Source: Candidatus Krumholzibacteriia bacterium (GTDB taxonomy: Bacteria > Krumholzibacteriota > Krumholzibacteriia > Krumholzibacteriales > Krumholzibacteriaceae). From it: DNA of 64,000 nt. Positions 1 to 64,000 of this stretch are shown piece after piece. Location: NCBI GenBank assembly GCA_963836185.1, contig CAWIIQ010000002.1:128001-192000 (forward strand). The letters run 5' to 3'. The notes below the pieces were generated by a model. The model was not told where the DNA came from. It did not search any database and worked only from the letters and a program-made list of their open reading frames with translations. The stretch's first letter is position 1; the number at the start of each line of letters is the position of its first letter. The translations under genes were made by a program, and so were the position numbers.

Positions 1-257
1 TCGACGATGACGGTCACTCTTCCCTCGACCAGGCCCGAAATCTCGTCAAAGGCGATATCGACGTCGTAGTGTATCGCGTCGAAGAGCATCTGTCCGGGTG
101 TCGGTTGCGGCGCCAGCAACAGAGACCGGCCCGGGGAACTCAGCGGCCGGTCGAACTTTACAAGCAGATCTCTGTCTATCGCCCCGAACCTGTCCTGGGC
201 TCCGGCCGCGGAAGCGGCGAGCAGGATGAAGATCAACGGGAAAACAGTTCGTCTCAT
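1..257 (-). CDS. Partial (5' end) secreted M1-family aminopeptidase-like protein, runs off the window edge
   Basis: Not in the ORF track. Manual translation from ATG at 257: MRRTVFPLIFILLAASAAGAQDRF...FDAIHYDVDIAFDEISGLVEGRVTVIV. It has a signal peptide and a 'DxxHYDxDxxFD...GxVT' N-terminus typical of M1 peptidases; GAGGGAG RBS at 264-270. Confidence 0.6.
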   Translation of the reverse strand, partial: MRRTVFPLIFILLAASAAGAQDRFGAIDRDLLVKFDRPLSSPGRSLLLAPQPTPGQMLFDAIHYDVDIAFDEISGLVEGRVTVIV

Positions 258-415
258 TCGTAACTCCCTCAATTACATTCGGTTGTGTTGTTAATTATAC
301 TATTTCCAGCCTTTTTAAGCAAATGCTCCGGGTCCCTTTGCGCTTTCAATGCGGGGAGAGCTAACTTATAATCCCATTCTGGTCAAGGAGATATGAGCGT
401 GGAGCGGAGAATGTT

Positions 416-1777
416 TTGATAGCGGACAGATTCAGGATCAGCAATGCCCTGAGGGATATCATCGCGAACACCGGATGGCTGTTCGGGCTGAGAATACTGA
501 GGATGCTCTTTGCCCTCTTTGTAATGGCCTGGGTGGCTAGATATCTTGGCACGGAAGAGTACGGCATCCTCCAGTACGGAATCGCTTTCATGGGCCTTTT
601 CGTACCGTTCGCCACCCTGGGCCTGCAGCAGATAGTAGTCCGGGATATCGTCCGTGAACCGGAAGCGAGGGATGAGATCCTCGGCACGACCTTCGTCATG
701 AGGGTGATCGGGGGCCTGGCCGGATTTCTGTTCGTCCTGGTAGCGATATACTTCGTCAGGGAGGGACGCACTGTACGTCTTGTCACGGGTATCGCCGCCC
801 TGACGCTCTTCCTTCAGGCCTTCGAGTGCATAGACATGTGGTTCCAGTCACAGGTCCAGTCGAAGTATACGGTGATCGCCAAGAGTGTCTCCCTTGTCGT
901 GGCCAATGTGTTGAGGATCCTGGCGATCCTGATGCTGGCTCCAGTCGCGGCCTTTTCCGTAATACTCGTCATAAGTGTCATCATCTCGAGCACCGGCCTC
1001 GTGATCGCCTACAGATCGAAAGGGCACTCCCTGAGAAACTGGCGATTCAGCGGGGGCAGGGCCAGGAAACTGCTCGGACAGTCGTGGATGCTTATCCTCA
1101 CGGGCGCCTTTTCGGTCATCTACTTCAAGATAGACCAGGTGATGCTGGGGCAGATAGCGGGTGATGAGGAAGTCGGGGTCTATGCCGCGGCGACGCGCCT
1201 TTCCGAGGTCTGGTACTTCATTCCGACTGCCATCGTGACTTCCGTCTTCCCCGCACTGATCAAGGCGAAGGGGAGGGGCGAGAAGATCTACTATGCCAGG
1301 CTCCAGCGCCTATACGATTTCCTCGCGTGGCTGGGGCTGGCGGTGGCGGTCTTTTTCACATTCGCCTCGAACAGGGCGATCCTCATGATATTCGGCGACC
1401 AGTACGCGGCGGCGGGCCCGATCCTGGCAGTGCATATATGGGCCGGTGTCTTCATCTTCCTCAAGGTGGCGATGGGCCGCTGGCTGCTGAACGAAGGCAG
1501 ACTCGCCTTTCTCTTCATAAGCAGCGCTGTCGGGGCGATAATCAATGTAGCGCTTAATATCCCCCTGATACCGCGATACGGAGGGATGGGGGCCGCTGTG
1601 GCTACTGTCATCTCTTACGCGGTGGCGGGGCTCCTGGTCTGTTTCTTCTACAGACCAACGTGGCGTAACGGCTGGATGATGACAAAGGCCCTGCTGGTCC
1701 CGTTCAGGTCGCTTGCTCTTCTGGCAGGAAAGGGAGGAGCCGGAGGCGGCGATTCGGAGAAAACGGATGATGAATAG
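416..1777 (+). CDS. Wzx-type polysaccharide flippase (MOP superfamily)
   Basis: About 12 hydrophobic segments; 'ARYLGTEEYG', 'IYFKIDQVMLG...VGVYAAATRLSE', 'LIPRYGGMGAAVATVISY'. Confidence 0.9.
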   Translation: MIADRFRISNALRDIIANTGWLFGLRILRMLFALFVMAWVARYLGTEEYGILQYGIAFMGLFVPFATLGLQQIVVRDIVREPEARDEILGTTFVMRVIGGLAGFLFVLVAIYFVREGRTVRLVTGIAALTLFLQAFECIDMWFQSQVQSKYTVIAKSVSLVVANVLRILAILMLAPVAAFSVILVISVIISSTGLVIAYRSKGHSLRNWRFSGGRARKLLGQSWMLILTGAFSVIYFKIDQVMLGQIAGDEEVGVYAAATRLSEVWYFIPTAIVTSVFPALIKAKGRGEKIYYARLQRLYDFLAWLGLAVAVFFTFASNRAILMIFGDQYAAAGPILAVHIWAGVFIFLKVAMGRWLLNEGRLAFLFISSAVGAIINVALNIPLIPRYGGMGAAVATVISYAVAGLLVCFFYRPTWRNGWMMTKALLVPFRSLALLAGKGGAGGGDSEKTDDE

Positions 1778-3653
1778 GAATATGACAGACCGATCGTTCC
1801 CTGTTGTAATGCTGGTGATACTCGCTGCCGCCGCCGCGGTAAGGATCGCCTTCCTCATTCAGCTCTCGGGAAGCGACCTCGCGGAGATGCTTCCCCTCGA
1901 CATGCGTTTCTACCATGACCTGGGCGCGGCGCTGGCGTCGGGCAGAGGATTGCCCCCGGGCGGGCTGACCTTCAATCCCCTGTATCCTTTCTTCCTTGCC
2001 GCCGTCTTCAGGTTCTTCGGAGAGGGCCTGATGGCGCCGAGGATCATTCAGGCGCTCGCCGGGATCCTGACGATCTGGATGATCTTCCTGTCCGCGAGAC
2101 TGCTCGCTGACGGCCCGGATGGAGACAGGTCCCGGGGCGGATCGAGGGGGGACATCGCCGGCATTGCCGCCGCCGCGATCGCCCTTCTCTATCCACAGCT
2201 GCTTCTGTACGAGGGGAGCCTGCTCGCGACCTCTCTTGTCACACTGGTCATGGCCGCATCGTTCTGGACGGTGCTCAAGATCTCACACGCCCTGCGCGCC
2301 GGTGAGATAAAGGTCTGGCGGCGGACCGTCCCGTTCCCTGCCGCGGCGGTATTCCTGGGAATACTTGCAGGAGCGGGAATAATGGGAAGGCCCAATATAT
2401 TTCTCTTCCTTGCTCCCCTTCTGGCGGCCTGGCTGTTTTTCGCCGCGGGCCGGGACGGGAAGAGATGGAAGCTGACCCTGCTGTATGCAGCCGGGCTTGT
2501 CGTCATCCTCGTCCCAGCATCGGTATACAACGCCTCGAAAGGGGGTACGCCGGCGCCTGTGGCCTCACATGGGGGGATCAACCTTTACGTCGGCAACATG
2601 CGGGGGGCAGGAGGGCTGTATGATCCGCCCGAGGGGATGCGACGCGATATGCGGGGCCTGATCGAGGATTCGAAGGCAGTTGCGGAAAGGATCTCGGGCA
2701 GGAAGCTCAGTGACGCTGAAGTGTCGGCGTTCTGGTCGGCCCGCGCCCGCGAGAGGATCGTCACCGATACGGGCGGCTGGCTCGTCCTCCTCGGCCGCAA
2801 GGCTCTGCTCTTCTGGAACGGAGGAGAATTCGGAGACATCGTCAATGTCGATCTCATGCGGAAGGAATGCCCCGTATTCAGGGTGCTGATCGTCAGATTC
2901 GCGCTGATCTCGGCGCTGGCGCTGGCAGGGATGATCCTTGTCGTCAGGTACAGTTCCGGGAGATGGCCGTTTATGATATTCCTCGCGTCGTCCATGGCGG
3001 CCATAGTCTTTTTCTACTTCAATTCGCGGTACAGGATGCCGTCGGTCCCGGTTCTCGCAGTATCGGCCGGATATTTTATCGCCTGGATGATCGAAAAGAT
3101 GTCGGGGCGCCGGTGGAAGGAACTCGCCGCAGCTGTGACAGTAGCGCTTTTCTTCTTCGTGACTGTTTCCGGAAGGGAAATGTTCATAGTGAACAACAGC
3201 GCGGCATATACCTTCCTCGGCAATCATTACATGACTTCCGGCGATCAGGATAAGGCGATGGAAGCTTTTTCCGAGGCGCTGAGGCTCGATCCGGAAAGCG
3301 TCGAAAACAGGATAAACTTCGCGAGGGTGCTAAGCAGGGCCGGGGACAGGGAACAGGCTCGTGAACACTATGAGCTCGCATGGAAGGCCGCTCCGGATTT
3401 TCCGCGTCTCGCGCTCGAATACGGGTATCTTCTCGACGAACTGGGGATGCGGGCAGAGGCCAGGGTGTTGTACAATCATGCGTGGGATTCCGGGCGAAGG
3501 AACGAGATGGTCACAGCCTGCAAGCTTCTCTCCCGGATAGCGTACGCCGAGGGTGATGGAGATGCGGCGATTAAGTGGATAAGAAGAGCGCTCGAGCTGG
3601 TTCCGGGGGATGAAGAACTCCTCGGTATTCTGCAGAGGCTCGAGGGGTCATAG
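1767..3653 (+). CDS. GT-C fold (GT39/ArnT/PMT-like) membrane glycosyltransferase with C-terminal TPRs
   Basis: 'DMRFYH...PLYPFFLA', 'GRPN', 'GGINLYVGN', 'RYRMP' motifs; TPR-like helical repeats in the last ~150 aa. The start is more likely 1767-1782 than 1713. Confidence 0.8.
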   Translation: MMNRNMTDRSFPVVMLVILAAAAAVRIAFLIQLSGSDLAEMLPLDMRFYHDLGAALASGRGLPPGGLTFNPLYPFFLAAVFRFFGEGLMAPRIIQALAGILTIWMIFLSARLLADGPDGDRSRGGSRGDIAGIAAAAIALLYPQLLLYEGSLLATSLVTLVMAASFWTVLKISHALRAGEIKVWRRTVPFPAAAVFLGILAGAGIMGRPNIFLFLAPLLAAWLFFAAGRDGKRWKLTLLYAAGLVVILVPASVYNASKGGTPAPVASHGGINLYVGNMRGAGGLYDPPEGMRRDMRGLIEDSKAVAERISGRKLSDAEVSAFWSARARERIVTDTGGWLVLLGRKALLFWNGGEFGDIVNVDLMRKECPVFRVLIVRFALISALALAGMILVVRYSSGRWPFMIFLASSMAAIVFFYFNSRYRMPSVPVLAVSAGYFIAWMIEKMSGRRWKELAAAVTVALFFFVTVSGREMFIVNNSAAYTFLGNHYMTSGDQDKAMEAFSEALRLDPESVENRINFARVLSRAGDREQAREHYELAWKAAPDFPRLALEYGYLLDELGMRAEARVLYNHAWDSGRRNEMVTACKLLSRIAYAEGDGDAAIKWIRRALELVPGDEELLGILQRLEGS

Positions 3654-3665
3654 AAAGGTATATGG

Positions 3666-4778
3666 ATGCTGACTTTTCTGGCGTTGCTTCTGCGCAGCAA
3701 GAAGACGATCGTGATCGCGGCCGTGGCCGGGTTCATCATATCCGCCGCCATAAGCATGGTCCTGCCGTCAAAATACAAATCGGCCGGAGCCTTTATCCCC
3801 GGCGGCGTCGAACGGGAACTGACCGGATCTAACAGCTTTCTGTCAAGTCTGGGCACATTCAGCGAAACGTATACGACCTTCATCCGTGTAAGCAGGAACT
3901 ACGTTATAGATTACATCATGAGAAGCCAGAGGATGGCCGAGATGATGGATTCGCGGTTCGACCTCAGGAGATTGTACGGCAAGGATACGGTCACTGAAGC
4001 GAGGCGGGAGCTCAAGAAAAGGACCTACGTCAATGTCAGGGATGAGGGAGTGCTCGAGATAATGGTCGAGGCGTCCGACGCCGTGCTCGCGAGAGATATG
4101 GTCGCCGCCTACCTGGAATTCGTCGACAGCATCCTCGTCGGGCTCAACGTAGAAAGCGCCGAGGTGAAGATCGCCTATCTCGAGAGGGATATCGCCCGCA
4201 GAGAACTCGCGAGGGCGGAGGCAGACTCGATCCTGACCGAATTCATGGTTTCCAGGGGCGTCTTCGAGATCGAAAGCCAGGCAAAGGCCGCGTTCCAGAT
4301 CATCGGCGCGCTTACTGCCAGAGTGAGTTCTCTCGAAGTAGAGAGAGACATGATAGCAATGACGAGGCGTGAAGGATCGATGGATCTCAAGCAGATTGAC
4401 CTGGAGATCGAGATGCTCAAGGCCGAGATCGACAGGGCCACCGAGTCCGGTGGCGGCGGGGATCTCTTCCCGGCTCTTTCCGACATGCCGGGGCTCGCTG
4501 CCGAATATCTCGGTATGGTGGCCGAGAGGATGGCGCAGGAATTCTCGCTTGCCTATGTGAGGCTGAAGCTCGAGGACTCCAGGATCTACGCGAACAACAC
4601 GGTCAGCGCGATCCGTGTCATCGACCCTCCAGTGGTCCCGGAGAAGAGGAGCTGGCCGAAGAGAAAGCAGATCGTAATAGTCCTGACGATGGCGAGCGTG
4701 TTCTGGGCCTGTTTTGTCATACTGGTCCGTGAACAGATATCGTCGGCAAAAGATATCCCGGAGGAAACGGGCGGATGA
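3666..4778 (+). CDS. Wzz/Wzc-N-like polysaccharide co-polymerase (chain-length regulator)
   Basis: N-terminal TM followed by 'PSKYKS', coiled-coil middle, C-terminal 'VIDPPVVPEKRSWPKR' plus TM. Confidence 0.85.
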   Translation: MLTFLALLLRSKKTIVIAAVAGFIISAAISMVLPSKYKSAGAFIPGGVERELTGSNSFLSSLGTFSETYTTFIRVSRNYVIDYIMRSQRMAEMMDSRFDLRRLYGKDTVTEARRELKKRTYVNVRDEGVLEIMVEASDAVLARDMVAAYLEFVDSILVGLNVESAEVKIAYLERDIARRELARAEADSILTEFMVSRGVFEIESQAKAAFQIIGALTARVSSLEVERDMIAMTRREGSMDLKQIDLEIEMLKAEIDRATESGGGGDLFPALSDMPGLAAEYLGMVAERMAQEFSLAYVRLKLEDSRIYANNTVSAIRVIDPPVVPEKRSWPKRKQIVIVLTMASVFWACFVILVREQISSAKDIPEETGG

Positions 4779-6175
4779 AGATGGAATTGCCTGACAACCT
4801 CCATGACGGCGGAGAAGGCGAGGGTGGTCCCCGGCGGTTTTCCTGGCGCCTTGCCGGCGCGGCTCTCCTTGCGGCAGTGTTGATCGCCGCTATGGCACTG
4901 TTCCTTCCGTCCGGGGCGATAATGCTTCTGCTGATGACAATTCTCGCTCTGCCGATGATACTCTACCTGACGTCGAAGCCGGAATATGTCCTGGCGATCA
5001 TGCTATTTTTCAGACTCTCGAACCTCGATATATTCCTGCCGATGAGGCTTATCAGGCCTCTTTCAGTGATGATGCTGGCCGCGCTGCTCGCGGCCAGGCT
5101 CGATGGCCGTAAGCTGGTCTTCCGTGACAGGACCCTTGTCATTCTGATAGTCGCTTTTATGCTTACGGCCTTTCACACGATCGCGTTCGCCGAGGACCTC
5201 CCGGAATCGGTGAGAGTGCTTGAGATTTTGACAGGCATATTCATTGTGATCGGCGCTGCCCTGCTCATGGCAGGGTCCAGGAAGTATTTTCTCGAATTTC
5301 TCATCGTCCTGGCCGCCGCGACGATGATCAGTGATTTTCTTCCATTCATCCTCCCGCCCCCAGGCGATTATGCGTCAAAGACACTCATGTGGGGAGAGGG
5401 TGTTCTTCGTTACGAAGGATATCAATTCGAGGCAAACACATTTGCCTTTCACCAGATCTTCATCATCCCCATCCTGCTATTCCTCATGACCAGGTTCGAC
5501 AGGCCCAGGATCGTCCGGCCCCTTATCTTCGCCGCGATTGCCGGGTCGGTATTTGTGCTGATGCTCAGTTTTTCCCGCGGCGGGTTTGTCGGTCTGCTGG
5601 TGATCCTGATAGTGCTGCTGATCGTCGAGAGAAAAAACCGCACGGTCATGACGATAGCGGTGGCGGGTGTAGTCGTCCTGCTCGCGGCCGCGCCTGGACT
5701 CTACTGGGAACGCGTCATCTCCGCGTATGAGGCATCGCAGCATATCACGGAAGATTATTCGGTCATGGTGAGGGTCCAGACAATGAAAGTCGCCGCTATC
5801 CTCGGAGCGAAGAATCCGGTGTTCGGCGTCGGAATAGGAAACTTCATTGCGCAGGCGTCGCGCTACCTTCCTTTTACGAAGGCCGTACATAACGCTTACC
5901 TGCAGGTATTTTCCGAGATGGGAGTGCCCGGCCTCCTGATAGTCTCGTCGATCTTTATCAGAAATATCTTTATAGCCAGGTCGATGATGGGTTCGACCCG
6001 GAACCGGGACAGGGCCAGGCTCGGCAGGTTCCTGATGATCCAGCAGATCGCGGTGACGGTGACGGCGATGTTCATCCCGATCGCGTACGAATTCATCTTC
6101 TGGCTTCCGATGGTGATACCGTCCATCGCGAACATCGCCTATTCGGAGAAGACCGCCGAACCTGAACGTCCGTAG
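4775..6175 (+). CDS. O-antigen ligase / Wzy-like polymerase family protein
   Basis: Multi-TM; 'SFSRGG', 'PVFGVGIGNF', 'HNAYLQVFSEMGVPG'. Confidence 0.88.
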   Translation: MKMELPDNLHDGGEGEGGPRRFSWRLAGAALLAAVLIAAMALFLPSGAIMLLLMTILALPMILYLTSKPEYVLAIMLFFRLSNLDIFLPMRLIRPLSVMMLAALLAARLDGRKLVFRDRTLVILIVAFMLTAFHTIAFAEDLPESVRVLEILTGIFIVIGAALLMAGSRKYFLEFLIVLAAATMISDFLPFILPPPGDYASKTLMWGEGVLRYEGYQFEANTFAFHQIFIIPILLFLMTRFDRPRIVRPLIFAAIAGSVFVLMLSFSRGGFVGLLVILIVLLIVERKNRTVMTIAVAGVVVLLAAAPGLYWERVISAYEASQHITEDYSVMVRVQTMKVAAILGAKNPVFGVGIGNFIAQASRYLPFTKAVHNAYLQVFSEMGVPGLLIVSSIFIRNIFIARSMMGSTRNRDRARLGRFLMIQQIAVTVTAMFIPIAYEFIFWLPMVIPSIANIAYSEKTAEPERP

Positions 6176-7674
6176 CAGGAGAGAAAAAACCCGTCACCCA
6201 GCGGAATGTTGATGAACTCGTAGTTGTCGCTGAAACGGGTATCGAGGATGATATCCCTTTCCTGGACCTTGATCCTGCCGAGATCCTCAAGGCGCTTTCC
6301 ACTATGTACCTGGATATTCCCGAGAAGGAGCAGGTCGGGGTCCCTGTCGAGAACGTGTGATCCGAGGGATTTCATGCGACCCGGCTGATCAGATACGATC
6401 TTTCCCTTTCTCGCGATCTCCGGTTCGGTCAGCCCGAGGATGTCGACGACCGGAAGGCCGCTGTAGAAACCGATCGCTCCCGTCGATCCGCATCCGAGGC
6501 TCGTTCCTTCCGGCAGCCTTGCCGCAAGTTCCTCACCGACCCATCCGAAGGCCTTGACCATAAGACGCTCGCGCCTGATGACCGCGTGGCCTGACGAACC
6601 CGGGGCCATCGCGATACTTGTGAATATGACCGCGAGAGCGGCGGACTGCCATGCGCCGGCCCGGCCCCGAGGTATTTTCTCCTGGGTCATGACGATGCGG
6701 GGGATCACTGCCGCTGCCATGACCGCTATCGCCGGGAGAGAGGGGACTAGGAGTCCGAACTGGGGTGTCGAGGCGCCGCCGGCGAGGGCCGCGATCACCC
6801 AGTTGAGGATGATGATCGAGACGGGTACGATAACAGTGCCGAAATCTTTTCCGGTATCGTTCCGTTCCTTCGTGTTCCGGAAGATGAGCGCCGCGGCTGG
6901 CAGCCAGATGTACCAGGCGGCGAACCGTGCCGTATAGGACAGGCCGTTACGCAGCTGGGCCGCGGGTGCGCCTGTTTTCGCGTAAAATGTGTTCGGCAGG
7001 ACACCGCCGAAATACGAAATCTTCCATACGATATAAGGGACGAGAAACAGCGCAGCCACCAGTATCCCTTCTGCAGCGACCCGCCGCGGGGACTCCCCCC
7101 GGATGATCAGGAGAATGGCGGCCAGGACAAAGAACGCGGCCCCTTCAGGGAACACGAGCGTGAGTATGGCGAATATCGTCAATGTGGGACGTGTCTCGCG
7201 GCCTGTCGAGATAAACAGCATTCCGGCCGTGAGAAGAAATGTGAACATGGGGATCCCGGTGCCCGAGAGCGCCCACGCGGTGAACGGAGTCGACGCCGCG
7301 AGGATCAGCGGCGCCGCGGCTGCCACTCCCGTTCCCGCAGGCTTATTTCCCCTCCCGGCAATGACCGGGGCACAGGCGATCCATGTGAGGATGAGTGTGC
7401 CGGCAGAGAAGAGAAGACTGATGACCCTCGCTCCCGCTGCGGTCGGAATGCCCGCTTTTGACGCAGTGGCCATGATGATGACCCACAGAAAACCTGTATA
7501 ACCTTCGACGCGTTCGCCGGGATTGAATACGAGGCCCTCGCCGGAGGCGGCGTTACGGGCATACCTCATTCCGATATAAGCGTCGTCGGGCACATAGTGG
7601 AACCACCAGAGGCCGCCGGCAAAGACTGCCGCTATCACGGCCGCGAGGATGATGTTTCTCGCCGCGGGAGCCAT
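6139..7674 (-). CDS. GT-C fold membrane glycosyltransferase (DDAYI-type)
   Basis: 'PDDAYIGMRYARN...GLVFNPGERVEGYT', 'LPNTFYAK', 'GAIGFYS...VVDILGLT'; many TMs. Confidence 0.75.
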   Translation of the reverse strand: MAPAARNIILAAVIAAVFAGGLWWFHYVPDDAYIGMRYARNAASGEGLVFNPGERVEGYTGFLWVIIMATASKAGIPTAAGARVISLLFSAGTLILTWIACAPVIAGRGNKPAGTGVAAAAPLILAASTPFTAWALSGTGIPMFTFLLTAGMLFISTGRETRPTLTIFAILTLVFPEGAAFFVLAAILLIIRGESPRRVAAEGILVAALFLVPYIVWKISYFGGVLPNTFYAKTGAPAAQLRNGLSYTARFAAWYIWLPAAALIFRNTKERNDTGKDFGTVIVPVSIIILNWVIAALAGGASTPQFGLLVPSLPAIAVMAAAVIPRIVMTQEKIPRGRAGAWQSAALAVIFTSIAMAPGSSGHAVIRRERLMVKAFGWVGEELAARLPEGTSLGCGSTGAIGFYSGLPVVDILGLTEPEIARKGKIVSDQPGRMKSLGSHVLDRDPDLLLLGNIQVHSGKRLEDLGRIKVQERDIILDTRFSDNYEFINIPLGDGFFLSCYGRSGSAVFSE

Positions 7675-7679
7675 CCCTG

Positions 7680-7922
7680 TCAGTTCTCCAGGAATATCAC
7701 GGGGCAGGTGATCGTCTGCTGGATGCCCGGAACGGGCTGGATATTCTCCAGGACTGATTTGCCGATCTCATTGAATGTCGCCCCGTCCACGACAGCGATC
7801 ATGTCATACGGTCCTGACACCGCGTGGACCTCGGTCACGAAATCCATCTTCCGCAGTTTCATGAGTACGTCTTCAGAGGCGCCCGCCGCGATATTGATGA
7901 GTATGAAAGCCCTTGCTCTCAT
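7680..7922 (-). CDS. Stand-alone Lrp/AsnC ligand-binding (RAM) domain protein
   Basis: 80 aa, 'AFILIN...VTEVHAVSGPYDMIAVV...IQPVPGIQQTITC'; no HTH. Confidence 0.85.
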   Translation of the reverse strand: MRARAFILINIAAGASEDVLMKLRKMDFVTEVHAVSGPYDMIAVVDGATFNEIGKSVLENIQPVPGIQQTITCPVIFLEN

Positions 7923-8060
7923 GATCGATCCCCCTTTCTTTGCCGCGCTGCTTTTCTGTCTGCGAGGTCCTGCTTCCGCTACTAGAAATTACAGCAGGCA
8001 CCCGCAGCCGGTCAATACAATCAGGAGGGAGGTGATATTATGGAAGGCCTGATATCGATA

Positions 8061-8987
8061 TCAGAAACGGTAGGCGGCGGTAACACGTGTCTGTCTGCCC
8101 AGGTTGTCATCCGGGTCGAATCCGAACGCCAGCGCAAGCCTGGCGCCGCCCAGCTCCGCTGTGACTCCGCACCACGGGATAGTTCTGCTGTAGTTGACGG
8201 TCCTGATGTCAGCTCCTGCCTGCAGCCAGAGGATACTGCTTATCAGGCTCAGCTCTCCTCCGAGGCGGTAACTGCTCAACTCGCCCTCACGGAAGAGGAC
8301 GTCGAACTCGGTGGAGAAACGCCCGTAAATGATCTCCTCGACCGAAGCGGCGAAGGAGACTGTGGGGCCGATCTCCCACGAACTGAACGGGTAGTGGACT
8401 TTGCTCCAGACATCTTTCACCGTCGCGGCAAACCATATGTGACGGGTCAATCTTGTGGTAAGAGCGATATCAAGAGCCGATCCCCAGGCCCCCGCGTCGT
8501 CGACGTCAGACCAGCTCTTCATCATCCTCCAGCTGACGCCTATGTAGTTGTAAGGGTTGAAGCTGAATGCCGCGGAGAGGCCCACAGTTCCCTCGTTCCA
8601 TCCTGAACCCTCGGAGAGCTTCAGGCCTAGATGGGAGATCGTCATCGCGACCGCGAGGCGCCTGACCTCTACCGTTCCATCTATCGATCTGCGATGGTCG
8701 AGAAGGCCCGTTCCCAAAGAGACTACAGTGTATAGATTGTCCATGCCCGGAATCGGTTTTGTCGTTCCGATGCCTATGCCTGGAGATGTGAGAAAGACGA
8801 GATTGGCCGGATTCCAGTACGCGGCCGCCTCGTCACGGACGAGGATCGTGCCTGCGCCGCCCAGCGCCTGGCCGCGCGCGTCCCACCCCAGCGGAAGGAA
8901 GGTCCCGCCCTGCGACCCCTCTTGTGCCGTTAGGGCGCAGGGAAGGAGCAGCAGTATCGCCGCCGTTATGACAAACCGCCGGGCCAT
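8061..8987 (-). CDS. PorV/UPF0164-like outer-membrane beta-barrel
   Basis: Signal peptide; 'FLPLGWDARGQALGGA...AAYWNPANL'; terminal aromatic residue (YRF). Confidence 0.75.
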   Translation of the reverse strand: MARRFVITAAILLLLPCALTAQEGSQGGTFLPLGWDARGQALGGAGTILVRDEAAAYWNPANLVFLTSPGIGIGTTKPIPGMDNLYTVVSLGTGLLDHRRSIDGTVEVRRLAVAMTISHLGLKLSEGSGWNEGTVGLSAAFSFNPYNYIGVSWRMMKSWSDVDDAGAWGSALDIALTTRLTRHIWFAATVKDVWSKVHYPFSSWEIGPTVSFAASVEEIIYGRFSTEFDVLFREGELSSYRLGGELSLISSILWLQAGADIRTVNYSRTIPWCGVTAELGGARLALAFGFDPDDNLGRQTRVTAAYRF

Positions 8988-10574
8988 CTATCTCACCACC
9001 GCTATGAATGCCTTGTCGACCGTTCTGCCTCCCGCGGTCTCTATTATGATCACTACCAGACAGGGGCCGTTCTTTACCATTTCACCGTCGTCGTTTGTCA
9101 GGTCCCACGCGATATCGAAGCTCGTGCCGGGCCCCGGAACTGTGATGCTTCTGATCCTCTCGCCCCTCATGTCGTAGATGTCGAGGGTTACAGAGGAAGC
9201 AGTCTCGGCGGAGACGACCTGGAAGGTATTGGGACCCCTGAACACTTCGGGATATGTTATTCCGGTTGTAGGGTCGAGTGTCGTCCGGACGGTATTGGAG
9301 ACGGAGCTCATATTGCCCGCCCTGTCCTGTCCGAAAGCCCAGAACTCGTTCGATCCCTCGGTCAGCGTGAGCTCGAATGGATCTCCCTGCGACAGCCCGG
9401 CTGTGATGAATCCGGCGCTGTCTATGGAAGCGCCTGCTTGCCAGTATACGAAGAGGGAATCGGTATCGTCATCGTACTGTATGTAGAGATTGAGCAGCGG
9501 CTGGATCATCCTTGCTGGAGGATCCGCGATAAGCGGCGCCGCCGGAGGCGTCCTGTCCAGCTTGAAGGAGAGATCCTCGATCGACTGGTTGTTGTAGAAA
9601 TCCTTCGAGAAGACCTTCAGCACGTATCCGCCTTCGGCATAGCCCATCGTCCCGTTCGCCGTGTCAGGCGTGTCGACGCTCCAGTACAGGGTGTCGCCGT
9701 CGAGCCAGGTGGACTCGGGGACGGTCCTCGGTCCCTCGAAATTGTCGGGACCTGTCCACGAATACTCGATCCAGCTGATACTGCTCCGGTCGTATGTGCG
9801 ACCGATGATCTCCTGCGGGACCTCAGGGGTATTGGAGGGCACACTGGTCAGGATCTCGAGCTCCGGGCCCTCGCTGTCGACGTAGACATTTCCGCTGTCA
9901 GCGTCACTGTTGCCTGCCTCATCGATCACCGAGACAGTGATAACATGCATGCCGCTCTCGGGCGAAGCGGGTTTCCAGCTGCTGGTCCACTCCCCGTCAG
10001 CCATTATATCGAGAGAGGTGGTCTGTTCCTTGCCGGAGGGCGCCCTGACGGTCATGCTCGACGAGGCCCCTGTCTCCCAGCCCGATATGGCGTAGTAGAC
10101 GGACACCGACGATGAGGTGTCGGGGTATCCCGGCGCATAGACGCCAGGCTCGATCCTGTCTATGTTTACCTGCGGTGAAGTGAGGTCGATGACGACCGTT
10201 CTCAATATGCTCTCGCCCGTTCCTCCTGTCGATTCATAGAGACGCAGGTCGTACTCGCCTTCGGGGAGAAGGGCCCCCGTCCAGTCCGTACCGCCCCATA
10301 TCACCGGATGATCCCCCGCGGCAGCGGGCGCTTCGAGGATCAGCGTGTCGTATACTGTGGTGGATATCTCGTCTTCTATCGTTATGATCAGGGTGTCCAC
10401 CGGGGATGAGAGGCTCGCCGTGACGGTCATCTCGTCCTTGACGCCGTCCCCGTTCGGGGATATCGACGGGAAATTTATGAACAGGGAAGCGCTCCCGGCC
10501 CAGACGGCCAGCGCGGTCACGATAAGGATCCCCTGGATTGTCAGAATCGCGCGTCGCACGTCTACACCTCTCAA
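8988..10574 (-). CDS. Secreted Ig-like repeat protein with FlgD-type domains (T9SS-like cargo)
   Basis: Signal peptide; N-terminal 'SISPNGDGVKD...WGGTDWTGALLPEGEY'; Big-type 'DEAGN'/'DRAGN' motifs; C-terminal 'YPEVF...IYDMRGERIR...WDLTNDDGEMVKNG'. Confidence 0.75.
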   Translation of the reverse strand: MRGVDVRRAILTIQGILIVTALAVWAGSASLFINFPSISPNGDGVKDEMTVTASLSSPVDTLIITIEDEISTTVYDTLILEAPAAAGDHPVIWGGTDWTGALLPEGEYDLRLYESTGGTGESILRTVVIDLTSPQVNIDRIEPGVYAPGYPDTSSSVSVYYAISGWETGASSSMTVRAPSGKEQTTSLDIMADGEWTSSWKPASPESGMHVITVSVIDEAGNSDADSGNVYVDSEGPELEILTSVPSNTPEVPQEIIGRTYDRSSISWIEYSWTGPDNFEGPRTVPESTWLDGDTLYWSVDTPDTANGTMGYAEGGYVLKVFSKDFYNNQSIEDLSFKLDRTPPAAPLIADPPARMIQPLLNLYIQYDDDTDSLFVYWQAGASIDSAGFITAGLSQGDPFELTLTEGSNEFWAFGQDRAGNMSSVSNTVRTTLDPTTGITYPEVFRGPNTFQVVSAETASSVTLDIYDMRGERIRSITVPGPGTSFDIAWDLTNDDGEMVKNGPCLVVIIIETAGGRTVDKAFIAVVR

Positions 10575-10829
10575 ATGGAGTCTGGCGCATTATAAGCAAT
10601 TACAGGGGGTTGGGCAAATATAATATACCCCGCTGAAAATGGCAAGTTCCCCTCTGTTTTTGACTTGAAAACAGCGAGAATCGTGCCTGCGGGAAGATAT
10701 TCGTCCCGGTCCCCCTGAAACTGTCAATAATTCTTGTCCCTGGGCGGATGTTGGATTATCGTTAGATCCCTTTCAATATTTGATGGTGTTCAGGAGATTG
10801 AAAAAAACAGCTGTTACAGGAGAGATAGC

Positions 10830-12485
10830 TTGATAGAGGATCTGATCTTCCAGCTGATCGGTGGGCTCGGTTTCTTCCTCTACGGCATGAAATTCATGTC
10901 TGAGGGTCTCAGAAAAGTCGCGAGCGACCGTCTCAAGAGCATCCTTTCCCATCTGACAAAGAACAGGGTCATAGCGCTTCTTGTCGGGACGGGTGTGACT
11001 GCCGTGATCCAGAGCAGCAGCGCCATGACCGTCATGGTTATCGGATTTGTAAACGCGGGGCTGCTCACCTTTAAACAGGCCATACCGGTCGTGCTCGGGG
11101 CAAATATCGGCACGACATTTACCGCATGGCTCGTAAGCTTCTTCGCGATGTTCAAGATAACTCACTACGCTCTGCCCGCCGTCGGGATAGGATTCCTGAT
11201 GATGGTCGTGGCCCGCAGGTCCCATATACGCCAGTGGGGAGAAGTGCTGTTCGGATTCGGTGTACTCTTCGTCGGAATCGGGTTCATGAAGGACGCCTTC
11301 GAACCGCTCGAGAACAGCCAGCGTGTCCTGGACATCATGGTCAACTTCAGCAGGTATCCGGTCCTCGGAGTACTTGTCGGGACAGTTATCACGATGCTTC
11401 TCCAGAGCTCGAGTGCTACGATAGCTATCGTTCAGGTCCTGGCCTTCAATGGACTGATCGACTTCCCGTCAGCCGTGCCTATCGTGCTGGGCGACAATAT
11501 CGGAACGACGATCACGGCGCAGATCGCAAGGATCGGGGGCACGACGGGGGCGATAAGGATCGCCTGGGCACACACCCTGATGAAAGTCTTCGGGACGACA
11601 TACGTGATGGTTTTCGTATATCTCGGTGTATACACACAGTTTATCGAGTGGCTTATCCCCGGGGACCTCAACTCCGGCAATATTCTTTTCCATATAGCTC
11701 TCGCGCACTCGGTCTTCAACGTGTTCAACGCCTGCTTCTTCCTTCCTCTCATACCGACGGTGCAGAGGCTGATTGAAAAGATGATCAAGCCGAAGGGGGA
11801 CGTGATAGATGCAGCTCCGCAATATCTCGAGAAGCATCTTCTGGAGACGCCCCCGATCGCGCTGGAACAGAGCAAGAAGGAGATAGTGCGGATGCTGGGG
11901 CTAGCAGGTTCATCACTGGAGAAATCGTACGAATTGTACAGTACCGGCAGGATCGGGCTGTCGAGAAAAGTGGCGCGGCTGGAACATGCCGTTGACAACC
12001 TGCAGGCCGAGATCACACGCTACCTCATCGACATATCCATGGAGGAGCTCGAGGAGCAGGACGCCGAGATGATCCCGGTATTCATCCATTCGGTCAACGA
12101 CATCGAGCGGATCGCCGACAATGCGGTGAACATATCCGAGCTCGGCCAGCGGCGCAGCAGCAAGGATCTCAGTTTTTCCGCTATGGCGATCGATGAACTT
12201 GACGCGATGTACAAAGTCGTAAGCGAGATGCTCGACGATGTTAAAAAGGGGCTGGAGATGGAGGACCTCGATGCGGCAAGGGAGGCGCTGATCAAAGAGG
12301 AGGAACTCAATGAGATGCAGCGCTCGCTGCGGAAGTCTCACACGAAGAGGCTCAGTGAGGGCTCCTGTCAGATGCTCTCCGGGATAGTCTTCATCGATTG
12401 CGTCGACTGTTTCGAGAAGATCGGGGATCACCTTTCGAATATCGCGGAAGGTATTCTCGGCGGTTTCCGGTGGGAATCGTCCTGA
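10830..12485 (+). CDS. Na+/Pi cotransporter (NptA/YjbB family) with PhoU-like C-terminal domains, copy 1
   Basis: Two QSSS motifs, 'GANIGTT', 'GDNIGTT', PhoU-like 'DIERIADNA' and 'EKIGDH'. TTG start at 10830 follows an AGGAGA RBS. Confidence 0.92.
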   Translation: MIEDLIFQLIGGLGFFLYGMKFMSEGLRKVASDRLKSILSHLTKNRVIALLVGTGVTAVIQSSSAMTVMVIGFVNAGLLTFKQAIPVVLGANIGTTFTAWLVSFFAMFKITHYALPAVGIGFLMMVVARRSHIRQWGEVLFGFGVLFVGIGFMKDAFEPLENSQRVLDIMVNFSRYPVLGVLVGTVITMLLQSSSATIAIVQVLAFNGLIDFPSAVPIVLGDNIGTTITAQIARIGGTTGAIRIAWAHTLMKVFGTTYVMVFVYLGVYTQFIEWLIPGDLNSGNILFHIALAHSVFNVFNACFFLPLIPTVQRLIEKMIKPKGDVIDAAPQYLEKHLLETPPIALEQSKKEIVRMLGLAGSSLEKSYELYSTGRIGLSRKVARLEHAVDNLQAEITRYLIDISMEELEEQDAEMIPVFIHSVNDIERIADNAVNISELGQRRSSKDLSFSAMAIDELDAMYKVVSEMLDDVKKGLEMEDLDAAREALIKEEELNEMQRSLRKSHTKRLSEGSCQMLSGIVFIDCVDCFEKIGDHLSNIAEGILGGFRWESS

Positions 12486-12591
12486 TCCGGTCCTTTTCTT
12501 TATCTCTTGTTTCCGGACGGTTATTGGATTAACATTCAATTTCCTTCCAGATGTTTAAGATGACCTTGACAAAAGTCATGGGAGAAATGCC

Positions 12592-14241
12592 TTGTTTGAG
12601 GATCTGACTTTTCAGCTCATCGGTGGCCTCGGCTTCTTTCTTTTCGGCATGAAGTATATGTCGGAGGGCCTCAGGAAGGTCGCTAGCGACCGCCTCAAGA
12701 ACATCCTTTCGCACCTGACGAAGAACAGGCTCATTGCTCTTTTCGTCGGTGCGGGCGCGACAGCCTTGATACAGAGCAGCAGCGCGATGACCGTGATGCT
12801 CGTTGGTTTCGTAAATGCGAGTCTGATGACGTTCAGGCAGGCCCTGCCCGTCGTGCTCGGGGCCAATATCGGAACGACATTCACCGCGTGGCTCGTCAGT
12901 TTCTTCGCTGTATTCAAGATCACACATTACGCACTTCCCGCCGTCGGAATCGGTTTCCTTATGATGATCGTGGCCCGCAAGTCAACGATGCGTCAGTGGG
13001 GAGAGGTCCTGTTCGGATTCGGCGTTCTGTTCGTCGGGATAGGGTTTATGAAGGACGCCTTCGAACCGCTCGAGAGCAGCCAGAGGATCCTGGACATAAT
13101 GGTCAATTTCAGCAAGTACCCGATCCTCGGCGTGCTTGTGGGGACTGTCGTCACCGTGCTCCTTCAGAGCTCGAGCGCGACTATCGCCCTCGTTCAGATC
13201 CTTGCTTTCAATGGCCTTATAGATTTTGCATCGGCGATTCCCATCATCCTCGGGGACAATATCGGAACGACGATCACCGCTCAGATCGCGAGGATAGGGG
13301 GAACGACAGGGGCGAGGAGGGTCGCCTGGGCGCACACACTGTTCAACGTGATCGGGACGATGTACATGCTCGTATTCGTCTATCCAGGATGGTACAGCCG
13401 ATTCATCCAGTGGATAATCCCCGGTGAGCTCGCGCCGAACAATATCATGCTCCACATCGCCCTTTCGCACTCGATCTTCAATGTGTCCAACGCCATTATC
13501 TTCTTCCCGTTGATACCCGCCCTGCAGAGGGTAGTCGAGAAGCTGGTAAAGCCGAAGGGGGATGCGGTCGATTCCGAACCGCAGTATCTCGAGAAGCATC
13601 TCCTCGAGACGCCCTCTATCGCGTTGGAACAGAGTAAGAGAGAGATCCTGCGAATGCTTGACCTGGCGGAATCTGCTTTTGAGAGCGCTTACGAGATGTA
13701 CAGGACTGGCAGGAACGAACTGGCGAGAAATGTGGCCCGTCGCGAGCAGGCCGTCGACAACCTCCAGACAGAGATCACGAGGTACCTTATCGACATATCG
13801 ATGGAGGAACTAGAACAGGAAAACGCGGAGATGATCCCGGTTTTGATCCATTCGGTCAACGATATCGAGCGTATCGCCGATAACGCGGTAAATATCGTCG
13901 AACTCGGCCAGCGCCGCAGCGACAAGGACCTGAGTTTTTCTGAAATGGCTATCGCGGAACTTGACGGAATGTATACGGTCGTTAGTGAGATGTTCGTCGA
14001 TGTAGCGAAAGGGCTGGAGACGGGAGACCTCGATGCGGCCCGTGAAGCGATGATCAAGGAGGAAGAGCTCAATATCCTCCAGCGCTCGCTGAGGAAATCT
14101 CACACCAGTAGACTCAACGAGGGCTCCTGCCTCATGAGCTCGGGGATCGTGTTCATCGACTGTGTCGACTGTTTCGAGAAGATCGGGGATCACCTGTCGA
14201 ATATCGCGGAAGGGCTGATCGGCGGGCTTCGCTGGGAATAG
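12592..14241 (+). CDS. Na+/Pi cotransporter, copy 2 (tandem paralog)
   Basis: Same motifs and collinear with copy 1 over its full length. Confidence 0.92.
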   Translation: MFEDLTFQLIGGLGFFLFGMKYMSEGLRKVASDRLKNILSHLTKNRLIALFVGAGATALIQSSSAMTVMLVGFVNASLMTFRQALPVVLGANIGTTFTAWLVSFFAVFKITHYALPAVGIGFLMMIVARKSTMRQWGEVLFGFGVLFVGIGFMKDAFEPLESSQRILDIMVNFSKYPILGVLVGTVVTVLLQSSSATIALVQILAFNGLIDFASAIPIILGDNIGTTITAQIARIGGTTGARRVAWAHTLFNVIGTMYMLVFVYPGWYSRFIQWIIPGELAPNNIMLHIALSHSIFNVSNAIIFFPLIPALQRVVEKLVKPKGDAVDSEPQYLEKHLLETPSIALEQSKREILRMLDLAESAFESAYEMYRTGRNELARNVARREQAVDNLQTEITRYLIDISMEELEQENAEMIPVLIHSVNDIERIADNAVNIVELGQRRSDKDLSFSEMAIAELDGMYTVVSEMFVDVAKGLETGDLDAAREAMIKEEELNILQRSLRKSHTSRLNEGSCLMSSGIVFIDCVDCFEKIGDHLSNIAEGLIGGLRWE

Positions 14242-14244
14242 CCC

Positions 14245-16359
14245 TTAGGGCCGGCTCTCTTTGGCCTTTCTCATGAGTCTCTCGACATGTTCATTGGAAG
14301 GCGGGTTGAACCTGTCTAGCGTGGCGGCCCTCTGAAGATGCTCTAGCGCCTGCATGTACTCGCCGAGGTTCTCCAGCACGACGCTCATATTGAAATGCAG
14401 CTCTGCTACGTTTAACTGCTCCTTCAATGCCGCGGCCAGTATCTTCCTCGCCTTCTCCCAGTTTCCCAGCTCCATCTCCAGTGTGGCGAGGTTGTTCAGA
14501 GAGACCCAGTCCGCGGGGTAGAGCATTCTCGCGTATCGGTACATACTTCTCGCACCGTCGAAATCGCCTTCCTTCTGGAGTTCGGCCCCCCTGTTGAGTA
14601 CAGCCGATGTGAGATTCCGTATGTAATCATCGTTCTCCGGGTCAAGCTCGAGGGCCCTTTCATAAGCCTCGACCGCTGTCGGGTACATGTTGCCGTGGTT
14701 GCAGGCATATCCGAGTCGTGTCCACAATCTCGCGCTGTCGGGAAAGACCGATACGAGCATCTGCAGTTCCTCCGACGCCTCCCTGAACCATCGGTTCTCG
14801 ATATACGCCTCTGCAAGGTCCGTCCTGTAGGCATAGTTATCCGGTACGATCTCCGATGCCCTGTGGAAATATGTTATCGCCTCGAGCGGATCCTCGAGTC
14901 TCATCTCCGCCGAACCGAGCCTGTGCCAGATATCCGCGTTACCAGGATCTTCCGAGGAAGCCCTCGACCACCATTCGGATGCTTTCTGATAATCCCTCCC
15001 GTGCCAGGCCTGCGCGCCTATGACCGTAGCCGCCCTGCCGACCGGGAGAGGAAGGTCGAGGATCCGGCTTTCGCCCGCCTCGAGCGAGAAGCCGGTGACG
15101 ATGACCGGCGCCAGGTGGAAGATGCCGAGTGCGACGACAAGAACGGCTGAAGCCTTCAGCTCCTTCGCTGAGGCGGCGCTGCTTCGCATTGCCGCGGCTG
15201 CGTATACGGACATCGCAGCCGAGGCGGGTACGATGAGGTCCCACCTCAGGCCTCCCTGGATCTTCGGCGCCGTGAGAAAGATGAATATGACGGCGGATGT
15301 GGCCGTTACGAGGAGAAAACCCATCGAATCCGGGATCTCATCGCCGGATCCCCGCTTCCAGGCCCTCGATACGGCGAGGACAACAGCCAGCAGTGCGGCG
15401 GGGCCCGCCAGGACGATGGCGTTCAACCCCAGCGCCAGGGCGCCGGCCGTCCCTGCCGCGGTCAATGAGTCGAATGCGCGCGAAGCAGCGGCGGCCAGGT
15501 GTGTCGACATCCCTGAAAGGCCGGCGAGCCTCGATGCGGCGAGATCAGCGGCTATCCAGCAGGCAGCAAGTGTCCCTGCCGCTGCCGCGGCCTCGAGACG
15601 GCTTTTCCTGCGCATCGCTGCCGAGATCAACAGATAGAGCAGGGGGGCTGCCAGAAAGATGTTCGATATATGAAGCATGATCGCTATAGCCGCCGCGAGG
15701 GCGGGAACGACGAGCGGGATAGCGCCGCCGCGAAGGCGGACGATCGAAAGGTATATGAACAGTCCCGCTCCGGCGGCAGCGAGGGGTGCGGCTCCGCCAA
15801 GGCCGAAGAATACAGCGAAATAACCGCCCGTCAGGGCAACGGCCGCGGCGGGGAAAGCGTCGCTGTCACTATCCCTGAAAGAGGCGCGGACCGATGCGGC
15901 AAAGAGGAGCCCCGCGATAACGCTCAGCAGGGCGGAGGTCTCGAACGAGTTCCAGAAGAGCAGCCGGTTGAGCAGCTCGAAGAATCCCCGTGACAGGGCT
16001 GTTGCCAGTGGAGCCGATGGCAGGATGGTGATGCCGCGTTCGATGGCGAGCCCCATCGAGTACCCGTCACCCCACAGGAAATGCCTGCTCCTCAGGAGCC
16101 ACATCATCACGAAAGCGGCCGCGGCCACCGCGACCGCCGCTTTCTTCGAGGACCGGCCGGGGATATCAAGGATCTTCCCCAGCCCGTCACGGATCCTGCC
16201 CACGAACAGGAGGAGAAGCGCGGCGGCGAATATTACGGAGGTCGTGAGCGAGACGCTCCTCCACGAGCTCGCGCCCCACAGCACTGTCTCCTGCGAGGTC
16301 GACGCGGCGACCGTCAGCAAGATAAAAGCGATAAAGAATATCCTGACCGTCAGGCTCAC
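14245..16359 (-). CDS. Multi-TM membrane protein with C-terminal TPR array (possible GT-C-like)
   Basis: About 11 hydrophobic segments, 'HFLWGDG', then several TPR-like repeats. Confidence 0.65.
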   Translation of the reverse strand: MSLTVRIFFIAFILLTVAASTSQETVLWGASSWRSVSLTTSVIFAAALLLLFVGRIRDGLGKILDIPGRSSKKAAVAVAAAAFVMMWLLRSRHFLWGDGYSMGLAIERGITILPSAPLATALSRGFFELLNRLLFWNSFETSALLSVIAGLLFAASVRASFRDSDSDAFPAAAVALTGGYFAVFFGLGGAAPLAAAGAGLFIYLSIVRLRGGAIPLVVPALAAAIAIMLHISNIFLAAPLLYLLISAAMRRKSRLEAAAAAGTLAACWIAADLAASRLAGLSGMSTHLAAAASRAFDSLTAAGTAGALALGLNAIVLAGPAALLAVVLAVSRAWKRGSGDEIPDSMGFLLVTATSAVIFIFLTAPKIQGGLRWDLIVPASAAMSVYAAAAMRSSAASAKELKASAVLVVALGIFHLAPVIVTGFSLEAGESRILDLPLPVGRAATVIGAQAWHGRDYQKASEWWSRASSEDPGNADIWHRLGSAEMRLEDPLEAITYFHRASEIVPDNYAYRTDLAEAYIENRWFREASEELQMLVSVFPDSARLWTRLGYACNHGNMYPTAVEAYERALELDPENDDYIRNLTSAVLNRGAELQKEGDFDGARSMYRYARMLYPADWVSLNNLATLEMELGNWEKARKILAAALKEQLNVAELHFNMSVVLENLGEYMQALEHLQRAATLDRFNPPSNEHVERLMRKAKESRP

Positions 16360-17633
16360 CAGTCCTCCTCCGCATTCCGGGGCTCGCCCAGTTCGCCTTC
16401 CGTCGCCGCGACTATTACGGCGGCCGAGGCGTCGCCCGTGACATTGACGGATGACCTGAGCATATCGAGTATACGGTCGACTCCGAGTATCAGCGCTATC
16501 CCCTCGAGGGGGACGCCTATCTGCTCGAGCACCATGGCGAGTGTGATCAGTCCTACACCGGGCACGCCTGCCGCGCCGATCGACGCCAGGGTAGCCATCA
16601 GTACTATCGTGATCTGGTCGCCGAACGAGAGGCTTATCCCGTAGACCTGGGCTATAAATACGGCCGCCACCCCCTGGTAGAGGGCCGTCCCGTCCATGTT
16701 GATCGTCGCCCCGAGGGGAAGGACGAAGCTGGCGACCTCATTTGAGACGCCGAGATTATCCTCCGCGCACTCCAGCGAGACGGGGAGAGTGGCGCTGCTC
16801 GAGGAGGTCGAGAAGGCGATCAGCTGTGCCGGGCGTATGCCGCGGAAGAAATCACGCGCCTTCATCCCCGAGAAAAGCCGGACCGCGGTGGAATAGACAA
16901 AGATCATGTGTACGAACAGCCCTGCCGCGACGACGAGGGAATAGCTCAGCAGGGAGAGGAGGATATCGGTGCCGAACTGCCCGACGACTGACGCGATCAG
17001 CGCGAGCACGCCTAGAGGGGCGATCTTCATCACGATGTAGACGAGGCGTATCATCGCCTCGTTGACCGCCTCGAAGAATGTGATCAGCGGTTTTCCCCGG
17101 CCTTGCGGCACGAGTGTCACGGCGATTCCGAATATCAGCGCGAAGAAGATTATCTGGAGCAGGTTCCCTTCCGCCAGGCTTTCGACCGGGTTGAGGGGGA
17201 CGATATCGATCAGTGTGTCTATGACGCCGGGCTTCTCCATCGCTATCTCGATCTTTTCACCGGCCGCTGCTCCGTATGAGCTCAGCAGTCCTTCTCTCGT
17301 CGCTTGGTCGATATTCCTGCCCGGTCCGATCGAGTTGGCCAGAAGCAGGCCTATCGTTATAGCCAGGGCTGTCGTGCAGAGGTAATACCCCATCGTCTTC
17401 AGGCCTATACGGCCCAGCTTGCGGATGTCGCCGAGGCTTGCCGTTCCGACGAAGAGGGAAGAGAAGACGAGGGGCACGACGATCATCCTGATCAATCGTA
17501 TGAACAGCAAGCCTGCCGGCCTGATATACTCCGCCTTCGGCCCGAGGATCAGGCCGAGAGGTATGCCGAGGAGCATCGCGATAAGTATCTTTGTGTGGAG
17601 TTTTGACTCTTTGAGCCACACCAACGGGTTCAT
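16356..17633 (-). CDS. Dicarboxylate/amino acid:cation symporter (GltP/DAACS family)
   Basis: 'AFSTSSSSATLP', 'LGATINMDGTALY', 'ASIGAAGVPG', 'DRILDMLRSSVNVTGD'. The start is MNPLVW at 17633, preceded by GGAGG. Confidence 0.93.
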   Translation of the reverse strand: MNPLVWLKESKLHTKILIAMLLGIPLGLILGPKAEYIRPAGLLFIRLIRMIVVPLVFSSLFVGTASLGDIRKLGRIGLKTMGYYLCTTALAITIGLLLANSIGPGRNIDQATREGLLSSYGAAAGEKIEIAMEKPGVIDTLIDIVPLNPVESLAEGNLLQIIFFALIFGIAVTLVPQGRGKPLITFFEAVNEAMIRLVYIVMKIAPLGVLALIASVVGQFGTDILLSLLSYSLVVAAGLFVHMIFVYSTAVRLFSGMKARDFFRGIRPAQLIAFSTSSSSATLPVSLECAEDNLGVSNEVASFVLPLGATINMDGTALYQGVAAVFIAQVYGISLSFGDQITIVLMATLASIGAAGVPGVGLITLAMVLEQIGVPLEGIALILGVDRILDMLRSSVNVTGDASAAVIVAATEGELGEPRNAEEDW

Positions 17634-17739
17634 GGAAGGTCCTCCCGGCAGTCCCGCCTGAATTGCCTTGAATTCCCAGTTAATGTAAGCCAGAATCCAG
17701 TCGATTAAAAGAGTTTTCACCAGCCGGGAGGGACCGCTG

Positions 17740-18468
17740 ATGTTAAAAACGCGGATGGGAAGAGGTGCCGCTGCCGCACTGGTGCTTCTCGCGGCGCTGC
17801 CCTGCGGATGCACTTCCGGCGAGCAGGCATACGCCGAGATGCGCGCGCGGATGGTCCGAGAGGATATCGCCTCGAGAGGGATCTCCGACACGCGGGTCCT
17901 CGAGTCGATGAGGCGCGTGCCGCGCCATCTCTTCGTGCCCGTCCACCTCAGGGATGTCGCGTATATCGACAGCCCCCTCCCGATTGGAGAGGAACAGACT
18001 ATCTCACAGCCATATATCGTCGCGCTTATGACGGAATCGCTCGGTCTGGGCGACAGCGCGAGGGTGCTCGAGATAGGCACAGGATCCGGTTACCAGGCGG
18101 CAGTGCTCTCGGGTATAGCCGATTCGGTCTGGTCGATCGAGATAATCCCGTCGCTCGCCGAAAACGCCGCCGCCCTTCTCGATTCGCTGGGGTATGGGAA
18201 TGTAGCCGTGCGGACAGGAGACGGATATTTCGGCTGGCCGGAGAAGGCGCCGTTCGACGGGATAATCGTGACGGCCGCCGCTCCGGAGCTGCCCCCGAAA
18301 CTGGCGGAGCAGCTCGTCCGTGGCGGAAGGCTGGTTATCCCTGTCGGCAGCAGAAGCCAGGATCTGCTGACATATGTGAAGACGACTTCGGGACTTGAAC
18401 TTCTCTCATCGCTGCCGGTGCGATTCGTGCCGATGACGGGAAAGATAAGGGACGAAAGCGAGGAATGA
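17740..18468 (+). CDS. pcm: Protein-L-isoaspartate O-methyltransferase
   Basis: 'VPRHLFVP', 'QTISQPYIVALM', 'VLEIGTGSGYQAAVL', 'GDGYFGWPEKAPFDGIIVTAA', 'VRFVPMTG'. Confidence 0.95.
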   Translation: MLKTRMGRGAAAALVLLAALPCGCTSGEQAYAEMRARMVREDIASRGISDTRVLESMRRVPRHLFVPVHLRDVAYIDSPLPIGEEQTISQPYIVALMTESLGLGDSARVLEIGTGSGYQAAVLSGIADSVWSIEIIPSLAENAAALLDSLGYGNVAVRTGDGYFGWPEKAPFDGIIVTAAAPELPPKLAEQLVRGGRLVIPVGSRSQDLLTYVKTTSGLELLSSLPVRFVPMTGKIRDESEE

Positions 18469-19271
18469 CGATGAAGACAACGAAGATATGGCGGATTGCG
18501 ATCGTCCTGCTGGCCGCGGCAACCGCCGGATGCGCCACGTCCGGCATCAACAAGGGCGATATCAACCTGATATCGAGCGGTGAGGAAGTCGCGATGGGGC
18601 AGGAGTTCTCGGCCGAGATCGAGAAAGAGTTCGAGGTATACGACGATACGCAGCTGACCGCGTATGTCCAGTCGGTCGGGGGCAGGGTCGCTGCCATATG
18701 CCACAGGCAGGACATTGAGTACCATTTCGCCGTTATCAGGAGCGACGAGATGAACGCTTTCGCCCTGCCCGGCGGCTACATCTATATCTACACGGGCCTG
18801 ATGAAGGTCCTCGACAACGAGGCGCAGCTTGCCGCGGTGCTCGCGCATGAGATCGGCCACGTGACGGCCCGCCATTCTACGGAGCGGCTCACCGCGATGT
18901 ACGGCGCCCAGATCGCAGTAAGCCTTCTGCTCGGGGATAATCCGCAGGAATACCAGGTGCTGATAGCCAACATCTTCTCCACTACAGGCTTTCTCGCGTA
19001 CAGCCGGGCGAACGAGTACGAGGCCGACAGGCTCGGGACCTCATACACTTCACTGGCGGGATACGACCCGGAGGGTATGGCCGAACTGCTCGGCAAGTTT
19101 GTCGATACGGAGGCGAGGGAGCCCTCGAAGCTCGAACAGTGGCTCTCTACCCATCCGCCCGCCAGGGACAGGATCGGCAAGGTCGACCTGCTGGCCGCCA
19201 GCCTGCCGATGGCCGGGGTCGGCGAGAGAAACGCCGCGGGGTATGCAGAGATGAAGGCGCGTCTCCCGTAG
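18465..19271 (+). CDS. M48-family zinc metalloprotease, lipoprotein
   Basis: Lipobox 'TAGC'; 'NAFALPGG', HEIGH, 'YSRANEYEAD', 'STHP'. Confidence 0.92.
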   Translation: MTMKTTKIWRIAIVLLAAATAGCATSGINKGDINLISSGEEVAMGQEFSAEIEKEFEVYDDTQLTAYVQSVGGRVAAICHRQDIEYHFAVIRSDEMNAFALPGGYIYIYTGLMKVLDNEAQLAAVLAHEIGHVTARHSTERLTAMYGAQIAVSLLLGDNPQEYQVLIANIFSTTGFLAYSRANEYEADRLGTSYTSLAGYDPEGMAELLGKFVDTEAREPSKLEQWLSTHPPARDRIGKVDLLAASLPMAGVGERNAAGYAEMKARLP

Positions 19272-19272
19272 G

Positions 19273-20251
19273 TCACAGCGAGGGATAACGTATCCCGAAT
19301 CTTTTCCCGTAATATATCCGTGTCAGGATGAACACGGCTGCCAGCACCGGTATGTATGCCGGGAACCTGAATCCCGCCGCGAGAGAGTAGGCGAGCGTGG
19401 ATATCTTGGCCGGAAGAAGTATGCCCGTTCCCGGCGATCTTTTCTTCGCCGATACCGACGCGATGATGAAGAAAAGGAGCGATACGCTCGAGCCGTATAA
19501 AGCGGGAGTGTTCCGAGTCAGTACGGACAGTGTGAGCGATCCGGCCATGAGTATCGTCGATATGATCATCCCGGCCCTGCGCCCGAGAACGACACCGCTC
19601 GTCCTGAGCCCGCACTCACGGTCGCCGTCAATATCGGCCAGGGTCGTCGAAAGGTGGACCGCCGCTACGGCGAGAGGGTAGGGGGCAAGGACTCGAGATC
19701 CCCTCGAGAGGCGCGCCGATCGCCGCCCAGCCTGCCAGTGTGTTGAGCATCCCGTTCGCGACCGCGTTCGCCAGCACGTCGAGGACCGGCCTTCTCTTGA
19801 GCCTGAAAGGCTCGAGAGAGTACGCGGCTCCGAGCGCCGCCCCGGCCAGCAGGATGAAGGTGAATCCGCGGGGGAGAAGGATCGCCGCCGCCGCGATAGA
19901 GAGGATGGTGAGTGTTCCCGCCAGCGTCCAGGCCGACTTTGCATCTATCACGCCGTGAGATATCAGAAATAGTTTTCCCGACGCCCTGTCGGCCTCGCGG
20001 TCGGTGATCTGGTTGACGATGTAGGCAGCTCCGACGATCGCGGTGAAAGACGCGATTCCGGCAAGAAGTCGGGTATAGTCGAGAGGAGCGCCGGTGGTCC
20101 TCGACGCGTGCCAGGCTCCGAGCAGGAAGAAGGTCCATACCGGTACGAGGATCATCGGACGGAGGAGGAAGACATAGTCCACCGGAGAGGGCCGCCCGGG
20201 CACCCTCGGCGGAACCCCGCCCGATCCGTCCCGCTCTATTCCCCTGTCCAT
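19273..20251 (-). pseudogene. UbiA-family prenyltransferase, split by a +1 frameshift near 19690-19700 (possibly a sequencing error)
   Basis: The N-half carries 'NQITDREADR' and 'AYSLEPFRLKRRP'; the C-half in the adjacent frame carries 'LADIDGDRECGLRT'. Together these are the two Asp-rich UbiA motifs. Confidence 0.8.
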
Positions 20252-21972
20252 TTTATGAGATGACGTTTCAGCTTGCGCGTCGGCGTCTTGGGAAGTTCCG
20301 AGTCCCTTATCTGGAATTCGTTTATGTGCTTGTAGTCCGGGAGATCGGCGAATATCTGCTTGATCTCGCCCGAGATCACCTCGTGTATCGTCTCTTCGCT
20401 GACAGATCCCTCGCCTCCGTAAGTGGAGACGATCGCGTCATAGTCGGGTACGACGATCGCGCCAGGCCGCGAGTTTCCTTTCCTGTCATCGACCGGCATG
20501 ACGATGCACTCGAGGATCATCCTGCTCGAGCCGAGAAGGGATTCCAGCTCGTCTGGGTAGACGTTCTTTCCGCCCGCCGTTACGATTATCGATTTTTTCC
20601 TGCCGACTATTGTCAGATAGCCGTCCTTGTCGAGGCGCCCGAGGTCACCGGTATAAAGAGACCCGTCCCTCAGCACTTCGGCGGTGGCCTCCGGGTTTTT
20701 GTAGTACTCTTTCATGACATTTCCGCCGCGGACGACGATCTCGCCGATACCCTCGTCATTGGGAGAGTCGATCTCCACGAATACGTTCGGCAGGGCTGGC
20801 CCGACCGTTCCGGGCCGAGGGTCGTCGAAAGGATTGACCGAGACGACAGGAGATGCCTCCGTGAGGCCGTATCCCTGCAGGACCTTGAGTCCGGCGCCCG
20901 TAAGGGCCGCTTCTACGTCCGCTCTCAGGCCTGCCGCGCCGCTGATGCAGAACCGGATATTCTGCAGGCCCGCGGCTGCTCCCGCCGCGGCAGGAGCGGT
21001 CTTTCCGCCGCTGAAGAGTTTCCCTAACCAGCCCTTGATCTTCGCGACCAGTCCCTTCTTTCCGCCGCCGGCCCCCGCACCGCCGCCGAAGAGGAGGGCG
21101 ATATGCTCGAAGAGGAGGGGTACGCCGACGACCAGCGTCACTCCTTCTCTCTGGATGTCCTCGAGGATTATACGAGGTTTGATCGAACGGGCGAATGCTA
21201 TGGTCGCTCCGCGAAAGACTGGTACGAGGAAGTTGACCATCGACGCGAAGGTATGATGCAGCGGAAGTATCGAGAGAAAAACATCGTCATTCGCTATGAA
21301 GACTCCGCTGTGGAGCGATTCTAGATCCGACATCAGGTTGCTCTGAAGAAGGACCGCTCCCTTCGGCCTCCCCGTTGTGCCGGAAGTGTAGCTGACCGCC
21401 GCGATATCGTCCGGGCGGGTCTCCGACTTCCTCTTGAAGAACGAGGCGTCGCCGCTGCTGATCTTGTCCTTGCCTGTGGCCATCACGAGGCCGAGGGTAA
21501 GGGCGCCGGGCGGCACGTCCTCGTCGCCCATCACGATGGTCTTGATGTCGCCGAGGCTCATCTGCTCGATCGATTCTATGAAGACCTTCCTGGAGGCGAC
21601 GATGAACTGCGCCTCGGAATGTATCATCAGGTGGCGGATCTCGTTTTCCTTCATTCTCGGCTCGAGAGGCACGATCACACCGCCGCACGAGGTCACGGCG
21701 GAGTAGACCAGCGTCCATTCCGGGCTGTTCTCGGCGATCAGGATGACTCTGTCACCCTTGTCGAGTCCGGCCTCGACGAGTCCGGCGCCGATAAACGAAA
21801 TGAGCTTCCCGAATTCCTGGTAGGTAATCGACTGGTATCCCCACGGGTGATGCTTCTTGAGCAGGACTGAGGGGCCGAACATGTTGATAGCATAATCGTA
21901 GAGATCTGGAAGTGTCTCGAGCCCGAGCTCATCGAACACGCCCGGACTGATCACGTCATTCTGTATCGACAT
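20236..21972 (-). CDS. Long-chain fatty acid-CoA ligase (AMP-binding)
   Basis: 'YTSGTTGRPKG', 'QGYGLTEASP', 'TGDLG', 'GRKK...GKNVYP', 'PKTPTRK'. Confidence 0.9.
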   Translation of the reverse strand: MSIQNDVISPGVFDELGLETLPDLYDYAINMFGPSVLLKKHHPWGYQSITYQEFGKLISFIGAGLVEAGLDKGDRVILIAENSPEWTLVYSAVTSCGGVIVPLEPRMKENEIRHLMIHSEAQFIVASRKVFIESIEQMSLGDIKTIVMGDEDVPPGALTLGLVMATGKDKISSGDASFFKRKSETRPDDIAAVSYTSGTTGRPKGAVLLQSNLMSDLESLHSGVFIANDDVFLSILPLHHTFASMVNFLVPVFRGATIAFARSIKPRIILEDIQREGVTLVVGVPLLFEHIALLFGGGAGAGGGKKGLVAKIKGWLGKLFSGGKTAPAAAGAAAGLQNIRFCISGAAGLRADVEAALTGAGLKVLQGYGLTEASPVVSVNPFDDPRPGTVGPALPNVFVEIDSPNDEGIGEIVVRGGNVMKEYYKNPEATAEVLRDGSLYTGDLGRLDKDGYLTIVGRKKSIIVTAGGKNVYPDELESLLGSSRMILECIVMPVDDRKGNSRPGAIVVPDYDAIVSTYGGEGSVSEETIHEVISGEIKQIFADLPDYKHINEFQIRDSELPKTPTRKLKRHLIKWTGE

Positions 21973-22085
21973 ACCTGAACCCCCCTGTATATTATCTGCT
22001 CATTCAAGGAACCGGATTCAATCTAGCACCAGTCTGTCACGGCGGGCAATTATTATTAGGACTTTTGCCGCTCGCCGGTTGCAGG

Positions 22086-22409
22086 TCATTCCGGCCCGCC
22101 ATCGAGCTTTTTCCAGAACTGATTGCTCGATGTGAGCCCCCTGACGTTTCTCGACGATTTCATGCGCGTCTTGGCTATACGATCCTTCATATCGGAAAGC
22201 TTGCGTCCGATCTTCGCGTGCAGGGTCCGAATCGGATCCTTGGCCCTGCGGCATTCGTAGAGGGAATATGTGTATTCCCTGGGGAAATGTCTCATCATCT
22301 CGAAGATGAAATCGTGAGATTCGAACTCGTTTTCCATACTGGCCAGAATCGCCTCGAATACGTCGTCTTTCAGCAGATCCATCGCGAATCCTTTCAGCCC
22401 GCCTGCCAT
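22086..22409 (-). CDS. Small hypothetical protein (start may be 22382)
   Basis: Co-oriented and overlapping the nitroreductase stop; normal composition; no motif recognised. Confidence 0.6.
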   Translation of the reverse strand: MAGGLKGFAMDLLKDDVFEAILASMENEFESHDFIFEMMRHFPREYTYSLYECRRAKDPIRTLHAKIGRKLSDMKDRIAKTRMKSSRNVRGLTSSNQFWKKLDGGPE

Positions 22410-22924
22410 CCTCCTCGATGGACCCGGGACTCGTCATACTGCGTTCGCGCTTTCTTGTCCTCGGCGGGGTGTCCTATGGCGATGAGGCTCAATATCCCGA
22501 TCTTCTCCGGGATGCCGAGGATCGCTCCGATTGCCTCGGTCCGGTCCTCGCGGGGGTGGATCCCGAGCCAGCAGGATCCGAGCCCCAGGGCTGCCGCGGC
22601 GACGAGGATATTCTCAGTCGCGGCGGAACAGTCCTGTATCCAGTAGTCAGGAGAGATGTCGATCTGGCCGCATACGGCTATTGCCGCCGTCGCCTCGAAC
22701 AGCATCTTGCCGTGCGGATGGGCGTCGGCGAGCCTGTCGAGATCTTCCCGCGAGGTCACCGTCACGAAATGCCACGGCTTGAGATTCCGGCTCGACGGCG
22801 CCGACATCCCGGCCTCGAGCAGCCCGGTCATATCGGCGTCACTGACGCGCTCATCGGTGTAGCGGCGGATGCTCCGCCTGGAGAGGATCACATCGATTGA
22901 CATACTGGTCTTCCTTTCGATCAC
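22394..22924 (-). CDS. Nitroreductase family protein
   Basis: 'RRSIRRY', 'APSSRNLKPWHF', 'QDCSAATENILVAAAALGLGSCW'. Confidence 0.92.
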   Translation of the reverse strand: MIERKTSMSIDVILSRRSIRRYTDERVSDADMTGLLEAGMSAPSSRNLKPWHFVTVTSREDLDRLADAHPHGKMLFEATAAIAVCGQIDISPDYWIQDCSAATENILVAAAALGLGSCWLGIHPREDRTEAIGAILGIPEKIGILSLIAIGHPAEDKKARTQYDESRVHRGGWQAG

Positions 22925-23739
22925 TTATCCGTTATCCCCGCGGTTCTCTGCCTCAACGCCTCGTACATCAGCACGGCCGCCGCGGCTGAGACGTTGAGGG
23001 AATCTGCGATCCCCATCATGGGGATCCTTGTCACGATATCGGGAGAATCGAGCCATATCTCGCCGGCTCCGAGCTCCTCGCTGCCCACCACCAGGGCGCA
23101 GGGTCCCGTAAGGTCCACCGATGTATAAGGAGTCTCGGCATCCGGAGATGAAGTGATGATCTTTATACCCCTCTCCCTGAGCCACCGCGCGGCTTCACCC
23201 GAATCCGCCATCGCCACCGGAACACTGAAGACCGTGCCGAGGCTGGAGCGGATGATGTTCGGGTTATAGAGGTCCGTGCGGGGATCGCTAGCTATCAGGC
23301 CGGTTATGCCGGCAGCGTCGGCTGTCCTGAGCATCGCTCCGAGGTTGCCCGGTTTCTCGACGGCGTCCGCAACGAGATAGAAAGGGTCGTCGACTTGAGG
23401 AAGCGTCGAGAGGGAATGCTCGCGCTGCCTCGCTACAGCGACGATGCTGCTCGAATCTTCCCTGATCGCGATCTTCTCCAGAACGGGCCGGGTTACCTCG
23501 ATCGTCCTGACGCCCCTCTTTCTCATCTCCTGGAGTATATCGCTTTCCTGCCCGCTGCCGACGAGTTCGGAGCAGACGAAAGCCTCCTCGATCTCCACTC
23601 CGCTGCCCAGGGCTCTCGACAACTCACGGGCCCCTTCGATCAGCATAAGTCCGCGGTTGTCCCTGTTGTGTCTCTTGCGGAGTTTCACGACCGATTTGAT
23701 CCGGGTATTCTGGATGCTGGTTATCTTTTTATCGTCCAT
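22921..23739 (-). CDS. TrmH/SpoU-family RNA 2'-O-methyltransferase
   Basis: 'ITSIQNTRIK', 'EKPGNLGAMLRTADAAG', 'VGSEELG', 'IPMMGIADSLNVS'. The start is MDDKK at 23739. Confidence 0.92.
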   Translation of the reverse strand: MDDKKITSIQNTRIKSVVKLRKRHNRDNRGLMLIEGARELSRALGSGVEIEEAFVCSELVGSGQESDILQEMRKRGVRTIEVTRPVLEKIAIREDSSSIVAVARQREHSLSTLPQVDDPFYLVADAVEKPGNLGAMLRTADAAGITGLIASDPRTDLYNPNIIRSSLGTVFSVPVAMADSGEAARWLRERGIKIITSSPDAETPYTSVDLTGPCALVVGSEELGAGEIWLDSPDIVTRIPMMGIADSLNVSAAAAVLMYEALRQRTAGITDK

Positions 23740-23830
23740 ACTCGTCCTGCGGAGCCGCCAGCCGCCTGTCTGATACATGATCATAGTCAGTGGGGACTCT
23801 CTGGAAGGGATGTTACAGAATATTCTGCGG

Positions 23831-25495
23831 TTATTCAATCCGATAGTCTTCGACCAGCCGCTCGACCCCGCGGTCGAGTTCTTCCCGCGTGAACCAGCGG
23901 CCGCGGGCCATGACGCCGATCTGGTCGCCGATATTGCTGATGTCATCGAGAGGATTCCCGGCGAGCAGCAGAAGATCGGCCCTTCTGCCTTTCTCGATCG
24001 TCCCGAAGTTGCCGTCGCGATCCATCCTGTCGACGATGACTCCGGCGTTTTTTGTCGCCATCTCGAGCAGGTCGTAAGGGGCGAATCCCGCTTCCGCCAG
24101 GATCTCGAACTGGTGGATATAGTGATACCCGGGTATGACTCCCTCGTTGGACACCGCTCCCCCGAGGGTCAGCATTACATCTCCTTCGTGGAGCGCAAGG
24201 GTCAGCTCGGTGAGGAAGGGCATCATCTCGTTCCTTCGCCAGGGCCCCTCGTTCCTGCAGCTTGTCACGTTGCGTCCCTGAGTGCGCCACATCTCGACAA
24301 GTCCGGGCGGGACAAGCCGGTATTCATCTCCATCCAGCACCGTCCCGGTATCCTCGATCAGCCGGCAGATGATCTCCTTCTCGACGATCGTCGATACCGC
24401 GCTTATATCGTTGTCCCTCAGGAGCCTGACAGTCTCGTCCATGATGGTGTAGTCATACGGATACTCTTTTTTCCTCGTTCCCCGCCTGTTCTCATCGCTG
24501 TCGCCGTATCCGAACCAGAAATGAGACTGCAGTTCGCTGACGTGGCCCAGCTCCGCCTGTCCGGATGTCGCGACGGTCTCGAGGGGGACCTGGTCCGGAA
24601 GGTGGCCTGTTACGTAGATGCCGATCCGGTTCGCCTCGTCCACGGCGGAGAGGTATGTCTCTTTATCGATGAAATCGTACATCTTTATGAAATCGTATCC
24701 CGATTCCTTCAGGCTCCGGACCTGAGCCCTGGCCTGGGATCCATTCTCGGCCACGAAGTAATGAGGCATGATCACGTATCGGCCGACGGTCATAAAGGGG
24801 ATCACCCTGAAATGCGAGAGCGCCAGGCCGATCAGGAGCAGGGCGGCAGTCGAACCGGCGAGGACCGGCACCCTGAAGATGCCGCGGATCCTTCTCGCGC
24901 GGCCCCTGCGGGCGTCGACCCTGTCTATCAGTACGAGCAGCAGCCAGACCGATATCCCGATGGCGAGGGGAAAGAGTGTTACGGCTATCCTGAACAGCCG
25001 GACGATCCTGTCCCTGCCGCGCTCCCTTCCGGAGAGCCCCATGAGAACCGGTCCGTTTGTAAGGATCGTGGGGCCCTCGAGAGTCCCGTCCGAAGTACCC
25101 TTGCGCCATTCCAGGTTGAGGCTGGTGCCGTCGAAGGACCTCACCGTCGTGATCCCGTGCGCGAGGTAGAGGAGGAGCTGGCGGGGGTCGGTATCGTGAA
25201 CGTCGAGGTGCGTATGCATGTCGGCCAGGCCGGGAATGAGAAAGGCGCCTGCGCCGTCGATGATGGTCGCTCCGTCAGGGACAGGCGTCGCTGTCGACGG
25301 CCCGATCATGCTGATCAGGCCGTTTTCGACCAGAACGGTATGGTCCTCGAGAAGAAGCTCACCATTCATCGGTATCACGTTGACATTTACGAAGGCGACT
25401 GTCTCGTCGGCGCGGGCGTGTCCCGCCCGGGAGAGAAAAAGAGCCATGGCGATGATCGCCGTGGCCATGGAATATCGGCATCGTACGGCATGCAT
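23831..25495 (-). CDS. Exported amidohydrolase-family protein with inserted TM hairpin, paralog A
   Basis: 'PGLADMHTH', 'GITTVR', 'IKMY', 'TGH', 'ELGH', 'GTIEKGRRADLLLL..NPL'. The start may be at MATAII (about 25468). Confidence 0.85.
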   Translation of the reverse strand: MHAVRCRYSMATAIIAMALFLSRAGHARADETVAFVNVNVIPMNGELLLEDHTVLVENGLISMIGPSTATPVPDGATIIDGAGAFLIPGLADMHTHLDVHDTDPRQLLLYLAHGITTVRSFDGTSLNLEWRKGTSDGTLEGPTILTNGPVLMGLSGRERGRDRIVRLFRIAVTLFPLAIGISVWLLLVLIDRVDARRGRARRIRGIFRVPVLAGSTAALLLIGLALSHFRVIPFMTVGRYVIMPHYFVAENGSQARAQVRSLKESGYDFIKMYDFIDKETYLSAVDEANRIGIYVTGHLPDQVPLETVATSGQAELGHVSELQSHFWFGYGDSDENRRGTRKKEYPYDYTIMDETVRLLRDNDISAVSTIVEKEIICRLIEDTGTVLDGDEYRLVPPGLVEMWRTQGRNVTSCRNEGPWRRNEMMPFLTELTLALHEGDVMLTLGGAVSNEGVIPGYHYIHQFEILAEAGFAPYDLLEMATKNAGVIVDRMDRDGNFGTIEKGRRADLLLLAGNPLDDISNIGDQIGVMARGRWFTREELDRGVERLVEDYRIE

Positions 25496-25501
25496 ATTGC
25501 G
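25486..25501 (+). promoter_or_regulatory. Candidate sigma54 -24/-12 promoter for the SGNH-like gene
   Basis: CGGCATGCATATTGCG = GG-N10-GC, about 85 bp before the 25586 start; nearly identical to the site at 36153. Confidence 0.45.
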
Positions 25502-25585
25502 TTCTTTCGATCCAGTCTCGCGGATAATTCACTTGAACCCCGCCGCGAGCCGTATTAAAAGGGTATCAGACAAGGGTACGTACTT

Positions 25586-26302
25586 ATGAAGAACGGTTAT
25601 ACATTATTTGTGCCAATTCCGGCGTTCCTGCTTGCGGCGATACTGCTCGCCGGCGGCTCACTGCGGGCGATGGAGGCTGAGATGACCGATAACGGCTCCA
25701 GGACGAACAGGCATGTAGTGCTTCTCGGCGCTTCTATCGGGGAGAAGTGGGATATATCCGCCCTTCCTGAAAGAACGGGCGACAAGGGATTTACATTCGA
25801 GTACGTGGGCAACTACTCCCCGGACAAGAGCGAGCTGCTCGCGGGGATCCTGTCGCGCACCGAAGGAAAGCCCGACGCGATCATCCTCAAGGAGTGCGCG
25901 GCCTATTTCCCCGGCAACGAGGAGAAACTCAAGCCGATGATCAAGGGCTGGGTAGGCGAGTGCCGCGAAGCGGGTGTCGTCCCCGCCCTGGCTACCGTCG
26001 TCCCTGTCGTCTGGTCCTTCCCGCTGAGGATATTCATCTACAACCTGTCGAAGGGTAAATGGGGCTGGCCGAAGGGGACGTTTGCCGCGGTGACCGCATT
26101 CAACGACTGGATCAGGGAATATGCCGCCTCGGAGGGGCTCGTGGTCGTCGATCTCGAGGCCGCCCTGAGAACGAGTGAAACGGACAGGCACCTCAGTGGC
26201 AGGTACGCGATAAGAGACGGGATGCATCTCAACGCGAAGGGGTACGGGCAGCTCGACTCGATGCTCGTGCCGGCAGTCTCCAGGATAGAATTTCCGGATT
26301 AA
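25586..26302 (+). CDS. Secreted SGNH/GDSL-hydrolase-like protein
   Basis: Signal peptide; block I 'LLGASIG'; C-terminal 'DGMHLNAKGY' (DxxH). Confidence 0.7.
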   Translation: MKNGYTLFVPIPAFLLAAILLAGGSLRAMEAEMTDNGSRTNRHVVLLGASIGEKWDISALPERTGDKGFTFEYVGNYSPDKSELLAGILSRTEGKPDAIILKECAAYFPGNEEKLKPMIKGWVGECREAGVVPALATVVPVVWSFPLRIFIYNLSKGKWGWPKGTFAAVTAFNDWIREYAASEGLVVVDLEAALRTSETDRHLSGRYAIRDGMHLNAKGYGQLDSMLVPAVSRIEFPD

Positions 26303-26316
26303 GTCCGTGCCGGAGC

Positions 26317-27945
26317 TCAATACGTCTCGAGGAAGTCGGAGAGCCTCCGATCGAGCTCGTTGCGGCTGTACCATCTTCCCCCCGCCATCACACCTGTTAT
26401 CTTCCGCGTACTGGATATGTCCTCGAGGGGATTCCCTTCGAGCAGGACCATGTCCGCCCTCATACCTGCCCCTATCGTGCCGAAATCGCCGTCGAAACCC
26501 ATACGGGATACGATCGATCCTGCGTTCCCCGTGCCCGCGACGAGCGCCTCGAACGGGGTCAGGCCGGCCTCGACGAGGATCTCCATCTCCCTGTGAAGAT
26601 GGTGCCCAGGCACCATACCCTCGCTGCTCGTATCCGACCCGATCACGATCGTGACCCCGGCGCGGTGCATCTGCCTGGTCAGCTCTAGGAGGAAGGGCTG
26701 CATCCTGTTTTTCCGGTAATCCCCCTGATCGCGAAGGGAGGTGACGCTTCTTCCGCTGGTGCGCCACAGCTCCACATCCTCTTTTCGTATGAGACCGTAC
26801 TCGGGGCCGGAGAGCACATCGGCGTTGTCCAGGATAAGGCGATACATCGTCTCCTTGACGGCGAGCGTCGAGATGGCTCCCATGCCGCTCTCCTTCACCA
26901 TGGCGACTGTCCCCGGGATCGCATCGTAATCGAACGCGAAGTGCCTATCCGCTCCCGGGTCCTCTTTTCCCCTGCCGTACCTGTAGCCGATCCAGTGATA
27001 TGACTGGAGCTCGTCTATATGCGCCATCTCATCCTGTCCCGACCGGAGGATGACATCGAGTGGGATCTGATCGGGAAGATGCCCCGTCACATACAGGCCG
27101 GTCTCCGAGGCCTCTGTCACCGCGGCATCGTATTCCTCGAGGGTCAGGTGGTCGTAGACCTTGAGGCAGTCGTACCCGGCCTCTTTCTGGCGCGATACCT
27201 CGCGTGCCGCCTGCGCGGGGCTCTCAGAGATGTAATAGTCGGGGGTGAGGACGAAACGGCCGGCCGTCATAAAAGGGATCGTTCCCGAATCCATCAGGAA
27301 GAAGCCGGCGGTGGCAGAGATGATGAGCAGGAGAGCGGCCGCTACGGCGTTCCTGGCGGAGAAGAGCGGGACACCGCCTGAGATCCTCTTGAGGAGAAGA
27401 ACACAGAAAAAGATAAAAAATCCGATGAGGGCGGGCGTGAGAAGGACCGCGGCTTGAAATGCCCTGATATATTTCTCGATACCGTAGTTGCCATCGAACA
27501 TCCCGCTGAGCACGGGGCCGCTGCTGTATATGGCCGGGCCGGCCAGGTCGCCGCTGGCGACCCTCTCTTTCCAGGAGAGGTTCTCCGGCGTTCCACTCAT
27601 GGCCCTGACGGTCGTGACGCCGTATGCGAGATAGATGATGAGATGATCCGGATCGCCGTCCCAGGAGGCGAGATGCGTGTGCATATCGGCCAGTCCCGGG
27701 ATAAGGTATTGCCCCCGGCCATCTATGACCGAGGCCCCTGCCGGTGGAGTGAACGAGTCCTCGTCCACGATCGCGGAGATCTTTCCTTTCTCCGTCACGA
27801 CGGCCATGCCGTCGACGACCCTCTCGGTATCCATCGGGATGATCCGCACATTCCGTATCACGGTGACCGGAGCGGAGTCCGAGGCGGACGGAAAGAGAAG
27901 GACAGCCGCCACGAAGGCCTTTGAAATATAAGAGTATAGAGACAT
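26317..27945 (-). CDS. Exported amidohydrolase-family protein with inserted TM hairpin, paralog B
   Basis: Signal peptide; 'PGLADMHTH', 'LKVY', 'TGH', 'EMAH', 'GSD', 'ADMVLLEGNPLEDI'. Confidence 0.87.
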   Translation of the reverse strand: MSLYSYISKAFVAAVLLFPSASDSAPVTVIRNVRIIPMDTERVVDGMAVVTEKGKISAIVDEDSFTPPAGASVIDGRGQYLIPGLADMHTHLASWDGDPDHLIIYLAYGVTTVRAMSGTPENLSWKERVASGDLAGPAIYSSGPVLSGMFDGNYGIEKYIRAFQAAVLLTPALIGFFIFFCVLLLKRISGGVPLFSARNAVAAALLLIISATAGFFLMDSGTIPFMTAGRFVLTPDYYISESPAQAAREVSRQKEAGYDCLKVYDHLTLEEYDAAVTEASETGLYVTGHLPDQIPLDVILRSGQDEMAHIDELQSYHWIGYRYGRGKEDPGADRHFAFDYDAIPGTVAMVKESGMGAISTLAVKETMYRLILDNADVLSGPEYGLIRKEDVELWRTSGRSVTSLRDQGDYRKNRMQPFLLELTRQMHRAGVTIVIGSDTSSEGMVPGHHLHREMEILVEAGLTPFEALVAGTGNAGSIVSRMGFDGDFGTIGAGMRADMVLLEGNPLEDISSTRKITGVMAGGRWYSRNELDRRLSDFLETY

Positions 27946-28038
27946 GCCGGATACAGTATAAGCGAGTAAATCCTTGAATAACAGGTTAATTCATGAGATA
28001 ATCTATAATACTTACAAAAAGAATCGAGGAACCGAATC

Positions 28039-28923
28039 ATGCTGAATTTTGCATTCAGACACGGATTCGTCGCTGTTGTCGTCACCACCGCGACCTTCGC
28101 GGGCTTTACCGGCGGCTGGGACGGAACGACCCCCCTGATCATCGATCATACCTGTGCCGACCTCGCCTCGGTCCCGCCTGGATACGTCGATTCAGTAAAG
28201 ACTTACATGAAACTGCACTATGCGCATACCTCGCACGGCAGCCAGCTGACTCACGGAGTGGATACGATCGAGGCGTATGACGCGTTCTACTCGGTCAACA
28301 TCGGCGACAGTTATCTGCCGGATGAATCAGGAGCATTCTGTATATTCAGGGGGCAGGAGGACAGGACGTATATAGAGCCCGAGCAGTACTGGGCCACAGC
28401 GGCGGGCATGAACGATACGCGCGACGTCCTCAATAACAACCCTCAGATCAGAGTATCGATGTTCGCTTGGTGCACCCAGCTCAGCAGCGCCACAGAGGAG
28501 TATGTACAGGCATACCTCGATTCGATGATGCAGCTCGACTCGGAGTTCCCGAACGTGACCTTCGTCTACATGACCGGTAACGCGCAGTCGGCCGGCGCGG
28601 CGGCGAACCGGTACGCGAGAAACCAGCAGATCCGTCAGCACTGCATCGATAACAACAAAGTCCTCTACGACTTCGCCGACCTGGACTGCTGGTGGTTCAA
28701 TCCGGACACCCAGGAGTGGGAATTCAATACGTACACAGATTACTGGGGAGACATCTATCCGCTGCAGCACACGCAGTATGACGGGGACGAGCTCGCGCAC
28801 ACGACGGTGGAGAGCTGCGTGCAGAAAGGCAAGGCGCTCTGGTGGATGATGGCGACGCTGTCGGGCTGGCCGACCGCAGTGGAAGAGAGTTCCTGGGGCT
28901 CGATCAAGCGGAGCTATCGCTGA
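28039..28923 (+). CDS. Secreted protein (SGNH-like motifs) with C-terminal 'SSWGSIKRSYR' tail
   Basis: Signal-like N-terminus; 'YAHTSHGSQL', 'RNQQIRQHC...LYDFADLD', late His; ends PTAVEESSWGSIKRSYR. Confidence 0.65.
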   Translation: MLNFAFRHGFVAVVVTTATFAGFTGGWDGTTPLIIDHTCADLASVPPGYVDSVKTYMKLHYAHTSHGSQLTHGVDTIEAYDAFYSVNIGDSYLPDESGAFCIFRGQEDRTYIEPEQYWATAAGMNDTRDVLNNNPQIRVSMFAWCTQLSSATEEYVQAYLDSMMQLDSEFPNVTFVYMTGNAQSAGAAANRYARNQQIRQHCIDNNKVLYDFADLDCWWFNPDTQEWEFNTYTDYWGDIYPLQHTQYDGDELAHTTVESCVQKGKALWWMMATLSGWPTAVEESSWGSIKRSYR

Positions 28924-28939
28924 CTGGAGCATCTGATCG

Positions 28940-30040
28940 ATGAAGACATGTTCGAAGTGCATACTTCCCGAAACATACCCGGGAATCAGATTTGACGAGG
29001 CCGGAGTGTGCGATCAGTGCCTTTCGCACAGGCCGCGCGCATCGAGAGGGGAAGAGAAGTTCCTCGAGATCATCGATTCTTACAGGGATGAGAGCAGAAA
29101 GTACGACTGCATCGTGGCATATAGCGGCGGCAGGGACAGTTCATATCTTCTCTGGTACGCCACGCACCGTCTCGGCCTCCGTGTGCTCGCGTGCTTCGTA
29201 GATAACGGATACGTCCCGGAGCAGACGCTGGCGAACATAAAGAACGCTACAGAGACGCTCGGTATCGACCTGGTCATCAAGAAGCACGAATACGTGAGCA
29301 AATGCGTCCGGCACACGCTGAAGTCATGGATCCGGAGACCCGATCCCGGAATGATCGGCCTTCTGTGCGCGGGATGCAATTTCGCCCTGAGATACTATCT
29401 TCTCGAGATGGCGAAGGAGAATCAGGTCCCGCTGGTGATCTTCGGGCTTGGCGAACCAGAGCCCCGGACGACATTTGCCGAGAGACTTCTGATGAATGAT
29501 CCGCGCAGGAAGATGAGCAGATCCTCCCTGGGTATCGGGTTTGCCTCGCAGATCGCCTCCAATCCGGCCTACCTGACCAATCCGAAGGTCCTCTCGATCT
29601 ATATGAAGGAATATATTTTCAGATGGGCGCCGTCGATCAGAAAGATCATGACGAGGAAGGTCGCTTATCCAGAGATGAGAGTGCTCGAACCGTTCTACTA
29701 CATCGACTGGAACGAGGAGGAGATCGTCTCGGTGATCCAGAACGAGCTTAACTGGGAAAAATGCACATACAGCGGATCGAGCTGGCGGACTGACTGCGAG
29801 ATCGCGACCTTGAAGAACTACCTGTACAAGCAGACACTCGGCTTCTCAAAGCTCGAAGAGCTGCTGAGCAACATGATCAGGTACGATATGACGACGAGGG
29901 ATGAGGCGGCCGAAAGGGTCGAGAAGGAAAGCTATATCTCCGAAGATTTTATCCGCGAGTTCATCGATGGGATGGATCTGGACTACAACGTGTTCCAGTC
30001 GTCCCTCGACATGCGCAACGGCAACCGAACCGCCAGTTAA
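28940..30040 (+). CDS. PP-loop ATP pyrophosphatase, N-acetyl-sugar amidotransferase-like (WbuX/PseA-like)
   Basis: 'CSKCILPETYPGIRFDEAGVCDQC', 'YDCIVAYSGGRDSS', further CxxC and 'DC' motifs. Confidence 0.8.
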   Translation: MKTCSKCILPETYPGIRFDEAGVCDQCLSHRPRASRGEEKFLEIIDSYRDESRKYDCIVAYSGGRDSSYLLWYATHRLGLRVLACFVDNGYVPEQTLANIKNATETLGIDLVIKKHEYVSKCVRHTLKSWIRRPDPGMIGLLCAGCNFALRYYLLEMAKENQVPLVIFGLGEPEPRTTFAERLLMNDPRRKMSRSSLGIGFASQIASNPAYLTNPKVLSIYMKEYIFRWAPSIRKIMTRKVAYPEMRVLEPFYYIDWNEEEIVSVIQNELNWEKCTYSGSSWRTDCEIATLKNYLYKQTLGFSKLEELLSNMIRYDMTTRDEAAERVEKESYISEDFIREFIDGMDLDYNVFQSSLDMRNGNRTAS

Positions 30041-31530
30041 CCCGGTATCTTGAAGTGTCTTCTCTCCGATTTTTTCAAAAGTATGAAGACGTTGAGGATG
30101 ATATATACCGCCGACGTCGCAACTCCCAGAACGACGATCCTCTTGTAGTCCGGGGTGAGGTAATTACGTATAAGAAGCCAGCTGACAAGGTGTATGGCTC
30201 CGCCCAGGGCGATACACCCGAGGACTACCCTGGCGTATTTCGCGAACGGGAACTCGATGACCCTGTTCGCGTAAACGGGGATGATGAAGATATGCGTGAC
30301 AAGTATCGGCAGTGTGGTCCCGAGGGCTACGCCGACGATCCCGTATTTACGGATCAGGATCACGCTGAGGAGGATGTTGGCGAAAGCCTCGCCCAGCATC
30401 AGTAGCGCGTAGAACTTGTGCTTTGAGATGCCGAACAGCATCGATATCGGAGCGATCTGGATCGTTCCGAAGATAAGGCCCACGGTCAGGATCGCGAGCA
30501 CGTGGTACGAATCGAGGTATTCAGGCCCCATCCACCTCAGTATGAAAGCCTTCCCGAATATAAGGATCGATCCTCCGATAAACACCGACATGATTGCGTT
30601 GAGTTTTACCGTGACGATATATTTTTCCCTGATCTGCCCGAAATCACCTTTCCCCTCGAGGCTGCTGAAGACAGGTTTCATCAAAGCGATGGCATTTGTG
30701 ACGAGCATAAGATAGTAAGCCGCCACACGGCTGCCGATGTTGAAGTGTGTCACGAAAGTCAGCCCGAGGAACGCCGTGATGATGAACGCGGCGATCTGGA
30801 ACCTGAACTGTTTGGCGATATTAGCGAGGAAGCTGAAGAAACTGTATCCCAGGAGCATCCGCGCGACCGTTTTTGTCGCCATCATCGGCTGGACCCTTGT
30901 ATCGGGATACTTCCATTTCATGTAGGCGATAGTCAGTGCGTACTGCATGAGGTCCACACAGAGGGTGATCACGGCCAGCGAGATTATTCCGTATCCACGG
31001 CCGAGGAAATAGACTATCAAAGCCGTCCGGATGAGGAGCTTGATGATACCGATGATGTATACGATGTCGTAACGGAGATGAGCGTAAAGAAATCCGTAGA
31101 CACTCCTGATCGGGAAGGAGAGGGCCATGTCGAAGCCGACGAGAAGGATCACAGTCCGGAAGATATCCACATCTTTCGGATCATCCATGAACATGGGGCT
31201 GACAAGCGCGATTACGCCTGACGCGATCAACGCGAGGACCCCGATGAGCAGAAAGATGATCAGAGAGGTATTGAAGACCTTGTCGCGTTCCTCGTGGTCT
31301 TCCTTGCCAAGGGCTCTCGCGATGAACCTCTCGTTCGCTGTCGATATGCCCAGCTCGAAGAATCCGTAATATCCTACCAGGGTCCCGACGAGGATCCACA
31401 ATCCATACCACCGGTCTCCGATTGAGTTGATCACGAATGGTATCATGAAGAAAGCGACGGCGATGTTCAGGACAGGATTCAATACCCTGAAGAAAGAACC
31501 GCGGATGATGGTGCTGGCCAGTCTGGACAC
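30037..31530 (-). CDS. Wzx-type polysaccharide flippase
   Basis: 12-14 TMs; 'YGLWILVGTLVGYYGFFELGI', 'NILLSVILIRKYGIVGVALGT'. Confidence 0.88.
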   Translation of the reverse strand: MSRLASTIIRGSFFRVLNPVLNIAVAFFMIPFVINSIGDRWYGLWILVGTLVGYYGFFELGISTANERFIARALGKEDHEERDKVFNTSLIIFLLIGVLALIASGVIALVSPMFMDDPKDVDIFRTVILLVGFDMALSFPIRSVYGFLYAHLRYDIVYIIGIIKLLIRTALIVYFLGRGYGIISLAVITLCVDLMQYALTIAYMKWKYPDTRVQPMMATKTVARMLLGYSFFSFLANIAKQFRFQIAAFIITAFLGLTFVTHFNIGSRVAAYYLMLVTNAIALMKPVFSSLEGKGDFGQIREKYIVTVKLNAIMSVFIGGSILIFGKAFILRWMGPEYLDSYHVLAILTVGLIFGTIQIAPISMLFGISKHKFYALLMLGEAFANILLSVILIRKYGIVGVALGTTLPILVTHIFIIPVYANRVIEFPFAKYARVVLGCIALGGAIHLVSWLLIRNYLTPDYKRIVVLGVATSAVYIILNVFILLKKSERRHFKIPG

Positions 31531-31663
31531 GATAAAGGCTCCAGGAGAATCGGTTTCCGTTCGCGCCGCCTGTTTGTCGCGACATCTCTGTTCGAGCAGA
31601 AACCTATCAGCATCAGATCAACCGGACAACCTTAATCTGTGGTGGATAGATCTCCGGAAGACA

Positions 31664-32608
31664 TCACCGGATGTTGTAATAGATCGAGATGCGGTGGAAA
31701 TTGCCCAGGTCCCCATACGGGGTCCAGGCGTAATCCAGATTGAGCCCGCCGAGTATAGCGACCCCGCCGCCGAGGGTGACGCCGTCGCCGAGCCTGTATT
31801 CCTGCCCGCAGTAACCGGCTCTTATAGCCAGGGTCCGTAAGATATCGAGTTCAACCCCGGCATTGAAGTAGACATCCTCGTAACGGGGCTTGACAAGATC
31901 CAGCCCGTACATCAGCCGCATCGTCTCGCCGCTGATATTGAAAGCATGGCTCGCGCCGGCCCGCGTCGTCGTGGGCAGGGGCTCGTCGATCGTGTCGAAG
32001 CTGATATCCGATCCGATGTTCTGCACGGCGATACCGATCGCGACTCCGACCTTGTCGATAGTGTAGAGCGCTCCGACGTCGAACGCAGGTCCGCCCGCCG
32101 TCCATTCATCGAGCTTCTCCTGGAAATACTTCGCGTTCGCCCCGATCGTCAATGACGGGACCGGTGTGAACCCGAGGCCGATGATGGCCTGGTAGTTGTT
32201 GTTTTTGAGAGCCGTAGTCTCCATCCCGTACATGTCGTAGCCCTGGATGTCAGGACGGTATTCATATGTGAAGGAACCGGCCGCGACGAACTTGTCGCTG
32301 AACCTGTGGTGCAGTGAGGCGTTGTTATACTTCGTATCCACCAGCCATTCGGAATGAAGAACGCCGAAACCGGTCCCCTCCATCAGTCCGAAGGACGCCG
32401 GGTTTGCCAGCCAGTTGAACGGGTCCCCCCGCAGCGCGGCGCTGATCTCGCCCATGGCGATCGACTTGGCGCCTATCGCGCGCGTGAGGTATTCCGCTCC
32501 GGTGCTGCCCGGGCCGTCCTGCGCGGATGCGCCAGAGGAAACGCACACGATCAGGAATATTCCCGTAATCAGAAGAGCCTGTGTTGTTATTCTTCGCGTG
32601 TGTATCAT
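31664..32608 (-). CDS. PorV/UPF0164-like outer-membrane beta-barrel
   Basis: Signal peptide; 'GAEYLTRAIGAKSIAMGE...NPAS', 'LPTTTRAG', 'LDYAWTPYGDLGNFHRISI'. Confidence 0.8.
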   Translation of the reverse strand: MIHTRRITTQALLITGIFLIVCVSSGASAQDGPGSTGAEYLTRAIGAKSIAMGEISAALRGDPFNWLANPASFGLMEGTGFGVLHSEWLVDTKYNNASLHHRFSDKFVAAGSFTYEYRPDIQGYDMYGMETTALKNNNYQAIIGLGFTPVPSLTIGANAKYFQEKLDEWTAGGPAFDVGALYTIDKVGVAIGIAVQNIGSDISFDTIDEPLPTTTRAGASHAFNISGETMRLMYGLDLVKPRYEDVYFNAGVELDILRTLAIRAGYCGQEYRLGDGVTLGGGVAILGGLNLDYAWTPYGDLGNFHRISIYYNIR

Positions 32609-32639
32609 AGCGACTCCACTCTATATCATCTGGGCCTGA

Positions 32640-33545
32640 TCAGTTCACTATCATAATGGGGCGTCTCTCGACGAACTCTCCGCCGGAATCCCTGACGAGA
32701 ACGTAATAGACGCCGCTCATCACCTGGGTGCCCTGGTTATTCGAACCGTTCCAGGTCAGCGAAGTGCTGCTGCCGACCCCGCTCTGCCAGACCTCGAGCC
32801 CATTGCCGTTTATAACGGTGACCGTCCCGTCGGCGGGCAGGTTGTGCATGCTCATCGATCCCATGTCGGGATGATACGGTACCGGGAAAATGCTGAGCGC
32901 CGGCGCGGAAAGAGGCGCCGGGTTCTCGCCGGTAAGCGATAGTGTATCTATAGCGGAGACGATAAGATTATCATCGCCGTCATACGCGACTGCCCTGACA
33001 TAGTATGTGCCCGGGAAAAGAAGATCATCGATCTGGTTGCTGTGCAATCCGTCGAACTGGTCATCATCCCACGCGGTCATCTGTTCCATGCTCATGTCAT
33101 TGTCGTACTGGACGAATCCGATCGTCGGGTCCTGTGAGGACCAGGTGACATCGCACGAGCCGTCCGTGCCGATAGACATATCCGTGATCCGGCATATATC
33201 CTTCATGGCCTCACCAGCCTCCTGCGGGATCGTCATTCCCGAAACGAGGTTCGAGAACGGGCTTCTGTTGCCGTAATTGTCCTTGGCGACGATCCTGTAG
33301 TAGTACCGGACCCCCTGATACCGTCCCGTGTCAGTGTATTCGAAGGTACTCGCGTTCACACTGTCAATTGCGGTGAAATTATTGTCCGGATCTATAGATC
33401 TGTAAATGACGTATCCCGTGACCGTGGGCTCCGGGTTGGGCGCCCAGTTCACAAGATAATCTGTAGTCGACTGAGCGAAGACAGGGGTGCCTGTCAATAG
33501 AAGGAGGCAACAGATCAGTGTTGTTTTTAAAATACCGTGTCTCAT
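32640..33545 (-). CDS. Secreted fibronectin-III protein with FlgD/T9SS-type C-terminal domain
   Basis: Signal peptide; FN3 'WAPNPE..VTGYVIYRS...YTD...YYYRIVAKD..GNRS'; CTD 'FPVPY...WNGSNNQGTQVMSGVYYV'. Confidence 0.78.
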   Translation of the reverse strand: MRHGILKTTLICCLLLLTGTPVFAQSTTDYLVNWAPNPEPTVTGYVIYRSIDPDNNFTAIDSVNASTFEYTDTGRYQGVRYYYRIVAKDNYGNRSPFSNLVSGMTIPQEAGEAMKDICRITDMSIGTDGSCDVTWSSQDPTIGFVQYDNDMSMEQMTAWDDDQFDGLHSNQIDDLLFPGTYYVRAVAYDGDDNLIVSAIDTLSLTGENPAPLSAPALSIFPVPYHPDMGSMSMHNLPADGTVTVINGNGLEVWQSGVGSSTSLTWNGSNNQGTQVMSGVYYVLVRDSGGEFVERRPIMIVN

Positions 33546-33818
33546 GATCTCACTCCGTTGTAACCTTATCGGGGCAATGTTTCAATGATGATTTAGTCAT
33601 GCCGCTCAATTTTCCAGTTCAAAAGTGAAAGTTGAATTGCATTTTGAAACATCCGAACCGAGTCTCCTTTCCACGAACCCCTGTTTGAATTGTGTGAAAA
33701 CCCTTCCTCGTGATTCCTACCCGTTACCCGTCATGCCTAATCAATCCGACTTCATGCCCGTTTTCCTGACAGGGTCTTCACTTCGTTTTTCATAAGTATC
33801 CTGGCGGTGTAAGGCAAG

Positions 33819-33834
33819 TGCAAAATGTTCGCCA
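33819..33834 (-). promoter_or_regulatory. Candidate sigma54 promoter for the FN3-CTD/PorV operon
   Basis: Minus strand TGGCGAACATTTTGCA = TGGC-N7-TTGCA with exact -24/-12 spacing, in an AT-rich intergenic region. Confidence 0.6.
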
Positions 33835-34012
33835 TTCCGGCGTGTCCGGCCAGGTTGACCCATAACGTATTAAGGTGCAGGTATATGGAGAGAATAAAAA
33901 AAGATGCGGCCCGGACAGGTTTGAGTGCGCCTGGTTCTTCAAAGTTCGCAACCGCTTGAATTTATAGGTAATTACACCCAGTGAAAAGGCCCTAGTGTGA
34001 TATTCCCAGTCT

Positions 34013-35893
34013 TTATTCCTGGTCTGTGCCGTATGCGTCACGATTCTTCTCCGCCCACTCCAGCATCCCCTTCCGCGGCCACACGATGATGTAATGGACA
34101 GGCTTGTACTTGCCTTCCATGATGAGCAATGTCCGTTGCGGCGAGTTGGCAGCCGCCAGCCTAAGGTCCTGTTCGCTCGTTCCGATCGGATATACCCTTC
34201 CGCCGTTCTGCTCGGGTATCTGCCTGAGGTGAGCCAGCCCGGGGCTGAGCTCCTCGAGCAGCGGATCGTAGAACCAGCTTCCCCCGATCATTCCCTTTAT
34301 CCGTGGATAGCGTTTCAGGAGATCGGCGATATTGAGGTAGCAGCGGATCCATCCTTCCTTGCTGAAGTTCTTTCTCAGGTACCTCATGTCGAGGTGGATA
34401 CTGTAGAAGGGCTTCAATCCCTTCATCTGCCTGACGGTATAGCTCAGTCCATCGATGAACTGCCCCACCCCGCCCGTGAACAGGAACTTGCTTCCGATCC
34501 CCGATTCTTCCACGAGGAACCCGACGGGGACCAGTCTAAGGCTGCAGACGGCCAGGTCCTTGCAGAACCGGTCTTTCCTGTAGTCGTAAAACTCATCCTC
34601 CATCAGGCCGAAATCTTCGATGATCCTCTCGAACCATTCGCCGTACAGCTTGTTGATCTTCTCCGGAAGACCCATGTTTTCCAGGATGGGGATCGAGTCC
34701 CTGATAAAATGCGCCATCGCCGTCTTCTGATACAGGGCGATGCCCCTGATCCCGCAGGATGCTTCAATATCATCAAACGCCGCCACAAGTTTCGGGCTGG
34801 TGTTCCGGTAGAAGTGTCGCCGCCTGTACGATCTCACTATCCCGGAGTATCGCTCGATCGGGTATTTCCGGAGGACATCCGGGGTGATCCGCAGGAGTTC
34901 CCCTTCGAGGGTTCCGATCGCCTCTTCGGCCCTGGCAGCGATGCCCGCCATCTCCGGAGTCGTCTTCCTGTATTTGTCCGCCCACGCTATCAGATCTTTC
35001 CTGTTCCACAGCATCATGTGGCCGGTCGGTCTGTACTTTCCCTCTTCGTACAATCTTTTTCTCGTCGGAGACTTCAACGTCGAGAGCCTTATGTCCCTCG
35101 CGCTGGAACCGGTCTTGAAGAATCGCGCGCGGCGCTTCTCGGGGCGTTCCCTGAGATAGGCCAGTCTCGGGCTGATCCTGCTGATCTCCGGATCATAGAA
35201 CCAGCTGACGGCGAATAACCCCTTGATCCGCGGATTGGCCTTCAGCATCTCGGCGACCCTGACAAAACAACGGTCACGTCCATCTGAGTTGAATTTGTCC
35301 AGATACCGCATATCCATATGTATGCCGTAGAAGGGGTGGAATCCCCTCGTTCCGATCACTGTTCGGTACATATAGCAGAAGAATTGCTTTATCCCGCCCG
35401 ACAGGAAATGTCTTCTGCTCAGGCCGGCTATCTCTGTCAGTTCACACCCGACCGGGGTCATACGCATGCTGCAGACCCCGAGGTCCTTGCAGAAGAAATC
35501 CTGCTCGTGATCATAGAACTCGTCCGGCTGTTTCGAGAAATCATCCACGATCCTCTCGAACCATTCGTAATAAAGCCCGGTGATATCGGCGGAGAAACTC
35601 GTAGAGGGAAGCCTGTCGATCGTCCTCTTGATAAAGGAAGCGAGGGCCAGCTTGTGATAGAGGGTGATGCCGGGCTGGCCGTATTCGGCCCTGATGCTCT
35701 CAAAGGCCGCCGTCAGCCTGAAGGGGAAATCCCTGTACAGGTACAGTTCGGGGAGCGACTCGATCTCATCTATATACATCTCGATGGGGAATTTCGTGAG
35801 AAAGTTCTCATCGAGCCTTTCGAGGCCCTCTTTAAACGAATCTATCCGGCTGTCGACAAGGGCTTCAGTCAGCATCAAAGGCTCCAGACGCAA
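34013..35893 (-). CDS. Hypothetical protein built from two tandem homologous ~300-aa domains (possibly GNAT-like acyltransferase)
   Basis: Repeated 'EWFERIxxDF...DEFYD...FCKDLxVCS', 'PFYxIHxDMRYL', 'PRIKG....SWFYDP...SPxLAxLRxxPE', 'EGKYxP' in both halves. Confidence 0.7.
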   Translation of the reverse strand: MRLEPLMLTEALVDSRIDSFKEGLERLDENFLTKFPIEMYIDEIESLPELYLYRDFPFRLTAAFESIRAEYGQPGITLYHKLALASFIKRTIDRLPSTSFSADITGLYYEWFERIVDDFSKQPDEFYDHEQDFFCKDLGVCSMRMTPVGCELTEIAGLSRRHFLSGGIKQFFCYMYRTVIGTRGFHPFYGIHMDMRYLDKFNSDGRDRCFVRVAEMLKANPRIKGLFAVSWFYDPEISRISPRLAYLRERPEKRRARFFKTGSSARDIRLSTLKSPTRKRLYEEGKYRPTGHMMLWNRKDLIAWADKYRKTTPEMAGIAARAEEAIGTLEGELLRITPDVLRKYPIERYSGIVRSYRRRHFYRNTSPKLVAAFDDIEASCGIRGIALYQKTAMAHFIRDSIPILENMGLPEKINKLYGEWFERIIEDFGLMEDEFYDYRKDRFCKDLAVCSLRLVPVGFLVEESGIGSKFLFTGGVGQFIDGLSYTVRQMKGLKPFYSIHLDMRYLRKNFSKEGWIRCYLNIADLLKRYPRIKGMIGGSWFYDPLLEELSPGLAHLRQIPEQNGGRVYPIGTSEQDLRLAAANSPQRTLLIMEGKYKPVHYIIVWPRKGMLEWAEKNRDAYGTDQE

Positions 35894-36152
35894 AGGGGAA
35901 TCAATCAGATATTTAAAGTAATATCCCTATACGTTCAAGTAGATATTGGCTTGCACTGGTCCGAATATCGTTTATATTCGCAGCGACAGGGAAATTTTTC
36001 AGGCATTGTCGCGGGGGCCGGGTGTATAATCACTCAAGGTTCGTCCGGAAGGACGGAGGAATCCTGCGCAATCATGCGGATCTTCCCGGTGCGGACAGGT
36101 GTCCGGAGGGAAGGGACTACGCTCTAACCCCTATTGTTTTTATGCATTTGAA

Positions 36153-36168
36153 CGGCATACATATTGCA
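36153..36168 (+). promoter_or_regulatory. Candidate sigma54 promoter for the beta-helix gene
   Basis: CGGCATACATATTGCA (GG-N10-GC), 26 bp before the ATG at 36195, which has a GGAGG RBS. Confidence 0.6.
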
Positions 36169-36194
36169 ACCGAAACGGGAGGGGAGGTACAGCC

Positions 36195-37943
36195 ATGAAT
36201 AGGCTCCAGTATTGGATTTTTATAACTCTAATGATTCTTCCTCTTGCCGGGCTGCATGCGGAAAATTATTACATGTCGCCGGGTGGCGATAACGGCCGAA
36301 GCGGTTTATCGCCCGACTTGTCCTGGGCCACGATGCAGTATGCATCATCGCAGATGGGCGCCGGAGACACCCTGTTCATCATGGGCGGGACTTACAGCGA
36401 CGACCAGTATTTCCACAGGACGAACGGTACGGGAGGCGCTCCCGGAAGCCCGCTCGTCATAAAGGCATACGGGGACGAAGTCGCCATATTCCAGCGCACG
36501 GGCAGGAACGACAGACATCTTAATTACTACTTCTACTTCTATTACGGCACTGATTACGTGACGATCGATGGATTCAGCAGCCTGAATCCCTCGGATTCCC
36601 TGTACATCAAGCTCGAGGGTCACGAGGATGCTTCGTACGCGGTTCGTTTCCTCGGAGCGACCGGCGGGACCAACTGGTGCGAGCATATCACGGTCAGGGG
36701 GATCGAGATCGACGGCGATCACGAGTGGGATGCTCCGGGCGGCCTGCTCAGGTACGGTATCGGTACGACCTTCAGCAGGTATGTGTTGATAGAGAGCAAC
36801 TACATCCATCACATATACCACGCTACGGGAGACCTGCCAGGCGGTGACGGCACAGATCGCGCGCAGGGAACGGGAGAGGCGGTCTATCTACTCAGCACCG
36901 AGCTCTCGACAGTTCAGAAGAACACGGTGAAGTATGTGAATCATGCCGGGATGGCGTTCGGCCAGTACGCGAACCCCAGCGATCCGGTATGCAGGTACAA
37001 CAAGATCAGGTATAACCGCTGTGACATCTACTGGGGCGGCGGGATCTACCTGTTCCAGAACTGCGAATACAATCTTGTCGAGGGAAACGTCATCACTCAC
37101 TGCGGCGAGACCACGACAAAGACGAAGGGCGCCTTCTACATCGCCGGCTCAAACAACACGGTAAGAAGGAACGTCACCTACAATCCGATGGCGGGTGCGC
37201 TGGGCATGAAGGGGATGAGGTTCGAGGATTTCTGCTATATCGTGCAGAACAACCTCGTCTACAACAATACCTTCTTCGGCACGCAGAGCGACAATCTCGA
37301 GCTGGTCGTAAAGAACACCGGCGCGAATGCTTGTGCCGACGCGAGGATGAACGACAATTTCTTCGCGAACAACATCTTCTACAAGTCGTGGGGACTTACG
37401 GCGGATGTCGGCAGCAGGGCCGGAGAGCTGAAGCTGTACCTCTACGACGCGAGCGCGGAACATAACTGGATCACCCCCGACCAGTCAGGTGTATCGCCGG
37501 CCAGTACGCACTGGGGCGGCAACAGGTTCTATCACAACCTGATGCGCAAGGACGAGCATCCCGCCGACTGGAATCAGGTCATCATCTACGCCATGGACGG
37601 CGATTATGGAAGTATCTACACATACTCGATCGCCGATGCGCAGAACAACGACCCGATCGCCTGGCGGAACAACATCGGCGATATCCCGCAGCTGCTCAGC
37701 GAGGACCCCGACGCAGTATACGAAGGCTGGTGGCGCATCATGCCGGGCAGCCCGTGCGTGGATCGCGGTACGATAGTGGACGAGACGAACGGCGCGTACG
37801 TCGAGTCGCTGCACCCGGGATACGGCTGGGCAGGCCTGGACTATTCCGGCACGGCTCCCGATATCGGGGCGTACGAAACGGACCTTGAGAATCCGGCGCC
37901 GCTCAGCACACCGGTCCAGGGCCGCCTGCAGACCGGCGGGTAA
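36195..37943 (+). CDS. Secreted right-handed parallel beta-helix protein (polysaccharide lyase/modifier-like)
   Basis: Signal peptide; 'YYMSPGGDN...WAT...GAGDTLFIMGGTY'; Asn-rich PbH repeats; 'SPCVDRG...APDIGAYE'. Confidence 0.8.
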   Translation: MNRLQYWIFITLMILPLAGLHAENYYMSPGGDNGRSGLSPDLSWATMQYASSQMGAGDTLFIMGGTYSDDQYFHRTNGTGGAPGSPLVIKAYGDEVAIFQRTGRNDRHLNYYFYFYYGTDYVTIDGFSSLNPSDSLYIKLEGHEDASYAVRFLGATGGTNWCEHITVRGIEIDGDHEWDAPGGLLRYGIGTTFSRYVLIESNYIHHIYHATGDLPGGDGTDRAQGTGEAVYLLSTELSTVQKNTVKYVNHAGMAFGQYANPSDPVCRYNKIRYNRCDIYWGGGIYLFQNCEYNLVEGNVITHCGETTTKTKGAFYIAGSNNTVRRNVTYNPMAGALGMKGMRFEDFCYIVQNNLVYNNTFFGTQSDNLELVVKNTGANACADARMNDNFFANNIFYKSWGLTADVGSRAGELKLYLYDASAEHNWITPDQSGVSPASTHWGGNRFYHNLMRKDEHPADWNQVIIYAMDGDYGSIYTYSIADAQNNDPIAWRNNIGDIPQLLSEDPDAVYEGWWRIMPGSPCVDRGTIVDETNGAYVESLHPGYGWAGLDYSGTAPDIGAYETDLENPAPLSTPVQGRLQTGG

Positions 37944-38038
37944 GCCGAAGCGGACGGAGAAACGGAATTTCATGCAGGCTGCCGTATGCGCACTGGCGCG
38001 AATATCGGCAGCCTGTTATGCTTTCAGGGTGAATTTCC

Positions 38039-39166
38039 ATGAATGACAGCCGATTACCGATAAGAGTGATGTTTGTCGTGCCGTGCTTCGGGTACGGGGG
38101 CCTCGAGCAGGTCATCCTGAACATCGTGAGGGACCTGGACCGCTCGAGGTTTACGCCTTCGTTCTGCTCCCTTGTCGTTCCTGAGCCTGGCCTGTTCGAA
38201 GATCTTAAGGCACTCGACCTCGGATGCCACATCATCGAGAAGGGCGACGGCATAAAGCCTTCCCTGCCGCTGAAGCTCGGCAGGCTTTTCAGGGCCGAGC
38301 GGATAGACATCATAAATGCCCATGATATCGGCGCTACGATATATGCGGCGCCCGCTGCCCGGCTCGCCCGGACCCCCGCGTTCATCCACACCGATCACAG
38401 CCAGATCCTGGCGAAAACGAAATACCCAGGCGTCTACAGATGGATATGGAAGAACCTCGTCGATTACTCGATAACAGTCTCGGAGGATCTTGAGCGGCAC
38501 CTGGTCTCGAGGTACGGGGTGGATTCCGGCCTGGTACGCACAATACCGAACGGGATCGATACCGGCCGGTTCGCCGGCGGCGGAGGCACCGGCGAACTGC
38601 GGAAAGAACTCGGGATAAGCGAGGGGGACAGGGTGATAGGGACGATAGGGAGGTTGATGAGGCAGAAAGGGATGCCTTACCTGCTCGAGGCCTTCAGAAT
38701 ACTGCGGCAGGGAGCTTCCGATACGACACTGGTCATCGTGGGAGACGGCGAGGAGAGGGCCGGCCTCGAGCAGCGCGCCCGGGAACTCGGCATAAGCGAC
38801 AAGGTCGTCTTCGCGGGGATCCGCAGGGATATTCCCGATCTTCTCGCGATGTTCGACATCTTCACCCTCGCGTCGTTATGGGAGGGGCAGCCGATCACGA
38901 TCATGGAGGCGATGGCCGCGGGAAGGCCGATCGTCGCGACAGACGCGGGAGGCAGCGCGGAGGTCCTCGACGACGGAAGGTGCGGCATCATCGTGCCGGT
39001 CAAGGATCCCGGGGCCCTGGCCGGATCGATCCGGTCTCTCCTCGACGATCCGGAACTCGCGGGCAGGTTCGGCGAGCGGGCCCGGGAGCGCGCGGAGGCC
39101 GAGCTCAGCTCTGCCGCGATGACGAGGAAGTATGAAGATGTCTTCGGATCTGTCCACGGCAGGTGA
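38039..39166 (+). CDS. GT4-family glycosyltransferase
   Basis: 'GGLEQV', 'IPNGID', 'IGRLMRQKG', 'SLWEGQPITIMEAMAAG'. Confidence 0.92.
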   Translation: MNDSRLPIRVMFVVPCFGYGGLEQVILNIVRDLDRSRFTPSFCSLVVPEPGLFEDLKALDLGCHIIEKGDGIKPSLPLKLGRLFRAERIDIINAHDIGATIYAAPAARLARTPAFIHTDHSQILAKTKYPGVYRWIWKNLVDYSITVSEDLERHLVSRYGVDSGLVRTIPNGIDTGRFAGGGGTGELRKELGISEGDRVIGTIGRLMRQKGMPYLLEAFRILRQGASDTTLVIVGDGEERAGLEQRARELGISDKVVFAGIRRDIPDLLAMFDIFTLASLWEGQPITIMEAMAAGRPIVATDAGGSAEVLDDGRCGIIVPVKDPGALAGSIRSLLDDPELAGRFGERARERAEAELSSAAMTRKYEDVFGSVHGR

Positions 39167-39184
39167 GGGAAAAAAGACTGGACA

Positions 39185-39200
39185 GGGTACGTAAGTTGCA
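39185..39200 (+). promoter_or_regulatory. Candidate sigma54 promoter for the kinase-RtcB operon
   Basis: GGGTACGTAAGTTGCA (GG-N10-GC; compare consensus TGGCACG-N4-TTGCW), 55 bp upstream of 39256. Confidence 0.55.
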
Positions 39201-39255
39201 TAAGATGGTCGATAATAGGAAGTTAATAGGGATTGTAGAGTAATCGACTACGACC

Positions 39256-40323
39256 ATGGATGATATTCACATCAAGCTGGGCTCGTTGCCCGTCCGGATA
39301 AGTTCAGACGACGGGGACTTTCTCGAGTATACCCTCAGCCATTTTGCGCCCGTGACGATCGATCCGCCTGCACGGTGCGCCGTCGAGGCGCGCTTCACCC
39401 GGGGCCCCTGCGAAGAGGAGCAGACCGCGCTTGCCCGGTACGACCGGATCGGCAGGGGGATCTACACCGATGGAAAGACTGTGATCTGGAACACGGTCCC
39501 GTATTTCCCCGCGATGACGATGAGCTTCCTGTTCGAGGGAGAGACGCTGGCCGTCAGGGCGTATCAGAATACTTCCGGATCGATGAAAAGCACGGTGAAG
39601 AATCTCGTCAGAGCGATCTACGGCCAGTCGGAGAGCAGGAGCGTCTTCTATTTCGAGCTGCTCTACTATCTCGTCTACTACCCGGTGTTCCGGATGCTTT
39701 CCGACAGGGGGATCCATGCTCTTCACGGCGGCGGGATAGAGGCGCGCGAGAAGCGCATCGTGGTGGTGGGGGCACAGGGAACAGGCAAGTCGACGCTCAT
39801 AGCCAACCTGCTCGCCGGGTCCGGTTCGCGTTTCCTCTCCGACAACATCATCCTTTTCGACAGCAGGAGGGTGTATTCATGTCATGAGCCGGTACGCCTC
39901 GATACAGGCATGCTGGATAATGATCCCCTGCTGAGGGAGATGGTGTCGAAGATCGACCTGGATGTGCCTCTAGGGCGGACGGCTGGAAATGTCCGCCGGG
40001 AATCGTATATCGAGTCGATGGAGCCGGATATATTCATCATACCGAGGATAACCCGGTCGGCGACATCGCTCGAACCGTGCACGAAAGAGGATGTAGTCCG
40101 AAAGGCATTGTATTTCAACAGTCTTGCCGACGAGGTAAGATCCTTCGATATATTCGCCTCGGTCCTCGGGCAGGTCTTTCCCCCGAAGCTGCCTCCCTGC
40201 AGCGGGGCAGAGGCCCTCAGCGCGCTTCTTGAGGGCAGGGAGTTATACGAACTCGGCATCGGATACGGTGAGGATCCCGGGGTGACCGCGCGTGCCTTCA
40301 TCGAGAGTGTGACCAATGAGTGA
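39256..40323 (+). CDS. HPr-kinase-related P-loop kinase
   Basis: 'LHGGGI', Walker A 'GAQGTGKST', then 'FLSDN' matching the HprK acidic motif. Confidence 0.7.
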   Translation: MDDIHIKLGSLPVRISSDDGDFLEYTLSHFAPVTIDPPARCAVEARFTRGPCEEEQTALARYDRIGRGIYTDGKTVIWNTVPYFPAMTMSFLFEGETLAVRAYQNTSGSMKSTVKNLVRAIYGQSESRSVFYFELLYYLVYYPVFRMLSDRGIHALHGGGIEAREKRIVVVGAQGTGKSTLIANLLAGSGSRFLSDNIILFDSRRVYSCHEPVRLDTGMLDNDPLLREMVSKIDLDVPLGRTAGNVRRESYIESMEPDIFIIPRITRSATSLEPCTKEDVVRKALYFNSLADEVRSFDIFASVLGQVFPPKLPPCSGAEALSALLEGRELYELGIGYGEDPGVTARAFIESVTNE

Positions 40324-41746
40324 TGACAAGATAAAGCTGCTCTTTGACGAGTCCTTCGATCCCGACGAGAGGCTGATCGCCTCGCTGAAGGATATAGCCG
40401 GTATCGACGACGTGCATATGGTAGTCGGCATGGTCGACCTGCACCTGAAGAAGAATACGGAGAATCCCTCGAGCGTCGCTATCGCGACGCGCGAGAGGCT
40501 CATCCCCAAGCTTTCAAGCGTGGCCCAGAACTGCGGGATGGCGATCGCGGCGACAAATCTCACGACGGGCGATGCCGGGGTGGAGAGGCTGGAGGAGCTC
40601 TTCGGCAGGATGAGGGCCGAGGATGACACGCTTATGCGGCACCCGGGGATGAGCGTCGAGGATATGAGAAGGGCCGCGTGCCTCGGAGCGCCCTGGGCGG
40701 CGGAAAAGGCGGGGCTCCCCGTTGATTTCCCGGAAAATATCGAGTTCGGGGGAGCCGTCGGCAGGACCGATCTGCTTTCGTGGAAGGAGCTCGGGAAACT
40801 GGTCCCGCGTTATTCCCTCGATCGCGGAAGGTACGGGTTCGGGGTGATTCCGGCCGGCAACCATTTCCTGGAGATACAGGCGGTGGACGAAGTGATCGAC
40901 GGGGAAGAATGCGAAAGGCATGGTATCCGCGAGAACGGGATCATGATAATGATCCATTCCGATGGAGGCCTCATATCAGACGATATAGGAAACCTGTACG
41001 GGAACCGGACGACCGCGAAGGGATACATCAGGGCTCTTTATAACGTAAGGAAGACGGCCCTGCATCTTCGCGACTGGCGGGGGGTGGAGAACTGGAAGGA
41101 AAAGAAGGAGTATTACTTCGGCGCTGGCAGGTATATCCAGATCTCCCCAGGGACGGATGAGGGGAAGCGGTTCCTCAAGGCGAAGGACCTTTCGATGAAT
41201 GCCGGGTATGCTTCGAGAGTGACTACGATGGGAAGGGTGAAGAGGCTCATGGGAGAGGTCTTCCCCGAGGGGCCGTTCGATATGCGACTGCTCTGCGATT
41301 TTTCACATAATTCTATTTTCCGCGAGACGATCGACGGCAGCCCCGTGTGGGTGCACCGTCACAACGCGTGCAGAGTCGTAGAAGGACAGCTCGTATTTCT
41401 GCCCGGATACAGTAATACATCTTCGTATATCTGCGCAGGTTCTTCCGGCGCCCGCGATTTCCTCAACACTATGGATCACGGGGCCGGGAAGACGATAGAC
41501 CGGTTGAAGAAGAAGGGACTCGTGCGTGAGCTCGGAAACGGACGCGTCACGAGGAGCTACAACAATGAGTCACCGGAACCGAAACAGGTCCCTCATGTGT
41601 CCGACGAAGGCATAGACGCGGTTATCGAATCACTGGGCCGTAACGATATCGTGAGGCCTGTCGCGAGGCTGAGGCCCATGGCCGGTTACCGCTATCTCTG
41701 GAAGGGCCGGCTGGCACGGGCACGAGAGAAGATAACGGCCGGCTAG
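40316..41746 (+). CDS. Divergent RtcB-family (GTP-dependent ligase-like) protein
   Basis: RtcB motifs in the expected order: 'VDLH', 'NCGM' (C73), 'GNHFLEIQ' (H183), 'IHSD' (H214), 'SHN' (H331), 'WVHRHNA', 'LPG', 'DHGAG' (H388), 'ARLRP'. Confidence 0.85.
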   Translation: MSDDKIKLLFDESFDPDERLIASLKDIAGIDDVHMVVGMVDLHLKKNTENPSSVAIATRERLIPKLSSVAQNCGMAIAATNLTTGDAGVERLEELFGRMRAEDDTLMRHPGMSVEDMRRAACLGAPWAAEKAGLPVDFPENIEFGGAVGRTDLLSWKELGKLVPRYSLDRGRYGFGVIPAGNHFLEIQAVDEVIDGEECERHGIRENGIMIMIHSDGGLISDDIGNLYGNRTTAKGYIRALYNVRKTALHLRDWRGVENWKEKKEYYFGAGRYIQISPGTDEGKRFLKAKDLSMNAGYASRVTTMGRVKRLMGEVFPEGPFDMRLLCDFSHNSIFRETIDGSPVWVHRHNACRVVEGQLVFLPGYSNTSSYICAGSSGARDFLNTMDHGAGKTIDRLKKKGLVRELGNGRVTRSYNNESPEPKQVPHVSDEGIDAVIESLGRNDIVRPVARLRPMAGYRYLWKGRLARAREKITAG

Positions 41747-41758
41747 GGCGCTGTAAGG

Positions 41759-42397
41759 GTGTTGTTGCGGACTATGAACCAGACTGGCGGCGGCGAATAT
41801 AAACTGCTCTTTCTCCTGCCCGTTTTCCCTGACACAGGCAGGGTCCTCCTGCTCGACATCGGATCAGACAGCCTGGAGCGGCGGCTCTCCGCAATGGGGA
41901 TAGAATGCCGCACGGGAAGCGTTGATGACGTGTCGCGGGATGACGCCGGCGCAGGCAGGTTCGATTTGATCGTCGCAGGCAGGATGCCGTCGGGCCGCCG
42001 GGCCATGGATATGTTCAAGCGATCGGTCGGCGGCCTTCTTACAGGTACCGGCTGGCTGGTCGTCGTCTCGCCGAACAGGTTCGGATACTCGAGGCTGGCG
42101 GGCAGAGGCGGGGGCGGCGCTGGCAGCTCGCTCGGCGCGATGCGGGGAATGGTTAGAAAGATGGGATTTACCGACATCCACATATATTCTCCGGTCCCGG
42201 ATACGGCCAATCCATCGGCCTTCATCTCGCTTTACGGATCGAATTCGCTCGAGTTCCTTCTCGGGCAGTTTCCCGATTTTATCTCGGCCCGGTCGGGCCC
42301 CGTAAGGGGTATCCTGTCGTTATTGATACGGACCGGCATATTCAGGTACGTCCAGAATTACTACGCGATAGTCGCCGGCGGGCGGGAACAGGTGTAA
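41759..42397 (+). CDS. Class I SAM-methyltransferase-like protein (degenerate motif I)
   Basis: 'LLLDIGS', 'FDLIV', 'LLTGTGWLVVVSPNRFGY', 'MGFTDI'. The start may be the ATG at 41774. Confidence 0.55.
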   Translation: MLLRTMNQTGGGEYKLLFLLPVFPDTGRVLLLDIGSDSLERRLSAMGIECRTGSVDDVSRDDAGAGRFDLIVAGRMPSGRRAMDMFKRSVGGLLTGTGWLVVVSPNRFGYSRLAGRGGGGAGSSLGAMRGMVRKMGFTDIHIYSPVPDTANPSAFISLYGSNSLEFLLGQFPDFISARSGPVRGILSLLIRTGIFRYVQNYYAIVAGGREQV

Positions 42398-42411
42398 GAA
42401 ACAGGATCCGC

Positions 42412-43416
42412 ATGTTGTTCTATCTGAAAAATATGATCGCCGAACGCCTCGGTATCCGCGACACCGATGAAGCTGTGGTGACGAGGGTAGAGGCAGGCAC
42501 AAAAGCGGTCCTCTTCTTCTTCCTCGAGAGGGGAAGCATCGTGCCGTCTATCGTAGTCAAGGCGGCAAGCGATCCCCGTTTCAATGATGAGCTGCGCGGT
42601 GAAAGTGCGAACCTAGGATACCTCAGGGATATACTTTCAGATGGCCTGGGCGGCGGCGTTCCCGCAGTCGAGGCCGACGGGGAATGGATGGGGCTGTACT
42701 ACTACGCCCAGCGTTATTTTCCCGGTGTCATGCTCGACGAGACGATCGACGACGTCGAGCCTTCCGGGGAGGGGACTGGTCCCGGGAGGGGATTACGGGC
42801 CGCCTGGCGGTGGCTTGATGATTTCCAGGAAGCGACGGCGTCGGAGCCGGTCATGCTCGGCCGGTCCGGTCTCGATATCTTGTTCGGCTCGTACAGGGAA
42901 GCCTTCGCCCCGGAAGGGGACGAAGCGGCATATCTCGGCAGTCTCGAGAAGAGGCTGGCGGACCGCCATGAAGGGGAGACAGGCATGTCCGCCTGTCACG
43001 GGGACTTCTTTCCCGGGAATATCATCCTGTCCGGCGACCGGGTGACCGTGATCGACTGGCGGTTCCTGCGCAGGTCGTACAACCGGTTCTTCGATTTCTT
43101 CACCCTGCTCCTGACGTTTTACGCGTCCGAGGGTGGAGTGACCGACTATGATGATCACGAGGGGCATTTCAGGAGACTTTTCTTCGAGAAGCACTGGACC
43201 AACGATCTGTTCTCCGGTCTCTGCCGCGAGTTCCTGGAACGAAACGGGACCGATGCCGGACTGTTCGGACTGATGCTTGAACTGACCCTTCTCGAGTGGT
43301 CCGTCAGGGAGTTCAGATCCAGCGGAACGACAGGGGAGATGGACATCATCTGGCGCACGAGATTCCTGTACCACATGAATAACAGGGATCGCTTCATCCT
43401 CGGGAGCGTGGAGTAG
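42412..43416 (+). CDS. Aminoglycoside-phosphotransferase/choline-kinase-like small-molecule kinase
   Basis: 'IVVK', Brenner motif 'CHGDFFPGNII', 'VIDW'. Confidence 0.8.
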   Translation: MLFYLKNMIAERLGIRDTDEAVVTRVEAGTKAVLFFFLERGSIVPSIVVKAASDPRFNDELRGESANLGYLRDILSDGLGGGVPAVEADGEWMGLYYYAQRYFPGVMLDETIDDVEPSGEGTGPGRGLRAAWRWLDDFQEATASEPVMLGRSGLDILFGSYREAFAPEGDEAAYLGSLEKRLADRHEGETGMSACHGDFFPGNIILSGDRVTVIDWRFLRRSYNRFFDFFTLLLTFYASEGGVTDYDDHEGHFRRLFFEKHWTNDLFSGLCREFLERNGTDAGLFGLMLELTLLEWSVREFRSSGTTGEMDIIWRTRFLYHMNNRDRFILGSVE

Positions 43417-43419
43417 GCG

Positions 43420-45537
43420 ATGTCGAATGCGCGGAAAAAGATACGTATTTTCTCACCCCGGGAGATTGCTTTCAGGCTTTCCGAGAAGGTGCGTTTCCGC
43501 CGGGAGAGACGAGGGAAGAGGCCGCAGGTCGAGATCACGCGGGAATACCACGGCCTGAAGGACAGGTTTATACCCGTGGGGCTGTTTCCGTTCACGGGAG
43601 AGAAGGAATCGGTATGCGGCATGTGGCGCGAGGTTTTCCCCGGATCGGCAGAGGGAGAGATCGCTCTCGCTGACGGTATTCTGGAGAACCGTATTCCCGT
43701 CTTTTCGGAAAAGGTCGACTATGGCGACAGGGTGGACTGGCACCTTGATCCGGTCTCCGGGACGAGGTCGCCCGTGGTCTTCTACCGCGACATAGATACC
43801 TTCGATACATCGGTGGCGGGAGATCCCAAGCGTATCTGGGAACTCAACAGGCACGATTTCTTCATCCATCTCGGGAAGGCATACTGGATAAACGGCGATG
43901 TCAGGTATTTTGATAAATGGCGCGAATTGATCGTGTCGTGGGTGGAGGAGAACCCGTACCACATGGGGATCAACTGGGAGAGCAGCCTCGAGATGGCGTT
44001 CAGGTCGATCAACTGGATATGGTCGTCGTACTTCTTCGCGGACCGGCTGGAGGCCGACAGAGAGCTCCAGGAGCTGATTTTCGAGACTTTGTACCTGCAG
44101 GCGGACCATATCAGCAATCACCTCTCGTATTTTTTCAGTCCCAACACCCATCTGACAGGGGAGGCGCTGGGGCTCCTCTACATCGGCAGGGTGTATCCCG
44201 CGATGAAGCCCGCTGCCGCCTGGGTCTCGACGGCGGTCGATATCCTCGAAACGGAACTCGAAAAGCATATCCTCGAGGATGGCGGATATTTCGAGATGGC
44301 GACCTACTATCACAGGTACACGATCGATTTCTACCTGCATTTCTTTCTTCTTTCGGGCGGGGTCGACGGCCCGGGCCTGAAGAGGAGAGAGTATTTGAAG
44401 AAGATGGTCCGTCACCTCGTCCTTCTCTCGGAACCTGACGGGACTATTCCCCTGCTGGGCGATTCAGACGGCGGCCGGCTGCTGATGCTCGATGACCTGA
44501 AACGAAATGTCAGTGGCGCATGCTGCAGCGCGGCTGTGATACTGGGAGACGGTGAGCTCAAGTCGCTCTGCGGCTCCAGGTTCAGCGAGGAGACGATGTG
44601 GCTCCTCGGAACGGGGAGCAGGGAGAGGTTCGATGGACTGGCTGCCAGGCCGCCGGTACATTTCCATTCGATCAATGACAGTACGGGCCTGTACTGCTTC
44701 AGGAGCGGGATGACGGAGGATGACTCGTACACCCTGATCGACTGCGGTCCGCACGGCTGGAAGGGATGTGGGCACGCGCATGCCGACCTGCTCAGTTTCA
44801 TATGGTACAGCGGGGGGGAGATGGTACTGACCGATCCCGGCACCTTCACATATACAGGATCGCGGAGTATCCGCGATCAGTCCCGCAGCAGCTTGAGCCA
44901 CAACACCATCTCGGTCAACGGGCGCTCGCAGTCCGTTCCGGGAGAGCCGTTCAGGTGGAAGAGCGTCGCTGCCCCGAAATATGCCCGTGTCAGGGTAGAC
45001 AGGGAGTGCGGGAGGTTCGAGGGAGAGCACGACGCCTGGGAGGAGTTCGGCTGCGGCCACAGGAGATCGCTCTACTTCCTCGGCTCCTCCCTGACCGTGG
45101 TGATCGACGAGCTCAGCGTCTCCGGGCCGCTCGATTCGATCCTGTATAACCTGCAGTTCGGCGACGGGAAACTGAGCGAACTCAGCGGCGGCATTTTCAG
45201 GTTCGATGGAAAAGGGAGCGGCGGGAGCCGGTACGTAAGGATAATCGCCGGAGAAAAGGTCAGGGTCGACATCCGCGAGGGAGCGTTCTATCCTGACTAC
45301 GGGAAGAGGGTAGCGGCGCCGAGGCTCGAAGTGACAGCAGACCGCATCACCGAAGACCTGATGATCGTCACGCTGCTGAGCCCTGATGAGGAACTGGCCG
45401 GCAGTTTCCGGTGGAAGGATGGCCGCCGGATGGAAGGGTCCTCGCGGGCGGGCAGCTACATGCTGGAGTGCCGCGACAGAGAGATAATAGCTTTCAGGGA
45501 CGGAGAACAGGTTCTGCCTGGAAAGGTGCAGGCGTGA
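43420..45537 (+). CDS. Heparinase II/III-like protein
   Basis: 'DPKRIWELNRH', 'GINWESSLEMAFR', 'SPNTHLTGEA', 'GDSDGG', 'GHAHADLLS', 'DPGTFTY', 'HNT'. Confidence 0.9.
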   Translation: MSNARKKIRIFSPREIAFRLSEKVRFRRERRGKRPQVEITREYHGLKDRFIPVGLFPFTGEKESVCGMWREVFPGSAEGEIALADGILENRIPVFSEKVDYGDRVDWHLDPVSGTRSPVVFYRDIDTFDTSVAGDPKRIWELNRHDFFIHLGKAYWINGDVRYFDKWRELIVSWVEENPYHMGINWESSLEMAFRSINWIWSSYFFADRLEADRELQELIFETLYLQADHISNHLSYFFSPNTHLTGEALGLLYIGRVYPAMKPAAAWVSTAVDILETELEKHILEDGGYFEMATYYHRYTIDFYLHFFLLSGGVDGPGLKRREYLKKMVRHLVLLSEPDGTIPLLGDSDGGRLLMLDDLKRNVSGACCSAAVILGDGELKSLCGSRFSEETMWLLGTGSRERFDGLAARPPVHFHSINDSTGLYCFRSGMTEDDSYTLIDCGPHGWKGCGHAHADLLSFIWYSGGEMVLTDPGTFTYTGSRSIRDQSRSSLSHNTISVNGRSQSVPGEPFRWKSVAAPKYARVRVDRECGRFEGEHDAWEEFGCGHRRSLYFLGSSLTVVIDELSVSGPLDSILYNLQFGDGKLSELSGGIFRFDGKGSGGSRYVRIIAGEKVRVDIREGAFYPDYGKRVAAPRLEVTADRITEDLMIVTLLSPDEELAGSFRWKDGRRMEGSSRAGSYMLECRDREIIAFRDGEQVLPGKVQA

Positions 45538-46646
45538 CGGTATCCGGCAGCGCGCAGACAGAGAACTATCCCGTACGGGAGGGATCCTCGCCGATGACCG
45601 GCCTGTACCTCTTCATCAAGAGGTCGTTCTACCGGGTCTGCAAGTGCCTCGGCCTGTTCAGCCTTGCCCGGCGCCGTGCGAGAGGAAAGCTCAGGATAAT
45701 AACCTACCACGGATTTTCGCTCGTCGACGAGAGCCGGTTCCTTCCGCGGACATTCATCGATCCTGCGACCTTCCACGAGCGTATGGCGCTGTTGAAGAGG
45801 AAAGGATTCAGCGTCCTCGGTCTGGAGGAGGCGCTCGGCCTGCTCTACGGCGGCGAGCTGCCGGCTGATCCGGTCGTTATCACTATCGACGATGGTTTCT
45901 ACAGCACATGGCGCGCCGCCTGGCCGGTCCTCAGGGAATTCTCCTATCCTGCGACCGTCTACGTGACTTCGTACTACGCGGTAAAAGAAAATCCCATATT
46001 CGGGCTCGCTGTCGATTACATATTCTGGAAGACCGACAGGACGGAATTCGATTCCGACGGCCTGGGACTGCCCTTCGGCGGCGTAATCCCGATCCGGGAT
46101 ACCCGTGAAAGATCTCTCGCCGCCAGGGATGTGATCTTCTTCGGCGAGAAGAGCCTGAGCGAGGAGGAACGGGTGGCCCTTTCGGAGAGGCTCGGAGAGA
46201 GGCTCGGGGTGGACTATTACGGGGCCCTCGCAGAGAGCCGGATACTGAGCATCATGAATGCCGGCGAGATCGGTGAACTTTCGAGGGCCGGCATCGACAT
46301 CGAGCTTCACACACATCGCCATGATATCGGCACGCGACGGGAGGACGCCGTGCGGGAGATAGGTGAATGCCGCGCCGTGCTCGAGCCCATCACCGGCAGG
46401 AAGCTGGAGCATTTCTGTTTTCCCGGCGGCCGGTGGTCCGGGAGCCATCAGGCGTGGCTCGAGGAACTAGGCATCCGGAGCGCCGCGACGTGCGACAGGG
46501 GACTGAACGATCGATCGACGTCGAGGTTCGGGCTCAAGCGTTTCGGTGACGACGCGGCCCTGTCGCGGATCGAATTCGAGGCAGAACTTTACGGTTTCGC
46601 GGAGGCCATAAGGTCCATCCAGGCCCGGCTGCGCCGGGGCAGCTGA
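45534..46646 (+). CDS. Polysaccharide deacetylase (CE4-like)
   Basis: 'IITYHG', 'VVITIDDG', 'ELHTHRH', 'FCFPGG'. The GTG start at 45534 overlaps the upstream stop. Confidence 0.88.
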   Translation: MTVSGSAQTENYPVREGSSPMTGLYLFIKRSFYRVCKCLGLFSLARRRARGKLRIITYHGFSLVDESRFLPRTFIDPATFHERMALLKRKGFSVLGLEEALGLLYGGELPADPVVITIDDGFYSTWRAAWPVLREFSYPATVYVTSYYAVKENPIFGLAVDYIFWKTDRTEFDSDGLGLPFGGVIPIRDTRERSLAARDVIFFGEKSLSEEERVALSERLGERLGVDYYGALAESRILSIMNAGEIGELSRAGIDIELHTHRHDIGTRREDAVREIGECRAVLEPITGRKLEHFCFPGGRWSGSHQAWLEELGIRSAATCDRGLNDRSTSRFGLKRFGDDAALSRIEFEAELYGFAEAIRSIQARLRRGS

Positions 46647-46680
46647 AAAAAGTCGAAAGCCGCCGCATTTGAACGATAAG

Positions 46681-46696
46681 TGGCATCATTATTGAT
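46681..46696 (+). promoter_or_regulatory. Sigma54-like promoter variant upstream of asnB
   Basis: TGGCATCATTATTGAT: strong -24 element, -12 TTGAT instead of TTGCW, correct spacing; 50 bp before the ATG at 46746. Confidence 0.4.
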
Positions 46697-46745
46697 TGTC
46701 TGATATTTATTGCGGAGAAACAGGAAATCGGTCCGGGGGAGAACC

Positions 46746-48610
46746 ATGTGCGGCATATTCGGGATATATAGCCTGGACGGGCGCGGCGTCGATGAGCGGG
46801 AATCGGCGCGCATGCTCGATTTGCTGTCTCACAGGGGGCCCGACGGGAAAGGGACCTTCTGCGATGATCGAGTATTCCTCGGGCACGCGAGACTCAGCAT
46901 CATAGATGTCGAGGGAGGCAGCCAGCCGATCTTCAGCGAGGACGGGAACATCGCCATAGTCGGGAACGGCGAGATCTACAATCACGAGGAACTGCGGCGC
47001 GGCCTGATCAGCAGGGGGCACACTTTCAAGACGCGTTCCGATATCGAAGTGCTCGTTCACCTCTACGAAGAGGAGAAGGAGGGTTTTCTCGACAAGCTCA
47101 ACGGGATGTTCGCTTTCGCCATCTACGACAGGAGGGCGGGCGAGCTCTTCATCGCGCGTGACAGGATAGGGATCAAGCCGCTTTACTACTATTATGACGG
47201 CGGCAGACTGATCTTTTCATCCGAGATGAAGGCGATCATCAAGTCGGGACTTATCCCTCTCGAGGTAAACGATACCGTCGTATACCAGTTTCTCACGCTT
47301 CATTTTTCCGTGCCTCCTGATACCCTGATCAAGGGGATCCAGTCGCTGAGACCGGGTCATTACATCTTCGCCGGACGCGGGGAGCCGCAGCAGAAGCAGT
47401 ACTGGGATATCAGCCCCGACCCGGACGAACCGCCCCTGCCTCCCGCGGAGTCACTCCGGGAAGTCGAATCGCTTCTGATCGATTCGGTCGAGAAGAGACT
47501 GATGAGCGACGTGCCCCTCGGGCTTTATCTCAGCGGCGGGATAGACTCGAGCCTCATCGCCGCGCTGATGCACAATATGGTAGGCGACGGGATAAAGACC
47601 TTCTCTATCGGTTACCGCGAAAAGGAATACTCTGAGCTGCCCTGGGCGAAAAAGGTCAGCGAGATGATCTCCTCCGACCATACGGAAGTCATCGTCTCTC
47701 CTGACGAGATAAAGCACAATATCGAGGATGTCATATGGTACCGCGAGACACCGATCTCCGAGCCCGCTGATATCCCGATATTCATGCTCAGCCGGGCCGC
47801 GGCGAAGAAGGTCAAGGTCGTCCTTACCGGGGAGGGGGGGACGAGGTATTCGCAGGATACCACAAGTATGTCTTCGAGGACTGGGCGCGCAAAGCGGCGC
47901 TACTGAGGAATCCAGCCGCACGGGCGATGCTGATGAATCCCATGGCGCAGAAGATGTTTCCGCAGAGGATCAATACAGCCCTCGATCTCTTTTCGGAGAA
48001 GGACAGGTTTCGAAGGTACTACAGGTGGTTCAGCTATTTCAGGGACGAGGAGCTGCGCGGCATGGTCAAGCCCGGGAGGGCCGGATTCGTGTCGGGAAGG
48101 AACTTCTACAGGGAGATAGCTGGGGACAGGAGATTCAGGAACGGCCTCGACGAGATGCAGTATCTCGATGTCAAGGTATGGCTGCCCGATAACCTCCTTC
48201 TCAGGGGAGACAGGATGTCGATGGCTTCCGGCCTGGAGGCTCGTGTGCCCTTTCTCGATCACAGGCTCGTCGAGCTGAGCTATCGCCTCGGCATGTCGAT
48301 GAAGGTGAGGAAAAATTCAGGCAAGTACGTCATAAAGAAGATCGCCGAGAAATATCTTGATAAGGAAATAATCTACCGGAAAAAGGTTGGTTTCGCCGTG
48401 CCGGTCAGCGACTGGCTGCGGACCGACCTGAGGGATTTTCTGCAGGATCATCTGACGCGGAGCAATTCGTTCAGCGGAGGGATCTTCAGGAAAGAGAGTA
48501 TTGAGACGATGATCGACGACCATGCGTCAGGCAGGATGGACAACCACAAGAAGCTGTGGATCCTTCTTAACCTTGAGCTTTGGTACGACCAGTTCATCGG
48601 CGGCGCGTAA
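46746..48610 (+). pseudogene. asnB: Asparagine synthase (glutamine-hydrolysing)-family amidotransferase, -1 frameshift in the G7 run at 47834-47840
   Basis: MCGI N-terminus, 'HRGPD', 'RLSIID', 'NGEIYN', 'LSGGIDSS'. Adding one G restores 'LTGEGGDEVFAGY' and joins the downstream 'DRMSMASGLEARVPFLD...KVGF' frame. Confidence 0.9.
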
Positions 48611-48628
48611 GACGCCGCAGGGAGAGCC

Positions 48629-49786
48629 ATGCTGACCGGCAGGGACATCATATGCTTCTCGAACGACTGGAGGAACGATCCGACCAGCAAGCACCAGATC
48701 ATGAAGATCCTTTCGAGGGAGAACAGGATAATCTGGGTCAATTCGATCGGCCTGAGGACCCCCACCATGGGCGCGGGAGACGCCAGGCGGATATTGAACA
48801 AGCTCAAGTCGTTCTTCCGCGGGATGGAAAGGGTCAATGAGAACCTGTACGTATACACGCCGATCGTCATCCCCTTCCACCGGATCGGGATCGTCCGCTC
48901 GATCAACGCGTTCATCCTCAAGCTCGCTCTCAACTCGTATATCCGCAGGCTCGGGATGAAAGACGTCATATGCTGGTCATATCTTCCCAACGCGGGCTAT
49001 ATAATAGAGAAGCTGAAACCGAAGACGATCGTTTATCACTGCGTGGACGAGTGGAGCAAGTTCTCATTCATCGATGACAGGATCGTCGAACAGGAGAGGG
49101 AGCTGTGCGAAATGTCCGATGTCGTCTTCGCTTCGGCGAGGACACTCTATGAGAGCAGAAAGCCTTACAATCCGAACACGCACTATATCCCGCACGGGGT
49201 CGACTACGAATATTTCCACGAGAGGAAAACGGCCGATTTGCCCCTTCCGGAGGATATGGCAGGTATCGGACACCCCATAGCGGGCTTCTTCGGCCTGATA
49301 CACGAGTGGATCGATCTCGACCTGCTCGCCCGTATCGCGAAGGATAATCCTGAAGTAAGCTTCGTCTACATCGGCAAGTATTCGGTCGATGTCGGCGCCG
49401 TCGACGCCTTCCCCAACACTCATTTCCTCGGGCAGAAGGAGTACAGCGAACTGATCGATTACGCGAAGCACTTCGATGTCGGGCTGATCCCCTTCAAGAT
49501 CAATGACCTGACCATCGCGGTGAATCCGATCAAGCTGAAGGAATACCTCGCTCTGGGGATCCCCGTCATTTCCGTCGGCCTCCCGGAAGTCAAGGCTTAC
49601 GGGCATGTCGTGCATGTGGCTGAAGACTACGGCCAGTTCGACAGTGCGCTGAAGGATGAGATCTCTGGCCGCCACAAGGTGACCTTCGAGCAGCTCGATG
49701 CCGTGGCGAGGGGGGAGACCTGGGACAGGAAGGTAGACGAGATATCCGGGATGATCACCGATGCGGAAGCGGGCCGCGACGGCTGA
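48629..49786 (+). CDS. GT-B (GT4-like) glycosyltransferase
   Basis: 'NDW...TSKHQ', 'YHCVDEWS', 'IPHGVD', 'DVGLIPF...NPIKLKEYLALGIPV'. Confidence 0.88.
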   Translation: MLTGRDIICFSNDWRNDPTSKHQIMKILSRENRIIWVNSIGLRTPTMGAGDARRILNKLKSFFRGMERVNENLYVYTPIVIPFHRIGIVRSINAFILKLALNSYIRRLGMKDVICWSYLPNAGYIIEKLKPKTIVYHCVDEWSKFSFIDDRIVEQERELCEMSDVVFASARTLYESRKPYNPNTHYIPHGVDYEYFHERKTADLPLPEDMAGIGHPIAGFFGLIHEWIDLDLLARIAKDNPEVSFVYIGKYSVDVGAVDAFPNTHFLGQKEYSELIDYAKHFDVGLIPFKINDLTIAVNPIKLKEYLALGIPVISVGLPEVKAYGHVVHVAEDYGQFDSALKDEISGRHKVTFEQLDAVARGETWDRKVDEISGMITDAEAGRDG

Positions 49787-49791
49787 AGCCG

Positions 49792-50838
49792 CTACCCTGA
49801 CAGTAGATCCATGTAGAAATCGCAGACTGCGCCTATGTTGTCGCTGTGTGCTTCCGACGGGCCCCGGTCCGTTTCCGGCGCCTCGAGGAGCCTTTCGACA
49901 GCTTCACGCAGAGCCTCCGTATCGGAAAGCGGTATAAGGGTCACTTCGTCCGGGCGCATCCCCGTGTCGGTCGCGATGACCGGGGTTCCGAGGTGGATCG
50001 CCTCGCGCACCGATATGGCGTCCCCGTCATAAGCCGTCGTTCGCAGGAAGAGGTCGGCCCGGTCGATCATGTGCATCGTGACTGGATGCGGCACGTCCCC
50101 GCAGAGCATGATGTGGTCGGAGTACGGTTTCGAAGAGATCAGTTCCCTGAGCTCATCCTCGATGCTTCCCGATCCCACTATCACGAGGCCGGCGCCGGGA
50201 TGTCTCTCCAGTATCTTCCCGAGAACATCTATCTGTGACGGCAGTACGTATTCCGGCTCGAGCAGGCCCGCCGTGATGAGGACGGGACTGTGTCGGTCGA
50301 GGAATCCGCTGATCGGTTCCGGGACGGTCACGCTCTCATCGAGCGATGGCAGTTCGTAGGGCAGGATCAGCCTGATCCGCTCCCCGCCGACGCCGAACCT
50401 GATGAAGAGATCGACTATAGCCTCGTTGACAGCGATGATCCCGTCGAATCTTCTGAAGATGAATCCCCTGACCGTCGCGGGTGATGCGGTCTTTCCCTCC
50501 TTCGAGCCGGGGTAGCCGCCGGAATGGAAGGTCAGCACGGCCCTGCTTCCCCGCATCATGCAGCATACGAGGCTGAGCAGAAGCAGGCGGCCCGTGAGGT
50601 TGCCGCCGATATGAAGGTGGAGGATATCGTACTTGAGCTTCAGAAGAAGGCTTATCAGCTGAAGAGGATTTTTCGGATAGTAGAACCCGTCGCCGTCCTC
50701 GCCCCTGTGACGGGTAAGGTTGATGACTTCCGAGCTGTCACCGCGCGAGACGAGGCACTTGTGGATAGCCACGAGATTGTACTGCACACCGCCGTGTGGA
50801 GGTGGCAGGGGACCAAGTTGCAGGATTCTCATAGCCAT
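49792..50838 (-). CDS. GT4-family glycosyltransferase
   Basis: 'GPLPPPHGGV', 'TFHSGG', 'DGDAISVREAIHLGTPVIATD'. Confidence 0.87.
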   Translation of the reverse strand: MAMRILQLGPLPPPHGGVQYNLVAIHKCLVSRGDSSEVINLTRHRGEDGDGFYYPKNPLQLISLLLKLKYDILHLHIGGNLTGRLLLLSLVCCMMRGSRAVLTFHSGGYPGSKEGKTASPATVRGFIFRRFDGIIAVNEAIVDLFIRFGVGGERIRLILPYELPSLDESVTVPEPISGFLDRHSPVLITAGLLEPEYVLPSQIDVLGKILERHPGAGLVIVGSGSIEDELRELISSKPYSDHIMLCGDVPHPVTMHMIDRADLFLRTTAYDGDAISVREAIHLGTPVIATDTGMRPDEVTLIPLSDTEALREAVERLLEAPETDRGPSEAHSDNIGAVCDFYMDLLSG

Positions 50839-50841
50839 CGG

Positions 50842-53010
50842 TTATTTCAGCGAGGCGGCAACATCGATCGCGCGGGGACTGAGCGTACGAGCCGACTCGA
50901 GCATGCGCAGCGCGCCGATAGTAGCTCTGGCACCGTCAACGACGGTGATATCGGGGGCTTCGCCTTTCCTTAAGCTTGTGATAAACGATTTCATCTGTTC
51001 GTCATAGCCCTTGTCGGGGAACATCTTCTTCGATGTTTTGATGGCGCCTCTCTTTACCAGAAGGCTTTTAAAATCCTCTGTGATATAAGCGCCGCCCTGC
51101 GTGAATACCTCGACCCGCTCTCCACCTGAAGTGCGGCTGCCGACCGTGCAGTATGTGAAGTTTCCGATAGAGCCGTCGGCAAATTGGAAACTCGCCGTCA
51201 TGTTATTCATCCCGATCGGCTCATCGTTTCCCATCGGGAGGCTGAATGCCGACACCCCGACAGGTTCAGACCCGGTGAGCCAGTACATAAGGTCGACGAA
51301 ATGGACCGCCTCCCCGAGGATCGCCCCGCCGAACTCCGGGTCCGCGCCCCAGAAAGATCCCGCGAGGCCGGGGGAGTTTATCCGGCAGTTCATCACAGCC
51401 GGCCCGGGCCTGCGGTCGACGTGACGCTTCATGGCCTTGTAGAAAGGCGCGAAACGTCTGTTGAATCCGACAAAGATCTGTTTCCCCGTCTCCTCGACCG
51501 CCTTGTACAGCAGGCGGCACTCCTCTTCAGTCAGGGCCATCGGCTTCTCGAGGAAGACATGCTTGCCCGCGTTCAGGGCGGCGAGAGCCTGGTCGAAGTG
51601 GAACTGGTGCCGGCTGACGATCATTATCATGTCCGTATCTTTATCCCTGAGCAGCTCATCGTAATCGGTGGTGCAGTATGACGCCCCGAACCGGGAGGCG
51701 TATGTCCTCCCGCGCACCCCGCTCGCCGAATAGACGGCGTGCAGTTTAGCTCCACGGGCCTTTTTCAATCCCGGCAGGTGGGCCCATCTCGCGATATTTC
51801 CCGCCCCTGCGAGAGCGACACGAAGATCGCCTCCGCCTGTGGCGGGAGAGAGCTCGAGTTTTCTGAGCGGATCGAAAGAGGCGTCGGGCCGGGGTGAATC
51901 GGCAGCGGGATATTTCAGGAGTACCGCGAGGCTGCCCCCCGCGGGATCGAGTATCGTATCGTAGGCAGCCGTAGCCTCATCGAGAGAGAACTCGTGGGTG
52001 ATCATCGGCTGGAGCTGGACCGCGCCGGTCTCGATCAGCCTGAGGAATTCCTCCATGTTGCGGTTCTCTGTCCAGCGCACGTAAGGCAGGGGGTAGTCTA
52101 CCCCGTGTTTCTCGTACTTCTCGTCATAGCTGCCCGGGCCGTATGCCCTGGCCATGAAGAGCCTTATCTCTTTCATGTACATGGGACCGTAGGGGAAGCT
52201 CAGGTCGACAGCGCCGACGTTAACGACCCTGCCCCTGTCCCTGCAGATCTCGACCGCCTGAACGGCGGGTGCGGCGGATTTGGCGGCAGCGGCTATTATC
52301 GAGCAGTCCACACCTCTGCCATCGGTCAGCGACTTGACCGAGTCGAGGAGGGAGTCTCCGCCCAGCAGCGTGTGGTCCGCGCCGAGCTTTTTCGCGAGAT
52401 CGATGCGGTCCTGCATAAGGTCGACCGCGATCACTACGCCGCCGTTTATCCTGACCAGCTGTGAGATCAGCTGCCCGACGATTCCCTGGCCGATGATGGC
52501 CACGGTCTCGCCCAGGCCTATATTTGCTATCCTGACCGCGTTCATCGCGATGCTTCCGAGTGTCGTGAAACAGGCATGCTCGAACGGAACTGCGTCCGGG
52601 ACCCGCGCGACAAGGTTGCGCCCGGTGATTATCGTCTCGGCGTGGCCGGTGCCTTCTCCGCCGTATGCCACACGCTCGCCGACCTCCAGGTCCCTTACCG
52701 TCTCATGCTTGTCGACCACGATGCCCGCCCCGGAGTAACCGAGTGCGGCAAGAGCGTCGAACTTGGCCATGACCTCGGAGATCGTGCTGACCGGGTTCGA
52801 TATCTTCATCACTTCCCAGATGAGTTTGAGCTGGGAGGGGTCCTCGGCGACTTCCTTTATTACCGCGTCCTGGTGGATGCTGGCGGTCTCCGTCCCGCTG
52901 CTGATCAGCGAGAAGATCGGTTTTATGAGGACGTGGTGTGGTGACGCGACAGGGTCCGGAACTTCCTCGACGATGATATCCCTGAATCCTTTTCGTACGA
53001 CCTGCTTCAT
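50842..53010 (-). CDS. Bi-domain oxidoreductase (Zn-binding ADH-like fused to Gfo/Idh/MocA), typical of polysaccharide loci
   Basis: 'SLISSGTE', 'LGYSGAG', 'GQGIVG', 'YGPGSYD...YVRWTENRNM', 'GAGNIA', 'HVFLEKP', 'VGFNRRFAP'. Confidence 0.9.
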   Translation of the reverse strand: MKQVVRKGFRDIIVEEVPDPVASPHHVLIKPIFSLISSGTETASIHQDAVIKEVAEDPSQLKLIWEVMKISNPVSTISEVMAKFDALAALGYSGAGIVVDKHETVRDLEVGERVAYGGEGTGHAETIITGRNLVARVPDAVPFEHACFTTLGSIAMNAVRIANIGLGETVAIIGQGIVGQLISQLVRINGGVVIAVDLMQDRIDLAKKLGADHTLLGGDSLLDSVKSLTDGRGVDCSIIAAAAKSAAPAVQAVEICRDRGRVVNVGAVDLSFPYGPMYMKEIRLFMARAYGPGSYDEKYEKHGVDYPLPYVRWTENRNMEEFLRLIETGAVQLQPMITHEFSLDEATAAYDTILDPAGGSLAVLLKYPAADSPRPDASFDPLRKLELSPATGGGDLRVALAGAGNIARWAHLPGLKKARGAKLHAVYSASGVRGRTYASRFGASYCTTDYDELLRDKDTDMIMIVSRHQFHFDQALAALNAGKHVFLEKPMALTEEECRLLYKAVEETGKQIFVGFNRRFAPFYKAMKRHVDRRPGPAVMNCRINSPGLAGSFWGADPEFGGAILGEAVHFVDLMYWLTGSEPVGVSAFSLPMGNDEPIGMNNMTASFQFADGSIGNFTYCTVGSRTSGGERVEVFTQGGAYITEDFKSLLVKRGAIKTSKKMFPDKGYDEQMKSFITSLRKGEAPDITVVDGARATIGALRMLESARTLSPRAIDVAASLK

Positions 53011-53118
53011 TTTTAATTCACCCTTGTGATTGTGGTATTTTTCCCTGGAATGCTTTCCGGCTGCGTAAAATCCTGCTGTGCGTGATTCGAACGGACGCTA
53101 CCAGAACAGTAAATATAC

Positions 53119-53134
53119 AGCAAGAAAAATACCA
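53119..53134 (-). promoter_or_regulatory. Candidate sigma54 promoter for the oxidoreductase-GT4 operon
   Basis: Minus strand TGGTATTTTTCTTGCT (GG-N10-GC). Confidence 0.55.
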
Positions 53135-53211
53135 TGCGGCACGTAAAAGGCGATACCGGCAGGAGTAAGGGCCTTTCAGCGCCTTCACCTGTGTGAAAAA
53201 ACTTGTTGCCA

Positions 53212-53227
53212 TGGCATAATTCTTGAT
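53212..53227 (+). promoter_or_regulatory. Sigma54-like promoter variant upstream of the acyltransferase
   Basis: TGGCATAATTCTTGAT, the same TGGCAT-N5-TTGAT variant as at 46681. Confidence 0.4.
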
Positions 53228-53313
53228 ATAACCTGACTCTGCGGAACGGTTATAATTGATGTAATTGTAAGGGGTTGATGAGATCGCTCCGGTATAACGG
53301 CCGGCGGGTGAAG

Positions 53314-54087
53314 ATGAATATCGAAGAGTTCAAGACGAAGATCAAGAGGAGGGAGTCGCCCTTCTACGACCGGCTCTACCGGATCGCGAAGTCGGGGCAG
53401 CAGATGGAGATGCCGTATATCCCCGGGCTGCATGATCTCGGTTATCACGAACGGAAGTTCAGGGTATCGGCCTGGCGTTCGTTCTGGCGCGTCGTCTACC
53501 ATCAGCCTCTCTTCCGCAGCAGATGCGTCGAGTGCGGAAAGCATCTCTTTATCGACAACACCGGACAGGGCCTTCCCTTCATAGAGGGCAACCTCAAGAT
53601 CCATATCGGGGATAACGTTTTTCTCTACGACAGGATCACCCTGGCGGGCCTTACTGTTTCCGATGATCCCGTTCTTACCATAGGTGACAATACGGAGATC
53701 GGGATGCCGCTCGCGATAATGGTGGGCAGCGAAGTGACTATCGGTTCGAACTGCCTGATCGCGTGCTCTCTTATCACGGACAATCCAGGACACAACCTAG
53801 ACTACAAGAAGAGGTTCCAGAAGCTGCACAAGATCCTCATCGGCAAGGTCAAGATAGGCAACTATGTCCTGGCGGCCCATCAGTCGATGATAGTCGGCAA
53901 CGTTACGATCGGCGATGGAGCAGTGATAGGTGTGAACAGCGTTGTGACCACAGACATACCGCCGTTCTGCGTGGTCGCCGGCAATCCGGCGAGGATTGTG
54001 AAAAAGCTTCGTTTCCCGAAGGAGATGCGAGAGGTGCTCGGGGAGGAAGAGTACCAGAAGTATCTCGATGCCGAGATCCAGCCCTGA
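53314..54087 (+). CDS. Left-handed beta-helix (hexapeptide) O-acyltransferase
   Basis: Hexapeptide repeats 'IGDNVF..IGDNTE..IGSNCL..IGDGAVIGVNSVV', 'VVAGNPARIVK'. Confidence 0.88.
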   Translation: MNIEEFKTKIKRRESPFYDRLYRIAKSGQQMEMPYIPGLHDLGYHERKFRVSAWRSFWRVVYHQPLFRSRCVECGKHLFIDNTGQGLPFIEGNLKIHIGDNVFLYDRITLAGLTVSDDPVLTIGDNTEIGMPLAIMVGSEVTIGSNCLIACSLITDNPGHNLDYKKRFQKLHKILIGKVKIGNYVLAAHQSMIVGNVTIGDGAVIGVNSVVTTDIPPFCVVAGNPARIVKKLRFPKEMREVLGEEEYQKYLDAEIQP

Positions 54088-54135
54088 CGGGAGAGGACCG
54101 GCGCTCCATCATTCCACATCACATTTCCAGCCGGA

Positions 54136-55512
54136 TCAGATGTATACCATGGCAAGGAACTTGTAGAGCACTATGCTGAAGCCGATTATGGCTATGATGA
54201 AGAGGATGTCTTTCTGGGTGAAGCCGCGGTTCTGCCTGACCGGAGGTTCACAGAACCTCAACAGAAGAGTTACAAGGGCGAAGATGATATACAGGACAGG
54301 GGTGTAGGCCTGGGAGAGGAAGACGGCGCTCGAGAGGAATCCGATCAGCGAGAGCTGGAGGATCTTCGCGTACTTGACGTAGATCTCACTGCCGTTTTTT
54401 TCTACTGCCCTGAGTCCGGCATAACTCGAGTATATAAGCGCGAGCCATACGCCGTATCCGAGGAAGCCCAGTTCAGACATGCACTGGATGAAAGCGCTGT
54501 GCGCGGCGCGTATGTGGTAAGCCTGGAAGTTAGCCGGCCCGACGCCGAACAACGGGTGCCCTTTGAGCATGACCAGCCCGGATATCCATGCATTCACCCT
54601 GCCGCTCGCGGAGGCCTCGTAAGGAGAGACATTGCCCATCCTGCTCGGCGCTAGTACCAGCGCGACTCCGATAAAGAGAACGCCCGTGACGATCCCCTTG
54701 AGCAGTCCCCACCTCTTGACGGCAAAGACCGAGAGGATGACGATCAGCGCGACATATCCTCCTCTTGAGTTCGTGTAGTAGATAGCGGCAAGGAGCAGGA
54801 GCGAGACGACCAGCAGCAGCATCTTCCGCTGCCTGCTGATCGAGGAGTCGAACAGGTTTATCAGTATGAACGGGATGAAGGCGTTGATCGCCAGGGCGTA
54901 GTCGTTCGGGTCGCCGAACAGGCCTACCCAGTGTATCCTGCCCAGGATCGGTGTGATTCCCGCCAGGTCGTACCCCCTGAAGTGCATGATCAGACCGTTT
55001 ATCGCGAGGGCGATGGTACAGCCGACGAGTGTCCAGCAGACCATGCGGAACTGGTCAAAGTTTGTAGTGAGGTTCACCATGATCATAAACAGCAGGAATA
55101 CGGTCAGCACTACATAGACTCCCTGCCAGTCGGGCGCTACGCCGAGGTTCACGATATGGCTGATGAATACGAGCCCGAGAAACAGCATCATAAGGATGCT
55201 GTTCCGCGAAGAGGCTATACTCATGGGCTCCTTGCGGAACACCTTGTGCACGATGAATGTGACGATGATAAGAACGGCGAGAAAGAGCATCACGCGCAGT
55301 TTCTGGAGAGCGGGGAAGATCAGCTGAAACTGAGCATAGATCATGATGATGTAGAGGATCAGCCCGGAGAAAGGCCGGAAAAACACCATCGCGCCGAGGG
55401 CCGCCGCTCCCATCAATCCAGCCGCGGCGGGAACAGAAGCCATCGCGACCAGCGAAGCGACTGCCGCCAGGACGACGAACAGGATGATTACTAATGGAGC
55501 GCTCTTTTTCAT
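54136..55512 (-). CDS. O-antigen ligase / Wzy-like polymerase family protein
   Basis: 'GLFGDPNDYA', 'TNSRGG', 'SASGRVNAW', 'PLFGVGPANF', 'AHSAFIQCMSELG'. Confidence 0.88.
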   Translation of the reverse strand: MKKSAPLVIILFVVLAAVASLVAMASVPAAAGLMGAAALGAMVFFRPFSGLILYIIMIYAQFQLIFPALQKLRVMLFLAVLIIVTFIVHKVFRKEPMSIASSRNSILMMLFLGLVFISHIVNLGVAPDWQGVYVVLTVFLLFMIMVNLTTNFDQFRMVCWTLVGCTIALAINGLIMHFRGYDLAGITPILGRIHWVGLFGDPNDYALAINAFIPFILINLFDSSISRQRKMLLLVVSLLLLAAIYYTNSRGGYVALIVILSVFAVKRWGLLKGIVTGVLFIGVALVLAPSRMGNVSPYEASASGRVNAWISGLVMLKGHPLFGVGPANFQAYHIRAAHSAFIQCMSELGFLGYGVWLALIYSSYAGLRAVEKNGSEIYVKYAKILQLSLIGFLSSAVFLSQAYTPVLYIIFALVTLLLRFCEPPVRQNRGFTQKDILFIIAIIGFSIVLYKFLAMVYI

Positions 55513-55525
55513 ATCGTTATTGCCG

Positions 55526-56650
55526 TCACTTCTTCCACCTCGCGTCGGCTCCACCTGTCATGTGAGTATACAGCGCGGCGACCGCGGCGGCATTCATTGA
55601 TATGAATACGGAGATGAAGTTGACCACCCTGTTGCTTTTCAGGCGGGCCGACTTCAGCGCGGCGGTGCCGATCGCGTACAGCGCCGCCTGCAGGATGAAC
55701 AGCATCCGGTACGGCGCTGACTCGATCATAGCCGACGATACCAGAGCCAGGATCATGCAGTAAGGGACGAGAAGCCTGAAGAGCTTGTGGGACACAGTCT
55801 GGAAGAATATCCTGTTCCGGTGAGGGTCGAAGAGCCAGTGGTTGCGCTCGAAAAGCTGGAAGTTGCCTGCCAGCGTCCTGACTTTTCTCCTGAATTCCAG
55901 CCCGATCTCCAGTGAAGCGGTGTCGTACGCTACGGCATCGCTGTCGAAGGTGACGCGGTACCCTTTCCTGAAAGCTCTCAGCGGGATCTCGATGTCGTCG
56001 AGGATCGTGTCGTCCGGTATTTCCTCGATCAACTCGCGGCGTATGGCGTAGATGGCGCCTGTGACTCCGAGGGTCGAGTCGACGTCGCTCTCCGATCTCC
56101 TCAGGATCTTCTCGTAGTGCCAGTATATCCCGACGCTTTTTTCCGTGATGTCGGTCGGCGACATGAATACGAGCTCGCCGCTCACCGCTCCGATCTCCGG
56201 ATCGTCGAAATTCCTGGCCAGCTTGCGCAGCGCGTCCGGTTCGTACATCTGCCTCGTGTCGGAGAATACGACGAGGCCGCTCTCGCACCCTTTTACGGCG
56301 ACGTTTATCTGGTGCGGTTTCCCGCGGTTGACGTCGTCTCTTATAAGGGTGATATCGTCGTATTCTTCGAGGATCGCGGTGGTCCCGTCGGTCGATCCGT
56401 CCGAGACGATGCGGACCGAGAAGAGACCGGCCGGATAATCGAGTTTCCGGCAGTTGTCGATCTTTTCCCTGATGATCCGTTCCTCGTTGTGGGCGATGAT
56501 TATCATCGTGATCGAGGGAAGCTCTTCAGCGCCGCCATGACGGGCGGGACGCCTCCCCTTCAGCCTTCCCGCCATGTAGATGATGGCAGGATAGAGGATA
56601 TACGTGTAGACGATAAACAGCACCGAAAACCAGAATGCGAACCGGATCAC
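55526..56650 (-). CDS. GT2-family membrane glycosyltransferase
   Basis: 'AHNEE', 'SDGSTDGT', 'FSD', 'GVTGAIYAIRR', 'DD', 'RRKVRT'; N- and C-terminal TMs. Confidence 0.9.
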   Translation of the reverse strand: MIRFAFWFSVLFIVYTYILYPAIIYMAGRLKGRRPARHGGAEELPSITMIIIAHNEERIIREKIDNCRKLDYPAGLFSVRIVSDGSTDGTTAILEEYDDITLIRDDVNRGKPHQINVAVKGCESGLVVFSDTRQMYEPDALRKLARNFDDPEIGAVSGELVFMSPTDITEKSVGIYWHYEKILRRSESDVDSTLGVTGAIYAIRRELIEEIPDDTILDDIEIPLRAFRKGYRVTFDSDAVAYDTASLEIGLEFRRKVRTLAGNFQLFERNHWLFDPHRNRIFFQTVSHKLFRLLVPYCMILALVSSAMIESAPYRMLFILQAALYAIGTAALKSARLKSNRVVNFISVFISMNAAAVAALYTHMTGGADARWKK

Positions 56651-56682
56651 CTTGCAAGCCTCCTGTGGCCGACGGCCGTATG

Positions 56683-57696
56683 TCAGTCGTCAGCCTGTTC
56701 GATCGCTTTGGCCAGGCCTTTTCTCACGTTCTGGACAAGTTTGGCGTTGGTCTCTTCCTCTAGGCGTTCGATGGCCTCTTCACGTTCCATGTATCCTCCG
56801 CGTACGAGACCGGCCAGCTCGAACGCGTACGGATGGTAACCGAACCGCTCCTTGTGGACATCGATCCCGAGGGAGTTGAGCTGACAGTTCGTCGAGTTTG
56901 GATCGGTGTCGTCCGGCTTTTTCCATCCGAACGACTTGATCTTCTCCAGGATCTCTCTCTCATCGTATTCGAGGAATGCCAGCGGGCTGACGTTATGCGG
57001 GAAGCGATCTTCCATGGCGAAGTGCTCCTCGGTCAGGAAGTAGTTATCTATCTCCGGCCCCACGACGGCGTGCATCGGCCCGGTGAGCTGTTCCTGCATT
57101 CCCCTGATCATCGAGGGATTGTTCGGGAAGATCGACGCTTCGATGGGAGCCTGTCCCGGCGACCACCCGTAAGTGATCAGGGGGATGTTTCCCTCGATCG
57201 CCAGGCGGAGCGCTATGAACTTAACGATCCCCATGCAGGTCGTGCATATCGAACTGGCCCTCTCGAGCCCTTTTTCGGTGTAGATGTCCTCGTCGGCGCA
57301 CCGGAGGAAGAGCTTGCTGATCAGGTCGAGGCGAGGCTTAAAGATGATGTGGTCGATGCCGAGTCCCTCGACGACCTTGCGCGAGTTCTCGAGCGACTGG
57401 GGTGAGACGAATCCGTTGTCCATCGTCATGGCGAGGATCGACAGGTCGTACTCTTTTTTCAGGACGGCCATGGTATACGTCGAGTCCTTGCCGCCGCTGT
57501 ATGCCATCAGGGCGTCATAGCCGCCCTTGCGTTTCTTGCTTTCGAGAAGCTTCTCGAACTTGCCCCTGTACTTCTCCATCGATTGCTTGAGCCGTTCGAC
57601 ACCGCGGAACCGCCTGCAGAAATTACAGGCCCCTTCGTCGTCGAACTGGATTCCGGGGAATGTCTCGGGCAGTACGCATTTCGTGCATCTTATCAT
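56683..57696 (-). CDS. PP-loop ATP pyrophosphatase, N-acetyl-sugar amidotransferase-like (paralog of 28940-30040)
   Basis: 'CTKCVLPETFPGIQFDDEGACNFC', 'YSGGKDSTY', 'CTTC', 'STNC'. Confidence 0.8.
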   Translation of the reverse strand: MIRCTKCVLPETFPGIQFDDEGACNFCRRFRGVERLKQSMEKYRGKFEKLLESKKRKGGYDALMAYSGGKDSTYTMAVLKKEYDLSILAMTMDNGFVSPQSLENSRKVVEGLGIDHIIFKPRLDLISKLFLRCADEDIYTEKGLERASSICTTCMGIVKFIALRLAIEGNIPLITYGWSPGQAPIEASIFPNNPSMIRGMQEQLTGPMHAVVGPEIDNYFLTEEHFAMEDRFPHNVSPLAFLEYDEREILEKIKSFGWKKPDDTDPNSTNCQLNSLGIDVHKERFGYHPYAFELAGLVRGGYMEREEAIERLEEETNAKLVQNVRKGLAKAIEQADD

Positions 57697-57733
57697 CTCG
57701 TTTCCTTTCGTATCGCCGGCTGCGCGCCGGCGG

Positions 57734-58711
57734 TCATCTCATGATGAGCTCGGGAGCGGGCGGCATCGATCTGAGCATTGCCGTAGCGCTTTCCTTTCGC
57801 TCGAAATCTTTCCATGCCCTTGCGACCTGATCGATCGTCATTCCGAGCGATTCCGCGGTCTCTTCCTGGGGAATGCCGTTTCGCCGCGCGTAGAGGATCA
57901 TGTCGGCTGTATCGTAGGACATGCAGAAATAAAAATCCTTGTCGCTCACGGGGAGGCTGTACGTGTCGGGGCTGGGCGTCCTGTCAAGGACCTCCTGAGG
58001 CACCCCGAGATACTCCCCTAGCTTGAATACCTGGCTCTTGTACAGGTTCGTCAGGGGCTCGATATCGACGCCGCCATCACCGTACTTCACGAAGAATCCC
58101 TGTACCGTCTCTGGCAGGTTGGTCGTGCCGCAGACGATGTAGTAGCGTTTTTCGGCCTCGTAGTAAAGCTGGGTCATCCTGACTCTCTGCTTGACGTCGT
58201 TTGCGGCCATCATCGCGAGGTAATCGTCGCGAGCGAGCCGCTTCGATTCTATATCTCCACCCGGCATCTCGAGTTCGAGGTAATATGCGCTTATCCTGTC
58301 CCTGTCGAGCAGGTCCTGGGGAAGGGTAAGCCTGAATCTCTGTCCATCCTCGTAGTCGCTGAAGTACTTTCTGACGATCGTGTTTCTCACGTCGTAGACC
58401 CCGAAGGCCTCGACCATCGGGGTGATCTCGACTTCTTCGCACGCTATGCCGATCTCTGCGGCCACCGAACTGCCGTACTCGCGGCTGACGGGATCGGAGT
58501 CTTTCTCGGGCAGGAGCACGCCGAATACCCTGTCGGCGCCCAGGGCCCGCACGGAGAGCGCGGCCGCGACGGTCGAATCGATGCCGCCGCTGAGGCCTAT
58601 GATTATTCCTTTTCTCCTGAACACGCCCGTGACCTGCTCTCGTATGAAATCCACGAGCTGCCCGGCGACTTTTTCTGCGTCGAAATCAAGAACGCTTCTA
58701 TCGAATACCAT
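57734..58711 (-). CDS. nadE: NH3-dependent NAD+ synthase-like protein (cluster-associated NadE homolog)
   Basis: 'GLSGGIDS', 'KQRVRM', 'GTTNLPE..GFFVKYGDG', 'LYKSQV', 'PSPD'. Confidence 0.8.
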   Translation of the reverse strand: MVFDRSVLDFDAEKVAGQLVDFIREQVTGVFRRKGIIIGLSGGIDSTVAAALSVRALGADRVFGVLLPEKDSDPVSREYGSSVAAEIGIACEEVEITPMVEAFGVYDVRNTIVRKYFSDYEDGQRFRLTLPQDLLDRDRISAYYLELEMPGGDIESKRLARDDYLAMMAANDVKQRVRMTQLYYEAEKRYYIVCGTTNLPETVQGFFVKYGDGGVDIEPLTNLYKSQVFKLGEYLGVPQEVLDRTPSPDTYSLPVSDKDFYFCMSYDTADMILYARRNGIPQEETAESLGMTIDQVARAWKDFERKESATAMLRSMPPAPELIMR

Positions 58712-60282
58712 TATTTCAATCCCTTCTTCGTGATCTTTCCCGAAGAGGTCATCGGAAGCGAATCGCGTATTTCTATCTTCCCAGGGACCATGAAGTCCTC
58801 CAGGCTGGCGCTGCAGTGGGCGAGTATCTCTTTCTCGGAAAGCTCCGAGCCCTCGCGCAGCACGACGAATCCTTTTATCGCCTCACCGAGCAGGTCGTCG
58901 GGCACGCCGATCACGGCGGCTTCGACAATCCCGTCCAGGGCGTAGAGCACGCTCTCCACCTCTTTCGGGCTGACCTTCTCACCCCTGCTCTTTATGATAT
59001 CGTCCTTCCTCGACACGAAGTAGAGAAAACCTTCCTCGTCCATCCTGAAGAGGTCTCCCGTGTAGAGTGATTTCTCCCATGGAAAGAGCCCCGCACGCAG
59101 CATCTCCGCCGTCTCCCCGGGCCGTTCCCAGTATCCCTGCATCACGTTCGGTCCCCGCACTACCAGCTCGCCGGTCACGTCCGGTTCCTCGATCAGACGG
59201 CCCTTTTCATCGATGAGGTAGACCTCCTCGTTCGGCATTCCCTTTCCTACTGATGCCGGCCTGCGCTCCAGCTCCGCCGGCGGCAGGTAGGAGACCCGCT
59301 TGCACTCGGTCAGGCCGTACATCGAGTATATCGATGCGCCCGGGAAGATCCGCTGCAGCCCCCTTATATGGCTGACCGGAAGGGCCGCGGCAGTGTTGGT
59401 CAGATATCTCAGCGATGGAAACTCTTCCGTCTCGAGCTCCTTGAGTTGAAGGAGGATCGCCGACATCGTCGGCACTATCGGAAAGCCCGTCACGTTTTCT
59501 TTCTGGAGCAGATTGATCGCCTGGTAAGTATAGTTGAATGATTTCTCGAGTACGACCGTTCCGCCGAACTGGGCCGCCATTATGATCTGGTAGAGGCCGT
59601 AGTCGAACGACATGGCGAGGACGCTCAGGATGATATCGTCCTCAGTGTTATCGAGGTAGGTCGTGATCGATGTGGAGGCCGAGACCATGTTCGTATGTGT
59701 CAGCATCACACCTTTTGGATCGCCTGTGGTTCCCGACGTGTAGACCAGCGCGGCGAGATCGATATCGATCGACCGTCTTTCGGGTCTCGAGTCGTCCTCG
59801 ACTGAAAGAGCTTCTTCCCATTCGATGAGTCTCATCCCGGCCGGCGCCTCTTCCCGGATCCCGTCGCGCATCTTTCCGGCGACGATCAGTGTGTCGAGGG
59901 AGGGGACGGTCCCGATGGCAGCCGAGACAGTCTTCCACCTCGAAGAATGAGTTATCAGAGCTGTGGCGCGGCAGTCGTTGAGTATGAATCCGGCCTTGGC
60001 GGCTTTGGTCGTAGGGTTGATCACGAGAAAGGTCGCGTCCGCCTTCAGGATCGCCCATATCGAGATCACGGCCTCGACCGAGTTGTACGCGAGAACGGCG
60101 ACTCGGTCGTGATACCCCACTCCGCTGCCGGTCAGCGTGCGTGCGAGCCTGTTGGCGCGGCTTTCGATCTCGGAGAAGGTCAGTCGTTCGTCGCCGCATA
60201 TCAGGGCAGTCTTGCCGGGCAGCCTGTCGGCGCTTCTTTCGAGGAATTCTTGCAGCAGCATAACCGGATTCCACGGCGTCAA
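58711..60282 (-). CDS. AMP-dependent acyl/aminoacyl-carrier ligase (adenylate-forming)
   Basis: 'YTSGTTGDPKGVM', 'SFDYGLYQ', 'SMYGLTECKR', 'YTGDLF', 'SRKDDIIKSRGEKVSP', 'SSGK'. Confidence 0.88.
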   Translation of the reverse strand: MTPWNPVMLLQEFLERSADRLPGKTALICGDERLTFSEIESRANRLARTLTGSGVGYHDRVAVLAYNSVEAVISIWAILKADATFLVINPTTKAAKAGFILNDCRATALITHSSRWKTVSAAIGTVPSLDTLIVAGKMRDGIREEAPAGMRLIEWEEALSVEDDSRPERRSIDIDLAALVYTSGTTGDPKGVMLTHTNMVSASTSITTYLDNTEDDIILSVLAMSFDYGLYQIIMAAQFGGTVVLEKSFNYTYQAINLLQKENVTGFPIVPTMSAILLQLKELETEEFPSLRYLTNTAAALPVSHIRGLQRIFPGASIYSMYGLTECKRVSYLPPAELERRPASVGKGMPNEEVYLIDEKGRLIEEPDVTGELVVRGPNVMQGYWERPGETAEMLRAGLFPWEKSLYTGDLFRMDEEGFLYFVSRKDDIIKSRGEKVSPKEVESVLYALDGIVEAAVIGVPDDLLGEAIKGFVVLREGSELSEKEILAHCSASLEDFMVPGKIEIRDSLPMTSSGKITKKGLK

Positions 60283-60533
60283 GCCGTCGTCTGAGTCTTC
60301 CTGCTTATATAAGCAACGAGTTTGTTTACCGATTCGAAATTATCGGGAATCAGTTCCTTGTCCGCCACCTCTAACCCGAACTCATCCTCGATGAACCCGA
60401 CGACCTCGAGCACACCTGTCGAATCTATGATTCCCACATCGAAGAAGAGATCGTCGTCGTCGAGCGAGGCATCCTCGCTGCCGAACATGAAATTTTCGAT
60501 GATGAAATTCCTGAGTTTCTCTTTCGTATCCAA
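60279..60533 (-). CDS. Acyl/aminoacyl carrier protein
   Basis: 84 aa acidic protein with 'GIIDSTG' phosphopantetheine site; TTG start with AAGGAG RBS. Confidence 0.9.
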   Translation of the reverse strand: MDTKEKLRNFIIENFMFGSEDASLDDDDLFFDVGIIDSTGVLEVVGFIEDEFGLEVADKELIPDNFESVNKLVAYISRKTQTTA

Positions 60534-60622
60534 TTAGTTCTCCTTGGTTTTCATCTGCCGGCCTCTGTCGGATCGCAGAGGAAATCATCCATATGCGGGA
60601 TTCTACAGTACTTGCGTTCATA

Positions 60623-60638
60623 AGCAAGAAAAAGTCCA
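60623..60638 (-). promoter_or_regulatory. Candidate sigma54 promoter for the ACP-ligase-NadE-amidotransferase-GT2-ligase operon
   Basis: Minus strand TGGACTTTTTCTTGCT (GG-N10-GC); shares TTTTTCTTGCT with the 53119 site. Confidence 0.5.
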
Positions 60639-60673
60639 AGCAGGGCCTTATAATGGCGGGAAGAACAGGTTTT

Positions 60674-61289
60674 TCAGGAGAGAAACGGATTTTCCGATTT
60701 TTCCTCGTCGATCGAGGTCGCCGGCCCGTGTCCCGCGTAGACGACCGTATCTCCGGGAAGCGAGAACAGCTCCCGCCGGATCGAGGCGAGGATAGTCTCC
60801 ATGTCGCCTCCGAAGAAGTCTGTTCTGCCGATAGAGCGGGCAAAGAGAGTGTCCCCGACGAATACCGCCCCGTCGAAGAGCAGGCAGATGCCGCCTTTCG
60901 TATGCCCCGGGGTGTGCAGCACCTTTCCGCTCTCACCGCCGAACTCGATCGTATCGCCCGCCGAGAGGCTCCGAGCGATCGATACGTTCTCGGGGCTGCC
61001 CAGGCCCCACATCGGGGCGTCGGCTACTGACATCTCGAGGGTTTCGAGGTCGTCGCCATGCATCGCGACATCGATCCCGTATCCGGCAGCCAGTTCGGCC
61101 GCGGAGACCATGTGGTCGCTGTGTCCGTGCGTCAGCACTATCAGGACGGGCCTGACGCCTGAGCGCTCGATATGATCCCTGATCCTCTCCGGGTTACCGC
61201 CCGGATCGATGATGATCGCCTCGCCAGCTGTCGGAGACTACGTAACAGTTTGTCGCCAGCGGCCCGACGACCAGGGTCTCTATCCGCAT
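60674..61289 (-). pseudogene. MBL-fold metallo-hydrolase (glyoxalase II/YcbL-like), +1 frameshift near 61225-61232
   Basis: ATG at 61289 gives MRIETLVVGPLATNCYVVSD; the next frame gives GEAIIIDPG...THGHSDH...HTPGHT...GD...GHG. Confidence 0.85.
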
Positions 61290-61298
61290 CGTGTTCCT

Positions 61299-61499
61299 CT
61301 ATTCTTCATCGGGGCACTCAAGCGCCCCGGTGGGACATACAAGAGCCGCCCGCCCGCAGGGGCGGCATCGCTCGGGGTATACCCGAAGGGTCATTCCCTC
61401 GATGATGAGCGCTTCGCTCGGGCAGACGGCAGAACAGGCGCCGCAGACAATGCAACTGGTGCGGTCTATTACTATTTGCGGCTTCGTATCTTTCATCAA
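61299..61499 (-). CDS. Small 4Fe-4S dicluster-type ferredoxin
   Basis: CIVCGACSAVCP plus a second, imperfect motif CRPCGRAALVCP. Confidence 0.85.
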   Translation of the reverse strand: MMKDTKPQIVIDRTSCIVCGACSAVCPSEALIIEGMTLRVYPERCRPCGRAALVCPTGALECPDEE

Positions 61500-61501
61500 T
61501 C

Positions 61502-62702
61502 TTACCTCTTTACGAGGGCGGTTACAAGCCTGAAGAGAAGTCCCGGACGCGTCGCCGCGAGGACACGCAGCATCTTGAGCGGATCGACGCCTGTAGCGGT
61601 GATCAGGCCCGGTGTATCCTTCAGCCTCGAGATCACCTTCTCCATCTCGTCGTCATCCATCGAGTAGAACGACCTGGCGGCCTGCCAGAAGATCTCGTTG
61701 GTTCTTCCTGTCGACCGCTTCCATCTCTTCGTATACCTGCCGAGGCTTCGCGACGATACATCCTCATCTTCGATGGCCTCGACGATCGTCTCCGCCGCGA
61801 GATCGGCCCCTTCGAGCGCGTTGATGATGCCTCCGCCCGAGAAAGCGTTGTTCTGGTTGGCCGCTTCGCCGACCGCTACAAATCCGCCGGCCGCGAGCGA
61901 GGGAAGCCCCCTGGCAACGACCGAGCCTCCGACGACCAGCCTGTCTCGCTCCGCTCCCGGGCAGCGACTCTCGAGGAACCGCTCAAGATAGTCGATCGCC
62001 TTGACGCCGCCGGCCATCGCGGGATTTACGCCGAGACCGATATTGGCTCTGCCCGGTCCCTTGGGGAATACCCAGGCGTACCCTCCGGGGGCGTAGCGCC
62101 GCCCGAGATGGAACTCTATCCTGCTCTCTACGGAATCTATCCCTTCGACGAGATACTGCGCCGCAGACATGACCTCGTGAGGATGGTAGGCGCCTTTGAG
62201 GCCCGCCCAGCGGGGTGATATCGATTCGACGCCGTCCGCTCCGGCCGTCACGAGGGCGCCGGCTGAATAGTTCCGGCCGCTGGCGAGGTCGGTGATCTCC
62301 ACGCCCTTTATCCTGTGATCGTTTCTCAGCAGCCCTGTGACCTGGTGGGATGTCCGCAACTCCGCTCCCGCTTCGACGGCGAGATCGGCGAGCCTGCCGG
62401 TCGAAACGCTCGCGATCGACGATGAATCCGACACCGCGTTTCTCAGCCTCGAACCACCTGCCCCTTGGAGAGACGACGGCGAATCCTTCGATGGTCGATG
62501 AAATCAGGTCGTCATCGAGTTCGAGGAAGCGTTCGACATCCTCGCGCGGGCCGATGCCCTCGGCGCACCTCACAGGGAAGCCTATCTTCTTTCTTTTTTC
62601 AAGAAGGAGGGTCGAGAGCCCCGCACTGGCGGTGAGCGCGGCGGTCCTGGAACCGGCGGGACCGGCTCCTATGACGATGACATCGAAATTCTCGTCAAGC
62701 AT
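61502..62702 (-). pseudogene. Geranylgeranyl-reductase-family FAD oxidoreductase, +1 frameshift near 62395-62400
   Basis: N-half 'VIVIGAGPAGS...PVRCAEG...DRERFDR'; the next frame continues 'LADLAVEAGA...GADGVES...YAPGGYAWVFPKG...GEAA..NAFSGGGI'. Confidence 0.88.
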
Positions 62703-63466
62703 CAGAAATAGTACTGGAGACCGATAGCCAGGCAGAGCCCGGAATAGTCGATGTCGAAGTTTGCGTCATGGATCTTGAACTTGCTCTGCGTCATCTGGAA
62801 CCGGCCGTCGATAGTGGCGCCCCACTTGTTCGATATATAGTAGTTGATCCCGAACTGGGCGTAGACGCCCGGCTCGAAGCTCGTCTCGGTGACATTCTCG
62901 TTAGGGGTGTCCAGGACCGTTCCATCATCTTCCGTGAAGGTCGATTCAAGCTTCTCATAGGGGATTACCCCCGAGAAGCCGCCGCCGATGTACGGCGCGA
63001 TCTTCTGAACCTCGGGCTTGATCATATAGTACAGAAATCCCAGGTCGATAGAGAACAGATATGTCGAGAGTGTCCTTTCCGACGTTACATAGACAGGCGG
63101 ATCGGTGATCGTGTACAGCTCGCCATTGCCATCGGCGCTGAGATAGGCGAAATTGAAGTTTGTCACCAGAAAGTGGTTGGGAGAGACCTGTCTCTGGTAC
63201 CCGGCCCTCATATAGAACGATGTCGACCAGTCTTCCCACGATTCGGAGCCGCCGCGCAGCTCCGCATAGTTGCTGAGATGCTCGGTCAGGTACTGGTGAT
63301 CCGGCCCGTCGAGAAACCCGACGAACAGATTTATCCCGTTCATCGGGATTGCGCCGAAGTACTTCTTCTGCTTGTAGAGTGAAGACTGGCCAGAAACTTC
63401 GGCTGTGGAAAATATCACGAGCAGCGCAATAACGATCGGAAAGGATTTTCTCATCAGAACTCCCAT
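62702..63466 (-). CDS. Outer-membrane beta-barrel protein
   Basis: Signal peptide, alternating aromatic beta strands, 'PYIGGG', C-terminal 'IGLQYYF'. Confidence 0.78.
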   Translation of the reverse strand: MGVLMRKSFPIVIALLVIFSTAEVSGQSSLYKQKKYFGAIPMNGINLFVGFLDGPDHQYLTEHLSNYAELRGGSESWEDWSTSFYMRAGYQRQVSPNHFLVTNFNFAYLSADGNGELYTITDPPVYVTSERTLSTYLFSIDLGFLYYMIKPEVQKIAPYIGGGFSGVIPYEKLESTFTEDDGTVLDTPNENVTETSFEPGVYAQFGINYYISNKWGATIDGRFQMTQSKFKIHDANFDIDYSGLCLAIGLQYYF

Positions 63467-63550
63467 TCTCAGCGGTGGCGGGGTCGTCTTTGACGTCGTA
63501 TTTGCCCTTTAAATCTAACTATAGAGAGCCATCAAGTCAATCAGGGACTG

Positions 63551-63904
63551 TCAGTACGAGTCGTTCGGGACGAGGCAGAGGAATCGCAGCGCCTCTTTGC
63601 CCGTGTTGACGAACTGATGCTCTCTGCCGGGCGGCACGAGGATGAACCACCCCTTCTCGAACGGTCTTCGGGCGCCTTCAAACTTCAGCTCTCCCTTTCC
63701 GTCGACGATGTAGACCTCATGTTCCCAGTCATGGGTGTGGAGGGGGGAATGCCCCCCGGGAGCGACCTCGAAGAGCCGCATGGCGAATCCGGGGGCGCCG
63801 TCTTCTTTCGAGATGAGCCACCTTATCGATACTCCCTCGACTCCATCCATCTCTACCTTGCTGGCGCAGACATCGAGCGCTTTCATCATCTTGAGCCCTG
63901 ACAT
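63551..63904 (-). CDS. Cupin-domain protein
   Basis: 'FAMRLFEVAPGGHSPLHTHDWEHEVYIVDGKG', 'VPPGREHQF'. Confidence 0.9.
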   Translation of the reverse strand: MSGLKMMKALDVCASKVEMDGVEGVSIRWLISKEDGAPGFAMRLFEVAPGGHSPLHTHDWEHEVYIVDGKGELKFEGARRPFEKGWFILVPPGREHQFVNTGKEALRFLCLVPNDSY

Positions 63905-64000
63905 ATCAATGCTCCTTTCGACAGTATGGTATTTTCTTGACGATAACCGATGGAGGACAGCGGTTCAATATCCACTTGCGATAAAAGACGCGCGGGTACA

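Follow-up and report, generated by a model that had tools for sequence, protein, structure and literature searches.

A divergent RtcB-fold enzyme and its HprK-fold partner form a conserved two-gene unit of bacterial surface-glycan loci and may build glycan phosphodiesters

The window, the 64,000-nucleotide stretch of DNA that we analysed, contains six co-oriented plus-strand ORFs that are tightly spaced, with gaps of 12, 14 and 3 nt and an 8-nt overlap between the HprK-like and RtcB-like ORFs (39256-40323 versus 40316-41746); a GT4 gene precedes the run, and asnB and a glycosyltransferase gene follow it, all as an earlier note on this DNA had described. The features are:

38039..39166, plus strand: GT4 glycosyltransferase, best match TIGR03088-type (profile match)
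39179..39206, plus strand: sigma70-type promoter-like site, TGGACA-16 nt-TAAGAT with an A-tract upstream, overlapping the proposed sigma54 site
39256..40323, plus strand: HprK/PEPCK-fold P-loop kinase-like protein, 355 aa (families, fold, alignment)
40316..41746, plus strand: divergent RtcB-fold enzyme, 476 aa (PF01139, fold, alignment)
41477..41479, plus strand: codon for H388, the histidine predicted to carry the NMP (H in 116/116 clade rows and 20/20 canonical rows)
41759..42397, plus strand: degenerate methyltransferase-like protein (weak look-alikes, no family match)
42412..43416, plus strand: APH/choline-kinase-fold kinase (PF01636, motifs)
43420..45537, plus strand: heparinase II/III-like protein, accessory (Hepar_II_III N and C)
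45594..46646, plus strand: CE4 polysaccharide deacetylase, accessory (Polysacc_deac_1)
46710..48610, plus strand: asnB-type amidotransferase, split in two frames (frameshift near 47834-47840)

The CE4 ORF ends at 46646 and probably starts at the ATG at 45594, its longest frame running from a GTG at 45411, and all six cassette proteins lack long hydrophobic stretches. The asnB frameshift falls at a G run, and asnB is intact in relatives. The sigma54 motif proposed at 39185 did not hold up, being one of 37 two-mismatch matches where 36.9 are expected by chance and showing no conservation in relatives. The sigma70-type site has an echo upstream of the kinase gene in 3 of 4 aligned relatives, and the cassette promoter would, judged from sequence, be sigma70-like instead.

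The HprK-like kinase call was upheld by a weak match to the HprK-related family TIGR04352 (E 3e-7) together with an HprK/PEPCK fold, the invariants of the protein being H157, GxxGxGK(S/T) at 172-179, N197, E211 and E293. It keeps the His, P-loop and Glu of the HPr kinase/phosphorylase signature (His140, Walker A, Asp178-Asp179, Glu204), but has Asn at the position of the catalytic base Asp179 in 33/33 rows and thus may not be an alcohol kinase; the true HprK of the genome is located elsewhere. The APH/choline-kinase-like call is likewise sound (PF01636, E 4e-10), with the kinase motifs intact (K50, E64, HGD-x3-GN at 196-203 and DW at 215-216), and so are those of the heparinase II/III-like protein and the CE4 deacetylase. 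The methyltransferase-like call fared less well: the ORF has no match in Pfam, NCBIfam or PDB and no GxGxG in the alignment, and Methyltransf families are carried only by language-model look-alikes at 0.86-0.89, while its weak profile score of 15.6 (E 0.15) compares with at most 11.8 in 20 shuffles. High-GC loci have a shorter ORF in its place. The product is probably not an active methyltransferase, as far as motifs can tell, and probably serves as a helper of the APH-fold kinase.

The RtcB-like protein matches RtcB (PF01139, 147 bits), and its structure aligns to the RtcB fold with Z 38 and rmsd 2.7 over 386 residues (Foldseek E 4e-29, VIA Z 33-38), although it shares only 20-25% identity with archease-dependent RtcB proteins of the same family (P. 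horikoshii PH1602, T. thermophilus TTHA1785 and human RTCB). The earlier note had suggested asking whether it falls in a separate RtcB clade; it does so with support 1.0, and at 98 after diagnostic columns are dropped. Residues were counted in 116 clade rows and 20 canonical RtcB rows and are given in Pyrococcus numbering. The equivalents of Cys98, His203, His234, His329, His404, Asn202, Phe204 and Ser385 are present in 116/116 clade rows and those of Asp65, Glu206 and Asn330 in 115/116, and the window protein accordingly retains D41, C73, N182, H183, F184, E186, H214, H331, N332, S370 and H388. Thus the Mn1 ligands Cys98, His234 and His329 (C73, H214, H331), Asp65 (D41) and the guanine-pocket residues Phe204, Glu206 and Ser385 are kept, and the alignment bears out H388 as the equivalent of the nucleophile His404. 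The Mn2 ligand set, in contrast, is incomplete: Cys98 and His203 are invariant, but the Asp95 position, Asp in 20/20 canonical rows, is A70 here and S96/A18/G1/D1 in the 116 clade rows. Of the canonical Lys351, Arg238 and Tyr451, also lost from the clade, the first is H349 here, the second G218 (0/116 versus 20/20) and the third D430 (Asp in 111/116); Lys480, R459 here, is found in only 48/116. The canonical GYGFPIGG loop is KxxxExPSS in the clade and HRKG is HRHN, while K45, E49, S52 and R231 are new invariants, the last within an insertion of about 25 residues that canonical RtcB lacks. According to PMC8051266, Arg238, Arg190, Gln194 and His242 contact the 5'-OH RNA strand, and on that account the grip on this strand is gone from the clade, Arg190 occurring in 22/116 rows versus 19/20 canonical (R170 in the window protein), His242 in 28/116 versus 19/20 (D222) and Gln194 not among the five commonest clade residues versus 19/20 (G174). 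Net charge does not differ (+3.2 in the clade, +3.1 in canonical RtcB).

The genomic context of the clade points the same way as the earlier note, which had proposed checking for kinase and glycan neighbours. Among the 15 metagenome loci, from 80 clade loci, that extend at least 5 kb on each side, the HprK-fold kinase family occurs in 15/15, GT4 in 15/15, the APH subfamily in 12/15 and Wzy/Wzx in 10/15 (9/9, 9/9, 7/9 and 5/9 after 90% de-duplication), counts made with neighbour profiles derived from the clade's own loci and hence biased toward matches there. Archease, RtcA and RtcR were found beside RtcB-like genes in 0/80 loci, whereas 38 canonical RtcB control loci had archease in 19, RtcA in 3 and the glycan-gene profiles tested in none; no RNA-repair partner was seen in the window either, among 41 + 21 ORFs scanned. 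The genome encodes a canonical RtcB and archease elsewhere, side by side. Among 208 genomes of the phylum there are 7 strong kinase matches, 6 of which lie directly next to an RtcB-like gene. Unlike canonical RtcB, clade members are cleanly fused to the kinase in two subclades (P0132 and P0197) or to a Wzx flippase (P0172), while P0272 is a clean kinase-GT4 fusion. Basal members L119 and L120 have methyltransferase neighbours and no kinase, and L006, L007 and L018 have GT1 and isoprenoid genes with no GT4 match. The proposal of six genes as one conserved unit failed, the heparinase-like and CE4 genes accompanying close relatives only; the conserved core is the HprK-fold partner plus the RtcB-like protein, a two-gene unit of surface-glycan loci. 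Genes for secreted beta-helix proteins often lie beside clade genes.

The separate clade, the kinase and glycan context and the lost RNA contacts thus leave the glycan reading of the earlier note standing, without its six-gene unit and sigma54 promoter. We think it likely that the enzyme performs non-RNA nucleotidyl chemistry in glycan synthesis, with NMP uptake on H388 and NMP transfer onto a phosphate. The full route including sealing, a nucleotide-dependent phosphodiester ligase acting on a sugar substrate and not RNA, is put forward tentatively, and with the same reserve it may be GTP-driven and CDP-independent, joining a phosphomonoester via His-GMP onto a lipid-linked unit with the aid of the HprK-fold partner. 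The known counterpart is LicA/LicC/LicD, which decorates with phosphocholine by a CDP route and likewise has an APH-fold kinase within a glycan locus. In the cytoplasm, a cassette kinase would phosphorylate a lipid-linked glycan intermediate or a small substituent; the APH-fold enzyme, its motifs intact, would take this LicA-like step, and the HprK-fold protein would add a second phosphorylation or activate its RtcB-like partner in place of archease. H388 would receive NMP, probably GMP, from an NTP and pass it to the phosphate, whereupon a glycan hydroxyl would attack and NMP depart, so that the roles of both LicC and LicD would fall to a single enzyme; the decorated unit would then be exported by Wzx/Wzy or an ABC transporter. 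The logic of phosphorylation, activation and transfer would be shared with LicA/C/D, but activation and transfer would run via an unrelated fold and His-NMP, and LicD has no match in this genome (92.5% complete), nor do LicD, Stealth, TagF or cytidylyltransferase (LicC) families occur among the locus proteins scanned. In E. coli RtcB, the D75A mutation reportedly cripples 3'-phosphate guanylylation. PhoRtcB D95A gives no ligation even when archease is supplied (PMC3973293), and human RTCB D119A shows weak guanylylation and no ligation (PMC10944509). Because Asp95 is absent from 115/116 rows, NMP transfer and sealing would need a compensating change, for which K45 and E49 are candidates, and because guanine contacts are partly changed (Tyr451, Lys480), the use of GTP is not assured.

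The loss of Asp95 fits an enzyme that stops at activation at least as well as one that seals. Kinase and RtcB-like enzyme would then be a salvage-type NDP-donor synthase, comparable in design to fucokinase/GDP-fucose pyrophosphorylase, HldE and HddA/HddC, whose X-pp-N product a neighbouring GT4 or GT1 uses, an alternative that we regard as unlikely, though it is the likeliest of those considered. The two substitutions fixed in the clade are ones that, in canonical enzymes, stop sealing but not capping: with archease, D95A guanylylates the RNA 3'-phosphate without ligating it (PMC3973293), and R189A slows sealing 200-fold and capping 3-fold (PMC8051266). The kinase-RtcB-like fusions resemble a bifunctional kinase/nucleotidyltransferase design, every long locus has a GT4, and grouping the window-type with the high-GC-type GT4s in a single clade is not rejected (p-AU 0.59). 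Conversely, Arg238 is relevant only to an RNA acceptor, the free tree splits the linked GT4s into 5 groups, in genome G003 the orthologous GT4 is fused to the kinase and no RtcB-like gene is present, and the flippase fusion points to a lipid-linked substrate.

Use of an NDP-sugar donor in place of an NTP, by ping-pong His-NMP exchange as in GalT/VTC2 or by direct LicD/Stealth-like sugar-1-phosphate transfer, is improbable. The lost residues do map to the gamma-phosphate/pyrophosphate subsite, and no archease accompanies the clade. The metal that sits on the beta/gamma phosphates has Asp95 as a ligand (PMC9745838), and in human RTCB the leaving phosphate is bound by D119, N354 and K375 (PMC10944509), two of these three being altered in the clade (A70 and H349, the K375 mapping inferred from alignment); but the other ligands at that metal site, His203 and Cys98, do not vary, and the obligate ATP-binding partner would be left unexplained. 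We hold it to be more improbable that the pair attaches a glycan to a peptide or protein that bears a phosphate, in the manner of PsmK/PsmN. More distant HprK-like kinases of the phylum have NTP_transf_5 nearby in 5 of 11 fetched regions (L153, L156, L158, L161, L163), in many cases accompanied by PqqD and transglutaminase-like genes, and the beta-helix neighbours would also fit; however, PqqD/RRE, transglutaminase and NTP_transf_5 are absent among the clade-locus proteins scanned, and the distant kinases have DD/DE where the RtcB-linked family has DN.

Very improbable, finally, is a nucleic-acid ligase or capping enzyme riding in glycan loci: the RtcB fold, Asn202, the unchanged charge, an Arg at the position that follows Arg238 in 34/116, Arg412 in 50/116 and a basal subclade largely retaining Arg408 and Tyr/Phe451 speak for it, against the missing RNA-repair partners, the fusions, the second, canonical RtcB copy and the lost strand contacts, and nothing in the analysis supports the glycan-nucleic acid conjugation floated earlier. 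We likewise discount a one-metal phosphohydrolase or nucleotide-free phosphotransferase (for example, opening a sugar cyclic phosphate) or a scaffold, which the intact Mn1 ligands, the lost Mn2 Asp and the 2',3'-cyclic phosphate hydrolysis that E. coli RtcB D75A reportedly retains would suit, but not the near-invariant (115-116 of 116) equivalents of His404, Asp65, Phe204, Glu206 and Ser385, residues with roles in forming His-GMP and binding the base.

Further known systems resemble the cassette in part. WbdD is a methyltransferase-kinase O-antigen terminator, which the cassette resembles in having, within a glycan locus, a methyltransferase-like gene immediately upstream of a kinase of the ePK/APH fold, but the genes are separate, with no recognisable SAM motif and no sequence match to solved structures. 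A precedent for the preferred reading is pseudomycoidin, a lasso peptide, for which PMC6993621 describes an HprK-type kinase and a nucleotidyltransferase, PsmK/PsmN, yielding a phosphate-linked hexose; this pair and the HprK-related/NTP_transf_5 cassettes (TIGR04352) also couple an HprK-fold kinase to a nucleotidyltransferase-type enzyme, whereas our partner has the RtcB fold, DN replaces DD in the kinase, and the cassette lacks RRE/PqqD and B2 protease, with no precursor seen. E. coli RtcB, which caps DNA as 3'-ppG, and M. xanthus RtcB3, which caps a 5'-phosphate, show that an RtcB reaction can end with X-ppG (PMC10630183, PMC8051266), there with canonical enzymes on nucleic acids.

Our literature search found no description of an RtcB-type glycan phosphate-attachment route or cassette, and the RtcB activities in the literature cited here are all on RNA or DNA. 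If true, an RtcB that acts on something other than nucleic acids would define a new class of enzymes in glycan decoration or NDP-donor synthesis, would account for phosphate-linked glycans where LicD-type transferases are missing and might find use in coupling phosphomonoesters with hydroxyls; with sealing, it would represent a new class of enzymes that form phosphodiesters in surface glycans, spread over at least three bacterial phyla. A natural variant without Asp95 also informs the two-metal RtcB mechanism and the role of archease. Many of the 120 matches listed bear the name 'RNA-splicing ligase RtcB', and such database entries would need correction.

We judge the pairing of an HprK-fold kinase with a divergent RtcB-like protein to be a real, conserved and undescribed system whose function we infer. 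In the titles and abstracts of accessible literature on RtcB neighbourhoods, glycan genes and subfamilies, which lacks most subscription journals, we found no account of this clade; comparative-genomics supplements could list it.

The six-ORF cluster of the earlier note (39185-46646) is present in the window with the spacing claimed for it, and lies in a surface-glycan region that encodes Wzx, a Wzy-type protein, GT2, GT4, WbuX-type amidotransferases and an acetyltransferase. The features concerned are:

39179-39206, sigma70-type promoter-like site, echoed in 3 of 4 aligned relatives
39256-40323 (+), HprK/PEPCK-fold kinase-like protein
40316-41746 (+), RtcB-like protein, 476 aa
42412-43416 (+), APH-fold kinase
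46710-48610, asnB-type amidotransferase, intact in relatives; here a frameshift in a seven-G run near 47834-47840 divides it, through sequencing error or phase variation
34013-35893 (-), 626-aa protein in the glycan region that consists of an unknown domain in duplicate (43% identity between the copies), with no Pfam or NCBIfam match
28039-28923 (+), 294-aa protein, probably secreted, without family match, preceding a WbuX-type gene

Among the families first proposed, RtcB, APH kinase, heparinase II/III and CE4 were recovered with Pfam and NCBIfam and the HprK-related kinase weakly so, while the methyltransferase-like ORF found no family match. The six genes do not form one unit, as the heparinase-like and CE4 genes are confined to close relatives. 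The sigma54 motif thought to precede them had to be abandoned, with 37 matches versus 36.9 expected by chance and no conservation in relatives; sigma54 itself is encoded in the genome.

The genome (92.5% complete) contains two PF01139 proteins that are 25% identical to each other, one scoring 513 bits on another contig with archease directly upstream, the other scoring 146 bits in the window. The AlphaFold model of the latter (pLDDT 90.7) matched only RtcB structures. A protein search found 409 relatives among 7998 candidates scored, 120 of the 409 being listed. The predicted separation from canonical RtcB was borne out in a 138-row tree, which set 118 clade rows apart from the 20 canonical ones (support 1.0), and in a 65-row tree of wider representatives with the diagnostic columns removed (support 98). 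The latter resolved two subgroups, a core "EPSS" one (99), to which the window protein belongs, and a basal "PTG" one (89). Among 144 new 50%-level representatives, 87 have Lys45 and neither Asp95 nor Arg238, 15 have the canonical Asp95 and Arg238, and the remainder are partial or mixed. Source labels among the matches listed include Polarisedimenticolia/Acidobacteriota, Chloroflexota and Nocardioides. The 401 genomes searched in a second phylum gave 29 matches at 1e-40, of which all 25 examined were canonical, and no clade member was found there; a plasmid search matched a clade member only weakly (at most 30.5% identity) and the kinase not at all, and a scan of genome contigs with the single protein returned one weak, unrelated locus. 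In the protein's own phylum, 8 of 208 genomes carry a clade member and 6 others of the same genus have a canonical copy only, a patchy distribution in keeping with an accessory glycan gene.

A metagenome scan confirmed 439 matches, and the best 80 were kept as loci, many on short contigs; counts across these 80 were 42 for the kinase family, 37 for GT4, 26 for the APH subfamily, 39 for a 4,6-dehydratase, 28 for DegT and 24 for Wzy/Wzx. When at least 5 kb was available on each side, the expected neighbourhood of kinase and glycan genes was evident (kinase 15/15, GT4 15/15, APH 12/15, Wzy/Wzx 10/15; 9/9, 9/9, 7/9 and 5/9, respectively, for non-redundant loci), and with at least 3 kb on each side the kinase was found at 17 of 18 loci. 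Archease, RtcA and RtcR were near none of the 80, and no TROVE or release-factor family was detected in the 67 and 53 proteins that were scanned as cluster representatives and singletons from 572 called genes. In contrast, canonical control loci had archease in 11/22 cases at 1.5 kb and 8/16 at ~8 kb (the 16 drawn from the 401-genome search), RtcA in 0/22 and 3/16, and no match to any of seven glycan-locus profiles (22 + 16 loci), a contrast that is somewhat favoured because these profiles were built from clade loci.

The kinase/RtcB-like pair persists while gene order varies between lineages: both the window type and the Polarisedimenticolia-like type have the two genes side by side, and in high-GC Wzy loci a GT4 or Wzz gene often lies between them. 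Kinase and RtcB-like distances are correlated (rho 0.63 over 17 loci, whose kin are not independent). In the window's own phylum, the kinase adjoins the clade member in 6 of the 8 genomes that have one, and a strong kinase match occurs in 7 genomes, in 6 of which the RtcB-like gene abuts it. In the seventh, G003, the kinase is fused to a GT4 (L152:8523-10877) at a locus syntenic with L117, and the RtcB-like gene is absent both from the 19 kb around the fusion and from the genome search. In another genome, G070 (L115:9028-10132), the match to the kinase gene is broken in two, and the RtcB-like gene is intact. Kinase-RtcB-like fusions occur in different subgroups (P0132, 885 aa; P0197, 755 aa), and P0172 joins a Wzx flippase to an RtcB-like domain; as each is a single database sequence, assembly error is possible for any one of them. 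P0238 and P0273 were discarded as read-through artefacts, and longer proteins obtained in word-indexed searches included intein RtcBs and one frameshift read-through.

Two basal members, among four loci seen for that subclade (L119:6065-14089 and L120:5744-10515), have methyltransferases, a B12 radical SAM enzyme or WbuX upstream of them and lack the kinase as a neighbour; they possibly represent another non-RNA use of the RtcB fold. At loci L006, L007 and L018 the clade member accompanies Wzx, in the first two also GT1 and a methyltransferase. Together these contexts indicate that the biosynthetic loci which the clade serves are varied and that RNA repair is not among them. The L006 operon (3-9994) further includes the kinase, DXP synthase, an FMN dehydrogenase/IDI-like gene and a radical SAM/SPASM enzyme, and is perhaps a glycolipid pathway.

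We tallied active-site residues (Pyrococcus numbering) in 116 clade and 20 canonical rows, with L119 and L120 counted apart. Equivalents of Cys98, Asn202, His203, Phe204, His234, His329, Ser385 and His404 are kept in 116/116 clade rows, and those of Asp65, Glu206 and Asn330 in 115/116. The Asp95 position is occupied by Ser (96), Ala (18), Gly (1) or Asp (1), the Arg238 equivalent is found in 0/116, Lys351 is replaced by His in all 116 and Tyr451 by Asp in 111, and Arg408 (37/116), Arg412 (50/116) and Lys480 (48/116) are variable. Near-invariants new to the clade are K45, E49, S52, S53, R231, H349, N350 and H427 (numbering of the window protein). In several clade members from two subgroups (P0172, P0167, P0191, P0213, P0243 and P0265) the bridging Cys98 is replaced by Asp (NDG/NDA motif). 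In published work, the metal on the GTP beta/gamma phosphates is coordinated by Asp95, Cys98 and His203 (PMC9745838); the 5'-OH strand is contacted by Arg238, Arg190, Gln194 and His242, and the E. coli R189A change makes sealing 200-fold slower and capping 3-fold slower (PMC8051266); D95A is inactive, with archease restoring its RNA guanylylation, not ligation (PMC3973293); and human D119A shows weak guanylylation and no ligation (PMC10944509). Since a natural family is fixed for changes of the Asp95/Arg238 type yet keeps its nucleophile invariant, the clade protein is best read, on residue conservation, as a putatively active enzyme whose phosphate and acceptor subsites have been rebuilt. Counting against this are the E. 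coli D75A variant, in which guanylyl transfer to the 3'-phosphate is reportedly crippled, and global charge, considered as an indicator that RNA binding was lost, which did not differ between clade and canonical RtcB.

The kinase-like protein is modelled (pLDDT 91.8) with a PEPCK/HprK-like fold (Foldseek E 9e-9, TM about 0.48; the match was PEPCK, with no closer kinase) and matches the HprK profile at E 4e-6. Its family keeps the His, P-loop and Glu and has Asn at Asp179 in 33/33 rows, the motif being DD or DE in the genome's own HprK and in 10 distant relatives of the HprK-like type that were compared at this motif. Because Asp179 is the HprK proton acceptor (PMC9399212), the partner may add phosphate to a group that is already anionic or serve as an activator driven by ATP. 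Distant relatives neighbour NTP_transf_5 in 5 of 11 regions fetched (L153, L156, L158, L161 and L163), so nucleotidyltransferase pairing recurs in the HprK-like superfamily. This arrangement resembles that of PsmK/PsmN, a kinase and nucleotidyltransferase leading to phosphate-linked hexoses (PMC6993621). Several of the five regions also have PqqD, ABC and transglutaminase-like genes, and no lasso cyclase was among the genes scanned in them. APH-fold kinase motifs are intact in 19/19 rows; the methyltransferase-like ORF is probably a helper of this kinase, and high-GC loci have a weakly similar ORF of 135-150 residues in the same place.

The parsimonious reading, which we favour tentatively and whose chemistry we infer throughout, is that a small-molecule or glycan group would first be phosphorylated, then activated via an NMP on the predicted nucleophile H388, and finally sealed onto a glycan hydroxyl; no LicD-type transferase was seen, and a lipid-linked substrate is suggested by the flippase fusion. 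Not far behind, though rather unlikely in itself, is a model in which the enzyme stops at activation and a glycosyltransferase takes up the product: it is the best fit to the mutant data, but a poorer one to G003 and to the mixed GT4s. An NDP-sugar as donor is improbable, a peptide or protein as acceptor slightly more so, and a nucleic-acid substrate and nucleotide-free hydrolysis are, equally, the least probable.

At L118 (2727-3341) GT4 and kinase are separated by a histidine phosphatase, an arrangement reminiscent of the heptose routes that use a kinase, a phosphatase and a nucleotidyltransferase. High-GC Wzy loci repeatedly contain a metallo-beta-lactamase/SCP2/Rieske protein (Rv3818-like; L052:16921-18534 and cluster relatives) as well as cluster 11, a secreted-type family without annotation.

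Follow-up and report, generated by a model that had tools for sequence, protein, structure and literature searches.

A divergent RtcB-fold protein of polysaccharide gene clusters: a candidate enzyme of glycan decoration

RtcB is described as acting on nucleic acids only in the literature examined, and among the papers listed by our literature searches none linked RtcB to glycans. The window (the whole 64-kb stretch of DNA analysed) encodes an RtcB-like protein with a partly altered active site, and the gene lies among genes of polysaccharide synthesis. This raises the question of what chemistry the protein retains and on what substrate it acts.

Fold and active-site residues

The gene is an uninterrupted ORF, and its product belongs to the PF01139 structural family by both profile and fold. 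Pfam RtcB (PF01139) scored 147.2 bits against a cut-off of 27, spanning residues 26-456, and the AlphaFold model (pLDDT 91.2) matched P. horikoshii RtcB (4dwq) in Foldseek with E 2.4e-28 and TM 0.67, a fold shared with the canonical RtcBs (P. horikoshii PH1602, T. thermophilus TTHA1785, E. coli RtcB and human RTCB). Equivalences with P. horikoshii RtcB (PhoRtcB), whose numbering is used for canonical residues, were taken from a phmmer alignment starting at residue 97. It gave C73=C98, N182-H183=N202-H203, H214=H234, G218=R238, H331-N332=H329-N330, H349=K351 and H388=H404; A70=D95 (three residues before the aligned stretch) and R459=K480 (four after) were assigned by counting, and multiple alignments with canonical RtcBs agree. 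The features of the gene are as follows.

40316..41746, + strand: divergent RtcB-fold protein of the 'DxHxK / HRHN' type, 476 aa (ORF, Pfam, model, fold match)
40436..40474, + strand: family motif D41-L-H43-L-K45-K-N-T-E49-N-P-S52-S53; D41 is PhoRtcB D65, and K45, E49 and S52 are new invariants
40523..40534, + strand: A70-Q-N-C73; metal-2 ligand Asp95 replaced, bridging Cys retained (homolog and control tallies)
40859..40873, + strand: N182-H183-F184-L-E186; acceptor-hydroxyl Asn, metal-2 His and guanine-pocket Phe and Glu retained (alignments; PMC9745838, PMC8051266, PMC3973293)
40955..40969, + strand: H214-S-D216-G-G218; metal-1 His retained, Arg238 replaced by G218 (homolog and control tallies)
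41306..41365, + strand: H331-N332 ... H347-R-H349-N350; metal-1 His retained, Lys351 replaced by His (homolog and control tallies)
41477..41488, + strand: H388-G-A-G; nucleophilic His (PhoRtcB H404) retained (homolog tallies)

All the motifs named by a first-pass annotation of this DNA (AQNCG, GVIPAGNH, HSDGG, HRHNA, HGAG and PMAGYRY) were found in the protein, and the pattern HN-x14-HRHN occurred once in the window at the DNA level and in none of 100 shuffles. Conservation was determined in 120 homologs (32-81% overall identity), with 67 canonical RtcBs as controls. The metal-1 ligands Cys98, His234 and His329 (PMC9745838) are present as C73, H214 and H331, and the nucleophile His404 and its partner Asp65 (PMC3973293) as H388 and D41. 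The entire metal-1 site, D41, N182 (120/120), H183 and H388 (119/119 homologs having a residue there) are invariant among these closest homologs; among 115 divergent representatives of the family, H388 is found in 108, and C73, H183, H214, H331 and H388 occur together in 97. In PhoRtcB, D65A, N202A, H203A, F204A, E206A and H404A are each inactive (PMC3973293), and all six positions are retained here. Of the guanine contacts, E186 and F184 are kept. The C-terminal conserved Lys region is altered as the first-pass annotation had it, but the Lys (Lys480) is replaced conservatively by Arg459 rather than lost; given this Arg, and the H or N that 48 of the 120 homologs have at the position, the nucleotide may not be GTP.

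In contrast to this core, several canonical residues are replaced throughout the family. Asp95 is changed to Ala or Ser, being non-Asp in 117 of 118 homologs having a residue there (the exception is P0007) versus Asp in 67/67 controls, so that the canonical metal-2 set of Asp95, Cys98 and His203 is incomplete, with A70 for Asp95 and H183 retained. Arg238 is replaced by Gly, Glu or Asp, with Arg in 0/120 homologs versus 66/67 controls; this residue makes contact with the 5'-OH strand at two phosphates (PMC8051266), and fish RtcB R263A shows no activity (PMC12135372). Lys351-Gly becomes His-Asn, HRHN standing in place of HRKG in 120/120 homologs versus Lys351 in 67/67 controls, and Gln194 is lost. 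The family also adds two elements. One, overlooked in the first pass, is the invariant N-terminal motif D41-x-H43-x-K45-x3-E49-x-P-S52-S53, where canonical RtcBs have D-x-H-x-G-x-G-x-P-I-G; K45, E49 and S52 are present in 117/117 homologs having residues there, and the K45 column is G in 66/67 controls. The other is a basic, aromatic helical insert at about residues 228-270; a hydrophobic-moment scan did not single it out, so membrane binding by the insert is not claimed.

The best NCBIfam scores, 103 and 80 bits, were to the RtcB2-PrfH ligase models (TIGR03073, NF007153), which share the RtcB fold. Membership in RtcB2 was rejected on the scores (103 vs 407 and 79.5 vs 271.8 bits) and on the lack of a prfH neighbour at the window locus. 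An annotated RtcB2-prfH protein retains DIGCG, HSGSRG and HRKGAT, unlike the RtcB-like protein, and is without the family substitutions.

Family conservation and the missing metal-2 ligand

The first-pass annotation took the substitutions as an argument against simple decay, and this is borne out. They are common to the family (the 120 homologs and the 115 divergent representatives), are thus not unique to one sequence, and are absent from 66-67 of the 67 canonical controls; dN/dS, computed at 0.07-0.36, is well below 1. The gene falls in a distinct RtcB clade with an SH-aLRT of 100 (IQ-TREE, 48 selected rows), the first FastTree having given a support of 0.61 only, and of the 129 representatives (at 50% identity) that were aligned, 115 belong to the clade. 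In the Atlas, the nearest cluster holds 2056 members. Many members of the family are annotated 'tRNA-splicing ligase RtcB', and the family is represented in named Terrabacter genomes, T. lapilli among them; WP_344062606.1 is one Terrabacter homolog. A scan of genome contigs was dominated by canonical RtcBs, with four of 80 loci belonging to the family (L003, L004, L005, L015) and the others reused as controls. Viral contigs gave no match to the family pattern; the best plasmid match among 116 records had 26% identity, and the one match inspected of 15 listed was an RtcB2-prfH locus.

Loss of Asp95 is harmful in three RtcBs, and the window enzyme should therefore need compensation. According to PMC12135372, PMC3973293 and the available text of PMC10944509, loss of the equivalent residue abolishes ligation in the human, Pyrococcus and Thermococcus enzymes. 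In the human enzyme guanylylation is weakened as well (PMC10944509, same text), and D95A PhoRtcB gives no ligation and, with a helper protein, still guanylylates the 3'-phosphate (PMC3973293). Retention of GMP chemistry, as proposed in the first pass, is accordingly plausible from the residues for the guanylyl-transfer steps, and the sealing step is less certain because D95A PhoRtcB is ligation-dead. The idea that the new Asp216 of the HSD motif stands in for Asp95 fails as a general rule: Asp216 is found in 18/18 near-clade proteins and only 8/102 more distant homologs, and 81 of the 115 divergent representatives carry neither of the two Asps. To judge from the alignments, His349 would be the better candidate in cis, since it replaces K351 in all 120 close homologs and the K351 and D95 equivalents share one site; according to the part of PMC10944509 available, one gamma-phosphate site of human RTCB is contacted by D119 (=D95), N354 and K375 (=K351) alike. 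A partner protein acting in trans is another candidate.

Kinase-like partner and glycan loci

The surroundings of the gene in the window are listed below.

30037..31530, - strand: Wzx-type flippase of the wider locus (Pfam Polysacc_synt_3)
38039..39166, + strand: GT4 glycosyltransferase, directly upstream of the cassette
39256..40323, + strand: PEPCK/HprK-fold P-loop protein, 355 aa, Walker A GAQGTGKST followed by D196-N197 (structure comparison, locus tallies)
41759..42397, + strand: small ORF with weak resemblance to methyltransferases and an uncertain start codon, travelling with the APH kinase
42412..43416, + strand: APH/choline-kinase-fold phosphotransferase, an optional partner (Pfam APH, E 4.4e-10; 18/25 long loci)
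43420..46646, + strand: heparinase II/III-like gene (43420-45537) and polysaccharide deacetylase (45534-46646), downstream
46710..48610, + strand: asparagine-synthase-like amidotransferase, two ORFs, broken by a frameshift at a G run near 47833-47840
54136..55554, - strand: membrane protein resembling Wzy/O-antigen ligases, in the wider locus (Pfam Wzy_C)

The P-loop gene overlaps the start of the RtcB-like gene by 8 nt, and its product is a nearly obligate partner: 24 of the 25 long family loci have it, versus 0/36 canonical loci; canonical RtcB instead has an Archease-like neighbour. In these loci ORFs of at least 90-110 aa were examined. All of the long family loci (25/25), versus 0/36 canonical loci, have a glycosyltransferase gene within 4 kb, a comparison biased toward the family side by profiles built from the family loci and the window genome, and the 25 loci collapse to five groups at 50% identity. 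Pfam matches to Wzx or Wzy were obtained in L098, L105, L141, L148, L159, L112, L120, L173, L003, L005 and L015, and our own Wzx and Wzy profiles, with one match each, stayed at the seed and yielded no count. Two kinase-RtcB fusions (P0133 and P0200) lie on different branches of the tree and a Wzx-RtcB fusion (P0157) was found as well, each in more than one assembly. The small ORF, or a shorter relative, occurs in 18 of the 25 long loci; it has no Pfam match, and hhalign to methyltransferase gave only 33% probability. In loci without the P-loop partner a CDP-alcohol phosphotransferase is often present: such a gene lies near RtcB in L120, L154, L003, L004 and L005, none of which has a P-loop match. 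Scans for promoters and terminators gave no more than chance-level matches.

The partner has the PEPCK/HprK fold, a His preceding Walker A (GxGKST) and an Asp following it. In a VIA comparison its model aligned with PEPCK 1ii2 along 284 residues (Z 17.7) and with HprK 1ko7 along 126 residues (Z 13.1). It differs from PEPCK and HprK in its length of 355 aa, in having DN for DD, and in scoring under all HprK-related cut-offs (HprK-related kinase A and B of NCBIfam, 29.7 and 19.6 bits against 200). The second Asp of the HprK pair serves as catalytic base, and 39 of 40 partner proteins have Asn there; the partner's own activity is uncertain for this reason.

Proposed reaction and alternatives

The observed basis for a function is the fold, retention of the core residues together with replacement of D95, R238 and K351, the signature of purifying selection, the glycan context and the fusions. 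The loss of Arg238, the glycan-cluster context and the fusions favour a non-RNA substrate, as the first-pass annotation had suspected. With modest confidence, we favour the view that this RtcB-fold enzyme of a polysaccharide-cluster clade GMP-activates a small phosphorylated building block, not RNA, for use in glycan decoration. GMP from GTP would be loaded onto His388 and passed to the phosphate of the building block, the building block itself probably being a product of the kinase-like PEPCK/HprK-fold neighbour. The product would be a GDP-activated donor, whose phospho-unit would enter a phosphodiester on the lipid-linked glycan repeat. Here we infer His-NMP formation, GTP as the nucleotide, the acceptor, the role of the kinase and the final transfer. 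Activation only, with a separate transferase finishing the reaction, is about as likely as the RtcB-like enzyme also sealing the bond. More tentatively, the clade may have moved wholly off RNA and form with the mini-PEPCK-fold kinase a two-gene glycan phosphotransferase machine. In such a machine the kinase would phosphorylate a small acid or alcohol, X-pp-G would form via His-GMP, and the unit would be sealed onto lipid-linked repeats before Wzx flipping.

Kinase, nucleotide activation and phosphodiester transfer are found together within surface-glycan loci in the LicA-LicC-LicD and TarD/TagF-type systems, which use CTP and NTP-transferase or LicD folds. LicA has the APH/choline-kinase fold, like the optional neighbour at 42412..43416, and the scan of the cassette genes turned up no NTP-transferase or LicD family. 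For the host organisms, no glycan structure was found. CofC/FbiD and CofD/FbiA of F420 biosynthesis belong to enzyme families other than RtcB, and the proposed reaction is formally alike, by analogy only. In the available text of PMC8764529, X-pp-G is the intermediate by which CofC and CofD transfer phosphoenolpyruvate, phospholactate or phosphoglycerate to a hydroxyl group; their acceptor is FO, not a glycan.

It is rather unlikely that the enzyme serves the same pathway by other chemistry, with an NDP-sugar or NDP-alcohol as donor (exchange through His-NMP), an acyl-NMP, or a P-N bond to an amino sugar. The rebuilt metal-2/gamma-phosphate subsite would enable this, D95 and K351 lining the leaving-group site in what is available of PMC10944509, and family loci commonly include DegT aminotransferases, deacetylases, formyltransferases and amidotransferases. 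However, an amino-sugar gene is not universal (DegT within 4 kb in 7/25 long loci), the acceptor-hydroxyl contact N182 is invariant, and the kinase pairing suggests a phosphate acceptor.

HprK-like kinases phosphorylate lasso-peptide precursors, and weak matches to the HprK-related kinase A and B models were found in 29/40 and 26/40 partner proteins. The partner might accordingly phosphorylate a protein or peptide whose phosphate the RtcB-like enzyme caps with GMP or links to a sugar, a step that would regulate the glycan or anchor it. This appears quite improbable, as the partner fits the two-domain PEPCK better than HprK and has DN where HprK has DD.

A non-catalytic nucleotide- or metal-binding scaffold or sensor of the glycan assembly complex would agree with the loss of ligation on changing D95 in three RtcBs, and with a sub-branch having Asp for the bridging Cys (6/115) and the absence of the nucleophilic His in 7/115. 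We regard it as very improbable, since a pseudo-enzyme would have no need for the invariant D41, H388, N182 and metal-1 site.

We give even less credence to an RNA ligase or end-capper with an odd site that hitchhikes in polysaccharide clusters. The RtcB fold is complete, the near clade retains R170 (=R190) in 18/18 and R396 (=R412) in 15/17, so that some phosphate-backbone contacts remain, and RtcB paralogs differ in capping versus ligation (available text of PMC10630183). Against this stand the combined loss of Arg238, Asp95 and Lys351, the flippase and kinase fusions, the glycan context seen in 25/25 versus 0/36 loci, a second, canonical RtcB encoded elsewhere in the same genome, and the lack of any Rfam RNA match in the 64-kb window.

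A decaying pseudogene, which the frameshifted amidotransferase nearby and the presence of the gene in 0/6 same-genus genomes might suggest, is rejected by the full-length ORF, the substitutions in more than 100 homologs and a dN/dS of 0.21-0.23 against three relatives.

The proposal of GMP activation is directly testable, since the named Terrabacter genomes carry members. A clade in Wzx/Wzy loci that keeps the His-GMP core and is without the RNA-binding and metal-2 residues would extend the fold to small-molecule or glycan phosphoryl chemistry; if true, an unrecognised class of surface-glycan substituents is predicted and a widespread 'tRNA-splicing ligase RtcB' mis-annotation corrected. Should the two-gene machine be real, the 'tRNA-splicing ligase' label would be mistaken in thousands of annotations, and the clade would be the first RNA-ligase fold acting as a glycan phosphotransferase.

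Conservation of the divergent RtcB-like protein

The two adjacent genes considered here are:
39256-40323, + strand, P-loop protein of PEPCK/HprK fold
40316-41746, + strand, RtcB-like protein of 476 aa, unbroken ORF, Pfam RtcB match of 147 bits

The sequence of the RtcB-like protein matched solved RtcBs (9 PDB sequences, best E 1e-18), and its AlphaFold model (32-row alignment, pLDDT 91.2) matched P. horikoshii RtcB (PhoRtcB) with GMP and Mn (4dwq) at TM 0.67. The same genome also encodes a second, canonical RtcB (513 bits). All the active-site motifs quoted in the first-pass annotation were found in the protein, and in alignment to PhoRtcB the residues correspond as A70=D95, C73=C98, N182/H183=N202/H203, E186=E206, H214=H234, G218=R238, H331/N332=H329/N330, H349=K351, H388=H404 and R459=K480 (window protein first). 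A70 and R459 were assigned by counting just past the aligned stretch, and alignment with canonical RtcBs agrees.

A protein search gave 359 homologs at E ≤ 1e-10 from 7998 candidates scored, and the best 120, query included, were used; besides the query, 17 showed 47-81% identity and 102 showed 32-38%. In these best 120 of 359, HRKG was replaced by HRHN in 120/120, the Asp95 position was S in 98, A in 19, D in 1 and a gap in 2, and the Arg238 position was G in 80, E in 34, D in 6 and R in none. N182, H183, H214, H331 and N332 were kept in all 120 and, counting rows with the residues, C73 in 118/118, H388 in 119/119, and D41, K45, E49 and S52 in 117/117.

Because similarity to the query had decided which homologs were chosen, the set was widened by searching 50%-identity representatives with a profile (best 150 among the matches listed). 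The alignment held 129 sequences no shorter than 380 aa (P0001, five earlier ones and new ones; shorter ones were dropped) and 67 canonical RtcBs of 440-560 aa. Setting aside 14 of the 129 with K351-G and R238 as canonical-like left 115 divergent representatives, which retained Asp95 in 3, Arg238 in 9, K45 in 100, H183 in 115, H214 in 114, H331 in 113, H388 in 108 and C73 in 103, with Asp instead of Cys in 6. This motif-based split is partly circular, and trees back it independently: in the FastTree result the 115 contained no canonical row, at a support of only 0.61, and IQ-TREE (quick mode; 26 divergent and 22 canonical rows, without E. coli-type and RtcB2 proteins) gave a single branch with SH-aLRT 100. 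The canonical controls keep D95, K351, R408, R412 and K480 in 67/67 and R238 in 66/67, as does an annotated RtcB2-prfH protein, so the substitutions are not those of ordinary RtcBs.

By the Nei-Gojobori method, dN/dS between the window protein and three relatives was 0.21-0.23, at a dS of 1.6-2.1 that is near saturation, and 0.07-0.36 across all 12 pairs tested, below 1 throughout. With the substitutions common to the homologs, decay of the gene, which the first-pass annotation had argued against, is excluded.

Meaning of the residue changes

In RtcB, the ligands of metal 1 are C98, H234 and H329, those of metal 2 are D95, C98 and H203, and guanine is contacted by E206 and K480 (PMC9745838, excerpt). 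The 5'-OH strand is held by R238, R190, Q194 and H242, and its 5'-OH by N202 (PMC8051266, excerpt). Eight PhoRtcB single mutants, D65A, D95A, N202A, H203A, F204A, E206A, H404A and K480A, lack activity on their own; in D95A, Archease restores RNA 3'-phosphate guanylylation, not ligation (PMC3973293, excerpt). Thermococcus D94A is described as catalytically inactive, and fish R263A, the R238 equivalent, is inactive (PMC12135372, excerpt). The human RTCB mutant D119A does not ligate and guanylylates weakly; the gamma-phosphate site is bound by D119, N354 and K375, and metal B is no longer present once activation has occurred (PMC10944509, excerpt).

The conserved residues suggest that the divergent family retains what His-NMP formation needs. 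The metal-2/leaving-group subsite appears to be rebuilt, since D95 and K351 are altered together, and the main RNA contact, R238, is lost. A point against this reading is that the near clade retains R170 (=R190) and mostly R396 (=R412). It had been proposed that the Asp of HSD, Asp216, might compensate for the lost Asp95. Among the best 120 of 359 homologs, Asp216 occurs in 18/18 of the near clade vs 8/102 far homologs, and 81 of the 115 divergent representatives have neither Asp; Asp216 is a near-clade trait and is rejected as a general substitute. Better candidates would be His349, E49 or a trans-acting partner.

Glycan loci and the P-loop partner

In the window the genes run GT4, P-loop protein, RtcB-like, small ORF, APH kinase, heparinase-like, deacetylase, amidotransferase, and the wider locus also contains Wzx and Wzy-like genes; the P-loop gene end overlaps the RtcB-like start by 8 nt. 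A family-specific DNA pattern, which fits 110/120 proteins (best 120 of 359), gave at least 120 metagenome loci, 80 with flanks, and a phylum search found the gene in 6/208 genomes at E ≤ 1e-60 and in 0/6 of the same genus. Among the HRHN loci, 25 have at least 4 kb on each side; they come from 22 metagenome contigs, two related genomes and the window, and clustering them at 90, 70 and 50% identity leaves 24, 19 and 5 groups.

Of these long loci, 25/25 have a GT4 or GT2 gene no more than 4 kb away, vs 0/36 canonical loci, a comparison biased by profiles built from family loci and the window genome; the GT4 profile still matched 30 ORFs across the genome. Of the long loci, 24/25 carry the P-loop gene, and 18/25 each the APH kinase and the small ORF; in 50 loci whose upstream DNA was long enough, the P-loop gene is the immediate upstream neighbour in 25. 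None of the three was found in the 36 canonical control loci, and each is single copy in the window genome. Pfam scans (55, 59 and 29 selected proteins) found Wzx, Wzy, priming transferases, DegT aminotransferases, dehydratases and amidotransferases around the RtcB-like gene. Natural fusions tie it to the P-loop and Wzx partners: P0133 and P0200, on different tree branches, are P-loop-RtcB fusions (clusters of four full-length members and of two members), and P0157, of 996 aa, is a Wzx flippase-RtcB-like fusion (two members, two assemblies).

A CDP-alcohol phosphotransferase relative lies downstream in L120, the only one of the long loci to lack the P-loop gene, and also occurs in L154 and in L003, L004 and L005, which are more divergent. 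A sub-branch with Asp for the bridging Cys (N-D-G/C-M) and xRHN comprises loci L003 (under 4 kb), L004, L005 and L015 and proteins P0154, P0157, P0171, P0191, P0205 and P0257; its loci carry the CDP-alcohol phosphotransferase-like gene in 3/4 and a P-loop match in 0/4.

The model of the P-loop partner (pLDDT 91.5) resembled PEP carboxykinase in both domains (284 residues, Z 17.7, rmsd 4.2) and HPr kinase in the P-loop domain (126 residues, Z 13.1, rmsd 2.5). R67, H157, G175, G177 and E211 are conserved in 40/40, D196 and N197 in 39/40 and R241 in 38/40. PEPCK and HprK have Asp-Asp at the D196-N197 site, the second Asp being a Mn ligand in PEPCK and the base in HprK. PDB titles include the Asp269Asn mutant of E. 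coli PEPCK, a change that falls in this region. FomB phosphonate-monophosphate kinase was matched weakly by 3/40 partners. The likeliest reading is that the partner is a putative small-molecule phosphotransferase. In L089:9028-10132 (G070) it appears as two overlapping ORFs, through a frameshift or sequencing error.

Several other features were observed. The asparagine-synthase-like amidotransferase at 46710-48610 is two ORFs, broken at a run of G around 47833-47840; related loci L089 and L092 have it intact, and the break is possibly an assembly indel. A 626-aa protein inside the glycan locus (34013-35893, - strand), whose halves resemble a repeated domain, had no Pfam or NCBIfam match. Two related PP-loop proteins with N-terminal CxxC (28940-30040, + strand; 56683-57696, - strand) flank the locus; their Pfam matches are below cut-off or marginal, and we presume that they may be N-acetyl-sugar amidotransferases. 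In L092:12766-14652 the small ORF and APH kinase share one reading frame, an arrangement reminiscent of WbdD-type methyltransferase-kinase chain terminators. A short ORF immediately upstream of the canonical RtcB (L001:917-1354; G000 C1) has an HTAD motif, by which we take it to resemble Archease.

Proposed nucleotidyl transfer and its alternatives

We favour, with modest confidence, a route in which His388 would take an NMP, probably GMP, from the NTP and pass it to a phosphate on a small building block that the kinase (the P-loop partner) would provide; the activated unit would then end as a phosphodiester on the lipid-linked repeat. CofC/CofD, which convert PEP, phospholactate and phosphoglycerate into X-pp-G donors (PMC8764529, excerpt), are a chemical precedent for the proposed X-pp-G donor. 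The RtcB-like protein might seal the bond or perform activation only; the D95A data and the loci with a CDP-alcohol transferase favour activation only, and the retention of N182 and the majority of loci without that transferase favour sealing. Family loci L112 (DXP synthase, FMN enzyme, radical SAM) and L173 (UbiA, FAD oxidoreductase, PPDK-like genes) also contain isoprenoid/lipid genes, so that the product in some hosts may be a glycolipid.

A different donor or bond chemistry, which keeps the same pathway, is possible at distinctly lower probability. Modification of a protein is unlikely, and a scaffold role, set beside the conserved residues for His-NMP formation, slightly more so. Action on nucleic acids is the least probable of these. 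Despite its membership of the RtcB structural family, the protein fails three defining features of canonical RtcB RNA ligases and is therefore not classed as one.

A literature search by listed titles found no link between RtcB and glycan synthesis, and excerpts of two reviews (PMC10630183, PMC13247085) contain nothing on such a link; a 2016 comparative survey of RNA repair systems, outside its coverage, may mention the clade. New here are the residue-by-residue test of the RtcB-like protein against controls, the discarding of Asp216 compensation as a general rule, the two-domain PEPCK-like fold predicted for the P-loop partner, and the co-change of D95 and K351, which points to the leaving-group site as the subsite that may have been rebuilt in this family.
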